DNA of 64,000 bases. Origin: Cyanophora paradoxa CCMP329. Its lineage: Eukaryota > Plantae > Glaucophyta. The position numbers and the translations under genes were made by a program. The notes under the pieces are model-generated. The model saw only the letters and a list, made by a program, of their open reading frames with translations. It searched no databases and was not told where the DNA came from. How positions within the stretch are numbered: position 1 is the stretch's first letter; the number at the start of each line of letters is the position of its first letter. The stretch spans positions 18,651-82,650 of the forward strand of contig QPMI01000536.1 of the NCBI GenBank assembly GCA_004431415.1, given 5' to 3'. This document shows positions 1-64,000 of this stretch, one piece after another.

Positions 1-639
1 AGGGCAGCTAAGTAGGGGTCATAGCTACGACTGGCACCGCGGGCGCGGCCCCGGAGCTCGGTTGCAGCCGCCGAGTCGATCAGCGCGGGCGGCCTCCTGA
101 GCGCTTCTAAACGCTAGCTGTGGATGTGATTTCGTGTTTGGTGCGTGTGCGGCCCGCGCCGGGCCTCTCAGTAGGGGTGCCGACCGCGCGCCTTGTAGGA
201 AGCGCGCACGCGGGCCGCGTCAGTGCCAACGCTTTGCTATGAAGGCCTATATGCTATAGAGACCGCGTTTGCACAGCTGGAGCCCGCGGTTCCGGGTGTG
301 CCGTGGCTCGTTGGGGTACTGCGTGCTGTTAAGTGGTGCTAGTACCCCCAAGCGGCGAAGCGGCGGAAGCGCTGACAAACGGAGCCGGCTGAAGAAAGTG
401 CGCTTAATCGGGCCTTACTGGTCAGATTGGCTCACAATGCGCAGGTTCCAGTGACCAGGTTCCATGGTGCGAGCTGCCGCGGCTCCGATCTTCTTCAAGA
501 GCTTCCGGGCGAGCTAGCGATGGCGCTCTTGGTCAAGCTTTCGTTTGTAGAGCGCGTCCGGCTCGAGCGCGTGTCGAGGCTGTCCTAGACTTTCGTGAGA
601 CTAGCCTCGCCATCGACCACAGGCGAGACGGAGGCGTGG

Positions 640-2075
640 CGGACGGCGGCGCGGCTTGCCGTACGCGACGGGAGCTCGTCGGGCGGCGGCGCGGCTCACC
701 GCACGGCGCCGGGGCGCGGCGGGCGGCGGCGCGGCTCACCGCACGGCGCGGAAGCTCGACGGGCGGGCGGGGGCTCGGCGGGCGGCGGCGCAGCTCACCG
801 CACGCGACGGGGGCTTGGCGAGTGCCGGCGCGGCTCGCCGGGCAGGGCGGAGACTCGTCGGGCGGCGGCGCAGCTCGACGGGTGGGGCGGGGACCGTCGG
901 ACGCGGCGGGCGGCGGCGCGGCTCTCCGGGCGGGGCGGGGGCGCGGCGGGCGGCGGCGCGGCTCTCCGGGCGGGGCGGCGGCGCGGCGGGCGGCGGCGCA
1001 GCTCTCCGGGCGGGGCGGCGGCGCGGCGGGCGGCGGCGCGGCTCGCCGGGCGGGGCGGAAACTCGTCGGGCGGCGGCGCAGCTCTCCGGGCGGGGCGGGG
1101 ACGCGGGGGCGGCGGCGCGGCTCTCCGGGCGGGGCGGCGGCGCGGCGGGCGGCGGCGCGGCTCGCCGGGCGGGGCGGAGACTCGTCGGGCGGCGGCGCAG
1201 CTCGACGGGTGGGGCGGGGACGCGGGGGCGGCGGCGCGGCTCTCCGGGCGGGCGGCGGCGCGGCGGGCGGCGGCGCATCTCGCCGCACGGGGCGGGGCGC
1301 GGCGGGCGGCGGCGCAGCTCGACGGGTGGGGCGGGGACGCGGGGGCGGCGGCGCGGCTCTCCGGGCGGGCGGCGGCGCGGCGGGCGGCGGCGCGGCTCGC
1401 CGGGCGGGGCGGGAGCTCGTCGGGCGGCGGCGCAGCTCGGCGGGCGGAGCGGAGGCGCGGCGGACGGCGGTGGGGCTCGCCGGGCGGGGCGGCGGCGCGG
1501 CGGGCGACGGCGCGGCTCGCCGGGCGGGCGGAAACTCGTCGGGCGGCGGCGCAGCTCGACGGGTGGGGCGGGGACGCGGGGGCGGCGGCGCGGCTCTCCG
1601 GGCGGGGCGGCGGCGCGGCGGGCGGCGGCGCAGCTCGCCGCACGGGGCGGGGCGCGGCGGGCGGCGGCGCAGCTCGACGGTGGGGCGGGGACGCGGGGGC
1701 GGCGGCGCGGCTCTCCGGGCGGGGCGGCGGCGCGGCGGGCGACGGCGCAGCTCGCCGCACGGGGCGGAGACTCGTCGGGCGGCGGCGCAGCTCGACGGGC
1801 GGGGCGGCGGCGCGGCGGGCGACGGCGCGGCTCGCCGGGTGGGGCGGAAACTCGTCGGGCGGCGGCGCAGCTCGACGGGCGGGGCGGGGACGCGGCGGGC
1901 GGCGGCGCGGCTCTCCGGGCGGGGCGGCGGGGCGGCGGGTGGCGGTGCTGCTCTCCGGGCGGGCGGCGGCGCGGCGGGCGGCTTTGTGGACGGCGGCGCG
2001 GGTCGCAGGGCGGGGCGGCGGCGCGGCGGGCAACAGCTCCGCGGCGGGGCTCGCCGCACGGGGCGGGGGCTCTGC
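640..2075. repeat. GC-rich complex minisatellite, ~40-bp unit with variant modules
   Basis: Recurring unit GGGCGGCGGCGC(G/A)GCTC(TCC/GCC/GAC)GGGCGGGGCG followed by GCGGCGCGGC, GA(A/G)ACTCGTC or GGGACGCGG. It explains the long low-complexity ORFs on both strands here. Confidence 0.9.
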
Positions 2076-3653
2076 GGCTTCAAGGCTAGTTACCACGTGC
2101 ACGTCAAAATATGTTGCTTTGACGTACTGCTTCATGGCCTGGCTGCGCGACGTGCGCACTGTGGCACTGCAGATCTAGAACAGAATCAGATGCACCCCTT
2201 CCCCCTTCGTGTCCGGATCCTAGAGCCTCGGAGCAAGCCGCCGAAGATGATTCACGCTAAAATAACTAAGTTTATTGAAAGGGAGATGTTTATAGCATAT
2301 AATTATATGAGATGTGCTGGGTGACATAATGCCGCACTATCCGATGATCACTTTTGAGTTGACAAGCCGAAAGTACGACTCCAACTTCTCGACATAACAC
2401 TGACTCATGATCAGTGATCATGATCGATATTCAATGATTGAACGTGCCGCATGATTGTGCAAGATGAAAATCGGACAGCATGATGAACATCCATTATACT
2501 TTCATTTAACTCGGTGAGTCCATCGAGAATGAGGCCAGGCGGCTCGCTCTAACATCGAGCCCTTCGAGAGCCCGTGCTGTGGCGTGTGCGCAGGGCCTGG
2601 GCTCGATCCTAGACAGCGAAACAATCAATTTCCAAACGCTTTACAAGATCCTGCCACTAGTCAGAGCGGCGCGCGCCCTGCACTGTCCACTAGCATGAGA
2701 TTCTCCAGGTGGGGTCCGTGACAGACTCGGATCAAATCGAGCGCCCGAAGGCCACGACGAGGCAGGCGTATATCTATGCACCGTATTAGCACTTCTATGA
2801 AAAAAAGAGCAAAATGCTGCGATACGGGCGCAAGCGCACCGGCACGCACGGCAGCGCGTCGTGGAATCTGTGTGGTGGGGTCAGTTCAAAGGCGCGTGGC
2901 CGAGCGAGCGACACGCGACAGTAGCGCAAACTCCTGCAGTGCGTGCAAACTGCGTATGTGGTCAGTGCAGTCTCGCACGCCCGCCCCGGCGGACGGAGGG
3001 CCGGGCTCTCAACGCGGCAGGTGTCCGATTGACGTCTGGCGGCGGGCTGCTGTCTGGAAGCACGCCCAGCTGCTACAGTCGGCCGTCGGCAGGCTTCGGC
3101 TTGCTGCTGGCCCAGGGTAGATCCGGCTGGTCCGGGGTATACGTGGATCCTCGCTAACGGCCAGCAGCTTCAAACAGCGGCCCAACCTGCACCTAACTCG
3201 CGCTCGAGCAGCGTCTAGGGACCTCTAGCGAGCTGCTGTGCCTTGCTCTCGCGCAGGAAAGCCGCGGCAGTCGGCTGCAGCCGGGTTTTGAACAGACCAG
3301 GTCCGACGGCCCGTCCCCGGCGGGCTGCCGAGCGCTCATGTGCCCTTTGCTTCCCAGAGCGCTCCTAGAAGCGGGCGGCTTCCTCGCCGAGCGCCGAGCG
3401 GCATTTTCCGCGGTCTCGCAAGGTTCGACCGGCAACCCTCGCGTAAATCATGCCTCGGGAGGCGCCGCGGTCGTTTTATGTGCTCGTTGCGCTGAACATG
3501 TTGCGCAGGAGCGGTCGGTGGACGTGCGCTCGTCTGTTCCGTTGAGTCCATCCGGCCGCTCGCTTGAGTGAGCGTTCCAGCCCTGCGGTCTCCGCTCGCT
3601 TGAGTGAGCGTCGTGGTCTCCGCGCTCGAAGAGTGATCTTCGTTGCGCAGGAC

Positions 3654-4067
3654 ATGGGCGATAAGCGTGAGGCGGCGGCCGCGGTTCCGGAGGCGACAGC
3701 CGCGCCGGTGTTCAAGGAGCTCGAGGTACTGCCCCGCCTATTTCTCAACGAGTCTGACGTGCAGTTTTAGCCCGCGCGGAAGCGCCGCAGGAGGAGGCAG
3801 CCCGCACGCTGCGCTCCGACGGCCCAGACTTTGACCCTTGCTGCACCCGACTTCGTCTGTTGCGAAACGGTGCGGTCCTCACCTTAACGCTTCCCCCTCA
3901 ATCTGAATCTGACTTCCGCACAGGAACCTGTGGGCTACTTGAAAGTCGCTCACATCTTGCCCTTCCTCAAGGACGGGCTCAAGGTGCGGCTCTTCGTCGC
4001 CAAGATCGACGTCTACGTCGTCGACGAGGGGTTCTTCTTCGTCGGCATCGGCATTCTAGTGCCCAAG
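3654..4067 (+). CDS. 5' exons of a host gene of unknown function; continuation not traceable past the viral junction
   Basis: Exon 3654-3725 (MGDKREAAAA...KELE), GT..CAG intron, exon 3924-4067 (EPVGYLKVAHILPFLKDGLKVRLFVAKIDVYVVDEGFFFVGIGILVPK), then a GT donor. Both junctions are phase 0. Confidence 0.55.
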
Positions 4068-4231
4068 GTACGGGCCAAGATGAACCTCCCCCCCTCCCCC
4101 TCCACAATTCCCTCGCCCCACGTCGCCCCCGCAGTACACTCTCCTAGCTACATCTAGATGCCCCCCCCCCCCCCCCCCCCGCCTCCACTCCGCTCCCTCC
4201 GGGCCCCCGGTGGGGGTACGCCTTTGCCGGC

Positions 4232-5368
4232 GTCTATGATAACAACTATAACTTTCTGCCCTGTAAAATAGCAGCAAGGGCTACCTCTGCTGCTCCCACC
4301 TACTTTTCTCCTGTGAGTATAGTTGATTTTAATCGAGGGGTAACTGCTTGCCTTATTGATGGTGCTATTTCAGGAAACAATAACCCAAGTGTGTGTGGCT
4401 ATAGCCATGCGAGGAAGATTTACAGTGATGATGATGACATTATAGTTATAAGCATCTCTTGTGGTGAGGTAGACCCATATTTAGAGTCTGATTATTTCGG
4501 CTATGGTTATGAGACTGTGAACAGTTGGGGCATTCTCTCATGGATTGCCTCAACAGATGGAAGCCCATTGATTAACATGCTCATGGCAGCAAGTGAGCTG
4601 TCAGCTCTTGACAAGATGGAGGAGTTGCTGCCTTACAACTACGATCAGGATTATGGGAGGTACTATAGGCTATCTGTTCCTCTTCCAAATCACATAGTCA
4701 AGTCCCTTGATGATACCTCTAAAATCCCCGACATGCTTTCGTTCACTGAGACATACATAGCAGCAAACAACACCATGATTAATAAGCTTTGCGATTTGCT
4801 GGTAGCAAACTATGAATTAAAGAACCCATCAAAAGCTTATATCTCTTCCACTCTCACCCTGTCACCACCTTTGGATGCTAATTGGTACAAACTTGCTGAT
4901 GATGCTTTTACTGCCTCCTCCTCTGTGATAGGTAAAGAGCCCCACATGGCTCGACCTTCATCATTTGGCTGGGAAGCTGGGGCATTTGCTCCAGAGCAGA
5001 TATGGGAGACCCCCACTGAGTACCTTCAAGTTGCTTTCCCATACACTTTTGAACTCTCTTCAGTGGTTGCCTATGGGTCAGGGGACACCAATGCTTTTAT
5101 AAAGACTTTCAATGTGGCTACATCAACTAATGGGATCAACTGGTCTTTTATTCGAGCAGAAGGGCAGAACAAAACATTTGTTTGTGAGAATATAAACAAT
5201 GCTAATAATTCCGGCGATATAGCTTTATTAAATGGTTACCCTCTCACCATCAAGGATGCTTTCTACGTAGGGTTCTCTTTGAGAATCAAATATGTTCGCA
5301 TTTATCCCCTTGTCTATGTGAATGCTCCCACAATGAGAGTCGATTTTACAGGTGCGTTTATTCGATAA
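4232..5368 (+). pseudogene. 5'-truncated patatin-like phospholipase fused to a C-terminal F5/8 type C (discoidin) domain
   Basis: The frame extends upstream of the 4313 GTG through KIAARATSAAPTYFSP. Patatin C-half motifs LIDGAISGNNNPS and IVISISCG. Discoidin motifs FTASSS, EYLQVAF, STNGINW, YVRIYPL, MRVDFTG. The N-terminal GxSxG half is missing. Confidence 0.8.
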
Positions 5369-6293
5369 ACTCGAGCTGAAAAGAATTGTCAATTCCATTC
5401 ATGTCAATGATGTCACCAAAGTAGTCTTTGAACTCAACTGTTAGTTCTCTCACCACCAGATGTCGGTCATTAATTCGAATAAACTCCCCATGTTCACCAT
5501 TATAGTAAACATAGCCTCCTATATCCTTGCTTAATTGGAGTCTCAGTATGGCGCCTTGGTTTTGTGGCTGTGATTTTGGGACTATATTATGTCTGCTGGC
5601 AAAGGGAGCAAGTTCTTTGACATGTAAATAAAGGTACTGCTCAGCATTCATATCTGCCATCTTATTGCTGTAATAAACATATCTAAGAGGTGTGGATGAA
5701 AGTCTGGATCCCGAAAAGGTAGTTCCCCACAAGGGGTGATTGAGTGTGATAGGTTTGCCATCATACTTTAGAAAATTCTCAGGGCGATATGGAGATTGAG
5801 AGGGCGAATTGTCATCCATAAATGAAGACTGGAACTCAGTTGAGCTTAAACCCAATAGCTTACCAATGCGCTTATTGCTTGCTTTTATACGGAAAAATCT
5901 GTTACTGTAGAACTCCACTTTATAAGTGGTTGGATTGTAGAATAATTTGAATTCGAAAGCAACTGTTTTTCCTGCTATAGTTTCCTCATAGAACACATAG
6001 TTCAATCCATAGTTGTATGGTTGGGTGACCCCAAAATGACCCTGATTGATATAACCGGTTGGCAGAGGAGAGATGTTGTAAGTTACTGTTTCAGTGACAG
6101 AACTATCCTGATAGGTGAATTCCACTATTAAATGATCTGTTCCCACACTATTGTAAATGCTGTTTGGAATTTCTGCGTAAATAACCCTACACTCTCGAGG
6201 TCTCTCTACTGGTGTTGTGAGGGCAACCCTGTAAGAGTTTTCGGTTTCACCTTGGCTGCGATCCCTGCTATCAACATTGACAAGCCGGTTCAT
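5358..6293 (-). CDS. Minor capsid protein (penton, single jelly-roll) 1
   Basis: N-terminal VNVDSRDR...AEIPNSIYN, internal YLYLHVKEL and C-terminal IDMNGIDNSFQLEF are typical PLV/NCLDV penton motifs. Lies in the capsid module. Confidence 0.8.
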   Translation of the reverse strand: MNRLVNVDSRDRSQGETENSYRVALTTPVERPRECRVIYAEIPNSIYNSVGTDHLIVEFTYQDSSVTETVTYNISPLPTGYINQGHFGVTQPYNYGLNYVFYEETIAGKTVAFEFKLFYNPTTYKVEFYSNRFFRIKASNKRIGKLLGLSSTEFQSSFMDDNSPSQSPYRPENFLKYDGKPITLNHPLWGTTFSGSRLSSTPLRYVYYSNKMADMNAEQYLYLHVKELAPFASRHNIVPKSQPQNQGAILRLQLSKDIGGYVYYNGEHGEFIRINDRHLVVRELTVEFKDYFGDIIDMNGIDNSFQLEFIE

Positions 6294-6322
6294 TTTAATA
6301 TATGAATATAGATAAAAGGAGA

Positions 6323-7332
6323 ATGCCCGTGGACTACATTGAGGTGAGCTCTTTTAATACAATCTCTGGTGACGGTCCTACTTCAAGCTTTGTAGCTCGA
6401 CTTCCAAACATATATGAGAATGTGAGGGCTGTCAGGCTGGTCTCGGCCGAATTTTATAATAGTATCCCTATGGTGAGTGGTGAAACGCAACCAGGGGATA
6501 TTACAATTGATAATTCATTCAGCATTTTTGGAGTGAAGAATTCGATGGTGCTGGCATTGATGGCATTCCAACTACTCGACCAGCGGCCGGCTTTGAACCT
6601 TGGAAGCAATTAATCATAAGTCGCAAAAAACCCATTCAAAGCCACCAGCAATTGGTAAATGTAATTAATGCGAAATTCGATGATAGAGAGCCGGAACCAT
6701 CTATTCGCTGTAAATGGGATGAGTCACTAAAACGAATTATATTCCACTCAGAGAAACCTTTCTATCTAGCCTTCTCTGTTGCTGGAAATCCAAACCAGAA
6801 AACGATCCAAAAGTTACTGAGCGCTGCCCGATTGCTTGGTCTTGATCCCGGAAGATATGGAAATTCCCCAATCCAATCACAGGTTTATAATGCTCTTACT
6901 GATGGCATCTTTACTGGTGAACGGGTGAATGGTATTATATCTTCGTTTGAGCCTGAAAAGACCAGGGACAGTGTTTTATTTGTCAGAGTAAAAGAGTTGG
7001 GTGATCTGGTTCAGTGTGGGGATGGTCTCCTGACTGGTTACTTCCACAAAATCGTGGTTCCTGACAAGGACTATGGTGAGCATGTGGTTTACAATTCAAC
7101 AGAATCTCACCCACTTTACAAGTACTATAACAAAAAAATGGGTTTGTCTACATTCTCTGTGGATATAGTAAATGCTATAAACGAACCAATCGATTTTGAG
7201 GGTCAACCTGTCCACCTCACATTTGAAATTCGATATGGGGAGGAGCCAGCAGGCGACCCTGTCTATGAATACTTTAAGATGCGGATGTCACAAAGTCATC
7301 CAACATATCCAATCATTGCGAGTTTTGGGTAA
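6323..7332 (+). CDS. Minor capsid protein (penton) 2, one apparent 1-nt deletion frameshift
   Basis: SFVARLP..YENVRAVRLVSAEFYNS, LFVRVKEL and IDFEGQPVHLTFEI. ORFs 6302-6613 and 6652-7332 join if one T is added to the T5 run near 6525. Confidence 0.75.
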
Positions 7333-7386
7333 ACACAAGGTTCATTCGTAATTTTTTTATGTTACAGTATAATAAAAGAGAAAATC

Positions 7387-8757
7387 ATGGATATTACGTC
7401 GACCCTCCAGCGCCTTTCGTTGAAAGAAGCCCTAACAACCCCAGAGGAGGCCAAGGCCTTCTTTTTGGATAACTCCCTAATGCTTGGTCTTGAATCCAAG
7501 TCTAAGCCCGTTCTTGTTGTTGTGAACCCGAGCAATACTTTTGAAAATAGTGTTGGAAATCGCATTTCATTCAAACTCCCTCGCTACAATTTCTGTGGCA
7601 AACTCGAACTTGCCTTCGACCTTCCAGCTATCACTTTTGGTGATGCTGATCTTGTTCGAAATGGGTATACTCGCCCAGTTGGTGCTTTGGTTCAGCGACT
7701 TGAAATTACCTATGGGTCATACACCTACCATATCCCTTCTGATTTCCTTGCTCATTTCCCTCTTGTCTATTATAGTGAGGATCAGCTTGCCAAAAAGAAG
7801 CGGTCAATGGGCATGCTTCACGGCATCCCCGCCCATGGAACCAACCGACTTGGTGGCTCATTCTTTGTTGAAATTCCTGTGCCTTGGCTAAACCACTACC
7901 TACCTCTTGGTGCTCTGTCTGGTGAAATGGTAGTAACTGTTTGGTTCAAGGATGTAGGGAAGGGTTATGTTGAGACTTCTTATGGTGGTCGTACTCTTCC
8001 TAAGGCTGGGGACACAGCCATTGATGGGGACAAGGACGATGGGCTTGGCGTCGCACCTGCTGAATCTGTGCTGGCACATGTTGGCCAAAACATCACCACT
8101 TTCAATCTTGGTGCGCCAAACGTTGAAATTAAAATTACTTCTCCTCGCCTTTATATGTATGCTGTTAATGTGTCTGATGAGCTTTTCGCTACTGTTATTG
8201 AGAAGGTAAAGACAACTGGCATGGCTATCCCTGCTCTGGATATTGGATTTGTGGATGTCAGTGATATGAAAGCCAAGGGTCTTGCCCAACCCAATCGAGT
8301 TAACCTCTCCCAAATATCAGGTCTCGTTTATGCTCTGCTTGTTTCAGTTCGTGATAACGCTAATGTTGACAAAGCTAATGGTTCCCACAGTGTACTTAAG
8401 ACCTACTCCAACTCCAAAGATATTACTTTCACTGTGGAAATTAATGGTCAACGTCTCTATGCCACTGAGCCCATTCCACTGCTCAAGGGTGCTGAGCTGA
8501 TTGCTGATGTCTTCAAATGCTCTAACATGGATAAGGTTGCTGATCGCTATGTTCTTTCAGGGCTGCCATTCTGTCTTGATGGTGAGAAGGCTATTCGCAA
8601 TGTTGCCCAGTCTGGCTATGTTGACCTGACCAATTCTTCATCTTCATTCCTCACTCTCTACATGCCCACTGACAAGGCAATTGATGTCAATGTTCGCGCT
8701 CTCATGCACAGCTTTATCATTTTGGACAAGGATGGTCTCCGGCGAATCAATCTATGA
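7387..8757 (+). CDS. Major capsid protein, double jelly-roll (PLV type)
   Basis: 456 aa, beta-rich. ISFKLPRYNFCGKLELAFDLP, LVQRLEITYG, IPVPW..HYLPLGAL, VEINGQRL, GYVDLTN. Sits between the pentons and the packaging ATPase. Confidence 0.8.
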   Translation: MDITSTLQRLSLKEALTTPEEAKAFFLDNSLMLGLESKSKPVLVVVNPSNTFENSVGNRISFKLPRYNFCGKLELAFDLPAITFGDADLVRNGYTRPVGALVQRLEITYGSYTYHIPSDFLAHFPLVYYSEDQLAKKKRSMGMLHGIPAHGTNRLGGSFFVEIPVPWLNHYLPLGALSGEMVVTVWFKDVGKGYVETSYGGRTLPKAGDTAIDGDKDDGLGVAPAESVLAHVGQNITTFNLGAPNVEIKITSPRLYMYAVNVSDELFATVIEKVKTTGMAIPALDIGFVDVSDMKAKGLAQPNRVNLSQISGLVYALLVSVRDNANVDKANGSHSVLKTYSNSKDITFTVEINGQRLYATEPIPLLKGAELIADVFKCSNMDKVADRYVLSGLPFCLDGEKAIRNVAQSGYVDLTNSSSSFLTLYMPTDKAIDVNVRALMHSFIILDKDGLRRINL

Positions 8758-8893
8758 TCAGGAATGTATGTTTGTCTTACTGTTCTGCTCACAATTGGAT
8801 TATTTTTTTATTATCGATTTCTACTTAATTCCCGAAGAAAATGATATAAAGAAAAAAGCAACATGTATATAAAGGCCCTTTAACTTTGTTAAA

Positions 8894-9834
8894 ATGGTAC
8901 GAGCTTTGACCCTTCATGAATTCATCGAAAAGAGCAAAAGAATACATGGAGAGAAGTATGATTACTCAAAAGTAACCTACAAAAACAATTCCACTTATGT
9001 AGTTATTCAATGTAAATCTTGCTCCATGGAATTCAAACAGCTCCCTGGTGGGCATTTAGCAGGTCGAGGGTGTAGAAAATGCGCTGCTAAACTAACTGGG
9101 GCGGCACAAAAACTTTCGACTGAACAGTTTATTGAGAAATCAAGAGCTGTTCATGGTGATGTCTTTGATTATACAAAGACTGTCTATGAATCTGGACACA
9201 AAAAGTCACTGTCACTTGTAAGAAATGTGGAGCAGATTCTTGTATTTTAGCACAAAATCATCTATTTAAACAAGGGTGTAAGCAATGCTCTTTAGAAGAA
9301 CGCAAGAGCAAAACTAGAAAAAGCAAAGACGATTTCATTAGAAAAGCCATCGAAATCCACGGCGATCGATATGATTATAATGAAGTTGTTTACATTAACA
9401 ACAAAACAAAAGTAGTAGTTAAATGTAAGCAGTGTAACTCCAACTTTGCTCCAGTCCCAACCGATCACTACAAAGGGACAGGTTGTCCTCGATGCCAATT
9501 CTCAAGGGGCGAAACAAGAATTGATCAATATTTAAAGAAGCTTGGGATTTCATTTGAGATTCAAAAGAAATTCGAACGCTGCCGGAATAAGTTTCCCCTC
9601 CCTTTCGATTTCTATATTCCAGACATGAATGCTTGTATTGAATACCAAGGAGAGCAGCATTATAAAAAGGTTGGACATTGGGGAACTGATGGGTACCTTC
9701 AAAAGTATCAGGAAAGGGACGCCATCAAACTTTTATTCTGTCAAATAAACAACATACATTTGCTTGTTATTCCTTACACAGAGAAAGATATTGAACGGGC
9801 TGTAGAAACATTCCTTCAATCTCTTAAAGATTAA
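8894..9834 (+). CDS. Homing-endonuclease-like protein: three Zn-ribbon repeats plus a PD-(D/E)XK (Vsr/Hef-like) nuclease, one frameshift
   Basis: Three repeats of FIxK...HG..YDY..V.Y.....V...CxxC...H..G.GCxxC, then LPFDFYIPDMNACIEYQGEQHY. Continuous if one A is added to the A5 run near 9200. Confidence 0.8.
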
Positions 9835-9887
9835 ACCATCTCCAGTCACACTGTATTATTTTTATCTGTTTCTTTATAGAAAGAACC

Positions 9888-10669
9888 ATGGGCGACTTGG
9901 ACGAATTTGTGGCTGGTGAAATGATAAATCCCCTTTCCGCGTTTTGGCAATTGGCAAATCTGCTACTGGTAAATCAGAGGCTGTCAAGTACTGGCTAAAG
10001 CAGCTTCATGATGCCAAAAAGATTGATGTCGTTCTTGTTATCAGTGGAACTGCTTTTAACAACTTTTGGAACAATGTAGCAAGTGTTCAGCTTGGCAAAT
10101 GGGATGCTCATTACATTGAAAAGGTTTTGGAAGATCGACAACAGAAAATAGAAAAGGGAGAGCCGATTAATCAACTCTTAGTTGTACTGGACGATCTAAT
10201 TGATAATGACTTGGTCGATCTCACTCGCGATAAAATAATCAACAAATTGTACTCTATGGGCAGACATTTGAAAATATCTATTATCTGTATCACACAAAAG
10301 CTAAGGAAAGTCTCATCGACCATTCGCGTCAACTCAGATTATGCTATGTTCCTAAGCGCTGCCAATAGAAAGGAGCTTGAAGCCATTGAGGAAGAATACA
10401 ATATAATGCGGGACAAAGATGTTTTCTATAAAATGTTTGAAGAGTACGTACATTCCTACCAGTTCCTAATTTGGTCATCTGCCGATTATTCTGTAAAATA
10501 TTTCGTAGATAAAGCGGATTTGGTCAAAGATTTCCCATTTCCACGGTTCCACAGGAAACCAAAAAAGAAAGAAGACGAGCTTAAACCACCAGAGAAAGAA
10601 GAGGGGCGCAAAGAAGTGAAAAGCCAAGTTCATAGTAATAAGTTAATGCGATATAAACGCGGTCTATAA
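9888..10669 (+). CDS. A32/FtsK-like DNA packaging ATPase
   Basis: Walker A GKSATGKS, Walker B LLVVLDD, MGRHLKISIICITQ, IRVNSDY. Adding one C at ~9930 gives a start at ATG 9888 reading PFRVLAIGKSATGKS. Confidence 0.92.
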
Positions 10670-10697
10670 AAATATCTCTCACTTTAATAAAGACACA

Positions 10698-11431
10698 ATG
10701 CCCCCCAAACGCAAAATAGGCATCCCTGCTGGGGCTGTTGGTTATTCAGGTGGTGGTAACAATGGCTCCATTAACACAGACCCGCTTAAATTCAATGGAA
10801 TGAATGAGATAAAGCCCTCACAACAGCAAGAGGATCCCTTAATGCCGCCTATGAGGAATCTTTTGATGACAAAGCCCCACAGACGTCCACCAGTGATCAG
10901 CTCAACATCTCCCCTGAAGCTTCTAAAATGAAGGCTGTAGGTGAGGGTGCCAGGCGAATTATAGGTGCTGCTGATGATAAAGGTCTTGGGCTCCAAGATC
11001 TATCACTCACTCGCAAAGGTGAGGGTCTCAGTAAAGAATCCGACAAGGTTATCCAGTCTATGGCGGGTGAAGTCACATACAAGACTGCTCCCACCCAGAA
11101 TATTCATCGAGTTCCCAAGGCTCAATGGGACGAAATGACTGCCAAGCTTAAAGATCTGGAAGCCAAATCAAGTGCCTTAGAGCAATATGTAACTGAGAAG
11201 AGAGAGAGATCCAAACTCAAGGAGATGCTAAGAAAGGAGGTGTTCAAAATGGGGATCACTGGGATTCCAGATAAACAGTTTATTGCCAAGAAAGAGAACC
11301 AAATTGATGAGCAAGCTGTTGATGAAATGAAAACAAAGACCCAAAAGGGGACTATTGAGCCAGGTGCTACAAAGGCTGAGGTGGACAAAGGTGTAGCCCC
11401 CACAGTGTATAAACGACGGGTTTGGCTTTGA
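10698..11431 (+). CDS. Hypothetical viral protein (charged, coiled-coil), one frameshift
   Basis: ORFs 10698-10931 and 10928-11431 join with one added base near 10836-10840. N-terminal PPKRK may be an NLS. Confidence 0.55.
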
Positions 11432-11459
11432 GAAAAAATAAACGTTTTTTCTATTATAA

Positions 11460-11690
11460 ATGGATGATACCATCAGTCTGGTTGAGTTCACCGTTGATAG
11501 TCCTGTAAGTGAGAGATATATTAAGAGCGCTTTAGCAAACCAAAAAAGATACAGGGAAGACCCAGCATATAGAGAGGTTAAGAAACAACAAGCCTTGGCA
11601 TCATATTATCGCCGAAGGGCACAAAAAGATGTTGTGAGGCCTATAGGGAGGCCAATTAAATATTATCAGACTACTGAGAGCAGCAACTGA
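11460..11690 (+). CDS. Small basic viral protein with AT-hook-like GRP motif
   Basis: RYREDPAYRE...IGRPIK; resembles the ORF at 16533-16724. Confidence 0.55.
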   Translation: MDDTISLVEFTVDSPVSERYIKSALANQKRYREDPAYREVKKQQALASYYRRRAQKDVVRPIGRPIKYYQTTESSN

Positions 11691-11715
11691 GTTATTTTGT
11701 CTCGTTAATAGTAAG

Positions 11716-12141
11716 ATGTGGCAATGGCTCCAACAATTGCTGGATATGTTTCATATACATGTGACCAGCAATTATAAATGTAGCTGTTGCGATACTACTA
11801 TTGACGTCAGCATTGGATCTTCCTCCCCAAGTGGATCCAGGAGGAACTCTTTGGATGTGGTGATGGGCAGGGCTGGCTCGCATGAGGGGCAAAGGGAAAG
11901 TTTGGAGCCTATTGGAGAGGTGAATGGCGCGGAATTGGTTGAGGCTGTAAATAACGCATTGGATGAGTACCAAGGGCAGCTACATGTTCAGGTTAGGCCT
12001 TCAACACCTGAAAGGGGGAACGTTTACGCATATGGGGATCACTATAGGGAGGCTCAAGACGCTTTCAGCGACGCGGTGATCAGGGCATACCATTTAAGGG
12101 AGCAGGTTGAACACATCACTGGCCATCAGGGAGGGTATTAA
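11716..12141 (+). CDS. Hypothetical viral protein with N-terminal amphipathic segment and CSCC motif
   Basis: ATG after an AT-rich leader; MWQWLQQLLDMFHIHVTSNYKCSCC. Confidence 0.5.
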   Translation: MWQWLQQLLDMFHIHVTSNYKCSCCDTTIDVSIGSSSPSGSRRNSLDVVMGRAGSHEGQRESLEPIGEVNGAELVEAVNNALDEYQGQLHVQVRPSTPERGNVYAYGDHYREAQDAFSDAVIRAYHLREQVEHITGHQGGY

Positions 12142-12352
12142 TCTCGTTTCCAAGCATGAGGAGATCGTTTGATATTTTTTGTAAAGCTGCTTTGATATGT
12201 GGAGACAGGGGGGCTATTCGATGACCAAGGTTGTACAGTTCTATAGAGACGCGATGTATGGAGTCACTCAATTCAGGGCTTGGAGACGTCAGCGCCAGAT
12301 GTGAGAGCTCAAAGGATATTTCTACAAGGCGAGTATGGATGGGAGTTGTCAT
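12116..12352 (-). CDS. Small helical hypothetical viral protein
   Basis: 78-aa ATG-initiated ORF converging on the previous gene. Confidence 0.4.
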   Translation of the reverse strand: MTTPIHTRLVEISFELSHLALTSPSPELSDSIHRVSIELYNLGHRIAPLSPHIKAALQKISNDLLMLGNEINTLPDGQ

Positions 12353-12684
12353 AATAATCTACTTTTAGGCAGCATAAAAATGCGAAAGGGGCATTTCTGC
12401 GTAGAGCTTGATGAGAGCTTCACAGGAAAAAAAAGAGCGCTCAAAACGGCCAATCTGGTGCCGAGATATTCGCGTTTGAAGTTCCTTAAGTGGCTCTAAT
12501 TGAAAGTTTTAGAAACATTCTTATAGAGCTCTATAAGGAAAAAGCCGCCTACTGCTGTACGGTAGGCGCGAGGGCTCTACCGGTAGGCGAGTAGGCAGGG
12601 CCCTACTGTTCTACCGCCGGCGGACTGTGCCTACCGGTCTGCGGTAGACACACGGGCTCGCCTACCACTGCGGTAGGCTGGCTC

Positions 12685-13352
12685 ATATATATGTATATGA
12701 TATATATGAAAAAAACCAAGTTTTGGTAAAAACTACAGCGCCGTTATCGCCATGACGCGGCGAGTCCGGAAAGCTATGTTATATATATATGTCATGTGAC
12801 ATTATGATATATCATATACATATATAACTATGGTATATACAAGTCGCTCAAATTTAAGTCATATAAGGTCTTATAAGAGTTGTCTTATATCTTATATGGT
12901 CTTTATAAGAATTCTTTTTCAAAATCTTATATGGTCTTATAAGATTTAATGTGCGTACTTTAGCTGGTACGCAGGCCACTGTGCGTACCGTAGCCCAGTA
13001 CGCAAGCCACTGTGCGTACCGTAGCGCAGTACGCAGGCCACTGTGCGTACCGTAGCGCAGTACGCAGGCCACTGTGCGTACCGTGGCGCAGTACGCAGGC
13101 CACTGTGCGTACCGTAGCGCAGTACGCAAGCCACTGTGCGTACCGTAGCGCAGTACGCAGGCCACTTTGCGTACCGTGGCTCAGTCCGCGCGAACGTACA
13201 TATGTATATGATATATATGAAAAAAAACACGTTTTCGCACTAACTACAGCGCCGTGATCGCCATGACGCGGCGAGTCTGGAAAGCTATGTTATATATATA
13301 TGTCATGTGACATCATAATATATCATATACATATATCATTATGGTATATATA
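12685..13352. repeat. ~155-bp imperfect direct repeats (about 12685-12840 and 13198-13352) flanking a tandem array
   Basis: Both copies read TATGTATATGATATATATGAAAAAAA...ACTACAGCGCCGT.ATCGCCATGACGCGGCGAGTC.GGAAAGCTATGTTATATATATATGTCATGTGACAT. Confidence 0.92.
12967..13180. repeat. 31-bp tandem repeat, ~7 copies
   Basis: Unit ACTGTGCGTACCGTAGCGCAGTACGCAGGCC starting at 12978, 13009, 13040, 13071, 13102, 13133 and 13164. Confidence 0.95.
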
Positions 13353-13523
13353 TGGTATATGCGAAACTGAAAATATTCGTAGCTCGTCACCAGATCATCG
13401 TAGGGCTATGATATTGGGGTCTATAAATATCTACTTTGTACGAGGAATCCAACGGTGATAGCGGCAAGGAGTGAATCGGCGAAATTGAAAAGAGGTTCTG
13501 GAATTTTATTTCAACCTTTCTCT

Positions 13524-13835
13524 CTATGTGGCACGTCGCTGTTCCAGCTTCTTGCGGAGACGGTCAGCAACAAGTATGGGGACATGACCCTTTTTGAATT
13601 CGCTGATCTTCTGCTGCTCACTAATAAATCCAGCACTAAGATAGCTTCTCTGTTGAGCCTTTCTTTGCCCCCTTGACATTTGGAAGAGGGATAATCCTCT
13701 TGCCCGAAGCCTCGCATCCAAAACCATGTCATCATGAATGGTTATTGGGGGCATTGACTGTCTCTTTTTCTCAATGGCTGTCTCAAGCTGAGCACTCATT
13801 TCATCATCTGGGATGGTAGTATTATTGTGGTTCAT
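13524..13835 (-). CDS. Small basic hypothetical viral protein
   Basis: 103-aa ATG-initiated ORF, with ACTTAAAGA about 30 nt upstream on the minus strand. Confidence 0.5.
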   Translation of the reverse strand: MNHNNTTIPDDEMSAQLETAIEKKRQSMPPITIHDDMVLDARLRARGLSLFQMSRGQRKAQQRSYLSAGFISEQQKISEFKKGHVPILVADRLRKKLEQRRAT

Positions 13836-13919
13836 GGCTCCTATTTGGTATACTATACCAAGATGTCTTTAAGTGGTGTTGGGGAGGTCCTGAACAACCA
13901 AAAGGCAGGAAGGCAGGGG

Positions 13920-14060
13920 AGGTAGGGCAGGTAGGGCAGAAAAAGTGCCCTAATCGAAAAAAATTTCTCAATGGCCAATCTTCGTTTTTTAAAAACACAA
14001 ACTCAACTTCTATAAATTTTTTTCGATTAGGGCACTTTTTCTGCCCTACCTGCCCTACCT
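13920..14060. repeat. Perfect 47-bp inverted repeat immediately 3' of the primase-helicase gene
   Basis: AGGTAGGGCAGGTAGGGCAGAAAAAGTGCCCTAATCGAAAAAAATTT at 13920-13966; its reverse complement at 14014-14060. Confidence 0.95.
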
Positions 14061-14066
14061 TCCCCC

Positions 14067-16418
14067 TTACTCATCTACATCCTCCAAAGACATCAATTTT
14101 ACCCCACTGAAACCTCTAACACCAGAGGATATACCTTTCTTCTGTCCTATATGTTTCTCATACTTAGCACCCATTCTCTCCAGCCTATCTCTAACCTTGC
14201 TTACAGTAATGTTGAGCCTCTTGCTTCTGATAAATCTTGTAACATCATCATTTGTGATGGTATCATCCCTGTCCCCTGTAATGATGAAGAACTCCTTCAT
14301 GATCAGCAGTTCATCACCACCTTCCAACCTGTAGTTCTTGATGTCCTCCAAAACCCTTCCATATGGCTCAAATTTCTTGGGTTTGTAGGCTTGGAACAGC
14401 TCATACATATAGGCATTCATGATGTCCTCCTGTTGGCACAACATCTTGATATCATCCCTTGCCAACTTGAGGAATGGCAGCTGGAGGGCATCCAATGTCT
14501 CTTGTGAGGCGAATTTATTTGGATGTTTGATAACCACCATATTCTCATAAGCATCAGCAGGTGACATCTGTGTGAGATCATTACACATCATATACAACCC
14601 ACTTTGAACCTTAAAATTAACCTCATCTCTGTAATTCTTTCTGGCACATAGGGTATCACCACCACTCACAAACTTCTTGATCATGTTGCCATTAATCTTG
14701 ATGTTCTTGTCTTCAACATCAATTGTCATCTCTTGAGTGAATGTAAGCCTGGCAAATTCGCTATCCAGCATCCAAGACAGCTTCTTTTGCTCATCTCCAT
14801 GTCCAGTTCTTGACATCAGGAAGTTTTCACTATTTACTGTCTTGACATATCCATGCCCAAATGTAGCTTCATTTAGGCAAACACTCACACCCTTTCCACA
14901 ATCTCTCTCACCAACACTCACCCCCCATAGCTTGTCACCCACTTTTCCAGCCATCATTCTGGAGATCAGCCCAAGGTACTGGGGAGCTGCTTCCTCTCCA
15001 AAAATTGGATTAAGAATCACATTATAGAGAGTGTCCAAAGCCTCAGTAGATGGTATCTTGATGGAACCATCTTCATGGACTGGAAAATCTCTTTCTACCC
15101 TCACACAGGTCATAACCTCAGGGCAGACATCATAGGGTTTAAATTGCTTGGATGAGAAATCATAGACACCATTCCTGAAGCAAAGCTTCCCATTGGTGGA
15201 TTCCCACATATCCTTGACGAAAGTAGGGGAGTCTACAAGCTTGGCAAGGGTTGCCTCAATGATGTGTTTGGCCTGAGCCACATTCCCACTGTAAGGTTCC
15301 TCCTGCCCCATTGGGCCCAACTTACATATGTTGGATGTCAGTGCCATCCTCATTAGAGTGCTTTCAACCTGCTTCTTGTTTTCAGTCCACAGGTTGTCAG
15401 TCTTGACAAAGACCCTCCCCTCACACTTCTTGACAATGTGCTTGATGTCATCCATGAAAAGCTGTGAGGCCTCATTGTCATCTTTGGCAAATCTGGCAGG
15501 GGCACCATCCTCAACATCTTCAAGATCAGGAGGCACTTGGAATCCTGACATCATGTGCTTGATGATGAGATCTACCTTGTAGCCTGTCTGGGCTTGAATG
15601 TAGATGGAGGCATCCTTGAGGCAGCTGATGATCTTTGGATCTTGGCGCACCATACACCCATCAAAGACCAGCACATCAACCTGAAGGCCAATGGAGCTGA
15701 AGTACTCACACATTGCCATTAGAACTGTGTTCTCCAGAGAGCAGAGCAGCATGTTCATGGTAGAGCCAAGAACATTAAAGTTGTTCTCCTTCTTCCTCTT
15801 GGCAATGGCATGGAATTTGACCTCCTTTGTGGCCACCAGTTGATGGATGTTCACAATCTCAGCTTTGAGATCAGTGAACCACTTGTGACCTTCCAATTGC
15901 TTGGAAATGTCTCTTCCAGCACCTCCATTGATGATGCTGAGGAGACTCTGCTTACAGGTTTCCTTGTCCTCTCCACTAATTGAGCAGATCTCATCCAGAA
16001 TTTGTGCTCTATTCTGGACATAGCTGAGGAGGGTAGGACAGGCAATACCATTTTTCTGGCAGTACTGAAGCAGCAGCACAGGGTGACAGTTCACAATGTC
16101 AATATCCTCATAGAAATCCCTTGAGATGGTGTGGCGAATTTCCCTACAAATGCCTTGGAGACTGGGGTGCTTTTCACCCACAAAGTACCTCCCAGTGTTG
16201 TGTTTGGCCTGTTTGTAGGTACAGGTGTGGGATCCATTGGCAGATGTCTCCTTGTAGAGCTTTTTGGCCAGTGTCTTGGTCTGGGTCTTGTCAGTACAAG
16301 CCCTGAATTGAAGCTTCTCAAAATTCTCCAGCACCCACCTGAGCTTAGCTTTGTGGATGCGCTCAGTGAGAGTGAAAGTGTGGCCATTGGGGTTGGTTGA
16401 GCTGAATGAGGGAGCCAT
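14067..16418 (-). CDS. TVpol (PolA-like primase-polymerase) fused to a D5-like superfamily 3 helicase
   Basis: N-terminal GRYF, DIDIVNCHP, K..LLSIINGG and LVFDGCMV. D5_N-like LCFRNGVYD. Walker A GERDCGKG, IKKFVSGGD, motif C MMCND. Confidence 0.85.
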   Translation of the reverse strand: MAPSFSSTNPNGHTFTLTERIHKAKLRWVLENFEKLQFRACTDKTQTKTLAKKLYKETSANGSHTCTYKQAKHNTGRYFVGEKHPSLQGICREIRHTISRDFYEDIDIVNCHPVLLLQYCQKNGIACPTLLSYVQNRAQILDEICSISGEDKETCKQSLLSIINGGAGRDISKQLEGHKWFTDLKAEIVNIHQLVATKEVKFHAIAKRKKENNFNVLGSTMNMLLCSLENTVLMAMCEYFSSIGLQVDVLVFDGCMVRQDPKIISCLKDASIYIQAQTGYKVDLIIKHMMSGFQVPPDLEDVEDGAPARFAKDDNEASQLFMDDIKHIVKKCEGRVFVKTDNLWTENKKQVESTLMRMALTSNICKLGPMGQEEPYSGNVAQAKHIIEATLAKLVDSPTFVKDMWESTNGKLCFRNGVYDFSSKQFKPYDVCPEVMTCVRVERDFPVHEDGSIKIPSTEALDTLYNVILNPIFGEEAAPQYLGLISRMMAGKVGDKLWGVSVGERDCGKGVSVCLNEATFGHGYVKTVNSENFLMSRTGHGDEQKKLSWMLDSEFARLTFTQEMTIDVEDKNIKINGNMIKKFVSGGDTLCARKNYRDEVNFKVQSGLYMMCNDLTQMSPADAYENMVVIKHPNKFASQETLDALQLPFLKLARDDIKMLCQQEDIMNAYMYELFQAYKPKKFEPYGRVLEDIKNYRLEGGDELLIMKEFFIITGDRDDTITNDDVTRFIRSKRLNITVSKVRDRLERMGAKYEKHIGQKKGISSGVRGFSGVKLMSLEDVDE

Positions 16419-16493
16419 TCTACAATAGGGGTGAGATAATTATTTCAGTGAACTATACCCTTAAGTACTTTTCGAAAAAAGGAGTAACTCAAA

Positions 16494-16501
16494 TCAATTT
16501 T
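16494..16501 (-). promoter_or_regulatory. AAAATTGA motif (Mimiviridae-type early promoter) ~75 nt upstream of the primase-helicase ATG
   Basis: TCAATTTT on + at 16494-16501, in the intergenic region, followed toward the ATG by ACTTAAG on the minus strand. Confidence 0.55.
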
Positions 16502-16532
16502 TCGGACCCCCCTCCCCCCTGCCCCCTCCCCC

Positions 16533-16724
16533 TCACACATAGGGATCCCGCTTTCTCGGCCGCCCCCTCCTATCCGGGGTCGCCTCCTCAAACAGATACC
16601 TAATACACAGGAGAGCCCCAGCCTTGTATGTGCTGACCCTCACGTATTTTTTGTGGAGCTCGCGAAACTCTGGATCGTTTTGGATCCTGCGCCTGATGTA
16701 CCTCATTTGCTTGGTGTACGCCAT
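16533..16724 (-). CDS. Small basic protein with AT-hook (RRGRPRK)
   Basis: MAYTKQMRYIRRRIQNDPEFRE...RRGRPRKR. Confidence 0.5.
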   Translation of the reverse strand: MAYTKQMRYIRRRIQNDPEFRELHKKYVRVSTYKAGALLCIRYLFEEATPDRRGRPRKRDPYV

Positions 16725-16872
16725 TGCTTGATGTGTTCCCCTTATAGTATAGTTGAGATTTCTTTTTAAATAGGGGTCGCGGGGTTTATTCTCATTGAGC
16801 GCTGCGAATTGTCCACAATATAAACATTTAAAGATTATTTTCGTACCTAGATATAAGTACAACCCCCCAACC

Positions 16873-19800
16873 ATGCCCCGCCCCAGCCACTACCAAATTA
16901 AGGAGCTTCAGGACAAGATTCTCGGGAATCTGGCGTTCCTTCTGGCCAATCACTCCATCAGTGAAAGTGAATATGAATCTTATATTAAACAGACCAACAA
17001 GAAGCTCAAAGGGCTTCAAGCTCTCAATCGAGAGCTATTAGGGAAAATCGACGCCCTTGATGAGACTGATCGCCTTGGCCACATTCAAGTCGAACAAACT
17101 ACCACAACTCAAGTCAGAGGAGATGAATACACTACCTTAATAAATGAACATCGTGCTCTTAATAATAAATACATTGATTTCACGATCAGGGCTCACCACC
17201 AGATCCTGACCACTCAAGAGTTTATAGACACCTACTCTGAGGAACTCCACACAAGGCTCCAAGATGCCATCAATTCACAGATGTCGATTAAAACTCGCTT
17301 TACGTTTGTCTGTCGCTTTTCAAAAGCAAACAATTCGAGAGATTTTATTACCAAGCACATTTACAGCACCTATGCTATCATGACAAGATCTCGAACCCTC
17401 ACTAAAGAAACTGCGAAATTAGCTAAGGAATGCCAATCGCAAATTAATGTCACAGACAGCTATAAACTCCAAAGCATTGAGGCTTTGAGAGTGATTGTTC
17501 TGTCCTTTAAACCCATCTCAGGAGGTGCTTTTATCCCACTCCCAGAGTGGCTCAAAAATAAAAGAGCCATTGTCAATGTTAATAACAAGGACAATAGGTG
17601 TTTTGAATACTCCATCCTGAGCTATATTCACAAGGACGAAGTAAATAGCCACAAGCGCAATGAGACTTCCCAATACAGGAGGTGGTTCAGAAAAGAACTA
17701 AATTTCGAGGGCATTGAGTTTCCTGTAAAGGCAGATGCTGATACTATTGATCTCTTTGAAAATCTCAATCCAGCAATCTCTGTTAATATTTACGACCCCT
17801 CTAACTCTACAGAAGAAATTAATCTACTCCACAACAGCTCCTCAAGGAACAGGAAACACCAAGTGGATCTGCTGCTAATTACAGACGAAAATGGTAACAG
17901 TCATTATACCACAATATTCAGCATGTCCAGAGTCTTAGCTAAAAATGATAAGCAGCGACTCCATTTCTGTAAAACCTGTTCCAACCACTTCAAGACTGAG
18001 GAGAAGCTTCAATCCCACATTCAAAGCAAACGTTGTGTGGATTGGAAGACGAGTGCTGGAGAGACCCCAAAACAACCCACATTCATTGAATTTGGTCTTA
18101 AACATCTCTCAAAGACTGTATTCCTCCCCGTGATTGCCTATTGCTATTTCGATTATGAAACAGATATTTCTGGTATGTTCAAGATCAAATCAATCTCACT
18201 GACAGCTCTTCATAATAATAGAGTAGTACTCACTAAAACCCACTCCAACATCTTTGAGCTCCTGAGTACCCTCGACAGCACAGCACCAGAGCTATTCAAA
18301 GCCCTATTTACCAACATCCCAATGTCACTGACCAAAGAGCAGAAACGTACCCATTACCTTGCTAAAACCTGCTACATCTGCCAAGGTGATTTCACCCAAG
18401 ACAATTATAAAGTGAGGGATCACGACCACCAAACTGGCGATTTTGTAGGCACTGCTTGTCGCAAATGTAATCTCCACAGACGCACCAGCAATCTCACCAA
18501 GATTCCCATAGTGACCAATGATCTGTCCCTATCTGGAACGCAGATATTCAAGGCAGTCGCCTTAAATCCCGAAAAAAGGGTGGAAGTCCTCGCGAAATCG
18601 TTTGACAACTACATGTCGATCACTTGGGGTTGCTTTAAATTCATTGACATCAAAAACTTTATTGATTATGGCGTCCAGAATGTCAATGACCTTCAAGAAA
18701 AGTTCCAGCTTTTCCGCCAGAAATCACACAAAACTTTTGGGATGGACGCTGCCCACTATGTCTCAAGTCCAGGGCTTTCGTGGGACAGCATGCTATCGAT
18801 TACCAAGCCCAAAATCGAACTCCTCTCCAACCTTGATATGTACAACATGGTTGAAGGCATGATCAGGGGAGGCCTTTCGATTATGAATCATAAATATGCC
18901 AAAAAGGAAAGGGACAGACACATTATATATTTGGATGCCAATAACCTATATGGATATGCCCTGTCCCAAAAGCTACCCCTCTCGAATTTCCAATGGCACC
19001 CAGAACCCTCAAATTACGACCTGTCATCAGCAGAGGGGGCCATCTTAGAAGTTGACATCCATTATCCCCAGCACCTCCATCAACTCCACAAAGAACTGCC
19101 TCTTGTCATCAAGAGAACAGAAGATGGGCTACAAGCAGCCTGCGAAGACATATCCAACTTTGTGGTGTCGAAACCTTTGCTCCAATTCATGGTAGCACAA
19201 GGCTTAAAGGTCACCAAAATCCACAGGGTGCTAACATTTACTGAGGCTGCCTTTATGAAGCCCTACGTCGAATCCAATGCCCAAAACCGCAGAGCAGCCC
19301 CTTCCAAACCCGAAAAGGACTTCTTTAAAATCATGAACAATAGCCTTTTCGGCAAAACCATTGAGAAAGTGAGAGGAAGGTCTAATGTCAAGATTGCCAC
19401 CAACGAAAAGCAATTTATGAAATACGCCAGATCGCCCCTACTCAAAGCAGAAACAAGACTAAGCGATTCAGCAGTAGCCTTCGAAATGCTACAGAAAGAT
19501 GTCAAGTTAGATAAGCCCATAGCAATTGGTGCGTTTGTATTGGATCTTGCCAAGCTGCGCCTATTTGATTATTATTATAACACCATCAAGCGGAAATGGC
19601 CAGACTGTAAACTGCTTTTTACTGATACAGATTCGCTTTGCCTTCAAATAAATTCGAAAACTATAGCAAAAGACCTACAAGACATTGACACCCACCCCAC
19701 AGAGCTTGGCAAGTTCAAAGATGAGTTTGAGGGCAGAACCATTACTGAATATGCTGGGGTAAGGCCGAAATGTTACAGCATTAAAACAGATGATGAGGAA

Positions 19801-19968
19801 ATAAAAAAACTGGCAGGTGTTTGTAAGGAGACCATTCAAACAGATCTGTCTTTCCAAGATTATAAAGACTATGTGCTCCACCAAAAACCCAAGCAAATCG
19901 AAATGACTGTCCAAAAGAAGCTTGAAAATGAGACCTTCAATGTGAAGATGTCAAAGATTGCTTTCTAA
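16873..19968 (+). CDS. Protein-primed family B DNA polymerase (Polinton type) with endonuclease-VII-like insert
   Basis: Polymerase motifs YLDANNLYG, KIMNNSLFGK, FTDTDSL, GKFKDE, RPKCYS. Insert CYIC...VRDHDHQTG...ACRKCN. N-terminal NKDNRCF...HYTT region. Confidence 0.93.
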   Translation: MPRPSHYQIKELQDKILGNLAFLLANHSISESEYESYIKQTNKKLKGLQALNRELLGKIDALDETDRLGHIQVEQTTTTQVRGDEYTTLINEHRALNNKYIDFTIRAHHQILTTQEFIDTYSEELHTRLQDAINSQMSIKTRFTFVCRFSKANNSRDFITKHIYSTYAIMTRSRTLTKETAKLAKECQSQINVTDSYKLQSIEALRVIVLSFKPISGGAFIPLPEWLKNKRAIVNVNNKDNRCFEYSILSYIHKDEVNSHKRNETSQYRRWFRKELNFEGIEFPVKADADTIDLFENLNPAISVNIYDPSNSTEEINLLHNSSSRNRKHQVDLLLITDENGNSHYTTIFSMSRVLAKNDKQRLHFCKTCSNHFKTEEKLQSHIQSKRCVDWKTSAGETPKQPTFIEFGLKHLSKTVFLPVIAYCYFDYETDISGMFKIKSISLTALHNNRVVLTKTHSNIFELLSTLDSTAPELFKALFTNIPMSLTKEQKRTHYLAKTCYICQGDFTQDNYKVRDHDHQTGDFVGTACRKCNLHRRTSNLTKIPIVTNDLSLSGTQIFKAVALNPEKRVEVLAKSFDNYMSITWGCFKFIDIKNFIDYGVQNVNDLQEKFQLFRQKSHKTFGMDAAHYVSSPGLSWDSMLSITKPKIELLSNLDMYNMVEGMIRGGLSIMNHKYAKKERDRHIIYLDANNLYGYALSQKLPLSNFQWHPEPSNYDLSSAEGAILEVDIHYPQHLHQLHKELPLVIKRTEDGLQAACEDISNFVVSKPLLQFMVAQGLKVTKIHRVLTFTEAAFMKPYVESNAQNRRAAPSKPEKDFFKIMNNSLFGKTIEKVRGRSNVKIATNEKQFMKYARSPLLKAETRLSDSAVAFEMLQKDVKLDKPIAIGAFVLDLAKLRLFDYYYNTIKRKWPDCKLLFTDTDSLCLQINSKTIAKDLQDIDTHPTELGKFKDEFEGRTITEYAGVRPKCYSIKTDDEEIKKLAGVCKETIQTDLSFQDYKDYVLHQKPKQIEMTVQKKLENETFNVKMSKIAF

Positions 19969-19979
19969 TCCCAATATAG

Positions 19980-21347
19980 ATGTCATCAAAGATCACACGC
20001 AGACAAACAGAGTACGATGTGAGTATATTGCCAATCCCAATCCCTCAAGAGGAGAGAGGGGGTCGCATTCAGAAAAAGAGTGACCTCAAAGCTTTAGTTC
20101 CTGCGGATATCCCAACTGCCATTGTTGTGCCCCACTTGGATCCCTTAGCAAGGACATTCTATGACACCAAGGTAGGATTTAAAGGCCTTGCTTCATTGGC
20201 CAAAGAGCTTCCAGATGTGCCAAGAAAGACAATCCGTAGATTCTATGATGCCCAAGAAATCAACCAGATAAATAAACCCCTCCCATCTGCCAAGAAGACT
20301 GCCTATATCCCAATAAGACAGCCACTCGACTGCTATGCCATAGACCTAATCTTTTATCCTTCGTACAGCAAACAGAATCAAGGCTACAACACGTTCCTCA
20401 CAGCTGTAGAAAATACCACCAGACTGGGCTTTATAATTCCCATGAGGGGAAAGACAGCAGAAAGCACATTGAACGCATTTAAGGAGCTTGAGCAACAAGT
20501 CCCTCGTCCAATTGTGAAGATACAAAGTGATGCTGGGAGCGAATTCCTGAACAAGGTATTTAAAGACCATTTAGAAACCCAGATGATTGAGCACCAAGTT
20601 TCGCAGGTTGGAGATCACAATAGCCAAGGCCGAATAGAAGCCTTTAATCGCACAATAAAGAAGCTAATTAACTCGTATTGTATAGCGAATAATACTGTAA
20701 AGTTTTTCGACAAGCTCCAAGATTTTGCCTACAACTACAATAATACCATCCACTCAGCAACGGGGATGAAACCAGCAGAGACCACAGAGGTACATGTTCC
20801 TCTAATACTCGGAAAAGAAAACGAGAAATTCATGAAGTCAATTGAATATCTAAAAGACTATCCAGCAGGGAGCCACGTGAGAACTAAAATAGAGAAGAGC
20901 CCATTTGCCAAACAAGGGAATAATTGGAGCCGCGAAATATTCACAATAGAAGGAGTGGAGGGGTTCAAATTTAAACTAAGGGACATTTCTGGCAAACTAA
21001 TAGATCGACTTTATGCCCACTACGAATTACAGAAAGTGGAAACCGTGGAGTTCTTGGAGGCGCCATCAATAAATGTCATTGAAGAGGCAAAGAAAGAGGC
21101 CAGAACAGAGCGACTTTTGGCCAGAGAGGGGATTGAGAGGGCGCCAAACGTGCCAGATAAACCATTATTGGAGGACAGAGCAGGGAAGAAGAAGAAACAA
21201 GGGAGAGAGTTGGAGAGATTGAGGGTGGCGGGAACAGAGAGATTAGCAGGGGGAGCAGAGGCAGTAAGGTGGTATAGAGATTTCTCGAATTCAAAGGAGA
21301 CCTATGAAGCTCCAGCAATTTCCACGAGATCAAGGAGGAGGGCGTAG
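19980..21347 (+). CDS. Retroviral-like (rve, c-integrase) DDE integrase
   Basis: AIDLIF, IQSDAGSEF and QGRIEAFNRTIK form the D-D-E triad; also YNNTIHSATGMKP and NWSREIFTI. No chromodomain. Confidence 0.93.
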   Translation: MSSKITRRQTEYDVSILPIPIPQEERGGRIQKKSDLKALVPADIPTAIVVPHLDPLARTFYDTKVGFKGLASLAKELPDVPRKTIRRFYDAQEINQINKPLPSAKKTAYIPIRQPLDCYAIDLIFYPSYSKQNQGYNTFLTAVENTTRLGFIIPMRGKTAESTLNAFKELEQQVPRPIVKIQSDAGSEFLNKVFKDHLETQMIEHQVSQVGDHNSQGRIEAFNRTIKKLINSYCIANNTVKFFDKLQDFAYNYNNTIHSATGMKPAETTEVHVPLILGKENEKFMKSIEYLKDYPAGSHVRTKIEKSPFAKQGNNWSREIFTIEGVEGFKFKLRDISGKLIDRLYAHYELQKVETVEFLEAPSINVIEEAKKEARTERLLAREGIERAPNVPDKPLLEDRAGKKKKQGRELERLRVAGTERLAGGAEAVRWYRDFSNSKETYEAPAISTRSRRRA

Positions 21348-21354
21348 AGTAGAG

Positions 21355-21672
21355 AGGAGGATATGGGGATGGGGGATGGGGGATGGGAAACCCATCCCCT
21401 TGTACTCGAATAGAAAATTTCAAAAAACAAAAACAAAATTATTTTTCTGAGAAAAATCCCATCCCCCTGACTGGCTCCCATCCCCCTCCCATCCCCCTGA
21501 CCAGATATCGTCACAAATCAACCAAATTTCATACATTTTCCCATCCCCCTGCCATCCCCTCTGCCATCCCTCCCATCCCCTGCCATCCCCTCCGCCATCC
21601 ATCCCACCCCCCTGCCATCCCCTCAAACCACCCTTTTTTACCAGACACTCCCATTCCCCTTCCATCCCCCTG
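21355..21672. repeat. GGGATGG / CCATCCC short-repeat tract downstream of the integrase
   Basis: GGGGATGGGGGATGGGGGATGGG followed by more than 10 CCATCCC copies. Confidence 0.8.
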
Positions 21673-21745
21673 ACTATTCAAGATATCTGTTTAAGAGAAA
21701 ACGTAAAGAAATGAAGAGATGGTTGGCAGTCTTAATTATGGATAG

Positions 21746-21838
21746 AGGCAGGAGAGGCAGGAGGGTAATATGTAAAATCCCACACAAGAGGGGATTCCTT
21801 AGGAAAGTTTACAAATAACCCTCCTGCCTCTCCTGCCT
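21746..21838. repeat. Inverted repeat with 21-bp perfect arms, extending ~10 bp imperfectly
   Basis: AGGCAGGAGAGGCAGGAGGGT (21746-21766) and ACCCTCCTGCCTCTCCTGCCT (21818-21838). Confidence 0.9.
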
Positions 21839-21960
21839 AATTGGTGCCGAATCCAAGCTTCTAATACCCCAGAGGCGGCCAACATACTGGTGCCAAAAAG
21901 ACATGATTAATACCCTAAGACCTGAAATAAATGCTTACTACCCTAGTACCTGAAACGCGC

Positions 21961-22035
21961 ACACATAGGGATACCCCTGATCCAAGCCTGTAGGCCGAAG
22001 GCCGGAGGGCTTGGATCAGGGGTATCCCTATGTGT
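21961..22035. repeat. Perfect 28-bp hairpin near the right end of the virus
   Basis: ACACATAGGGATACCCCTGATCCAAGCC / GGCTTGGATCAGGGGTATCCCTATGTGT; the 19-nt loop contains GGCC-GAA-GGCC. Confidence 0.95.
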
Positions 22036-22079
22036 CAAGTTGACTTAAGCTTGGAATCTATGTATCTAGCGACAAGCTG

Positions 22080-22772
22080 CTACTCGGGGCAGGCGGCGTC
22101 GGCGGGGGAGCCGAAGGTGGAGCGGAAGGCGGCGCCGACGGCGGCGACCATGCGCGCGAGCGCCGCGCTCGGCGCCTCCCGCGCCCACCGCCACCGGAAC
22201 TCCTGCACCGCCCGGGCCTGGTCAGAGCCCGGGGGGACGGGCGGGGCGGCGGGGCGGGGTGGCGGGCCTCGACGGCGGCGACAGCGGCCTCTGGGACCCA
22301 GAAGGCGGCCTCGGCGGCGGGGCCGAGGACGGGGCGGTCGCCCGCGATGGCGTCCCGGTGCGCCAGCACGTGCAGGTCCGCGAAGGAGGGCGCCTCCGGC
22401 GGCAGCAGGTACGACGCCCGCCCGAGCCTGCCGCCCGGTCAGCCCGTCGACGTCAGGCCCCGGCCCCACTGAAAAGGAAGGGCGGCCGCGCGCGCACGCC
22501 TCGCGCCGCAGGTTCTTCATCGCCATCTGCAGCTCTGCGGGGGCCTCAGGGGCGTCCCAGCCGCGGGCCTTCAAGCTTCGCCGCTGGGAAGCTTAAGGGG
22601 AGGGGCGGGCGCGCCCTCGGCGAAGTCCCGCGCCTGGCGGAGCTCCTCGCGCAGCCGGTCGCCCTCGCCGGCCGCCCCCGCCAGCCGCGCCTCCGCCTCC
22701 CGCGCCCGCGCCGCCACCCGCTGCATCTCCACCCCGCCCGCCGCCCGCCCCGACCCCTGGCCGCACCCTGTC
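22080..22772 (-). pseudogene. Degenerate duplicate of the 3' part of the host gene at 42966-44770
   Basis: Near-identical to 42966-43915 (LAHRDAIAGDRPVLGPAAEAAFWVPEAAV, VQEFRWRWAREAPSAALARM). It lacks ~270 bp (about 43335-43606) and all 5' exons. Confidence 0.85.
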
Positions 22773-22916
22773 GCACCACTAGAGGTATCTAGATCTAGAG
22801 CCGGAGGGATTCCAACTGTTGATCATGACACGCAAAAGAGAACGTTTCGCCAAGATGCGCTAATCTACGAGCTGCTGTTATCAACTACTTCAATCTGCGT
22901 CTCTAACGCAATCTTC

Positions 22917-25070
22917 TCAAGGTAAGCTTGAAGCCCCTCCACAAGCTTTTGGCAAGCCTCCTCCACCCCATCGTAGCCCTTTTGCATAGTCCAGTTGACG
23001 CTGCGCAATAGCATCATGTACCGTCAATGTTTCAAGTTTATAATTCAAGATTAAGTGATGAAATGACATTAACCTCGTAAGCATCATCTCGTAGTCGGGT
23101 TTGGAGTGCAGCTCGCCGGGTTCACACAAGAACACGGGGAACTTGGTAATGTGATTGTTGTGCGCGAAATACATTTCGTGATCGCAGTCATGGGATTGAA
23201 GGTAGCTCCGGGAAATAAAGCAGATGAATGCTCGGCTCTCCTTTATAGCCACCTACGGTACGCGTAAACGTATATATATATATGGGTTCGCATTCGAAAT
23301 TCATGATGATCATCGAAATATGATAAGAAAAGCGCGAACCGCGCTCCTTTTCAAATCTTTGCGTGCTTCCTCCTCCTCACTGATCCTGTGATCGCAATTG
23401 AAGGTGCCATTGTTGAACTATCAAAGTTCGCAATAGTTTCGAATCGCTTACCAGATTGTAAACCCTTCGGCTATCAACCGTGAAACATACTTCATGACTA
23501 CCTCCTTATTGAATTGTGCGTAGGAGATGAATGCGTCAAACTTTTTCACGCGCGAGGCCACTGGCACAGGGTGCGCGCCCGCCGTGCGCGTTGCACTTCC
23601 TCCGACTCGCTTTGAATTCTCAGGTGGTCCCTGAGCTGTATCTCCGGAAGCCGCCTTCAGATTAGAATTCGAAATCTGGCGGCCGCGGGAATTCTCGTTA
23701 TGCCATGATGTATTCGATAGGAACCAAAGCTATAGATATTAATTCCAAAGGACTCACGTTCGCGTTGGAGGGAGGTGCGCCAGTGATGCTGATTCCGGTA
23801 AGGTCGGACTGCGGGTCATGCTTCACCCGCAGCTTCCTACGTCGTCGTCGAACCACTACGAGCACGCCAAGAGCCGCTGCGATGAGCGCACAAGCCCCGC
23901 CGGCAGCTGCCCCCGCTGCTGCTGGAACAAGGCTCGAGCTTGAGGAAGCCGGCGTTCCTCGATCGCCCTCAGCCCCTTGCAATTGAGGAGAGGGCCCCGG
24001 GGCCACTTCCGGGGCCGCTGGGGGCAAAAGCGAGTCAGCTGGGAGCGTACGCTGATAACAAACTCGCAGTCACCGGTCACAGCGGAGACGCCGAGAACGG
24101 GAAACTCCGCCCCGAACGCAGTAGCAAGCTCCCCGCTCGCGTTCTTCGCAAGAAGGACCTTTACTACCCCTGACACTGGTCGGTGGGTGCACAGTAAGTA
24201 TACAGAAAAAAGTATAGATGGGCGATTGCTGGCCATGCGGCACCTGATGTTGAACTAATGTTCTCGGCCGGGGAAATCAGCAGCAGGTCCAGAACCGTAC
24301 TCCCTCTGTCGTAGTTTGAGAAGATGCATGAACGAGCGCCTCGCTAAATCAAAACAGAGAAGAAAGCACTCACCGAGACACCCGTTGAACTTGAATGCGA
24401 CTTCTGGGCCACTTGAAAAGAGCGGCAAACGCATCGAGGAAGCGCGATTCAATTTCAGCATTCCATTTCGAGTAATCGAAGTCCAGCCTAATAGTCACCA
24501 AGGCGCTCTGGCAGAGAGTCGTATTCAGATACGTATATACGAGATCGAAATCGATATCCGTGGGCGAAACTGCGGACCGAATCCAATGGTGTGGGCGCAG
24601 GGGTTGATGCAGGCCTCGGGCTCTCTGAAACAGAAGGAGAGGGTACCGGTGTCGTCGACGTGGGGATCGGGAGCAGGATATTGGGGATCGGGCTGGGGCT
24701 GGGGCTTAACAGAAAGATGCTGGGGCTTGAGAGAGAACTTGGCGACGGGCTCGGGCTCGGTGTAAAGGAGGCGCGCTCGGGTGGGCTCGGGCTCGGGCTT
24801 GGCGACGGGCTCGGGTTAAGCGACAAGCTGGGGCTTGGCGACGGGCTGGGGCTGGGCGACGGGCTGGGGTTGATCGACGGGCTCGGGCTAGGGCTTGGGG
24901 TGGGGCTGGGCGACGGGCTGGGGCTGGGGGAAGGGCTCGGGCTGGGCGACGGGCTGGGGCTGGGCGATGGGCTCGGGCTGGGCGACGGGCTGGGGCTGGG
25001 CGATGGGCTCGGGCTCGAGCTTGGGGAGGGGCTGGGCGACGGGCTGGGGCTGGGTGACGGGCTGGGGCTG

Positions 25071-25105
<35 letters not shown>

Positions 25106-28100
25106 TGGGCTCGGGCTTGGGCTCGGGCTTGGGCTCGGGCTTGGGGTGGGGCTGGGCGACGGGCTTGGGGTGGGGCTGGGCGACGGGCTCGGGCTGGGGC
25201 TGGGGCTGGGGCTGGGGCTCGGCGTTGGCGATGGAGTCGGGACTGGAGCAGTCCACAGACGAATGCTTCCATCCGGATCTGACGCGGATGACAGAAACCA
25301 GCTGCCGTTGGGCGCAAATGCCAACGCGTTTATCTTGGCGGTGTGCCAATGCAGAGTGGAGCGCAAAGCGTTTGTTTCATCATTCAAAGCAGCGTTCCAG
25401 ATTTTGATTGTACCGAAGTCATCGCCGGAAACGAGGAATGTCGAGCTTGGAGAGAATGCGACACGCACCACGCGTCCCGCGTGGCCCGAGAGGATGCGAG
25501 CAGGATCCATAGAGCCTAGAGCCGCGCTGGAGAAAAGCCAGACGGTCTTGTCTTCTAAAGCCAGAGCTATGAGCGATCCGTCCGCCGACCATGCAATGTC
25601 GTTGACAGCCGCCATCGTCGCAATCTCTGTGCCTTGGATCAGGGACCCTGAAGAAGGATCGTAAAATCTGTGCGTATGCAAATATTCAGATATAGATTGC
25701 GTATGCAAATATTCAGATATAGATTGCAAATGCTCATAATTACGCACGATACGAGATTTTGATTTGCAACAGCGAGCTTATTTCCAGAAGGAGAGAACAT
25801 TATGCGCGAAAAGATAGCCTCGTTCGCGTTGATGAAAGTATGCTGCTCTCCTGATATTGTTGACCAGACCCTGAACAAAATTAAAACCACATTACGCGAG
25901 ATCGCAAGCTTATGATCGTATCTGTGATTATGATCTTGAGCGGCCGCGGGAGTGCATGCGCATGCCCACCTGATTCCGTCGGACGCAAACGTAGCCAGTT
26001 TAAGGGAATCCCGAGACCACGCCACACCCTGAATAGTTGAAAGATGGCCAGACATTGACAGAAGCACAGCCCCAGTTGAGAAATCAAGCAGTCGAACGGT
26101 TTTGTCTAAACACCCCAGCGCAAGCTCAAGCTTGGAGAGATCGGGTGAGAAGGCTGCTGCTGTGAACGAATACGGAAAATTCGTCTTTCTCGACAAAGCA
26201 GATCCTCCAGACAATGCAGACATGACCCGAACTGAGCTGTCACCATCCGCAGAATAAATCGACTCGCCATCCGCAGACACTGCGATGTCCGATATTGAAC
26301 CGAGGTGGCCGGTAAAGGTGGCCAGAGGCCATCCTTGCTGAGGGCCTGCAAAGCATCCGTTAATTGAATACAAGTGAACGGCTCATATACATCGATATCC
26401 GAACGCACAATCAGACCAGTCGGAGACAGCCCAAATGCGCATCGTTCCTCCATGTTCGCTTGACATCGAAACGAGGAATCTCCCATCGCTAGAGAATGAA
26501 AGTGACGTCACGTGGCCAATGGGATTGGATAAAGAATCGGAGAAAGTGGCGATGCGGAGTCCTGTAGTCATGTTCCAGAGGCGAATTGAGGGAACTGTGC
26601 TCGTGCCATCGGGGGCTTGGCCCAACTCGTCTCCAGATGCAACGATGTCTCCAAACCGAGTCGAAACCGTCGCAAGAGAGAAGATCGCACGCGCATGGCC
26701 AGTCTGGAAGCAGCGAATATTCGCCCAGTCAGAGGTTCCCCACACGCAAATTCGAGGGTTGGTTTCCGAGCCTCCCGTGACCATGTATTGACCTCCACTT
26801 GAGAAAGCGATAGCCATGACACTGGCTCCCGCTTCGTGCCCGACTCCACTCGCTGAACCCACCTCAATTGGATTCAAACTGACGCTGGGGTTGAATAGCC
26901 TACACGCATTACAATTGTCAGCGTCGCGCTATAGCTAGTTTTAATTATAGCGCTGGACGCGTGCGTGCGAATTATCTCACCAAACTGAGCGCGAGCCCCA
27001 CCAAGAAAAGGCCATGTAATGGCCGTCAGGGGTAAATCGCAGCGCCGTGAATCGAGGTCTTGTTTCTGTCGTCATAATAGAGAGTGTCCATGTTGACTCT
27101 CCGTTCGTAAAGTTCCAGAGCCTGCAAAGCGGCCAATTCGGATGCGGAACGAATTCGAATCTGTTATAGTTTGATTCAAATGTGCGTACGAACCGAATCT
27201 GCTTCAGACTACCCCCTAAGAGAGCGGCAATCTTGGATCCATCCTTCGAAATGGAGATGGGACCTTCCTCGAGCTGATAGATTGGAACTGAATCGATCAT
27301 GAATTGCCGGACCTCCTCTCCTGTTACGACAGACACCACTCTTATGAACTTCGACGAAGCTGTCCTATTTCGATAATCACGGCATTGAATGATCATGAGT
27401 CGCAGTGTAAAATGACATGTTTGAAATCACTTTGTGCACCTGTAGGCAATGAATGACCCGTCCTCCGAGAAAACGATCGGGAAAAGGCTAGGCCCCGGCA
27501 GTGATGCCAAACCGGGGTCGTCGCTTGTGGACACGGGAACCGGACTCGAGAATTTGATGTCACGCACACGCGCGAAAGGAGCGGTGCTGTGGAGATAAAG
27601 CCACGTCGCAACAAGCGATCCGCCCGGGCTTATTGCTGCCTGCAGCCCCATGTTGCTGGCGTTGTACAGCAAGCGTCCGAAGTGCATGAGACCAGACAAA
27701 GAGCTCAAGGATGCACGCGCGGGTTGCGACCATAGCGCGGCGCAGGGAGATTGTCCGAACGCTCTGCTCACGGCAAGGGCCGGAGAAAGCAACCAGATCT
27801 GCGTCTCGCCAAGGAAGTGCCCGTAATCATCGTAGTAGTACCCGGTCGATAAAATCCTCTGCTGGCCTTCAGATTCGTAGAGAGAAGTCACGCCAGGATT
27901 CACGTTCGAGGCGTGTGCCTCGACTGACGCCACTTGCGTTCTTGATGCGATGCTCCAGGCGCGGATGAAGCGATCACAAATCAGGACACGTGGCCTATCA
28001 GGGCTAAGCGGATCGCAGCCCCCACCAGTGATGATCATCTGAGCGTCTGGAGTCACTGCGACTTGCAACACGAGTCCCGGTGACGCAATGCTGACGGAGG

Positions 28101-29163
28101 TCCAGTCCGTAGTATTCCAGATGCGCAGGGTTCGGTCAAAGCTGCCAGAGACGAGGAAGCTCCCATCGCTGGCAAATGAAAATCCCCAGATAGCGTCTGT
28201 GTGTCCAGCCAGAACTCTTGACTGAGGACTGGAGAGAACTGATGTCCAAATTCTGATAATGCTCATAATCACGATCGAATGAAATCACGTGCACCGTTGC
28301 AGACCGCTTCACACACCTGACTCGGTAAGATATTCCTTCTAGGTGAGAAGACGCCAAAAATGTGCCATCGGGCGAAAATAACAGGCGGTAGGCTTCAACA
28401 TGATTAGATATTAGCGCTGGTCCAGCGAAGGTAGAGGTGAGATCCCATCCAGCCGCACTCGCGGTCCAGATGCTGTATTTACCGCAAAAATGCAAGTTAG
28501 AAAAAATAAGGTCATAATCAAAATTGAGCAAGCTGCAGCTGCTGCTGGATGCACGCACCGAATGGTGCCATCAGACCAAAGGACCGCCATGAGAACACCG
28601 CTCGATGACGCAGTAGCTGTCACGACATATACATACTGACCAGTGTTGGGAGCTTGCAGTATTACTGAAGAATCGAACTCCACAATTCCGTCTGAAGCTC
28701 GAATTCGATATACCCGCACGATCTCGCGGGTTTCAAGTTGATTTCCGGATACGGACGTGACTAGGAATGCCAGGCGTGTGTCCAGGCTAAACTGTGACGG
28801 CGATACAAAGAAAGCCTCTCCAAAATCATATGGATTTGTATCAATATTTAACTCCGATGGTAGGTCCAACATTTTCCGCAAGCTCACAGCGGAGAACAGC
28901 GCGCTTCCACGGACGAAAAACCTTCCGTCGCGACTGACCGGAACGCCACGGCCAACGTGTGCCACGGTTGTATTCAGGGCCTCGGGATCAGGAGCCGTGA
29001 TTCGAGATATGCTTGCTGCGCAATAACATCAACGGGATAGTGATCATGAAGCGCAAAAATGCGTTCAAACGTTAACGGGCGCGTTCATAGAGAGCTCGCC
29101 TGCTATACAGCTGCTTATGAAGACTGAGAGGCAGATGATCGAGTACGTATACATGCGGTGCAT
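22917..29163 (-). CDS. Multi-exon single-pass receptor 1: signal peptide - multiple WD40 repeats - (SP)n stalk - SEA-like - TM - TIR
   Basis: Signal-like [20 protein letters not shown]40s such as [31 protein letters not shown] and [33 protein letters not shown] tract ~24690-25240, then VSR|[24 protein letters not shown] followed by RRRRRK. Spliced TIR: [10 protein letters not shown]...GFTIW...[30 protein letters not shown]...FPVFL. Confidence 0.85.
25671..25733. repeat. 27-bp tandem repeat (~2.3 copies), probably intronic
   Basis: TGCGTATGCAAATATTCAGATATAGAT twice plus a partial copy. Confidence 0.8.
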
Positions 29164-32100
29164 GCGCCGGCGCAGGCTGCAGTTCCCATGGCCAGTTGCA
29201 ACAGAAACGACTCTCCTATAGCTAGGCCTGCAGCTGCCGCTCTTCAGATTCTCCATCCCTAGCTGATCTGGACTCGCTCACTGCAGTCCCGGCACCAAAC
29301 GTACTACGGTACGCTAGGCCTACACTCACGATCACTTTGCAGCGCTATGCATATGAGCTCATGCGAACACGCATGCAGCAGCCGCTGCTGCGCATGCAGC
29401 TGATCCCATGCATAATTATAATCATATGCATATGCATAAGCCGCGCCGCCGTGTACGTATATACATAATCTCGGGACGGCGTAAACAAGCTGATTTACGG
29501 GACGGACGTACGCTTGAAGGTCCCGCTGATTCGAAGTACGTATACGTATATCGTTTGTCCACGGTAGTGCACGTGCTAATACGGTGCCATAGCTAGCCGT
29601 CGGACTCCGAGCTCGAGGCTCGAACTCACTGCAGCTGCATGATCCTGCATCATCCTGCATGCAGCTGCCAGTGCCTGGCACTGCCTGCCAGTGCTGCCGC
29701 GGTGCTGCCACTCACTGCAGCTGAGTCAGCGGCCGCGCGCGCGCGCGTTTTCACTGACTCGCACAGACTCCCACAGTCTAGTTAGTCACTCAAGCCTGTA
29801 GGCTGTACCGGTAGGCTGGAGCTAGGCCTATATATACTGACTCAAGCCTGTAGGCTGTAGGCTGTAGGCGGTAAGGCTATACCGGTACGGTGACTACTAC
29901 GGTCCGGTAGTGGAAACTGACTCAGTGTCATGACTCACTCAGTGATAATCGGATGTCCGATGATCGATCGTAATTATATAGTGCGGAACTGCAAGCTTAA
30001 GGACGGCTGGAATTGCCGTGGTGTAAAATTGCCGCTTTCGCCCTACTACAGATATAGTGACGAAAATATGGTTCGACAGAATCATATTTTCGTCAGCCCG
30101 CCATAGACGGGTCAGCCGTTAGTACCCCTCTCCATACAAAATTTCAGATCGAGAGATCAAAGTGCAGGTCTGACGAATATAGACGAAATAAAGACGCTGT
30201 CGACGTCGACGTCGAAGATTCCCGGAGTCCCACGTTTACAGTAAGGACTACCAGTACAGTACTAGTGGCACTGGCGGCAGTACTGGTCCAGTACTACTAG
30301 TACCGGTACCGGTAGGCTGCGGTAGCCTGCCAGGCTGGTAGCTGCGGAGCCTGCGGCAGGCTGCACTGCCGCTGCAGGCTGCAGCGCGCAGCTGCAGCCT
30401 GCAGCCTGCAGGCTGCAGGCTGCAACGGTGCCTGGTGCCACCGTGCCAGCGGCAGACGCCGGCGTCGACGTCTAGGGGCGTGGACCGGGTCGGGGGGTCG
30501 GCCCGATCGACCCGACCCGCTCGCCCGGCCGACCCGACCGGGTCGACCCGGGTCGGCCCAGGGGGGGTACTTCGATCCCGCTCTCGACCGAAAGAACACC
30601 GCAAACGTGATGAATTACATCGAAAACGAGCTCCAATGCAGCAGATAAATTATAAAGATGCAATATTTGCAATATCTAGATGCATTATGCGCTCCGGAAA
30701 CGAACTTCTGCTGTTTCGGGGGGGTACGTATATTCCATCAAGCAGCCACGTCCACAGTACATGTACATCTGCATGCATCTAGATCTGTGCGACATATAAG
30801 TGTAATACACATTGTATGTGTTATATAGACGAAGATCTCAGCATTTATTAACACTTCGGCAAGGTGGAGAACGGTCCCCAAGGGTGTACCCAATTGCAAG
30901 ACCCTCCGGCCCGGGTCGACCCGGTTCGGGCCCGGATCGGGTCTGACCCGGGTCGGGAGGTCGGCCCGATCGACCCGCTCGCCTGGCCATGGCCGACCCG
31001 ACCGGGTCGACCCGGGTCGGCCCGGCCCGGTCCACGGTCCTATCGACGACGTCACGCCGCCGGCAGTGCATGCGGCGGTGCGCAGCCGCCGGGCCGGGCG
31101 CCGGCCCGGGGCTGCAGGCCCTGCTGAGGCTGCAGGCTGCAGCCCGCGGCAGGCTGCAGGCTGCGCGGCCGCGCGCAGGCTGCAGCCTGGCAGGCTGCAG
31201 CCTGCAGCCCGGCCGGCGGCTGCAGCCTGCGCGCGCTAAGCTCGTTCAGTGTAATGTTAATTATAATGCATTTTGTAATTTATATATAAATTGTTTTTCG
31301 TGATCATGATTCATGCATGCATGATCATGAATCACCAAATACGATTGAAATTAAATGCGCATGCGTACGGATTAATATGTACCCGGTAATAACTCTACTA
31401 ATGAGCCCACTTATGTTTTAATATTAACGAAAATTTCAAGGGCTTGACTCACTACTGGAGTCACGGACCAATTAAGAATCGGTTCAAGATTCCAAGAATA
31501 GCGCCCATGATTGGCGCATGAATGCAGCATGAATTTGCATGAATGCAGTTGTTGATTGGCACAAGAATCCAGTATGAATTACAAATCACTGACTTGACTC
31601 TGCGAGCTGGACAGCCTGGACTCTACTGTAATTCGGGTAATATTTAAGACCCCAAAATAATTAGTAATCCCGGGGTTTGGTCGGTTTAGTAGGCTGAAAA
31701 TAATTAAGAGTTGGCCGCGCGGACCGCTTTAGTAGCGGCCTTTAGAAGGGGGTGGGCGCGGCGCGCGCTAGGGGTCTAGATCTGTTGGAGCGTCCGAGCG
31801 CCCCCTCGCACTTCAGCTAGCTTCTCCCGCGCTGCAACTACGGCTGCGCTACGTACCCCCCCGCACCTCAGGTTTAGTATACGATAAAACTTTAGTAGTC
31901 GCGCGCCTTAAAACTTTGGTACGTATACTATAAAGATCCAGTATACTAATTGGCAACTTAAAATGCCAATTGGCAGTGTAACTGCCATGCCGTGATGCAG
32001 TGGCACTGCGGCACTTGCCAAGTTGGCTGGGCAGCCTGGGGCCTGGGCGCGGCCTTGCTGCCAAGTTGCTGGCAGAGCCTGCATGCAGCTGGCACTCAGT

Positions 32101-34198
32101 GACTGCCTGGCAGTGCTGGCACTGCTGGCAGAGGCTGCCCCAGTACACGCGCGCGCGGCCCTGCATGCGCCGCTAGCGCTGGCACCGCTGCTGAGGCTGC
32201 GCCCGGCGGGCCGGCGGCGGCCGCCGCGGGCCGGGGCCGGCCGCGGCCTCAGGGCCTGGCCATGGCCAGCTAATGGCAGCTATAGCCGCTGAGCTAGTGG
32301 GCGGCTGTGGCCCGCCGCCCCGGCCCGCCCGTGGGCCCTGCAGCTGCCACTAGCCTGCCAGGCTGGCCGGCCCGGGGGCCCGGCCGCCCGGGGGCCGGGA
32401 CTAGGGCTGGGTCCAGTGAAACCAGTGGAGGGTCGAGGGTCCCACTGCACTGACTCAGTGGAGATTTTGGCTCACTCGCACAAAGAAAATTGTATGGGAC
32501 CAGTGAGCCGGACCTCAGCCAGCGCTGCGTGGGGGGGGTATCCGGCGCCAAAAATTAGGACCCATCCGCCACCTAGCAATTTAGGTGGAACATCGTGGGG
32601 GTACTTACTAAAGTTAACGTCGGAGTGCCGCAGGCCGCGGCGCGAAGGGTGTGCACGTGCAGCGTCGAGAAGCACTGCAATTCTGACAATGCCTGCGTTG
32701 CAAATGACCTCTAAACATATCGAAAGCCCGTGGAAACAGTTCAGGCACGTAGTGCCTTGAAGCTCAGCGAGATTTAGGTCGTTTTTGGTCGTTTTTCGTG
32801 TAAAAGAACACGTACCCCCCACTCACTGGTAGTCACTGAGTGAGTTTGACGCAAAAAGCCCACTGACTGAGTGGACCCGTGGGCTCCACTGAACCCAGCC
32901 CTAGCCGGGACTCGGCACTGACTCGGCACTGAGTCGGCAGGCCCCTGCCAGTCTGCAGGGCCAGTGCAGGGCACTGCAGTCTGCAGGCCCATTTCCCTTA
33001 AAAAATACCGCGGCCCGCGGCCCGCGGGCACTTGCCAGGCTTGATCATCGGATTAACTTAGCAACGCGGTGCCAAATTAACGCGCCACTGGCAAACTCCC
33101 GGAGTCCGGTCGACGTCTCCGCGGCTCACCGCGTTAATTTGGTACCGCGTTAATACTCTGCTCAGCGCTGCTTATAATTATACCGCGTTTGGTTGGTTCA
33201 TACCGACGATGATATGATACCGTACCCCCACGATTGCCGCCCCATTTTGTGCCCAGTAATTTAGTGCCCTACGAGTCTACGACGGGCCTACGAGTCGGAG
33301 GCTACGACGGCCCTACGTATACATGTACGTACTACGTATACAGTACTACGGAGTCTCAGTCTACGGTAGGCTACCGTGGTCCGTGGACCGTGGTACTGCG
33401 GCGCCGGCGACGTCGACGCACTGCGGCACTGCCGCTGCAGTGCAGACTGTGCAGTGGCACTGTGGCAGGCACTGGCAGGCTGTGGGCCTGTGGCAGCTGC
33501 GCAGTGCCGCAGTGCGGCTACCGTACTACTTGTAACCGTAGTACTGCGGGGCGGCAGACGCCGGCAGTGCGGCCCTGTGCGGGGCCACTGCGGGCCGGCC
33601 GCCGGGCCAGTCTTCAACTTCTGGCAAGGCTTCGGCTGCACAGTGACTCGTCAGTGAGTCAGTGACTCTCAGGAGTCTCAGCTGCAGAGTCTCAGTGCAG
33701 CTGCACTGCGCGCGCGGCAGTGCGGCCGCTGAGCGGTTTGCATGCTCATAATGCTCTCAACTTTGGCGACTCGAGAGTTTCTCTCTTAGTTGATTTTAAG
33801 CCGCTAAAGCTACCGGTAGACTGGCGGTAGACTGCCGGTAGTACATCAATTTAGGCTACAGCAACATGCGTATGGCAGCTTGCAATTGCAGTTGCTGAGG
33901 AAAGAACGATCATCGGATCGTCAGTATATACTTATCACGGCAGCAGCTCCGGATCTGAGCTCCTCAGCTTAAGCGTAGCGCTAGCCTAGCTATATTACTA
34001 GTAGGCATCATGCTATAGCTATATGCTTTGCGTCATCATGGCATACTATGATAGATCTAGAATCGCAAGTCGTCAGTGGCTGATCAGAGCGCGCTTCGAT
34101 TCTTGAACAGCTGATCATCAAATATATATGCACTATAGCTAGCGCTAGCTATAGCACTGTGCTCGCTAATCGTACAACATCTTGCATGATCAGGCAAG

Positions 34199-37100
34199 AT
34201 GTCGTTTGCAGCTGCAGCTCGACTATGTGCGCAAGCGCAGCTCATGTACATGTTTGTAGCCCTCGCTGTGCTCATGCATATGCATATCGATGTAGCGTCA
34301 GCTGCAGCGCTCGGCCGCGGACGACGTCTTGGTACGTACATCTAAGTCTAGATTTAAATTTATACGCTTTCATCATGTGCATATACATATACATATGATT
34401 ATAATAAGCTTGTACATGTGCTCATTTCTTCATTGCGATCCATGTTATGAAGCTTCCGGCGCCGGCGCGGAGTCGGACTCCGGATCCTGGCCGACATCAA
34501 TGCATCTGGACCCTGAAGACGAAAGCAAGCTTGTGTTGCTGTCGGGGCTGGAAGAGGAAGCGTTCCTGGGCGTTTTCCCATCGGTCAACGGGTCCGGCAT
34601 GTACCTTGTGTATTGGGGTTACGAAGAAGTGTCGAGCTCGTACGGATATCAGCGCGTAGGAAGGATTAAAATCTCGTACCTTCCTATCGGGAACACTACC
34701 CTTGACGAAAGTCTCACCACCGCCGTCGACACGTTCTCGATACTGCCTTCTCGAGTCCACGTCGCTTCCGAGCCCTCACTCGCCGTCCACTACTACTTTC
34801 CAACCAGCTACGTAGTCGACGTCTTTGCTTCAGCAGTTCCAGGATCCGATGTCACCCCCACACGGTTTGGATGCCACGTCGACAACCTGCCCAGCATGAC
34901 CGTCCCGACGCCGCTTGGCTTCCCTATCCACTCCCTCTCCCCTCGAAGCGCCTCGTTTCTCGCCCTCTCGGTGCGCGCGGTAGCGCTAGCTCCCTATAGC
35001 TAGATCTGCTGGCATGCATAAGAAAGCTTCCGGCAAGGACTAGTACTCATGATCATGATCGTGACGTGCAGGGCGACTCGTCAAGTGAAGCGAAGCTGTA
35101 CTACGTCGCGATGCGCGGAACACAGGCCAGCACATGCACAACTACACTGCTTGCAACCACGCAAATCTTGGCTGCAGACGCCATGACAATGCTAGCGACG
35201 CGCCGTTCCATGGATGGCGCCGCTCTCGTCGCGCTTGTGCACAGGGCAGGGGTGTCGCTTTTCAGCTGCTCTTTCTACAGGTCGGCATTCAGCGCTGGGG
35301 AGCAGGATCTCTCTGGTGACCTCGACCAGCCCGCTTGCGTGCAGAGCGCAACCCTCGCATTCTCGGACAATTTTCTGGCTGGTTCGAGCCCAGTGCTGGC
35401 TGCGCTGTCGGCGAGCCGCTCGTTCTTGTTGGTGCTGTTGAGCAAAGAAGGCTCTTCAACTGGACTTGCAGTTAAAGTTCACTTTGACATCAATGGGCGG
35501 TACCTGGCAATCGGAGGGAACTCTTCAGTGCCTAAACCAGTCGGTCGAAAAATACTGGTACACCCCAATGGTCTGGACATGTATGCTTTCGTTGCCATGA
35601 GTGATGGCACTCTTGGTATTGCGCGACTTTCTCAAGGTAACGGATCGGCCCCAAGCTTCGCCGAAGCGTTCAGCCTACAGTGCGATTACAGCCCGGGATG
35701 GCCCGAAGCACAGATGTTGTCGGGACAATGTGCCCCAAAAGGCGCCGCAGCATCCGCAGATGGTCGGTTCGGTTATTTTCATGTCTACCACGCGAGCGCA
35801 TCATATTCAGCCTTCAACACTCGTATCTACATCGTTCGTCTTGCGGGCCCCCCGGTCATGGCGACTTCTCAGTTCCAGGCTGCAATCTCGGATTCCGCAT
35901 CAATCTTTGCAACTCTATCCGGAACCAGCCCGTACGAGCAAGGAGCACTACCGCTCTGCCAGTCAGCTCCTCTGCCCATCCCACAAGGCTGGTCTCTGCT
36001 ATCGGGGTAAGCAATTGCAAGTTCGATTGTATTTGCATGATCATGAATTAGAACCTCGATCTGCATGCGCGCTGAAACAGAAAACGTGCGCATGATTTTG
36101 AAGTCCACTGCACATGCTGCTATCAGACGCATTGTCATACGCGCTCAACTTCGGTTACGGAAACCAATGGCAACCTCGAGCAAATTGGAGCACCGCATAC
36201 CTCGCGCAGGGCAACCTTTCGAGACAAGCAGGTGTTTACCCCGCTGAGCTCAGCTATCAGAACAATGAGAACTATTTCGGCCTGTTATCGGAGAGCGTCG
36301 CGGACGGTGTGTCTGTCTACCGTCCTATCGATTGTGATCGAGCACCTGCGCAAATCGCGGTAATGCAAACCACCGCCCGAGGCACGTCCCTTTCGCTCCA
36401 ATAAATAGAGCTAACTAGATAATTACATTATGCCTGAGCAAACCAACGTTAACCGCGCAGTTCCAGTGATGGCGGGCCTGCAAACACTCCAGTCGAGCTT
36501 GCTTACATTCTCTCAGACCGATGAGAGTATTCTCCGTAACCCACCTCATGTGTTCCCTCTACCTGACGATGACGGAGTCTCATTCAACATTCGATTCGGC
36601 ATGAAAGATGTAAATGACGGAATATATGTGTGCATCGAGGTGTGGCGACGGTCAACTCAGATCGGATCTTGCGTTCAAGTGTCAAACAACTTCTACGACA
36701 CCTCCTCTTCCTTGTCCTTCCGAATTCTCTCAGCCACGACAGGTCTGAACGGAAAGTGCATCTACATTCTGTTTACAAACTCCACTGGTATCAGCTTCTT
36801 CAGCAACCAACCCCGTTCGGAGCCTTTTCCGCCTTCGTTGATTGTCGTGTCTAAGCGTGCTCTCATTGAAGCCGCGAATACTGGAATGGAATCGCTGCTC
36901 CAAAATTCAAGTGCCTGTGCACAATTCCAAATTGAAATTGGCTTTGTAACGGAATCCAGGTGCGCCCTATTGCTATTATTACCGACAAATATCGGTGAGA
37001 TCTCACGTGCTTGCAGCTTGTCGCCAAGGATTGCGACTGGGTTTCAATCAGACAGCCCTGGTTCATACAAGCTGCCCCTCAGACCAGCGCCTGTGCAGGA

Positions 37101-40100
37101 CTTCATATCACGTGATGGCTCGCGAGCTGCAGTGCTGGCTCTTACTTCGAACGAAGGCCTCTCGGCCTGGTACGTCACGCAAGTCGTTGTCACGCCGGGC
37201 GCAACACCCATCGCCTCCCTTGTTGGATCTCCTACGAACATAGATTTTTGGCCCGCACTGGGAAGCTCTTATGCCACCCGCCATCTTGCGTTGATGGACA
37301 GCGCAACGCAATCTTGGGCAATATATTTCATTGCAATGGACCCGTACGATCGATCGGATAACGGACCTGCTCCGTCGACTGGCTTTGTGATTCTTCGATG
37401 CCGCGTCGACAGCTTCGGCTTTTTTTATTCAAAGGCCTTCGATTATTCGAATTCAGTAGAAATTTCTCCCGGCGGGGAACCAATATCGAGTTCATCGCTC
37501 CCACAGCCCAGCGAGAGCTCGCAATCCGCCCTGCGGGCGTGGGACGCGACGGGGTTCTTGCGGCCGATGAGGATCGTCTCGGACCCAGCGCGCTCCGTCG
37601 TATACTTCCTCTACGCATGGCGTCCCAACGCTCTGCTTCTCGGAGTCAGTCCGTACGGCTCCACTATCTGGGTATACACTTGACTTTCTTATTTACGAAT
37701 CGACTACCTTCTCGATCTTTGACTTCCTTATTTGCGGCAGTCCATTTCGAGCTCGAATTTCGAAGCTTTCTCCGTAAAACACCAGTGGCATCTCCCTACC
37801 TGTGCATTATACGACTTCTATCCATTCAAGAGCTTGCCCATGGGCTTCGCGCAGTGCAGTAGCTACATTGCGAAAGTAGACCTCAGCTCCGACGGCTACT
37901 TCACCAGTTCCTCAGCTCTGATGGGCGAGAATCTCATGCGAATTGACATGAGGGCGCCCCTCACGCCAACCGACCGGCTGATCGCCCCCCCTGCGGAAGA
38001 CGCCGTTTATGTTTTTGCTGGGGAAGTGGACGAGGCGCTCTTCCCGGACGGATATTTGTCCATGACCGACTCTTCGTGTTCTGCCCAGTTCGTGCCGACG
38101 AGCACAATGTACCTTGCAAGAATCTCACCGCTCGCTCTCTCTGTGACCGGCCTTGCTCTCCTACCCCAAGCGGCTTTCGGATTTCACTCTATGATTGACT
38201 GGTCTTCATATTCCTATGGAGCGCCGTGCTACGAACTCAAGCTCCAGTTTTCGCATGCCGGGGTCTACCCGCAAGACCTTGCCGTGGCCCCCGATGGCTT
38301 GGCGCTGACGTTCAGCGCATTCGACAACCGGCGCGGCTCCTCGCACCTCCCCACAGCAGTCATGTACCGCATCGAAGTGCCAGCAGCAGCGTACGTGGAG
38401 ACGGACGTGTTCTTTCTGGCGGCGATCGACGGCGTGCCACCCGACGAAACGGCGGTCGGATGCCAGCACGTCACGCGGGCGGTTCCAGACGGATGGCTCC
38501 TTGCAGAAGGGTGCGTCTAGATAATTCTCCCCACGTCATTCGACTTTCGCCCTAACTCCGGCTTCAGGAATCAATTCATCAGAGCTGCTGCTGCATCGAG
38601 AGGCTGGGGCGCAGAGGCTGTCATACTTGCAGGTGTGCAAATTATATGTATACGTATCATAGCTCATAGCTAGTTTACTAAATATATAGCAAATGCATTT
38701 AGCGATAGCTCTAGATCTAGATCTGACTTTCAGCCATGGCCACACGCAGATGGAACCGCGGTACGAACGCTTCTCGCGACCACATCGAATTCAGGCGTGT
38801 CCTGGACGGCAACGTCAACAGACCATCTCGTCTCATCGACAGGCAGCGATGGCGTCGTCCGGTACCTGCCTCGGCTGTGCCCCGCACGCGTTCTAGTGTA
38901 CAAGATGAAGCCGGGCGCGTCGTTCCCGACTCCGAGCCCGAGCCCGTCGCCCAGCCCGAGTCCGTCGTCCACCCCGAGCCCATCACCCAGCCCCAGCCCC
39001 AGCCCGTCACCCAGTCCCAGCCCCAGCCCCAGCCCCAGCCCCAGCCCCAGCCCCAGCGCTAGCCCGTCGCCTAGCCCCAGCCCGTCGCCCAGCCCCAGCC
39101 CTTCGCCCAGCCCCAGCCTGTACATGTCACCCAGCCCAAGCCCGAGCCCATCGCCCTGCCCGAGCCCGACCCCGTCGCCCAGCCCGAGCACGCCGCCCAG
39201 CCCGAGCCCGAGCCCGAGCCCGTCGCTCATTCCGGGCTCCTCGCCAAGTCCGAGCCCCTCGCCAGCAGCTCAGCCACAGGCGCAGGACGGAGAAGGGACG
39301 CTGGCTTTTACACCAACCCCCTCACTGAGCCCACCAGCAAGCGCAACTCCGTCCCCGCGGCCGTCGCCCACGGCGCTCGCTCTGGGTCCGGACCCGTCAC
39401 CCACGGCCCTCGCGATCGTAAGTACTATTACTGCTTTACACCCAAGGTTAACGTTGCTGTTTTTGCACAGGCTGCAAATTCAGACCCCAGCGCGCCTACG
39501 CCATCTCCCAGCGCGAGCGCTGGCGCTACCGCTTTTAAGAATGCAACGCCATCGCCGAGCCCGACATCAATATTGGCATGGAAGATCACGCCGACACCGT
39601 TTTCTGGGGCTTCGACAGGATCGAGCTCATCTGCGGGTATCCCCCCCCCCCCCCCCCCTCTCCGTCATCATCGTCATCAGGAGTCCGAATAAAGAACTCG
39701 AATCGAATTCGCAGGAACAACCGGCCTTCAAGCCACTCCGACGCGTAGCCCTTCGGTTGCAATGTTGACCGCTCTTAACATCACGGTGGTCTTGAACTAC
39801 GATTTTGCTGCGTGGAGCACGGCCGTCGAAAAGGAGTTCCTGTCGCGGTTTGCTGCCGTTCTCGGCATCGCCGTGGAACGCGTTATCGTCGTTCGTGTCT
39901 ACAGGTCATTGAAGTCGCCCGCTGCCGCGTCTATATCGCCCGTGAACTCAAAGACTCTGCAGGGGAAGCACAGTCTTGGAGCTAGCAGTCATCGCCGACG
40001 TCGACTCCGCATCAAACAGCACTGGTGCGCTTGCGCGAATCGAAAGTCGCGATCGATCGTTTCAAACAAAGCTTGCAATTGTGATTGATTAATTAAGTTC

Positions 40101-41782
40101 TATTTCTTGTCGCAGGTGCCCTTGCCGCCTCGCTGGCCCAAAAGGAGGCAAGCGGAGCACTTGCAAGCGCCTTGGGGACTGAATTCGCATTGCAGTCGCT
40201 GACGATAGGTTAGCCCCTTCAAACGCCCACTCGCTCTTCTATTCGGTTTAATTTAATGCGAGACAACGTTGACGCAGTCAATGATGTTAGAACATCAACT
40301 TCGACCGACACGTCTGCAGCTGGCGCAACCCTGGCCAGCGCCAGCGGCGGCGCAACAAACTCGGCCAGCGGAGGCGGTTCGGGAGCTTCAATGATTCCCA
40401 TTGCCGCTGGCGCGGCCGGAGGGGCGGCCCTGCTGGCCGCCGGCGTCGCGGCGGCTCTGGTGATCCGGAAGCGGCGCGCACGGAATTCGAAGGGCTCGTC
40501 CAAGATCGTCCCGGATGTTCCGGATCCGGACCAATATTCGGATGTGCATGTGCATGCTCAGGCGCTCGCTTTTCTTTTATTCCGCATCCGAAATCTTCGT
40601 AAAATCTTCTGTTTTAGTCCGCATCTGAAAGTTTCGCATGCAGAGTTCCGGAGCCAATCGAGACCAATCGTGGAAAGTTCACGAGATCGAAGTCGTGGAT
40701 AGCGACGCCTCAATGAGAGTTGTCAGGATTCCCGAGCCATCAGCAGCATCCCTGCAGCTCGTTAGCGGTAACGAAAGGGAGGTTAACACCACAGTGCATC
40801 TGCGCCCGCCGGTGCACATCAATCCAGGTCGAATCCACTTCCAAATTTATAATAATGCATCATTCTGTCAGGTACCGGCGACTCATGATCAATCTAATGC
40901 AGTGCAAGCACCAAAGCATTCGCCTCTCAAATCCAAGCTGATTTCACCGGTACCTTCGTCGATAGCCAACCGCCAAGAGATGCGATACGACGCGTTTATC
41001 TCGTGCGCATACTTGTTCACTTTCTTCAATTAACTTCAAATGCAATTTCAGAATTTGACCGAATCCTCGCGCGCCAGTTACGCTCACAAGAATTCAGAGC
41101 TCGTAACATTCTACACGAGAAAGCTTGAAGAATCCGGAGTCTGCACGATCTGGTGAACTCGATCTTGCAATTGCAGCTCAAGATCATTTGCTGACACGGG
41201 TCTCGGATCTCAGGGTGGACTTGGAGCTGAAGGCGGGACAGAAATGGATGAATGAAATTGCGGTCTGTTATATAAGCAGCTACATTTACAGGTCGTTGAA
41301 GCGAACTTATCCACGAGCAGGCTGCTATGCGCCGCAGCAAGCTTTTCATTTGTTTCCTGTCCTTCGAGTACCTTGCTTCACATAACTGCGACGACGAGAT
41401 GCAGGTGATTTCAAATATATATCATTAATAGTAATGACTGTATACGTATTTGTTTCTCGTGTTTTAAACTGGCGCTTCACCATCCAGTACGCACACAATC
41501 GCCTCCGCCTGAGGAAATTTCCGGTTTGCTTGGTCGACCGAGAAGAAATCGTGCGAAGATTTGAAGAATTCAACAGAAAGAATTACGACATGATGCTCGC
41601 CTCTGTGCCAGAGTGCGCATGCGCCTTTAAAATCTGCGTCATTCTGTATCAAGCATCCGTCTGACGTCGTCTGCAGAGAGGACTGGACACAGCACCCGGG
41701 GCCAGCCGAGGTGCAGATGGAGGAAACAGCAAACGAGCTCATTCTCAAGCTTAAGCGAGCCATAGCTGTAGAGAGAGTCTAG
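34199..41782 (+). CDS. Multi-exon single-pass receptor 2: signal peptide - large beta-rich ectodomain - (SP)n stalk - SEA-like - TM - TIR
   Basis: Exon 1 MSFAAAARLCAQAQLMYMFVALAVLMHMHIDVASA. Long exons at about 34453-34970, 35072-36005, 36470-37670 and 37741-38510. SP tract ~38925-39270, then VYR|GSTVLELAV. TM IPIAAGAAGGAALLAAGVAAALVI followed by RKRR. Spliced TIR: YDAFISYAHKN...CTIWVDLELKAGQKWMNEIAAAMRRSKLFICFLSFEYLASHNCDDEMQYAH...FPVCL. Confidence 0.85.
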
Positions 41783-42965
41783 ATATGAGGGTTTGTTTCC
41801 ATTGCGATCTGATTATGAGTCACATCAAATTAAAGGCTCTGCAAAGTGACGAAAACGGTGTAAACTTGAAACGCACTAATATTAATGCCGACGCGGCGGC
41901 ACTCAAGATCTGCGCTGCGCGTGCGATATATAGCACCGCCTCGCTTTAAAACTTTCACCTCCTCCAGCTGCCGTCGACTGTCGCGATCGTAAAATAATCG
42001 ACGTCGACGTCTCTGATCATGAACTCGTAAATTTAAATAAAAAAATATAAATCAAAGGTGCTACGGTACTCGGTGCCGCCGCCGCGCCCCCTCGCCCGCC
42101 ACGTCCGCCGCCGCCCTTCGGGACGCCGTGGAAGAGTGCGGCTTCCATGGCCAATCCGCGGGCATTACGTCGCCCCCTCGAGCTCGCCCCGACCTCGCCC
42201 CCTCGCCCCGACCTCGCCTCCGTCCCCCCGGCCTGCTCCGGCTTCATGACCGGGGCCATCAGCCGGGGCCTATAGCTACGTATATACTCCTGCAGCTGCG
42301 CACTTAAAGGAGTGCGCAATCTCACTAATTATAATTATAAGGACCGGAGGGATGGGAGGGGCATGCGCAATCTCACAAATATAATTATATTATATGCAAA
42401 GAGGATGAGGATAGATATCGGACGCCGCCGGCGCCGCCGCGCCGCACGCGGCTGCCCACCGCGCTCGAGCTCCAAATTCGAGGAGGACTTCAACTTCTAC
42501 ATCTATAGCTATAGCTAGCTCTACTGCCGCAGTGCTTCGATTTCACAGCACTAGTACTAGTATACCGTATATACGTATACGTATTACGTACTGCATGCGC
42601 AGCTACAGGAGCGCAGCAAAGAGCCGTCGATGTCCGGCGGTCGCAAATGTCCGCTTCCCCTTAAGCTTGTCGCCCCGGCTCCTTCAGCGCTAACTTGCAA
42701 ATGTTGCGCTTCAAGAGAAGCGCCTCGAATCCGATGATCGATTCATGTCAATGAAGTGACTTGAAATCTCGTGACAAACTGCAATACTATATATAGCTAT
42801 GATATGCATGCGCAATACTATGATAGCTACTCTGGGCTTGATCCCGGCCTCGCCCCGGCCCGTGTACCGTCTAGATCTTGTCCCGGCCCGGGCGGCTAGT
42901 CATCGTGCCTTGAAGCTTTTTGAAGCCTGATAGCTAGCTATAGCTATAGCTATAGGGGCGAGCCG

Positions 42966-44770
42966 CTACTCCGGGCAGGCGGCGTCGGCGGCGGCGCCGA
43001 AGGTGGAGCGGAAGGCGGCGCCGACGGCGGCGACCATGCGCGCGAGGGCCGCGCTCGGCGCCTCCCGCGCCCACCGCCACCGGAACTCCTGCACCGCCCG
43101 GGCCTGGTCAGAGCCCAAGGGGCGGGCGGGGCGGCGGGCGGGGTGGCGGGCCTCGACGGCGGCGACGGCGGCCTCGGGGACCCAGAAGGCGGCCTCGGCG
43201 GCGGGGCCGAGGACGGGGCGGTCGCCCGCGATGGCGTCCCGGTGCGCCAGCACGTGCAGGTCCGCGAAGGAGGGCGCCTCGGCCGGCAGCAGGTACGACG
43301 CCCGCCCGAACCTCCCATCCCGCCAGGTCAGCCCGCGCCGCCCCGGGCGCCTCGGACCCCGAGCCGCGCACCGGATCGCGCGGGCGAACTGGCGGTACTC
43401 GGCGGTGGACTGCAGCAGCGCCACCAGCCGCGCGTTGTCGTGCTGCGCGTTCGTGAGAGGGCCGGTGGGAGCAGGGGCCACGGCCACGGGCGGGCGCGCC
43501 TCGAGCTGGTTGACGTGCTGGAGGAGGGCCGTCGTCGCCCGCGCCGCCTTCCGCAGCTCCCCCGCCTCCGCCTCCCGCGCCGCCACCTGCCCCCCGCCCC
43601 GGGACCTCAGGCCCCGGCCCCGCGCAGGACGAGGGGCGCCCGATCGCGAGGCGCGCGCGCGCGCGCCTCCCGCCGCAGGTCCGTCACGGCCGCCTGCAGC
43701 TCTGCGGCGGCCTCAGGGGCGGCCTGGGCTGTTCGGGGAAGGGGAGGGGCGGGGCGCGCCCTCGGCGAAGTCCCGCGCCTGGCGGAGCTCCTCGCGAAGC
43801 CGGTCGCCCTCGCCGGCGGCCCCGCCAGCCGCGCCTCGGCCTCCCGCGCCCGCGCCGCCACCCGCTGCATCTCCACCCCGCCCGCCGCCCGCCCCGCCCC
43901 CTGGCCCCGCCCCGTCAAACGACTACCCCCCGCCGAGAGGGGGCGGGGTACAGACGTCGTGCTCGGCGACGGTGGCGACGAAGGACCGCTCCGCCGGCGA
44001 CAGGTTCGCGTGCATCTGAGGCGGGGAGGGGGGGTGAGGGTTCCGGGGGTACGTGCGCGGACGGGGGTACGGGGCGCCCTCGCCTTGTTGTCGCGGGAGG
44101 AGAGCTCGCGCATGCCTGCTTCGAGGTCGCGGCACTTCGCCTGCAGCTTGTCCACGAACTCCAGTTGCTGGGGGGGCCTCAGCGAGGGGGTACAGGTGCG
44201 GGGGAGGGGGGTACGAGGCAGGCACCGAGGAGAGGGACTCGACGCGCTTCTCGAGGGCGGCCTTCTGGCGCGCCTGTTCCTGCGTCTCGAGCCAGAGCTT
44301 GCGCTCCACCCAGACCCCGCCCGCCCCGCACGAGACGCCCCCCGCGCTCGCCACCCGCGCCGTCGCCGACGCCGCCGCCCCGGGGCCCGCCGTCCGCCGC
44401 GCCGACGCCGAGACCGGTCTGCGCTCAAAGATCAGAGGCCTCTCGATCCGCTCGCGGCGGCGGGCGGTCGCCTGTTCGTGCCGCGCTCCCTCATGCGCGA
44501 GGGCGATCCCGGCGCCGCCGCCTCGTCCGGGTCACCGAGGTACCTGCGAAGGCGCGGGGCGGATCGAGAGGCTCAGAGCCGCTTTCCAAGCAGAAGCGAG
44601 TCCCGGCCGCGCACCTCGGCATCACGTTTCGGACGCCCTGGTCGAGGATGTGCTGCGCGAAGCGCCTCGACGTCAGATCGAGCTTGCCCGGCGGGCGCGC
44701 CCCGGCCCGGCGCCCGAGCAGCCGAGCGAGGATCGAGACCTCTAGGGGCGAGAAACGCACGACCAACCCT
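42966..44770 (-). CDS. Multi-exon host coiled-coil protein of unknown function
   Basis: Exons with WVERKLWLETQEQARQKAALEKRVESLSS, QLEFVDKLQAKCRDLEAGMRELS and DNARLVALLQSTAEYRQFARAIR, separated by short GC-rich introns. 5' end uncertain. Confidence 0.55.
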
Positions 44771-45097
44771 TAGCTGAGCAAGCTCGCAGCGCCACCGCGG
44801 AACCCACCTTTTGTACCGACAGTGCTAGATAAGGGTCCATGCGGCGACCCGGAGCGCCGCCGAGGACCAAGGGATCAAGCGTGCTGCACACCCCGCAATG
44901 GCTGGAAGGCTTCGGTTTGGCTATCCTCTCTAGTCGTTTGAGTGTGCGTGTACCCCTATGCGACCAGCCTCCGAGTTCCCCCGGCCGCCGGCGGCCGCCT
45001 CTGGCTTCGAGGAGCGCATGCTTTAGGAACGTAGAGCGCCCGCCGCATGCCGGCTAGCAGCTAGGCGAATCGGCGGTCTCTGATCAGCTGGGGCGGC

Positions 45098-48000
45098 ATG
45101 GCGAGCCAGCAGGAGGCCGTCCCCCGGCCGAAGATGCGACGCGCGTACATCTACATCGACGGTGCGATGCGCAGCCGCCCCGCGCGTTGGCGCTCATCGA
45201 GCGGGCAGGCAACGCCTTGGCGGGCGTGAACCGCTCCCTCACGCAAGCGATCCAAGCAACTCTCAACGGCATCGCCCAGGGAAAGCTCAGGTCCGGCACC
45301 GCGGAGCCGCCCCTCACGCTGTCCCGCGCCGCTCAGCGCCAGCCCATGGCAGGTTCTACCTCTCTGACGACGAGGGCGGCGGGGCCGCGGGCGGCGCGGG
45401 CCGCCGCCTCCGCGTCTTCGTGTTCCTCACTACCGCCAACACTTCGGCGCTCGAGCCGGCGCTGCGCCGCGAGCTGGTGAAGGCGGAGAGTCTCTTCGAG
45501 GTCGGCCCGGCCCCGGGGCCCCGCAGGGCGCGTCTCCGCCCCCCGAGCGCCGCTGCAGATCTCGGACACCGCGGCGGACGGGATGCACGTGCTGACGGAG
45601 GCCTTCGACCGCTGGGAGGCCGCCGGCGCCCGCGGCGGGGCCGTCGAGGTCAGCCGGTCGCGCCGCCCCCCGCCGCCCCGGTGGCAGCGCATGCGGAGCC
45701 CGACCGGCCGGCAGGTGCTGCTGATATCGGACCGGTCCTTCGAGGCGGAGCTCTCCTCGCTGCCCTCGCGCCGCATGCGCGAGGGCCTCCAGCGCTTCCT
45801 CGCCCAGGCCCAGGCGCGCGCGGGGCGGGGCGCCGCGGGGCGGGGCCGGGCCGGGGAGCTGAGCGACGCACGCAGATCACGGTCTCGTTCCGCGGGATGG
45901 ACGTGAGCTTCGGGCGGCGTCGCGCGGACGCCGGCGGCGCCGCCGCCCCGCCGCCGGCCGCGGCCCCCGGGGGCCCTCGGGCCCGCGCCCATCCTCGGCG
46001 GCGGCGGCGGCGGCGGCGGCGGGGGTCCGCTCCCGCTCCGCCCTGGCCGCGGGGGTCCGACGGGCCTCTCCAAGAGCGGGACGAGCACGCCGGCGCGCTC
46101 GGCGGCGACGGCCGCCGGCCGCACGGTGCGCAGCACGGGGGACGCCCCGCCCCCGCCCCCGCCCCGCCCCCGCCCGCCGCGCCTCGGAGGCCGGCCCCGC
46201 CCGCCGCCGCCTCCTCGATCCCGCCCCCGCGCCGCGCCGCTCGGCCGGGCCGGGCCCCTGGCCGCCCTCTCCTCCCTCCTCTCCGACTACACCCTCGACG
46301 ACGACGCCTCGCTCCTACCCCCGGCGGCTCCTCCCCCCGTCACCCCTCTCCGCCCACCGCTCCTCCGGCTCGTCCTCGGGGCGGCCGCGGGAGCCCTCCC
46401 CGGCCCCGCCGCCCCCGGCGCCGCCGCCGCCGCGCGAGCGGCTCTGGGTCGGGGTGGAGGACCTGCGGGGCCGCGTGGCGCGCCTGGAGCTGGGCCCCGG
46501 GCAGCAGACCGTCGAGGCCCTGCGCGCCGCCCTCGCCCGCGCCGGCGCCCCCGACGGCGGCCCCGCCGACGAGACCCTGCTCCTCGCCGCCGGGCGCGCC
46601 GCGCTCCTCTCGGGCCCCCTCGCCGCGTACGGCGTGGGGGACGGGGCGACGCTCCAGATGCGCCGCCGCAGCGAGCTCGGGGCCTCCCCGCTCATCCCCT
46701 CCGCCCCCGCCGGCGCCCCCGGCCCCCTCCAGCCCCTCCTCGTCCTCCTCCGGCCCCGTCCCCTACCCGGCAACCCGCCCCGCTCCCACGGCCCCTCACC
46801 CGCCACCCCGACCCGCGCCCCCGCTCCCGCCCCCGCCCCGGAGCCGACGCCCCCCGGCGCTCCCCGACACCCGCCGGCCCTCCCTGACCCCCTCGGGCCC
46901 GCCTCTCCCCACGGTATAGCCCCCACCCCACCGCCCGCCTCGCCTGCAACTCCCGCCTCACCCTCCGCCCCCGCTAGCCGATGCTGGTCTTCGTCCAGTT
47001 CCTCCCCTCGGGCGTCTCCTTCCTCACCAAGCTCAACGCCATGCCGCGCGCCCTCCCCCTCCCCCCCTCCCCTCCACTCCACTCCGCCCCCTCTGAAGCC
47101 TACGGCGCGCCCGCCCGCCGCGCGCCGCGTAGGACGGTGCAGCACGTGAAGCGGATGGGGCACAAGCTCTCGGGCGTCCCAGTCGACTGCCTCCGCTCCC
47201 TCGGCCCCGACGGTGCCCCGCCCCTCTCCTACCTTACCCCCCCTCTCCCCCCTTACCCCCGCCAGGGCGGGAGCGGGCGGACCTGGACGCCTTCTACCTG
47301 CCCTCCGAGCTGGAGCGCATGGGCCGCTGCCTACCCCTCGACGTCCGGCCCCTCCAGAGCCTCTCCGTCCTCCTCCGCGCCCCCGGCCTCGGCGAGCCCG
47401 TCCGCGTCGCCTGCGACGGCCACCTGGCAAGCCCCTTTCTTTCTCTCTCGCGTCCCCGGCCTTCCTTCTTCTTCTCCTCCTCCTCACGCCGGGGCGGGCA
47501 GTTCGTGCGTGAGCTGAAGGCGGTGGCGGAGGAGCTGACGGGCATCCCCGCCCGCGAACAGGTCCTCTCCACCCGCCCCGCAGGCGGGACGTGCGTTCCC
47601 TCCCCTCCCCTCGCGTCGGCTGTTCCTCCGCCGCGCCGCGCCTCACACGGGGGTACAGGGAGATGGAGGAGGACCTGACGCTGGCGGCGTATGAGGTGCG
47701 GGACGGGCACAGCGTCTTCGTCGCCCGCCGCGCCGCCCCCGGCGACGTGCGCCCGCGCCCCGTACCCCCCGCCTTCTTCCCCCCCCCCATGTCTCACCCC
47801 CCCGGGCAGGAGGGGGGCGACGTGACGGTGGCGGCGGCGTGGGGCGACCTCGCCGACGACGAGGGCCTCTCCGTCGAGGCGCGCCCGCGCCCGTACCCCT
47901 CCCCGGGGCGCCCCCGGGGCTGACCGGGGCCGCCCCGCAGTTCGACTTTCCCGCGGGGGCGACGGTGGGGGACCTGCAAAGGGCGCTGGAGGGCCAGTGG

Positions 48001-48473
48001 GGCCTCCCCGCCCCCCACCAGCGCCTCTTCGGCGGCGGCGCCCGCCTCGACGGCGACCCACGCCGGCCCCTCGCCGACGCCGTACCCCCCGGCGCCCGCG
48101 AGCTCCCCGTCATCGTCGCCCTCGACCCGGGGCCCGTGCGCCGTACCCCGCCCGCCTTCCTTCCCCCCCCCGCATCTGACGGTACCCCCCGCAGCACCTC
48201 CCCGACAAGGTCACGATCTTCACGCGGGCGGTGGGGGGCGAGGAGGTCCGGGCGCACAGCGTTCCGCCCTCGGCGCCGCTGCGGGCGCTGGCGCCGCCGG
48301 GGGGCGGGCCCTGGGCGGCCGTGCGGGACGGCTCGCAGGAGGCGCTGGACCTGGAGGCGCGGGTGGAGCGGGCGGGGCTGACGCACGGGGCCCTGCTGCT
48401 CTTCCGGCCCCGGGGCGCCCCGACGCCGGCCGACGCCCGCGCCGCCGACGCCGCCCTCCGCCAGATCCTCTAG
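45098..48473 (+). CDS. Multi-exon protein with several tandem ubiquitin-like domains
   Basis: TVEALRAAL...PLAAYGVGDGATLQM; TVQHVKRMGHKLSGVPVDCLR; VRELKAVAEELTGIPAREQVL...DLTLAAYEVRDGHSVFV; TVGDLQRALEGQWGLPAPHQRLFGGGARL. Confidence 0.7.
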
Positions 48474-48624
48474 CCTCTAAGCTCCCCGGCCCCGGCCCCG
48501 GCCCCGGCCCCGGCCCCGGCCCCGCCGCTCGCTGCCACTGCTGTTTGTTTCAAAGAGGCCAGCCGAGCACGCGCGCGGCGGCGGGGCGGGTCGAGGCGGG
48601 GCGGGGCGGGGCGAGCGCGTTTGG

Positions 48625-50730
48625 CTAACGCAGGCCGAAGAGGCGGGCGAAGAAGCCCCTCTGGCGCTTCGGGCGGCCCTCCTCGTCCTCCTCCTCGTCG
48701 TTCTCGCCCTCCCCCTCGTCCCCTTCCTCACCTTCCTCTTCATCCCCTTCCTCCTCGTCCTCCTCCTCGTCGGATTCGTCGTAGTCCTCCTCCTCCTCCT
48801 CCTCCTCGTCCTCCTCGTCGTCGTCCCACTCCGAGTGGGCGGTGGGGCGGCCGGCGGCGTCGGCGGGGCCGGGGGAGCGCAGGCCGCGGCGCTGCAGCTC
48901 GGCGAGGAGGGCGCGGGAGAGGGCGACGAGCGCGCCGTCCGCCACGCCCGTCAGGTCCAGCGGGGCCCCCGTCCGCAGCGCCGCCGCCGCCGCCGCCAGT
49001 CCCGCCGCCCCCGCCGCCGAGCTGCGGCGGGCGACCGGCTGCGCAGCCGAGCTGCGCCGGGCGACCGGCTGCGCAGCCGAACTGCGGCGGGCGGTCGGCT
49101 GCGCCGCGGCCGAGCTGCGGCGGGCAGCCGGCTGCGCCGCGGCCGAGCTGCGGCGGGCAGCCGGCTGCGCCGCCGCGGAGCTGCGCCGGGCGGCCGGCTG
49201 CGCCGCCGCGGAGCTGCGGCGGGCCGGGGCGGCGGCGGGCGGCTCCTCGTCTGCATCCTCGTCCGGCATGGGCGCCGGCGCGGAGTGGCGCGGCGCCGGC
49301 GGGCTGGAGACGGACGAGCGCCGCGCGGCCGAGGTGCGGGGGCCGAGGGCGAGGCCGCCGCGGAGCGGCCGGCCGGCGGCGGGCGGGGGAGGAGGAGGAG
49401 GCGGCGGCGGCTGCCGGCGAGTCGCCCGAGGGGCGCGGAGGGGAGAGGATGCGGGCGGCAGGGCGCGGCGAGGCGGCACGGGGCGCCCTCGCGCTGCGGG
49501 CGCGCGCCGGCGGCCGCTGCGCCGCGGTCACGCGCAGCCGGCGAAGGAGGCCATGGGCGGCACGCACGGAGCTGGGGCCGGGCTCGGCGGGCCCGGAGGC
49601 GGCCGTCGGCCGCTTGCGCGTTGACGGCTGCAGCGGGGCGGGCGTGGGCGGGCTGGCGGGGGCGGGGGCGGCCGGCGCACCCTGCTCTGCGGCGGCTCGG
49701 GCGGTTTGGAGGAGGAGGAGGCGGCGGCGGGCGTGCCCGAGTGGGGATCCGCCCTCGACTTGCGCTTGCGGGAGCTCGAGGGGGGCGTCGCAGGCGAGGC
49801 CGGCGGGGCGGGGCGCTCGCCCCTGACCCCCGCGAAAGCCTTCAGCTCGGCCTTCTTGAGCGGCCGCAGCGTCACCGGCGGGCCTTCCGTCTCGCTCACC
49901 AGCACGTAGCTGCGCGCCGTCGCCCTCAGCGCGCGGCGGCGGCGCGCTCCGGCCGGCGGGGCGGGCGCCGCACCGGCAGAAGAAGCTCGTGGGGGAGCCG
50001 CCGGCGGGGCCGCCGGCGCCGCCGAAGGACGGGTCAGCGGAGCGGATGCGGAGCGGCTCTCCGCGCAGCGTGGAGGCCGGCACGCGCGCCCCGTCCTCGG
50101 CGAGGTAGACCTCCTGCTCCGCCCCGCTCCGGCACCGCGCGAACTCCCGCGACAGGCGCTCCGACTCCTGCGCGGCGCGGCGCTCGGCGGCCGCATCGGC
50201 GCTCCGGCGACGCCGCCGTGCGCACCGCGAGGTTCGTGCACAGGCGGTCGTCCGGCGCGTACAGCCAGGTGATGTCAATCTGCACGCCGACCCCTGCGTG
50301 GCGCCCCGGCAGAGTCGGGCGAGAGCAGCACGAGCGAAAGCCCACTCAGAGAACAAGCAGCTACGCACGCTTACTGCCCTGCACGATCTTGTCGAGGCGG
50401 GCGATGCAAAGCTTGACGGGAGCCCTGTCCACTTTCGTTTCGACGTAGACGAAATCGCCGACGCTGGGCGTGTTGAATGAGCGCTCGAGCAACCGAACGG
50501 GGGCGTAGGGTCCGTCCGCACCCGAACACCGTCCCCGACGCCGCCACGAACTCGGGGTTGCCGTCGGGGAAGACGCGGCATCCGGGCTTGTCGGGTTCGC
50601 TCCAGACCTGCGTTGACGAGCTCGCCGGAGGCTCTCTTCCTCGAGCCATCGGCGCAACGGCGAGGTCGACTTTTTTTGCTAGGCTGCAGGGGTACGCAGA
50701 CAATAAGCCAACGCAGGCATCGAACAGCAT
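48625..50730 (-). CDS. BAH-domain protein with a low-complexity and acidic C-terminus
   Basis: SVGDFVYV...IARLDKI, ITWLYAP, EQEVYL and FFCR match the BAH pattern; C-terminal poly-D/E tract. Start uncertain. Confidence 0.6.
49015..49225 (-). repeat. 30-33-bp coding tandem repeat (RRSSAA(A)QP(A/V/T)A, ~6-7 copies)
   Basis: Visible in ORF 48625-49479. Confidence 0.8.
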
Positions 50731-51098
50731 CGCGCCGCTAATCGCGAGAGCCTTGGAAAAGATCAGGTCTTCTCAATCTCGCAAAACACGCGCTTCCCTC
50801 CCTGCACGCCGGGCGGGCAGTTAGCTTTAGGCGCCGGCAGTTAGCTAGCTAGAAGCGAAAGATCAATTGAGCGTTATCTCGTGTCCCTTCCGGCGCGGTT
50901 GTCGCTAGAGCCGCCAGCAATTTGCGAGCTCCGAGGCTCGACCCTGCAGCTGCGCCGTGCCACCTGGCACGACCGCATCGAGACGCATGCGGATGCCTGC
51001 GCGCGCGCAAGGACGTTTCGATCAAGTGCTAAGCTTTCGTAGAAGGAAGATGCAGGTGCGTGACCACAACTTGAATGTTGCCGTTTCCGATTCCCGGC

Positions 51099-53040
51099 AT
51101 GAAGCGTGGCCCCCGTGCACAGTGGAGCCGAGCGCGCAGGAAATGCGAAAGCGCCCTGCTTTTCACTTCATTGCTCCTGTGCCTCGTACTGCCGAGCCTG
51201 GGCGTGCCTGGAGCGAGCACCGTCGTCGCGAGCGGAGTGGCGGCGCCGCGAGACCTGGCCTACTGCCGGAGGCTCAAGATGCTGCTTGTGACCGCGGGCG
51301 TGGGAGGCGAGCGCATCGACCGCGTGATGGTCGACACAGGTTGGCTCTCTCCGCGCTACACGCTTAAGCTAGCTAGCGCTCGGCTCGGTTCGCATCAGCG
51401 CTGTCAGCCCAACACGCTTCTCTTGCGCGCCGCAGGGGTCGTGAGCACGGTGGTGGGCGTGTCGGGCACCAGCGGATACGTCGATGCGGTGGGCACCAGC
51501 GCGCGCATCAACTCCGACGGCGGGGTGCGCGCGTCTGGCGCCTCAGGGCCTCCGCGGCCGCGGCCGGAACGCCCCCGCCTGATCATGACCTCCGCCTCGG
51601 CAGATGATCGTTTTCGACCCGTTGTGCACCTACGCGTACCTGGGCGATTCTGCGAACCACCGCGTGCGACGCATCCGCGTCTCGGACTGTGCGCGCATCG
51701 GGCGCGGGCCCCGCCGCCCTCCACCCGCCCCCTGTCGTCACTCTCGCCCCCGCAGACGCCGTCATGACCCTCGCGGGGAGCGGCGCGAACGCGAACAGCG
51801 ACGGGTACGGGACCGCGGCCGCCCTCGCCAACCCCCGTGGCCTCGTGCGCCCGCCCGGCCCCTCCGCTCGGACCCCGCCCCCGCCTCCGCCTCCGACCGC
51901 GTTCCGTCCCGTCGCCAGGCGGTGAGCAGCGAGGGGCGGTACCTCTACGTCTCGACCCTGCACGCGATCCGCCGCGTGGACCTGCAGAGTGCGCCCGCGC
52001 CCTCCCGCCCCGCTCTCCCCGGGCCCCTCCGACCGCCGCGCAGCCGGCTACGTGTCGACGGTGGCGGGGGGCGGGGCGGCGGGGGGGGCGGACCTCGTGG
52101 GGGCCTCCGCCTCCTTCAGCAACCCCGCCGGCCTCGCCCGGGTGCGACGGCGGCCGCCCCGCGGCCCCCAGGCCTAGGCCCTCCGCCCCTCGCCGCCTCA
52201 CGGGCGTCGCAGTTGGACGACGAGACGCTTCTGGTGGTGGAGGAGGGCGGGCACACGCTGCGGCGCCTCAACACGACCTCCGGCCAGGCCCGCCCCGCCC
52301 CGCCCCGCCCCGCCCCGCCCCGCCCCGCCGCCCCCGCCCGGCGCGGCCCCGCTGAGCGGCCCCGCTGAGCGGCCCCGGCAGGTCACGACGCTCGCGGGTC
52401 TCTACGCCACTCCGGGCTCCACGGACGGTGCCGGCCTCGCTCCCCTCGCGCTCCGCTCCGCGGGGTCACGCCCCGCCCCGCGGCAGGCCTGGGCGCCGCC
52501 GCGCGCCTCAACACGCCCCACGCGGTGGCCTGCCACGCGCCGACGGGGCTCGTCTTCGTCACGCAGCCGCCCGTCTCCTCTCCGCACGTTCGGAAGGTCC
52601 AGCTCCCCAGCGGTGCCCCGCCCCGCCCGCCCCGCCCGCCCCGCCCGCCCTCGCGCGCTTCGCCGGCGCGACGGCAGCCGGCCCCGCGGCAGGCGACGTG
52701 GCGTCTCTCTCCTTCTCGGGGCCCGTCGCGACGGAGACGAGCCTCGTCGCGCTCGTGTTCGACCCCCGCAGGCGCGCCTTTTGAGCATGCGCGGCTCAGC
52801 CCCCTTAGGTTCCTCCCTGACCCGCTCGCGCCCTGCATGCAGGGGCCGGGCGTTCGCGACGGGGTACAACACGGGGGCGATCTACGCGGTGGAGGTACCG
52901 CTGCCGGCGGCGGCGGCGTGCGGGGCGGCGAGCTGCGTCGCCGTCGGCGCGGGGAGCGTCTCCCTCGCCGGCGCCGGTGTCTTGCAGGTCTCGTAGCCGG
53001 GGCCCCGCCCCGCCCTCGCGATCGGCTGCTGCTGCTATAG
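51099..53040 (+). CDS. Secreted NHL-repeat beta-propeller protein, multi-exon
   Basis: Hydrophobic leader ALLFTSLLLCLVLPSLG. NHL motifs VSTVVG..GTSGYVD..GTSARIN, YLGDSANHRVRRI, TLAGSG....DG.GTAAALANPRGL and ASFSNPAGLA. Confidence 0.75.
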
Positions 53041-53199
53041 CTAGCCGTGAACGAGAGTCGCGGGATTTGCAATCTGTGAACGCAGTTGATCTCGCTCTGA
53101 GCCGGCCCCTCTGCAGCTGCCCTTTCCACCCGCCGACAACGTCGTTACAGGTCAATTTGACTCGGGAATGTGCAGTTTCCTTTCGATACCAAATTTCGA

Positions 53200-56100
53200 A
53201 GACAAGTGGGTGCGGGTGCGGGTGCGGAGGGGAGGCGGCGACTAGTCGTCCGCGGGCGCCCGCAGCGTCGCCTCCACCATCTCGAGCTCCAGCACCCGCG
53301 GGCTGGGGCCGGGACCGGCCGGCGGCGCCGACGGGGCCGGGGGCGGCGAGGCGGCCGAGGGGGCGGGGCCGAGGGCCGGGGAGGCGACGAGGGAAGGCGG
53401 GTCCGGGGCGGCCTGCGACAAGGAGCCGGAGCCGGAGCCGGAGGGGGAGGGGGAGGCCGAGAGGCCGGAGCGCGGCTCCTCCGCAGCGCGGCCGCCCCGA
53501 GGAGGAGAGGAAGAGGAAGGGGAGGGGCGGGGCCCGAGAGGGAGAGGCGGAGGAGAGGGGGGCGCCCCCAGGCCGACGCCGGCGCCCCCGGAGCGGCTGG
53601 CGGTGCGGGAGGCGGGGCGGAGGGGCGGCCTCGCTGCGCTCCTCGACCCGCACGAGCGGCGCCCCGCTCCACCCGCGGCTCAGCGTCGGCCGCTGCCGCC
53701 ACCACCGGCCCGCGCCCCGGGCCGGGGCCGGGGCCGGGGCCGGGGCCGGGGCCCTGCGGCGACTCCGGCGGCCCGTCCCCGCCGGGCGAGGCCGCCACGC
53801 GCGCCGCCGAGCCGCGCCGCGAGGCCGGCGCCGGCCTCCCCGGCCCGGAGCCGCCCGAGGGGGCGAGCTGCAGCGGTATCCAGCTGCGGCGCGCGCGTCA
53901 GAGAGGGGCGGCCGGCTCGGCCTGCCTGGGCGGCGGGCCTGGCGGTGCGCTCGAGGGCGTGGAGGGAGAAGGTGACGGTGCGGTCGAGGGCGCGGGAGCG
54001 GCCCCGCAGGTACCGCCGGTAAAGCGCCCGCGCCAGCACCAGCGCCGAGCCGACCTGCGGGGGTTGAGGCGGGGAGCGGGGAGGGGGTCGAGGAGGGGAA
54101 GGGGCGGACGAGGAAGAGGAGGACGAGGGCGACGGCGGCGGCGGCGTAGAAGAGGCGCTCGCGGGAGCTCGAGGGGCTCTCCGCGAGGCACCCCGCCATG
54201 CTGTACAGCACCACCTGCCCCGCCACGCCGCGTCAGGCGCGGCCGGCCCCTCCGGCCCCCCTCGCCTCTGGCAGGGGGCGCGTGCGGGCGGGCGGGCGGG
54301 CGCACGAGGACGATGGAGCCGGCCGCCTCGACGCGGTTCACGAGCGGCACCGCGTACGGCCGCACGCGCAGGAGCACCTGCCGGGGGGGAGGGGGGGGTC
54401 TAAGCTAGGGGCGCGTTGGGGCCGGGGCGGGGCGGGGGCGGGGCGGGCGCACGAGGAAGTAGGCGAAGAGGAGCTGCGTGAGCACCCAGATGCGCGTCGA
54501 GGGCGCGTCCTGGGGATAGGCGGTTAGGCGGGGGTGGGTGGGGGGTGGGGTGGGTGGGGTGGGGGGGGGGGAGGAAGGGGCGGGATGGGGGTACGGGGCG
54601 CCTGGAGGAGGACGATGACGATGAAGACGGCGAGGGAGCGGGCGATCTGGACGAGGGGCCAGAGCTCGGCCCCGGGGCGGAAGCCGGCGGTCTTGGCGTA
54701 GAAGGCGGCGGCGAGGCCGGCGCGGAGGGGGCGGCGGGCGCGCTTGGAGAGGGATCCCGAGGCGCCCGTCCGCTCCGAGTCGAGGGAGGAGGCGCGGGGC
54801 CCGGCGGGGTCGCCCCCGCGGAAGAGGAGCTTGGCGAGGAGGGCGCGGGAGGAGGCGGCGCTGGTCAGGGAGAAGGCGGCCGACGAGGCGCTCTGCAGCG
54901 AGGCCCGGCTCTGCGCGCTCTGCACGCGGCCCGCTTAGAAGGGCGCAGCGGAGGGGCGGCGGGGCGGAGGTGCGAGGGGCGGACTTCGGCGCGCTCGAGG
55001 GGCACTGCGCCGTCGGCGGGGGGCGATGATTTGGGCGTGGCCACACCCCCGACCCGACTGCGCGCGGGCGGGCGCTCAGGCGGAGGGGGGGCGGGCGCTC
55101 AGACGGGGCGCGGGCGCTCACCTGAGGCGGGCAAGGATGAGGAAGGAGACGGGGAAGCCGACGGTGTAGACCAGGGCCGAGACGAGCGCCGGCGGCAGCA
55201 CCGCGTACCTGTACCCCGTCGGAGGGGCGGGCGGGCGAAGGCGGGGCGGGGCCGGGCGGGCCGGAGCGGACCACTCGGGGCTGTAGCAGAAGACGGCGGT
55301 CGTGGTGAGGATCGCGACCGAGTCTCCGCTCGCCTGCGCGCCCCGCCCCGCCTTCAGAACGACGAAAGAAGGAGGGTGCAGGGGGCGGGCGGGCGGGCGG
55401 GCGGGCGGGCCTGGCGCTCGCAGAGGAGGAGGCGGACGAAGACGGAGGTGAGGGGCACGTAGCTGGCCTTCACCACGAACATCCAGGCCGCCACCAGGCA
55501 CCTGCCGGGGCAGATGGATCAGGGGCGAGGAGGGGGAGGCCCCGGCTCGAGGGGGCCAGCGGACCACCAGCCGGCGCCGAGGATGGCGAAGGCGACGGCG
55601 GTGCAGGCGGTGAGGGCGAGGGGGAAGGTCGCCACGATCGCCGAGCGCGCCGCCTCGGTCTGCCCGGGCCACGCTCAAGAGGGCGGAGCGCGGGGCGGAG
55701 CGCGGCGAGGAGGGGCGGACGAGGCGGAGGCAGCCGATCTGCATGACGCCGAGGTTGAGGTTGGCGAGGGAGAGGGCGGCGAGGAGGCGCGCCGCCGCCT
55801 CGTCCATCTGCACGTCGATCTCCGCCAGCAGGCCCACCTGACGAGGGAGTGGGGGGTGAGGTGGGGTGGGGGGAGGGGCGGGGGGGGGGGGAGGGGCGGG
55901 GGGGGGGGGGGGGGTTGCACCGTCTGGACGGTCCAGAGGCAGGAGATGAGGACGGGGGCGAGGGCCTGCGGGGCCGCATCGGGCGGGGGCCGAAGCGGAG
56001 GGGAGAGGGGGGAGGGGCGGGGCGGGGCGGTGCGCGCGTGCTTGTCGGGAGCTCGGCGGTGCGGAGGACGGCGACGCAGACGAGGATCCAGCAAGCCACG

Positions 56101-59100
56101 AAGCCCGCCACCAGCAGCGAGAGCCCGATCTGCCGCGAGGAGCTCAGGGCGAGGGAGGGCGGGCGGCGGGCGGCGGGCGGCGGGCGCACGATGCCGGCGT
56201 CGCTGCACTGGCGGCACTGCCTGCGCGGGCGGAGGCCAGGGCCGGCCGGCGGCGTGGGCGGGCGGAGAAATGGGGGGGAGAGGGGAGGGGATTCGCGTAC
56301 CCCGAGAACTCGGCGTAGAAGCCGGCGGGGCAGGCGCCGCAGACGAGGCCCTCCCTGCCCCCCGAGCAGCTCCCGGGGGGGCCTCCGGGGCAGAACCGGT
56401 GCGGGCACCTGCGCGCGCGGGCGCGCGGTTCGAGAGGCGCCGGTGCGCGAAGGCGGCAGGGCGGGGCGGCGCACCGGAGCATGGCGAGGGGCCGGTCGGG
56501 CGAGGCCCAGTAGCCCTGCGTCGGCTCCGGCCGGGCGCCGCGCCCCCCGCACACCGCGTTCTCGGGGCACGCCTGCGCCCCGCGCCCGCTCGCCGGCCAA
56601 CCGGGAGGCGCAGCGGGCGGGAGCGAAGGCGGCGGGGCGCACGCGGCAGACGGTGGCGGTGCCGTTGGCGACCTCGGCGTAGTACCCCTCGGCGCAGACG
56701 CAGGCCTCGGGCGAGACCGAGCCCCGCGCGTCGGTCGTCTGCGGAGCGTTGCGGCGCGTCAGGGGGGCGGGCAGGGCAGGGCCGGGCGGGGCCGGGCGGG
56801 GCGGGCCTTGGGGCCTCGCAGGGCGTGCACGCGGTCATCCCGCGCTCCGTCGCGTACGAGCCTGCGTGCGGGGCGCGGCGGGCTCCTCCGTCAGAGGCGG
56901 GGGGCGCGCCCTCGCTCCCTCCCGGGGGCGGGCACCGATGGGGCAGGGCGTGCACGCGTCCTCCGCGCCCGGCGCGTCCGAGAAGCCGCCGCGGCGGCTG
57001 CGGGAGACGGCCCCGGTTCGACGGGCGGCGACCTCCAGGTCGGGCGGGAGGGGGACGGGGGAAGGGGGCACCAGGGGAGGCAGCGGGGCACGCGGACCTC
57101 GAGGCGGGGCACGGAGAGCTCGAGGTACGTACCCGGGGGGCAGCCCTTGGAGCGCTTCCACTCCAGCCAGTCCGGCGAGACCAGCAGCGCGTTCGCCTCC
57201 GCCAGCTGCCGGCGAACTAGCGTCCGGCCCGGGCGAGGGCGAGGGCGGGGGCGGGGGGGTACGGGGCGGGGCGGGGCGGGGCGGGGCGGGCCTCGAGGGG
57301 AAAGACGATACTGGAGCGACCGACGCCCTCCCCGTCGAAGGGGGCCACCGCCTGCTTCGTGAGGATCGGGCGCCCCGCGTTCTGCGCCCGCCCATCGCCC
57401 CCAGAGCAGAGCGGGCGGGCGGGGCAGGGCCCGGGCCCCTGGCGCACCGCCCCGTCGTTGCCGAAGCTGCGCGGGGGTCCAAGCCCGCGTCAGACGGGGG
57501 CGGCATTCGAGGGGCGGGAGGAGGCCGGCACCGGATGGGCCCGAAGGGCGAGGGCGTGTTGACCTGCGCGCGCCGCCGGGGTCGGACTCAGAAGAGAGAG
57601 GGGGGCGGGGCGGGGCGGGGCGGGGCGGGCCCGCATGAGGGCGCGGCGGAGGCTGGGCCGCTCCAGCGGGCGGCCCTCCTCGACCTCGACGCCCTTGACC
57701 AGCACCAGGCCTGCCCCCGCCCGCCCCGCCCGCTGAGCTTTGGGAGTGGCCCCGGACCGGCCCGGTGCACCGATGGCGGCGCAGGCGGCCGAGTAGGTCC
57801 CCGGGGGCCGCCCGAAGCGCGCGAGGTGCGCGTCGTAGAAGGCGGGGGCCGACTCCATCGGGTCGTCCAGCTTCGCCCCCTTGCTCACCAGCCTCCTGCC
57901 GCGGGGGCCGTCGGGGAGGGGCGGGGGCGGAGTCTCTAGTTTCGAACGGCGCGGGAGGGGGCCCCTGGGAAGGAAAAGGAGGGGGGGGGGGGGGGGGGGG
58001 GGGAGGATGCGAACCGCGTCCACTGCGTCAGGACCATCGCGTAGCTGCGGAGGGCGCGCCCCGCCGTGAGCTCGGGCGGGTACAGGGCCGTGCGAGGGGG
58101 GGGGGTACCGGAGGAGCCCGGCCACGTCGTGGTGCGCCTCGTTCACGGCCTGCGGGGTACTGCGCTGAGCGGGGGGAGGGGGGTAAGAGGGGGTATGGGG
58201 GGCGCCTCCTCGCTGTAGACGAGGGCGGCGACGGGCCGGTAGCCCGAGCGGCGGCCGAGCAGGGTGCGGGCCACGGCGGAGAGGTCGCGCGGCCCGTCTG
58301 CGCAGAGCACCAGCATCTCCGACTCCAGCGCGGCCAGCTGCGCCGCCTCAGCGCGCGGCGCGGCGGGCCGGGCCACGGGGTACGCGAGGCTCGCCTCGGG
58401 CAGCACGGCCTCGGCGGCGGCGGCGGCGCCGTCGGAGGGGTACACGCGGTAGACGTCGACGACGATGCCCTGCGCCGCGGCGATGTCCCGCGCCCCCCCG
58501 CAGACCTGCGCCGGCTCCCCCGCCGCGCTGTACCCCCGTCAGGGGCGCCCCAGAGAGGGAGGGGGGTGCCGGCGCCGGCGCGCCTGGAGAGGATCGCGGC
58601 GGAGCGAAAGCCGCGAAAGGCGGTGGCCCGGAGGAAGGACTCGGCGCCCTGCGGAGGGGGGGGCGCGCCTCGGGGGCGGCCCGCGGCGAGCGCGGCCCGG
58701 GGGTACGCTGCGCACGTCCGTGCCGTCGGCGAAGATGGCGAAGGAGTACGGGTTGATATCCGGATCGAATTGCTGCCGGGCGTGGGTACTGGCGCGCGGG
58801 GGGTACACCGGGCTGGGCGGAGCGGGGGGGTACCTGGGCGATGGAGAAGTAGTTCACCTCGTGGTCCCCGGCTAGCTTCGCCTGTGAGAAGGGGGGGGGG
58901 GAGAAGTCAGACGGGGATACAGCGGCGGCGGGGCGGGCGGGGCGGGGCGCGCGTTGACAGCGGTGCTCTCGGTGTCTGCGCGAGGGAGGGGCGGCGGGGC
59001 GTCAGGCGGCGGGGCGGGGCGGGGCGGGGCGGGGCGGGGCGGGTCGAACGCGCCGCCGTCGATGACGATCACGGGGTTCGTGTCGAGGACGCTCCCGAAG

Positions 59101-59771
59101 AGCTCGCGCCGCAGCGATGCGCTCTCCAGCGCGGCGGTCTGGCCGCCGGCCCGCGGTCGGCCGCGCGAAGCGCCGGCAGCGGCCGCGTCGGCGGCGCACG
59201 GGAAAGGCGTAGTACGTGATGTTGATTTGAATTCCGGAGGACTTTAGAGTGGTGAGCCAACCAAGGAAGAAGACGAGCCCTGCGGGGCGCTCGGGCGCTG
59301 GGGCTCGGCGCGGGCGCCGGCGGCCCTGTGCAGCGCTTACCCTGTGCACACTGAGACTCGGTCGAATCCATCAGCGTTCCGTTGACCTGCCCCTCGAGCG
59401 CGCTCCAAGCTGTGGATGGCTCCAGCGGATACGCCACCAGCTTCGTTGGATGCGGCGGGAAGCGCGGCGGCTCGACTCGGCGGGATGCCCCTGCGACGTT
59501 GGCACGCATCAACACGCGTCGAGGGCGATCCCACGCGCTCAAAACTTGGGGCGCAGGCCGCACGTTCAGGGAGGGCGGTGAATGCGATCGACAAACGCCC
59601 AATGGAGTCATTTGTGTTAGAGTCATGTGCGTTTGAGGCCGCGACACTCTCAACCAGGAGTTGAACTACTAGACCACCGAGAACGGCGCACAGCGCAGCC
59701 CACGGCCACCCCCGGTCGTCGCGCGCTCCTGCGCCTCCAACGCCGACCCTTCGTCGGGCGAGCCGCTGCAT
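53200..59771 (-). CDS. Large Cys-rich (GCC2_GCC3/TNFR-like repeats) multi-pass membrane protein, multi-exon
   Basis: Hydrophobic leader; CPPGTY, ACTPCPIG, GSYATERGMTACTPC, CVCAEGYY, REGLVCGACPAGFY; then several TM exons (IGLSLLVAGFVACWILVCV, ALVSALVYTVGFPVSFLIL, AAAAVALVLLFLVRP). Ends approximate. Confidence 0.65.
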
Positions 59772-60294
59772 TGCTGCAGGAAGATGCGATCATGAACCAC
59801 AGGAAGGCATCGCGGCCCGCCAGCCCCCAGGCGACCGAAGATGTGCTGCTGCTCGTCTGCTCCTGCGCTGATGTGGTGCCGAACTATTGCCTACGCTGAA
59901 CAAGAGCCGGAGCTCGTCGAGTCGCTTGTGCGCTGCTGTATTAGAAGCGGACGTCAACGCCGGCTGACACTCTACATCTACCCCCCCCCCTGCCCCCCCC
60001 GCTCATGCTCAGTTGCAATTGCGCGGTCCGCGGCGTCCCGGCGGCGTAGAGTCCGCGAGGCATCTCGAGGCTGCTGCTTTATGCTGATCCGGAAGCAGCG
60101 GAACGATGCCGTACGGCACGCTGGTCGTTCGCCGTGCGTGAGGGGCGGGAACTCCGCGCCCGGACACTCGTCGGATTTCGACTCACGGGACGTCGCGCAG
60201 TCCTTCGAGGCTCGAAGCTAACCAACCATGAACTTCTCGGTGCGCCGCGCTGCTCCCGATCCGGGCGGCTCAGCGGCCGCGCGCGGCACTGCTC

Positions 60295-63200
60295 ATGATC
60301 ATCGGTCCCCGGCGCAGGGAAGATGAAGGTCCGGTGACCTTGAGCGATTCCGAGCGCTGCGCGTACTCTAGCGAAGCCGAATTGCTTCCTGGGCCGACGC
60401 CGCTGATTATGAGCCGGCCCGCCGACGTCGATGTCGCCGTAGGTCTTCGCGACCTTGGGGTTGCGGGGCGAGAAACCGACGCAGCTCAAAACTGTTCACG
60501 GAGGCGGAACGGAACCAGACTTCACGAAGGTGGAAGGCGCCAGCGTCGCCCGCCTGTGCGTTCGCCGGCGCCCCCGCACTCCGCACGCCCGTTGCAAAGC
60601 TTACCGTGCCGCGCGAGCAGACGCATCGTGAACGGGAGGCACGCGGAGCTCATTCTGGAGCTGTACGACGAGGAGATCATCAAGCAGCACGACTTCATCG
60701 GCCGCTGCGCCCTGCAGCTCGACGGCCTGCTCTGGCCAGCCGAGACCGGCGGCGTACCCCTCGCCAATGCGAAGCCCATCAGGAAGGAGCTGAGGCTCCG
60801 CGACGACAAAGGGAAACCCGCCGGATTCGTGAACGCCGAGGTGGGGCTACCCTCCTTGGGGGGGGGGGGTACAGGCGCCCCGCCGACCGCGGGGGTACAG
60901 CTGTCGTTCGAGCCGGAGCCGGACTGGATCCCCGAGCCGTCGGCCGTGCGGGACCCTGCTCGCGAGGAGGAGGAGGACTTCGCCCGAGAGGCCTGTGCGC
61001 GTACCCCCCGCCGCCGTTCCCCGTCCCCCCAGCCCCTGACTCGCTGGCAGCCTCCCTTGTCGATGCACTCAAAGCAGCCGGCCCCCATCCATCTCTGATT
61101 CCCGCCAGTTCCGTGAATCCCGGCCAAGGCCCGCCCACGGCTCAAGACGACATGCTGGATCGCCCTGCGAAGCAGCCCGCGAACGGCGTACCCCTGTACG
61201 ACGTCACGGGGCCTCTAAAGGTCATTCCCGTCCGCCCCACACATGTACCCCGCTCACGGGACGCGCCGTTAGGTTTCCATCGTTGATTTGCGGCCCGCTG
61301 AGTTCGAAAAGGCTCGCGCCCCGGTTCTCTGAACCGTACCCCGCCCGCATAGCCCGTAACACCCTCCCCTGACGACAGGGCGCCCACCTCAAAATCTGCA
61401 GCGGCCACTTCGCGCGAGTGTTCCTGTAAGAGCACCATGCACCCCCCCTTCCCCTCAACCCCCTACAGTCCATTTTCGCCCCCTACCCCCTTCTAATTCC
61501 ATCCCTCGGCCTCCTCTTCTCCCGCCCCCGCCCCTCCCCTCCCCTCTCTCCCCCTCCCTCTTCCTCCCTCCCCTCCCCCCCCCCATCCCCTCCCACCCTC
61601 TCAATCTCTCTCCGCCCCCCCCCCCCCCTTCCCACACCTTCCCCCTGCCATTCCCGTTCGCCCATGGCCAGTGCAGCTGACAGGAGCTGATGGGGCAGCA
61701 TGCACGGGCGGCGGGAGATCGCGGCGGTGGAGGAGGCACTCACGGGGGCCCCGGCGCCCCTCGCGTTCCAGCTGCGGGGCCTGCCGAGGGAGAACGCGGG
61801 TTCGAACCCCTGCGAGGTCCCGGACCTCGAGGAGGCGTTCAAGGCCGACACCGCCTTCACGCGCGGCTACCTGGCCGGCCAGCTCGAGTGCCGCCGCATC
61901 CCCCGGGTTCGAGCCCCAGCCCGCCGCCCCCGGCCCGGCCCGATCCCCGCGCCGGCGCCGGCGACCGCGGAGGCGCAGGAAGCCGAGATGGTCGTGTGCG
62001 TCTACTGCCGGAGGCGGCCGGACGCCGCCACCGACGGGGACGTGAATGGCGAGGCGGCGGCGTGCGACGGGCGGGGGCTGAGCGCCCCCGTCGTGGGCGA
62101 GGGCCCGGACGGCGAGGAGGCCGTGCTCGTCGCCTGGGCGACCCTCCAGGTCCTTCCCCCACCCGCCCCTCGGCTCGGCGCGGCGCGGCGCGGCCACCTT
62201 GCGTGACCGCTGGAGGACGGGTGCAGGTCTTCGACCGGGACGGCGTCCTGCGAGACGGCTTCTTCAAGCTCAACCTCTGGTGCGCCCGCGGAGGCGGCGC
62301 CGGCGCCGGCGCCGGCGCCGGCCCTCGTGATCGCGACCCCTGCCGCGCAGGCGGCAGCGCCCCACGATTGACTACGAGTTCAAGGGTCCGAGCTCCCTGC
62401 GACTTCCGTTTCCCTCCCCCGCGCCCGGCCCGACTGACGCCCGAGCGCAGACAACTGCGAGTACTGCAACGAGAGGGAGCAGACAGTCCATTGCAACGAC
62501 TGCGAGGTTGATGTGCGACTAGTCCGCCCGAACGCGCTTTAATTTCTGTCGCTGACGGGCGCTCGGCCGCCGCAGCGGAAGCTCTGCGACGAGTGCGACG
62601 ACGTGCGGAAGGCGTAGCCCCAGCGTTTCAAGCGTCCGAGTCGCCTGACATCGAAGGTACCTGCGCAGAAGATCCACGAGGAGAAGGGGAAGAAGGGCCA
62701 CAGCGTGATGCGCCTGCCCACCGGTGCGAGCCCCCTCGAGCTTCCTTCTCCTCAAGCTCTCGCTCCCGGATCCGAACCCGGCGCCAGCGCGCATGCGGAC
62801 TCTGCCCCGCCCGACCACGAGCTCCACGGGTTCTCTTCCAAGCGCGAGGGGCGCCGGCGCCGGCCAGGGGGCCGCCGCGCAGGCGATCCGCCACTGGGGC
62901 TCCGTTGTGCTCCGCGTGGACCCCCCGCACCATGCGCCGCCGCAAGCCGCCTCGAAGTCGCGCCCTCCCGTCTTCTTCGCGCACGCGCCCCAGGCGAGCG
63001 GGGCGGGCGGGGCGCGAGGGGCCCGCGCGGCCCGCCGCCCTTCTGACGGCGCGCCCGGCTGCAGGTGCTGGCGGACCTCGACGAGAAGCTGGCGGCCCTC
63101 GACGGGCTCGTCGACTGCGACGGCGTGCGCGCGCTTAAGATAGAAGATAGAAGATAGAAGGCCGCCGCTCCGATAGGAGGCCGCCGCTCCGCCCAGGAGC

Positions 63201-63673
63201 CCGCCTCGCGCTACGCCTCCTCAGTGACCGCCACCCCCCCTAAGGCCCTCAACCCTTATCTCCGCGGCGACGTGCGCGACGCTGAGCTCCCTCAGGCGTC
63301 CGAGGCCGACTCCCTCAGCGTGGACCTCGAGGCGCGCCCCCTCTCATCCCGCCCCGTCCCGCGTGCTTCTCTCGAGCTCACCGGGAGCCGCGGCCGCGCG
63401 CAGAGCGAGAAGTCGCGAGAGCTCGTGGACGTGCTGCAGAGGGCCGGCTCGATCCCCGCGGGCCGCCCCTCCAGCTCTCCGCGCGGCTCGCACAGCGGGT
63501 CGCGGGGCAGTCTGCTTGCGCGGCCCGGCGCCCCGTCCCCGGCACACAGCGACGGGGACGGGGGCGGGGGCGCCGAGAGCTCCCCGCCGTCCTCGTCCCC
63601 GGGCGCGGGCGAGGCGGAGGAGGGGAAGCCGCCGTCGCGCGCCTCGTCCGCCACCTCGACGCTGCAGGGGTGA
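60295..63673 (+). CDS. Multi-exon C2-domain and B-box zinc-finger protein
   Basis: LILELYDEEIIKQHDFIGRCALQL is C2-like; CEYCNERE..VHCNDC...LCDECD...IH...GH is B-box-like. Ends approximate. Confidence 0.55.
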
Positions 63674-64000
63674 GCGGGCCCGGAAACGCGCGCGCACCCC
63701 TCGCATCGCCGCAGCCGCTCACATCGCCCTCTCCGCAGCTTCGCGGAATACCCCGGCGCCGCTGCGGCTGCAGCTGACGGCCTCGCCGCGACGATCACGA
63801 CCCCCGCTGATAATGAACCGCCGGCGCTGCTGCCGGCCGCCAGCCCGCCCGCGGCGACCAGCTACGGGATCCGTAGCGGAATCCACAAGGTCGCTCGCAA
63901 GGCCAGCGACGTCGTCTCTGCGCTGTCCTACTAGTGCGTCTCGTCTTTCGCCCCACTGCTTTAATTTGGCTGCGTGCACGGCTCGCGCTGAACCGCCCCC

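Follow-up and report, generated by a model that had tools for sequence, protein, structure and literature searches.

Does the glaucophyte Cyanophora paradoxa encode surface receptors with a Toll-like layout, and of what parts would they be made? Receptors joining an ectodomain, a transmembrane (TM) helix and a TIR domain are known in animals and choanoflagellates, and land plants have intracellular TIRs and kinase-coupled surface receptors. In a window of 64,000 nucleotides of the C. paradoxa genome (the whole stretch analysed, in whose numbering all positions are given), a first-pass annotation had proposed a pair of Toll-like receptor analogues without leucine-rich repeats (LRRs). We consider it somewhat more probable than not that both genes encode single-pass type I surface receptors that signal through TIR clustering and arose independently of animal Toll-like receptors (TLRs).

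Two divergent genes with a Toll-like layout

The proposed head-to-head arrangement, with about 5 kb between the genes, was borne out by two divergent models that each splice to a single stop-free frame and whose start codons lie 5,035 bp apart:

22865..29163, minus strand: gene 1, 18 exons, about 1,672 aa, stop-free spliced frame, predicted type I membrane protein
34199..41782, plus strand: gene 2, 20 exons, about 2,020-2,040 aa, stop-free spliced frame, predicted type I membrane protein
29164..34198: spacer between the starts, 5,035 bp
30473-31042 and 32401-32904: MITE-like elements in the spacer (spacer analysis)

The exon joins of both genes were predicted from DNA, and the Pfam, database and fold searches used single exons or pieces as queries. 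Introns measure 53-127 bp, and splice sites are GT-AG throughout except for one probable AG/GC donor per gene (gene 1 intron 1 at 29099; gene 2 intron 4 at 36382), both of which have frame-keeping GT alternatives. At gene 2 intron 4 the most plausible-looking GT donor (36360) would break the phase, but a frameshift there was rejected, since the reading frame is kept by the AG/GC donor at 36382, which gives an intron of 79 bp, and by several GT alternatives. Across both genes, which have 36 usable introns, 11 kb of coding sequence contains neither stop nor frameshift, and the openness of the long exons was matched in just 0-2 of 2,000 shuffles, far beyond chance. The end of gene 1 had been misplaced at 22917, a stop in another frame; the real end is at 22865. 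Its predicted start codon is the ATG at 29163 or 29154, and an in-frame ATG at 29256 would give 31 extra aa. An endogenous Polinton-like virus terminates 800 bp from the gene 1 stop, and the GC-rich open reading frames to the right of the pair had no Pfam match.

Both products follow one predicted order, namely signal-like start, ectodomain, Ser/Pro (SP) stalk, GSTV module, TM helix and TIR, with a WD40 ectodomain in gene 1 and an unassigned one in gene 2. This domain order, together with exon-level profile matches, supports the Toll-like layout without LRRs, and the architecture as modelled is very probably correct. The parts of gene 1 (all minus strand) are as follows:

29100..29163: exon 1, signal-peptide-like start (hydropathy peak)
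25241..29015: WD40 ectodomain, about 1,050 aa, exons 2-10 (Pfam WD40)
24578..25240: Ser/Pro stalk, 220 aa, 74 SP dipeptides
24074..24507: SEA-like juxtamembrane module with R-GSTV, three exons (paralogy to the gene 2 module)
23833..23907: TM helix and stop-transfer RRRRRK (hydropathy/sequence)
22890..23540: TIR, four exons (Pfam TIR_2 and alignment)
23340..23385: BB-loop exon without the subfamily's Asp and Gly (alignment, splice-option scan)

Those of gene 2 (all plus strand) are:

34199..34331: exon 1, signal-peptide-like start, then an RRL motif (hydropathy)
34453..38920: ectodomain, about 1,300 aa, beta-rich, 20 Cys, without a family match
38921..39770: Ser/Pro/Thr stalk, about 250 aa, 51 SP dipeptides, two introns
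39777..40208: SEA-like module with R-GSTV, three exons (paralogy to the gene 1 module)
40394..40477: TM helix and stop-transfer RKRR (hydropathy/sequence)
40986..41779: TIR, six exons, canonical BB loop (Pfam TIR_2 and alignment)

The claim of one TM helix with a basic stop-transfer per gene held (RRRRRK in gene 1, RKRR in gene 2); a hydrophobic strand of the gene 2 GSTV module also scores 1.84, yet belongs to the module common to gene 1. The signal peptides stood in part, as a hydropathy-only call: hydrophobic predicted first exons fit the frame in both genes, and non-hydrophobic ones are also possible. For gene 1 the signal peptide matters because eukaryotic WD40 repeats are usually cytosolic.

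Different heads on a shared chassis

The WD40 repeats reported for gene 1 were confirmed by Pfam matches above cut-off in four separate exons. About 12 blades are clear and several are degenerate, with space for about three propellers; a local HMM was also used for the blades, and the best PDB matches of the repeats were Nostoc 2YMU and PkwA. Each exon carries 1-5 degenerate blades, with introns mainly of one phase and at blade ends. Since a single exon (25667-24578) carries the (SP)n stalk together with WD40 blades, the fusion of these two parts is independent of splice assumptions.

The gene 2 ectodomain was likewise found to be beta-rich and without a family, as first described, and its exons matched no Pfam family and no PDB sequence. 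A length-limited query returned no homologs among 5.8 billion proteins, no metagenome locus was found, and Atlas leads were all at or below 0.90 with a low recognition score. A single-sequence model (pLDDT 38) gave weak fold matches to propellers, those of exon 5. These weak hints would fit degenerate propellers, and others an old internal duplication. No alignment between the two ectodomains was better than E=1.5, which supports the view that their sequences are unrelated.

The inner halves of the two genes, by comparison, are 39-40% identical and have five identical intron positions and one near-identical one, in line with the paralogy of the C-terminal halves noted earlier; the three shared introns then listed (inside the Arg before GSTV, inside the TIW Trp, and before the A(I/M) helix) were all right. 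The two GSTV modules alone share 39% identity (E=3e-15). As for "swappable sensors", the phrase reflects one ancient ectodomain swap between genes 40% identical rather than active shuffling.

The SEA assignment also stood in part. A G-S-V/T-V cleavage-type motif lies above the TM helix in both genes (GSTV) and in the distant paralog P0014 (GSVIV), but Pfam SEA was not matched at E<=10 by any of six exon pieces (short, 20-44 aa) or by the 151-aa module of P0014. The latter aligns weakly to the gene 1 module (z 3.0) and not to that of gene 2, and its fold model (pLDDT 44) has alternating strands and helices, a best Z of 4.7 and no SEA chain listed. "SEA-like" is thus used here as a motif-level reading.

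Two unequal TIRs of a Cyanophora subfamily

Pfam TIR_2 matches a single exon of each gene (E=2e-5 in gene 1, E=0.005 in gene 2), under the cut-off since each exon is a fragment. The closest TIR relatives of both genes are C. paradoxa proteins of other architectures; as judged from sequence comparison, both TIRs belong to a lineage-specific Cyanophora subfamily that also occurs on unrelated cytosolic proteins, and a third stalk-GSV-TM-TIR gene carries a TIR of this subfamily. Independent assembly, as had been claimed, therefore holds with respect to animal TLRs, insofar as the nearest TIRs are these Cyanophora proteins. A search for long relatives of the subfamily returned just two distant bacterial-type TIRs, and a metagenome scan was blank. 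Leading PDB matches were TLR15, Cat1, 7UXR and Toll-receptor-related 2, with TLR1/TLR6 among the best; SARM1 was absent from these matches.

The two TIRs differ in the BB loop. That of gene 2 has the Asp and Gly of the subfamily motif, and in gene 1 none of 65 in-frame splice options restored them, which rules out mis-splicing as the source of its odd loop. Both TIRs keep the catalytic-position Glu in helix alpha-C (codon 23177-23175 in gene 1, 41396-41398 in gene 2), a residue that two of the three N-terminal TIRs from tandem-TIR relatives lack. However, the same Glu is found in the TIRs of TLR1, TLR6 and TLR15, which signal as scaffolds, so it is no proof of catalysis. At the position before the Cys, where many active TIRs have Trp, the subfamily has Asn or Asp. 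We put the chance that the gene 2 TIR has NADase activity at slightly less than even.

In the tree, the two TIRs group as sisters with weak support (81/77), with gene 1 on a long branch. The idea that the gene 1 TIR shares its subtype with the degenerate TIR that comes first in tandem-TIR proteins, as in a split fused unit, was dropped as unsupported: those first TIRs cluster without gene 1 (98/96 in one tree, 92/97 in another), and the forced grouping was not rejected (p-AU 0.21).

Comparison with known receptors

Like animal and choanoflagellate TLRs, both genes have a signal peptide (predicted here), a large ectodomain, one TM helix and a C-terminal TIR. TLR ectodomains, however, consist of LRRs, which were matched in none of the scanned ectodomain exons, whereas the heads here are WD40 or unassigned and beta-rich; further, unlike TLRs, the two genes have a 220-250-aa Ser/Pro stalk, the GSTV module, a long TM-TIR linker and a Cyanophora-subfamily TIR. 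MUC1-type SEA mucins likewise have a Pro/Ser-rich stalk followed by a GS(V/T)V-motif module just above one TM helix, but the genes differ from them in the TIR tail and the missing Pfam SEA match. The bacterial-type TIR-TM-WD40 order is reversed in gene 1, whose repeats score best against the PkwA-type membrane sensors and Nostoc 2YMU and are N-terminal to a single C-terminal TIR. With such sensors gene 1 would share a TIR inside, a WD40 propeller outside and one TM helix, but its predicted signal peptide, eukaryotic stalk and SEA-like module set it apart.

LRR-TM-TIR has been described as unique to choanozoans (PMC6040629). The IL-1 receptor family, reported absent outside animals (PMC6040629), resembles the pair as LRR-less type I receptors with a TIR, and because these receptors are Ig-TM-TIR, a non-LRR ectodomain on a TM-TIR is not itself new; no Ig domain was matched in the scanned exons of either gene. 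Ectocarpus ROCO-LRR and NB-ARC-TPR proteins are, like gene 1, algal candidate receptors with repeat sensors from exon modules; they are cytosolic, with one repeat per exon and active shuffling (PMC3341825), unlike the 1-5 degenerate blades per exon of gene 1, where recent shuffling is not visible. No paper describing the present TM-TIR architecture was found.

A model for receptor action, and its alternatives

Given the predicted signal peptide and the run of basic residues past the helix, the ectodomain, stalk and GSTV module would lie outside the cell and the TIR inside. The Ser/Pro stalk may hold a large propeller-type head off the membrane, where it could bind to the multivalent surface of a microbe, virus particle or other cell. 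Binding would cluster the receptors, possibly aided by the SEA-like module being cleaved or pulled apart, and the TIRs, on flexible linkers of 76 and 120 aa, would associate with one another and probably also with cytosolic TIR proteins from their own subfamily. Signalling by such clustering is likely. The gene 2 TIR, with its Glu and intact BB loop, might cleave NAD+ or make a nucleotide signal, and the gene 1 TIR, with its remodelled loop, might be a weak or non-enzymatic scaffold or modulator. As to origin, a Cyanophora-specific TIR may have been grafted onto a general stalk-SEA-like-TM chassis, with duplication and ectodomain replacement giving the two genes. The fullest version, an algal Toll-like surface immune system with exchangeable propeller heads, cleavable stalk, directly switched TIR NADase and an active/regulatory heteromer pair, is improbable.

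Whether the role lies in defence rather than in general sensing is about an even call. General environmental or adhesion/mechanical sensors, in which contact or shear would be reported through the mucin-like stalk and the SEA-like module, with the TIR as a generic output, would fit the presence of the same TIR subfamily on unrelated cytosolic proteins and the lack of visible rapid sensor shuffling between the two genes. Nevertheless, unrelated ectodomains on one chassis, lineage-specific expansion and silence in standard cultures would typify recognition families, and most characterised TIR proteins serve defence or cell death (PMC9153377); we regard general sensors as a lesser possibility.

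That both products act as one unit is doubtful, and an obligate sensor/executor pair like the plant RRS1/RPS4, a co-expressed heterodimer in which gene 1 senses and restrains gene 2 until ligand arrives, is unlikely. The likeness to paired plant TNLs consists in adjacent divergent genes with unequal TIRs, gene 1 altered and gene 2 intact, which are moreover weak sisters. In contrast to RRS1/RPS4, however, the genes are membrane-spanning and without NB-ARC or LRR (no NB-ARC/STAND match in scanned exons, and the TM-TIR interval is too small for one); with a large ectodomain on each, neither qualifies as a bare executor. The 5-kb spacer holds no upstream DNA common to both genes and, because it carries MITE-like elements, gives no sign of co-regulation; an old local inverted duplication accounts for the layout without partnership.

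One or both genes might instead be silent relics at the onset of decay, in a region rich in repeats and viruses, with the gene 1 BB loop a product of drift. No RNA contigs lay on the gene 2 SEA-TM-TIR part in four runs, and no presumed RNA run held more than 5% of the words of gene 1; the long branch of the gene 1 TIR, the GC3 of 0.60-0.62 against a right-flank GC of 0.75, and the nearby virus end point the same way. Rare transcripts, though, get lost in contig-based RNA data, the genes have an undepleted CpG o/e of about 1, compared with 0.49 for the virus, and the 11 kb of coding sequence with its 36 usable introns is intact despite the genes being merely 40% identical, which makes decay quite improbable. 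Over-joined models, with ectodomain and TM-TIR exons in separate transcripts, are very unlikely: the joins are predicted and the annotated relatives P0007/P0014 start at the stalk, but the gaps measure just 53-127 bp, have canonical ends and agree in phase, which leaves no space for promoters, one exon holds both WD40 and stalk, and the P0014 start resembles a wrong-frame stalk, hence a truncated annotation.

Implications for threat sensing in algae

If the pair does encode surface receptors, a glaucophyte would have arrived at a Toll-like layout with different components. This would be a clear instance of convergence, on the plant side of the tree, and would mean that neither LRR nor Ig heads are required for such a layout. 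The pair bears on how unicellular algae might detect threats. Its value lies in the family across the Cyanophora genome, which gains from it a member with a WD40 head, along with a natural comparison of an intact with an altered TIR.

Gene models and domain order

Gene models were built by six-frame reading and splice-site lists. Database, profile and folding queries were single exons or exon parts, and joined translations were used only for frame checks and for alignment against proteins already retrieved. Both genes proposed by the first-pass annotation as head-to-head, LRR-less analogues of Toll-like receptors were recovered, with starts 5,035 bp apart:

29163 (ATG) to 22865 (stop), minus strand: gene 1, spliced model of 18 exons, 1,672 aa
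34199 (ATG) to 41782 (stop), plus strand: gene 2, spliced model of 20 exons, 2,020 aa (initial model) or 2,036 aa (better intron 4 donor)

The left end had been placed at 22917, where the stop belongs to another frame; that of gene 1 lies at 22865. Introns of both genes measure 53-127 bp, have 44% GC and are mostly of the form GTGC/GTGA...CAG, and frames as open as those of the long exons occurred in 0-2 of 2,000 shuffles. The gene pair is real and apparently intact. In either gene one intron is probably of the GC-AG type, in AG|GC context (29099 in gene 1 and 36382 in gene 2), and may escape gene finders.

Exon 1 of gene 1 is hydrophobic, and a WD40 repeat region of approximately 1,050 aa follows it. 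Pfam WD40 scored above cut-off in four exons, as expected from the earlier reading of this ectodomain, and a local profile counted approximately 12 clear blades plus several degenerate ones. The best solved relatives were 2YMU and PkwA, repetitive bacterial-type WD40 proteins whose scores are summed over repeats and are therefore no proof of origin. Seven of the nine ectodomain introns are in phase 2, most of them within the Arg preceding the blade-ending Trp/Phe strand; introns 2-9 (25748-28558), mostly phase 2 at blade ends, thus delimit symmetric exon modules that recall the repeat exons of Ectocarpus. The Ser/Pro stalk (220 aa, 74 SP dipeptides) shares one exon with the last WD40 blades and leads into the GSTV module; beyond this lie a TM with RRRRRK behind it, a linker of 76 aa and finally the TIR.

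Gene 2 has the same order of parts, with a TM-TIR linker of 120 aa and an ectodomain of approximately 1,300 aa. Exon queries with this ectodomain found no match in Pfam, PDB or sequence databases, in line with its earlier description as unassigned; the matches of a low-confidence exon 5 model (pLDDT 38) were weak throughout and nearly all to propeller-containing chains (best E 1e-3, best Z 6.1). Residues ~410-605 and ~1150-1335, one of six pairs tried, aligned weakly (z 5.8, 0/200 shuffles; hhalign E 0.17), and both segments carry a same-phase intron behind a common Cys..Pro-x-Gly-Trp motif. This similarity (35650-36333 versus 38160-38890) hints weakly at an ancient duplication inside the ectodomain. 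Our best guess, which is not a result, is a degenerate, once-duplicated propeller region.

Paralogy and the TIR subfamily

The TIRs of the two genes are 40% identical (E 6e-25) and their GSTV modules 39% (E 3e-15). Five intron positions coincide exactly, phase included, and a sixth does so within alignment uncertainty, which bears out the paralogy of the C-terminal halves. The ectodomains differ, as had been noted, to the point that no alignment was obtained between the two. In the TIR tree the genes were weak sisters (81/77), and they were unresolved in another tree. The most likely origin of the pair is therefore an ancient duplication, followed by replacement of the ectodomain in one gene or both.

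The gene 1 TIR exon matched 13 proteins among 1.84 billion representatives, and 11 of them were EukProt gene models of C. paradoxa. The Cyanophora relatives have TIR-TIR-beta-helix, SAM-TIR, LRR-SAM-TIR, beta-helix-SAM-TIR and TIR-only architectures, and there is one TM-TIR gene (models P0007/P0014). P0014 (tig00020693 g13027), a third stalk-GSV-TM-TIR gene, starts in a wrong-frame Ser/Pro stalk and continues into a GSVIV module, a TM and a TIR, so its ectodomain was probably missed upstream by annotation. Region searches aimed at longer relatives yielded only two distant bacterial-type TIRs, and a metagenome scan returned nothing; length and word matches set the limits of these searches.

A SEA assignment had been proposed for the GSTV module. 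The motif and its placement above the membrane fit; the SEA profile matched no exon piece of the module, Atlas returned nothing beyond 0.80 leads, to algal clusters that are uncharacterised, and the folded module of the paralog P0014 (pLDDT 44) matched no SEA chain. We call the module SEA-like.

The nearest solved TIRs were TLR15, Cat1, 7UXR, Toll-receptor-related 2 and TLR1/6, and SARM1 was not among them. The helix alpha-C Glu is present in both genes. The BB loop of gene 2 carries the subfamily motif Trp-x-Asp...Gly; that of gene 1, whichever of the 65 in-frame splice options is taken, has an acidic run in which the Asp and Gly are missing. Gene 1 also has a different residue in place of the conserved His that follows the first strand, and its branch is the longest among single TIRs. 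Since TLR TIRs carry the same Glu and not all TIRs hydrolyse NAD+ (PMC9153377), gene 2 can be only a candidate enzyme. The first TIRs of the tandem-TIR models P0001, P0002 and P0009 all have a remodelled BB loop and form a group of their own in trees; two of the three lack the Glu. The gene numbers of P0009 and P0003 are adjacent, and the two models look like pieces of a single gene.

Layout of the locus

At least two elements in the spacer are bounded by terminal inverted repeats, and palindromic low-complexity DNA is present there as well. The upstream regions of the two genes have no DNA in common. Features of the spacer and flanks are as follows:

30473-31042 and 32401-32904: MITE-like elements in the spacer, with 22-23-nt terminal inverted repeats
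32592-33234: possible third MITE-like element in the spacer
22067-22781 and 42953-43925: direct repeat on either side of the receptor pair (94% over 385 bp, 84% over 296 bp)
4232-22066: endogenous Polinton-like virus ending approximately 800 bp beyond the gene 1 stop, with A32 ATPase, rve integrase and F5/8 domain protein

The ORFs of the direct repeat had no Pfam match. Through this repeat, the entire 20-kb block might change in copy number or be lost. The virus (43% GC, CpG o/e 0.49) encodes endonuclease VII within a 1,057-aa ORF, and no terminal inverted repeat was found between the two stretches tested. Short stretches resembling exons of a host gene lie directly to its left (3700-4130), possibly interrupted by the virus. 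A GC-rich tandem array (619-2077, period ~140 bp) has long open frames in several phases.

Comparison with known receptors and proposed function

The layout is like that of TLR and IL-1R; without LRR or Ig, however, the two genes are not members of either. LRR-TM-TIR has been reported as choanozoan-only and Ig-TM-TIR as animal-only (PMC6040629). The classes in a TIR review (TM-TIR, LRR/Ig/ankyrin-TIR and TIR-NBD-WD40) include no WD40-ectodomain receptor (PMC9153377). Searches for Cyanophora TIRs, algal SEA with TIR and propeller-TM-TIR receptors returned nothing relevant, with most subscription journals outside their scope; in keeping with the first-pass annotation, the pair is apparently undescribed in the searchable literature.

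We favour, with some reserve, the reading that both products are single-pass receptors. The alternatives overlap, and their likelihoods do not sum to one. That the proteins are general contact sensors is appreciably less likely. Partnership of the two divergent genes is doubtful, and an obligate pair is unlikely. Still less likely are silent relics. None of the RNA runs contained gene 1, with at most 5% of its words in any run, and the SP repeat (~9% of the stretch) in other genes could be their source. For gene 2, the GSTV-TM-TIR part (39250-41950, picked to exclude the long repeat) had no contig in four RNA-guess runs from four studies; as the data are contig assemblies that lack a positive control, absence does not equal silence. 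Over-joining of the gene models is highly improbable.

For single-pass receptors, the parts are observed and every functional step is inferred from them. The propeller-type head, carried by a stiff Ser/Pro stalk, would bind a multivalent surface, and bound receptors would cluster. The cytosolic TIRs might then assemble, either among themselves or together with cytosolic TIR proteins from this Cyanophora subfamily, with gene 2 as the candidate enzyme and gene 1 as a candidate scaffold or modulator. Whether such receptors would serve in defence we regard as evenly balanced.
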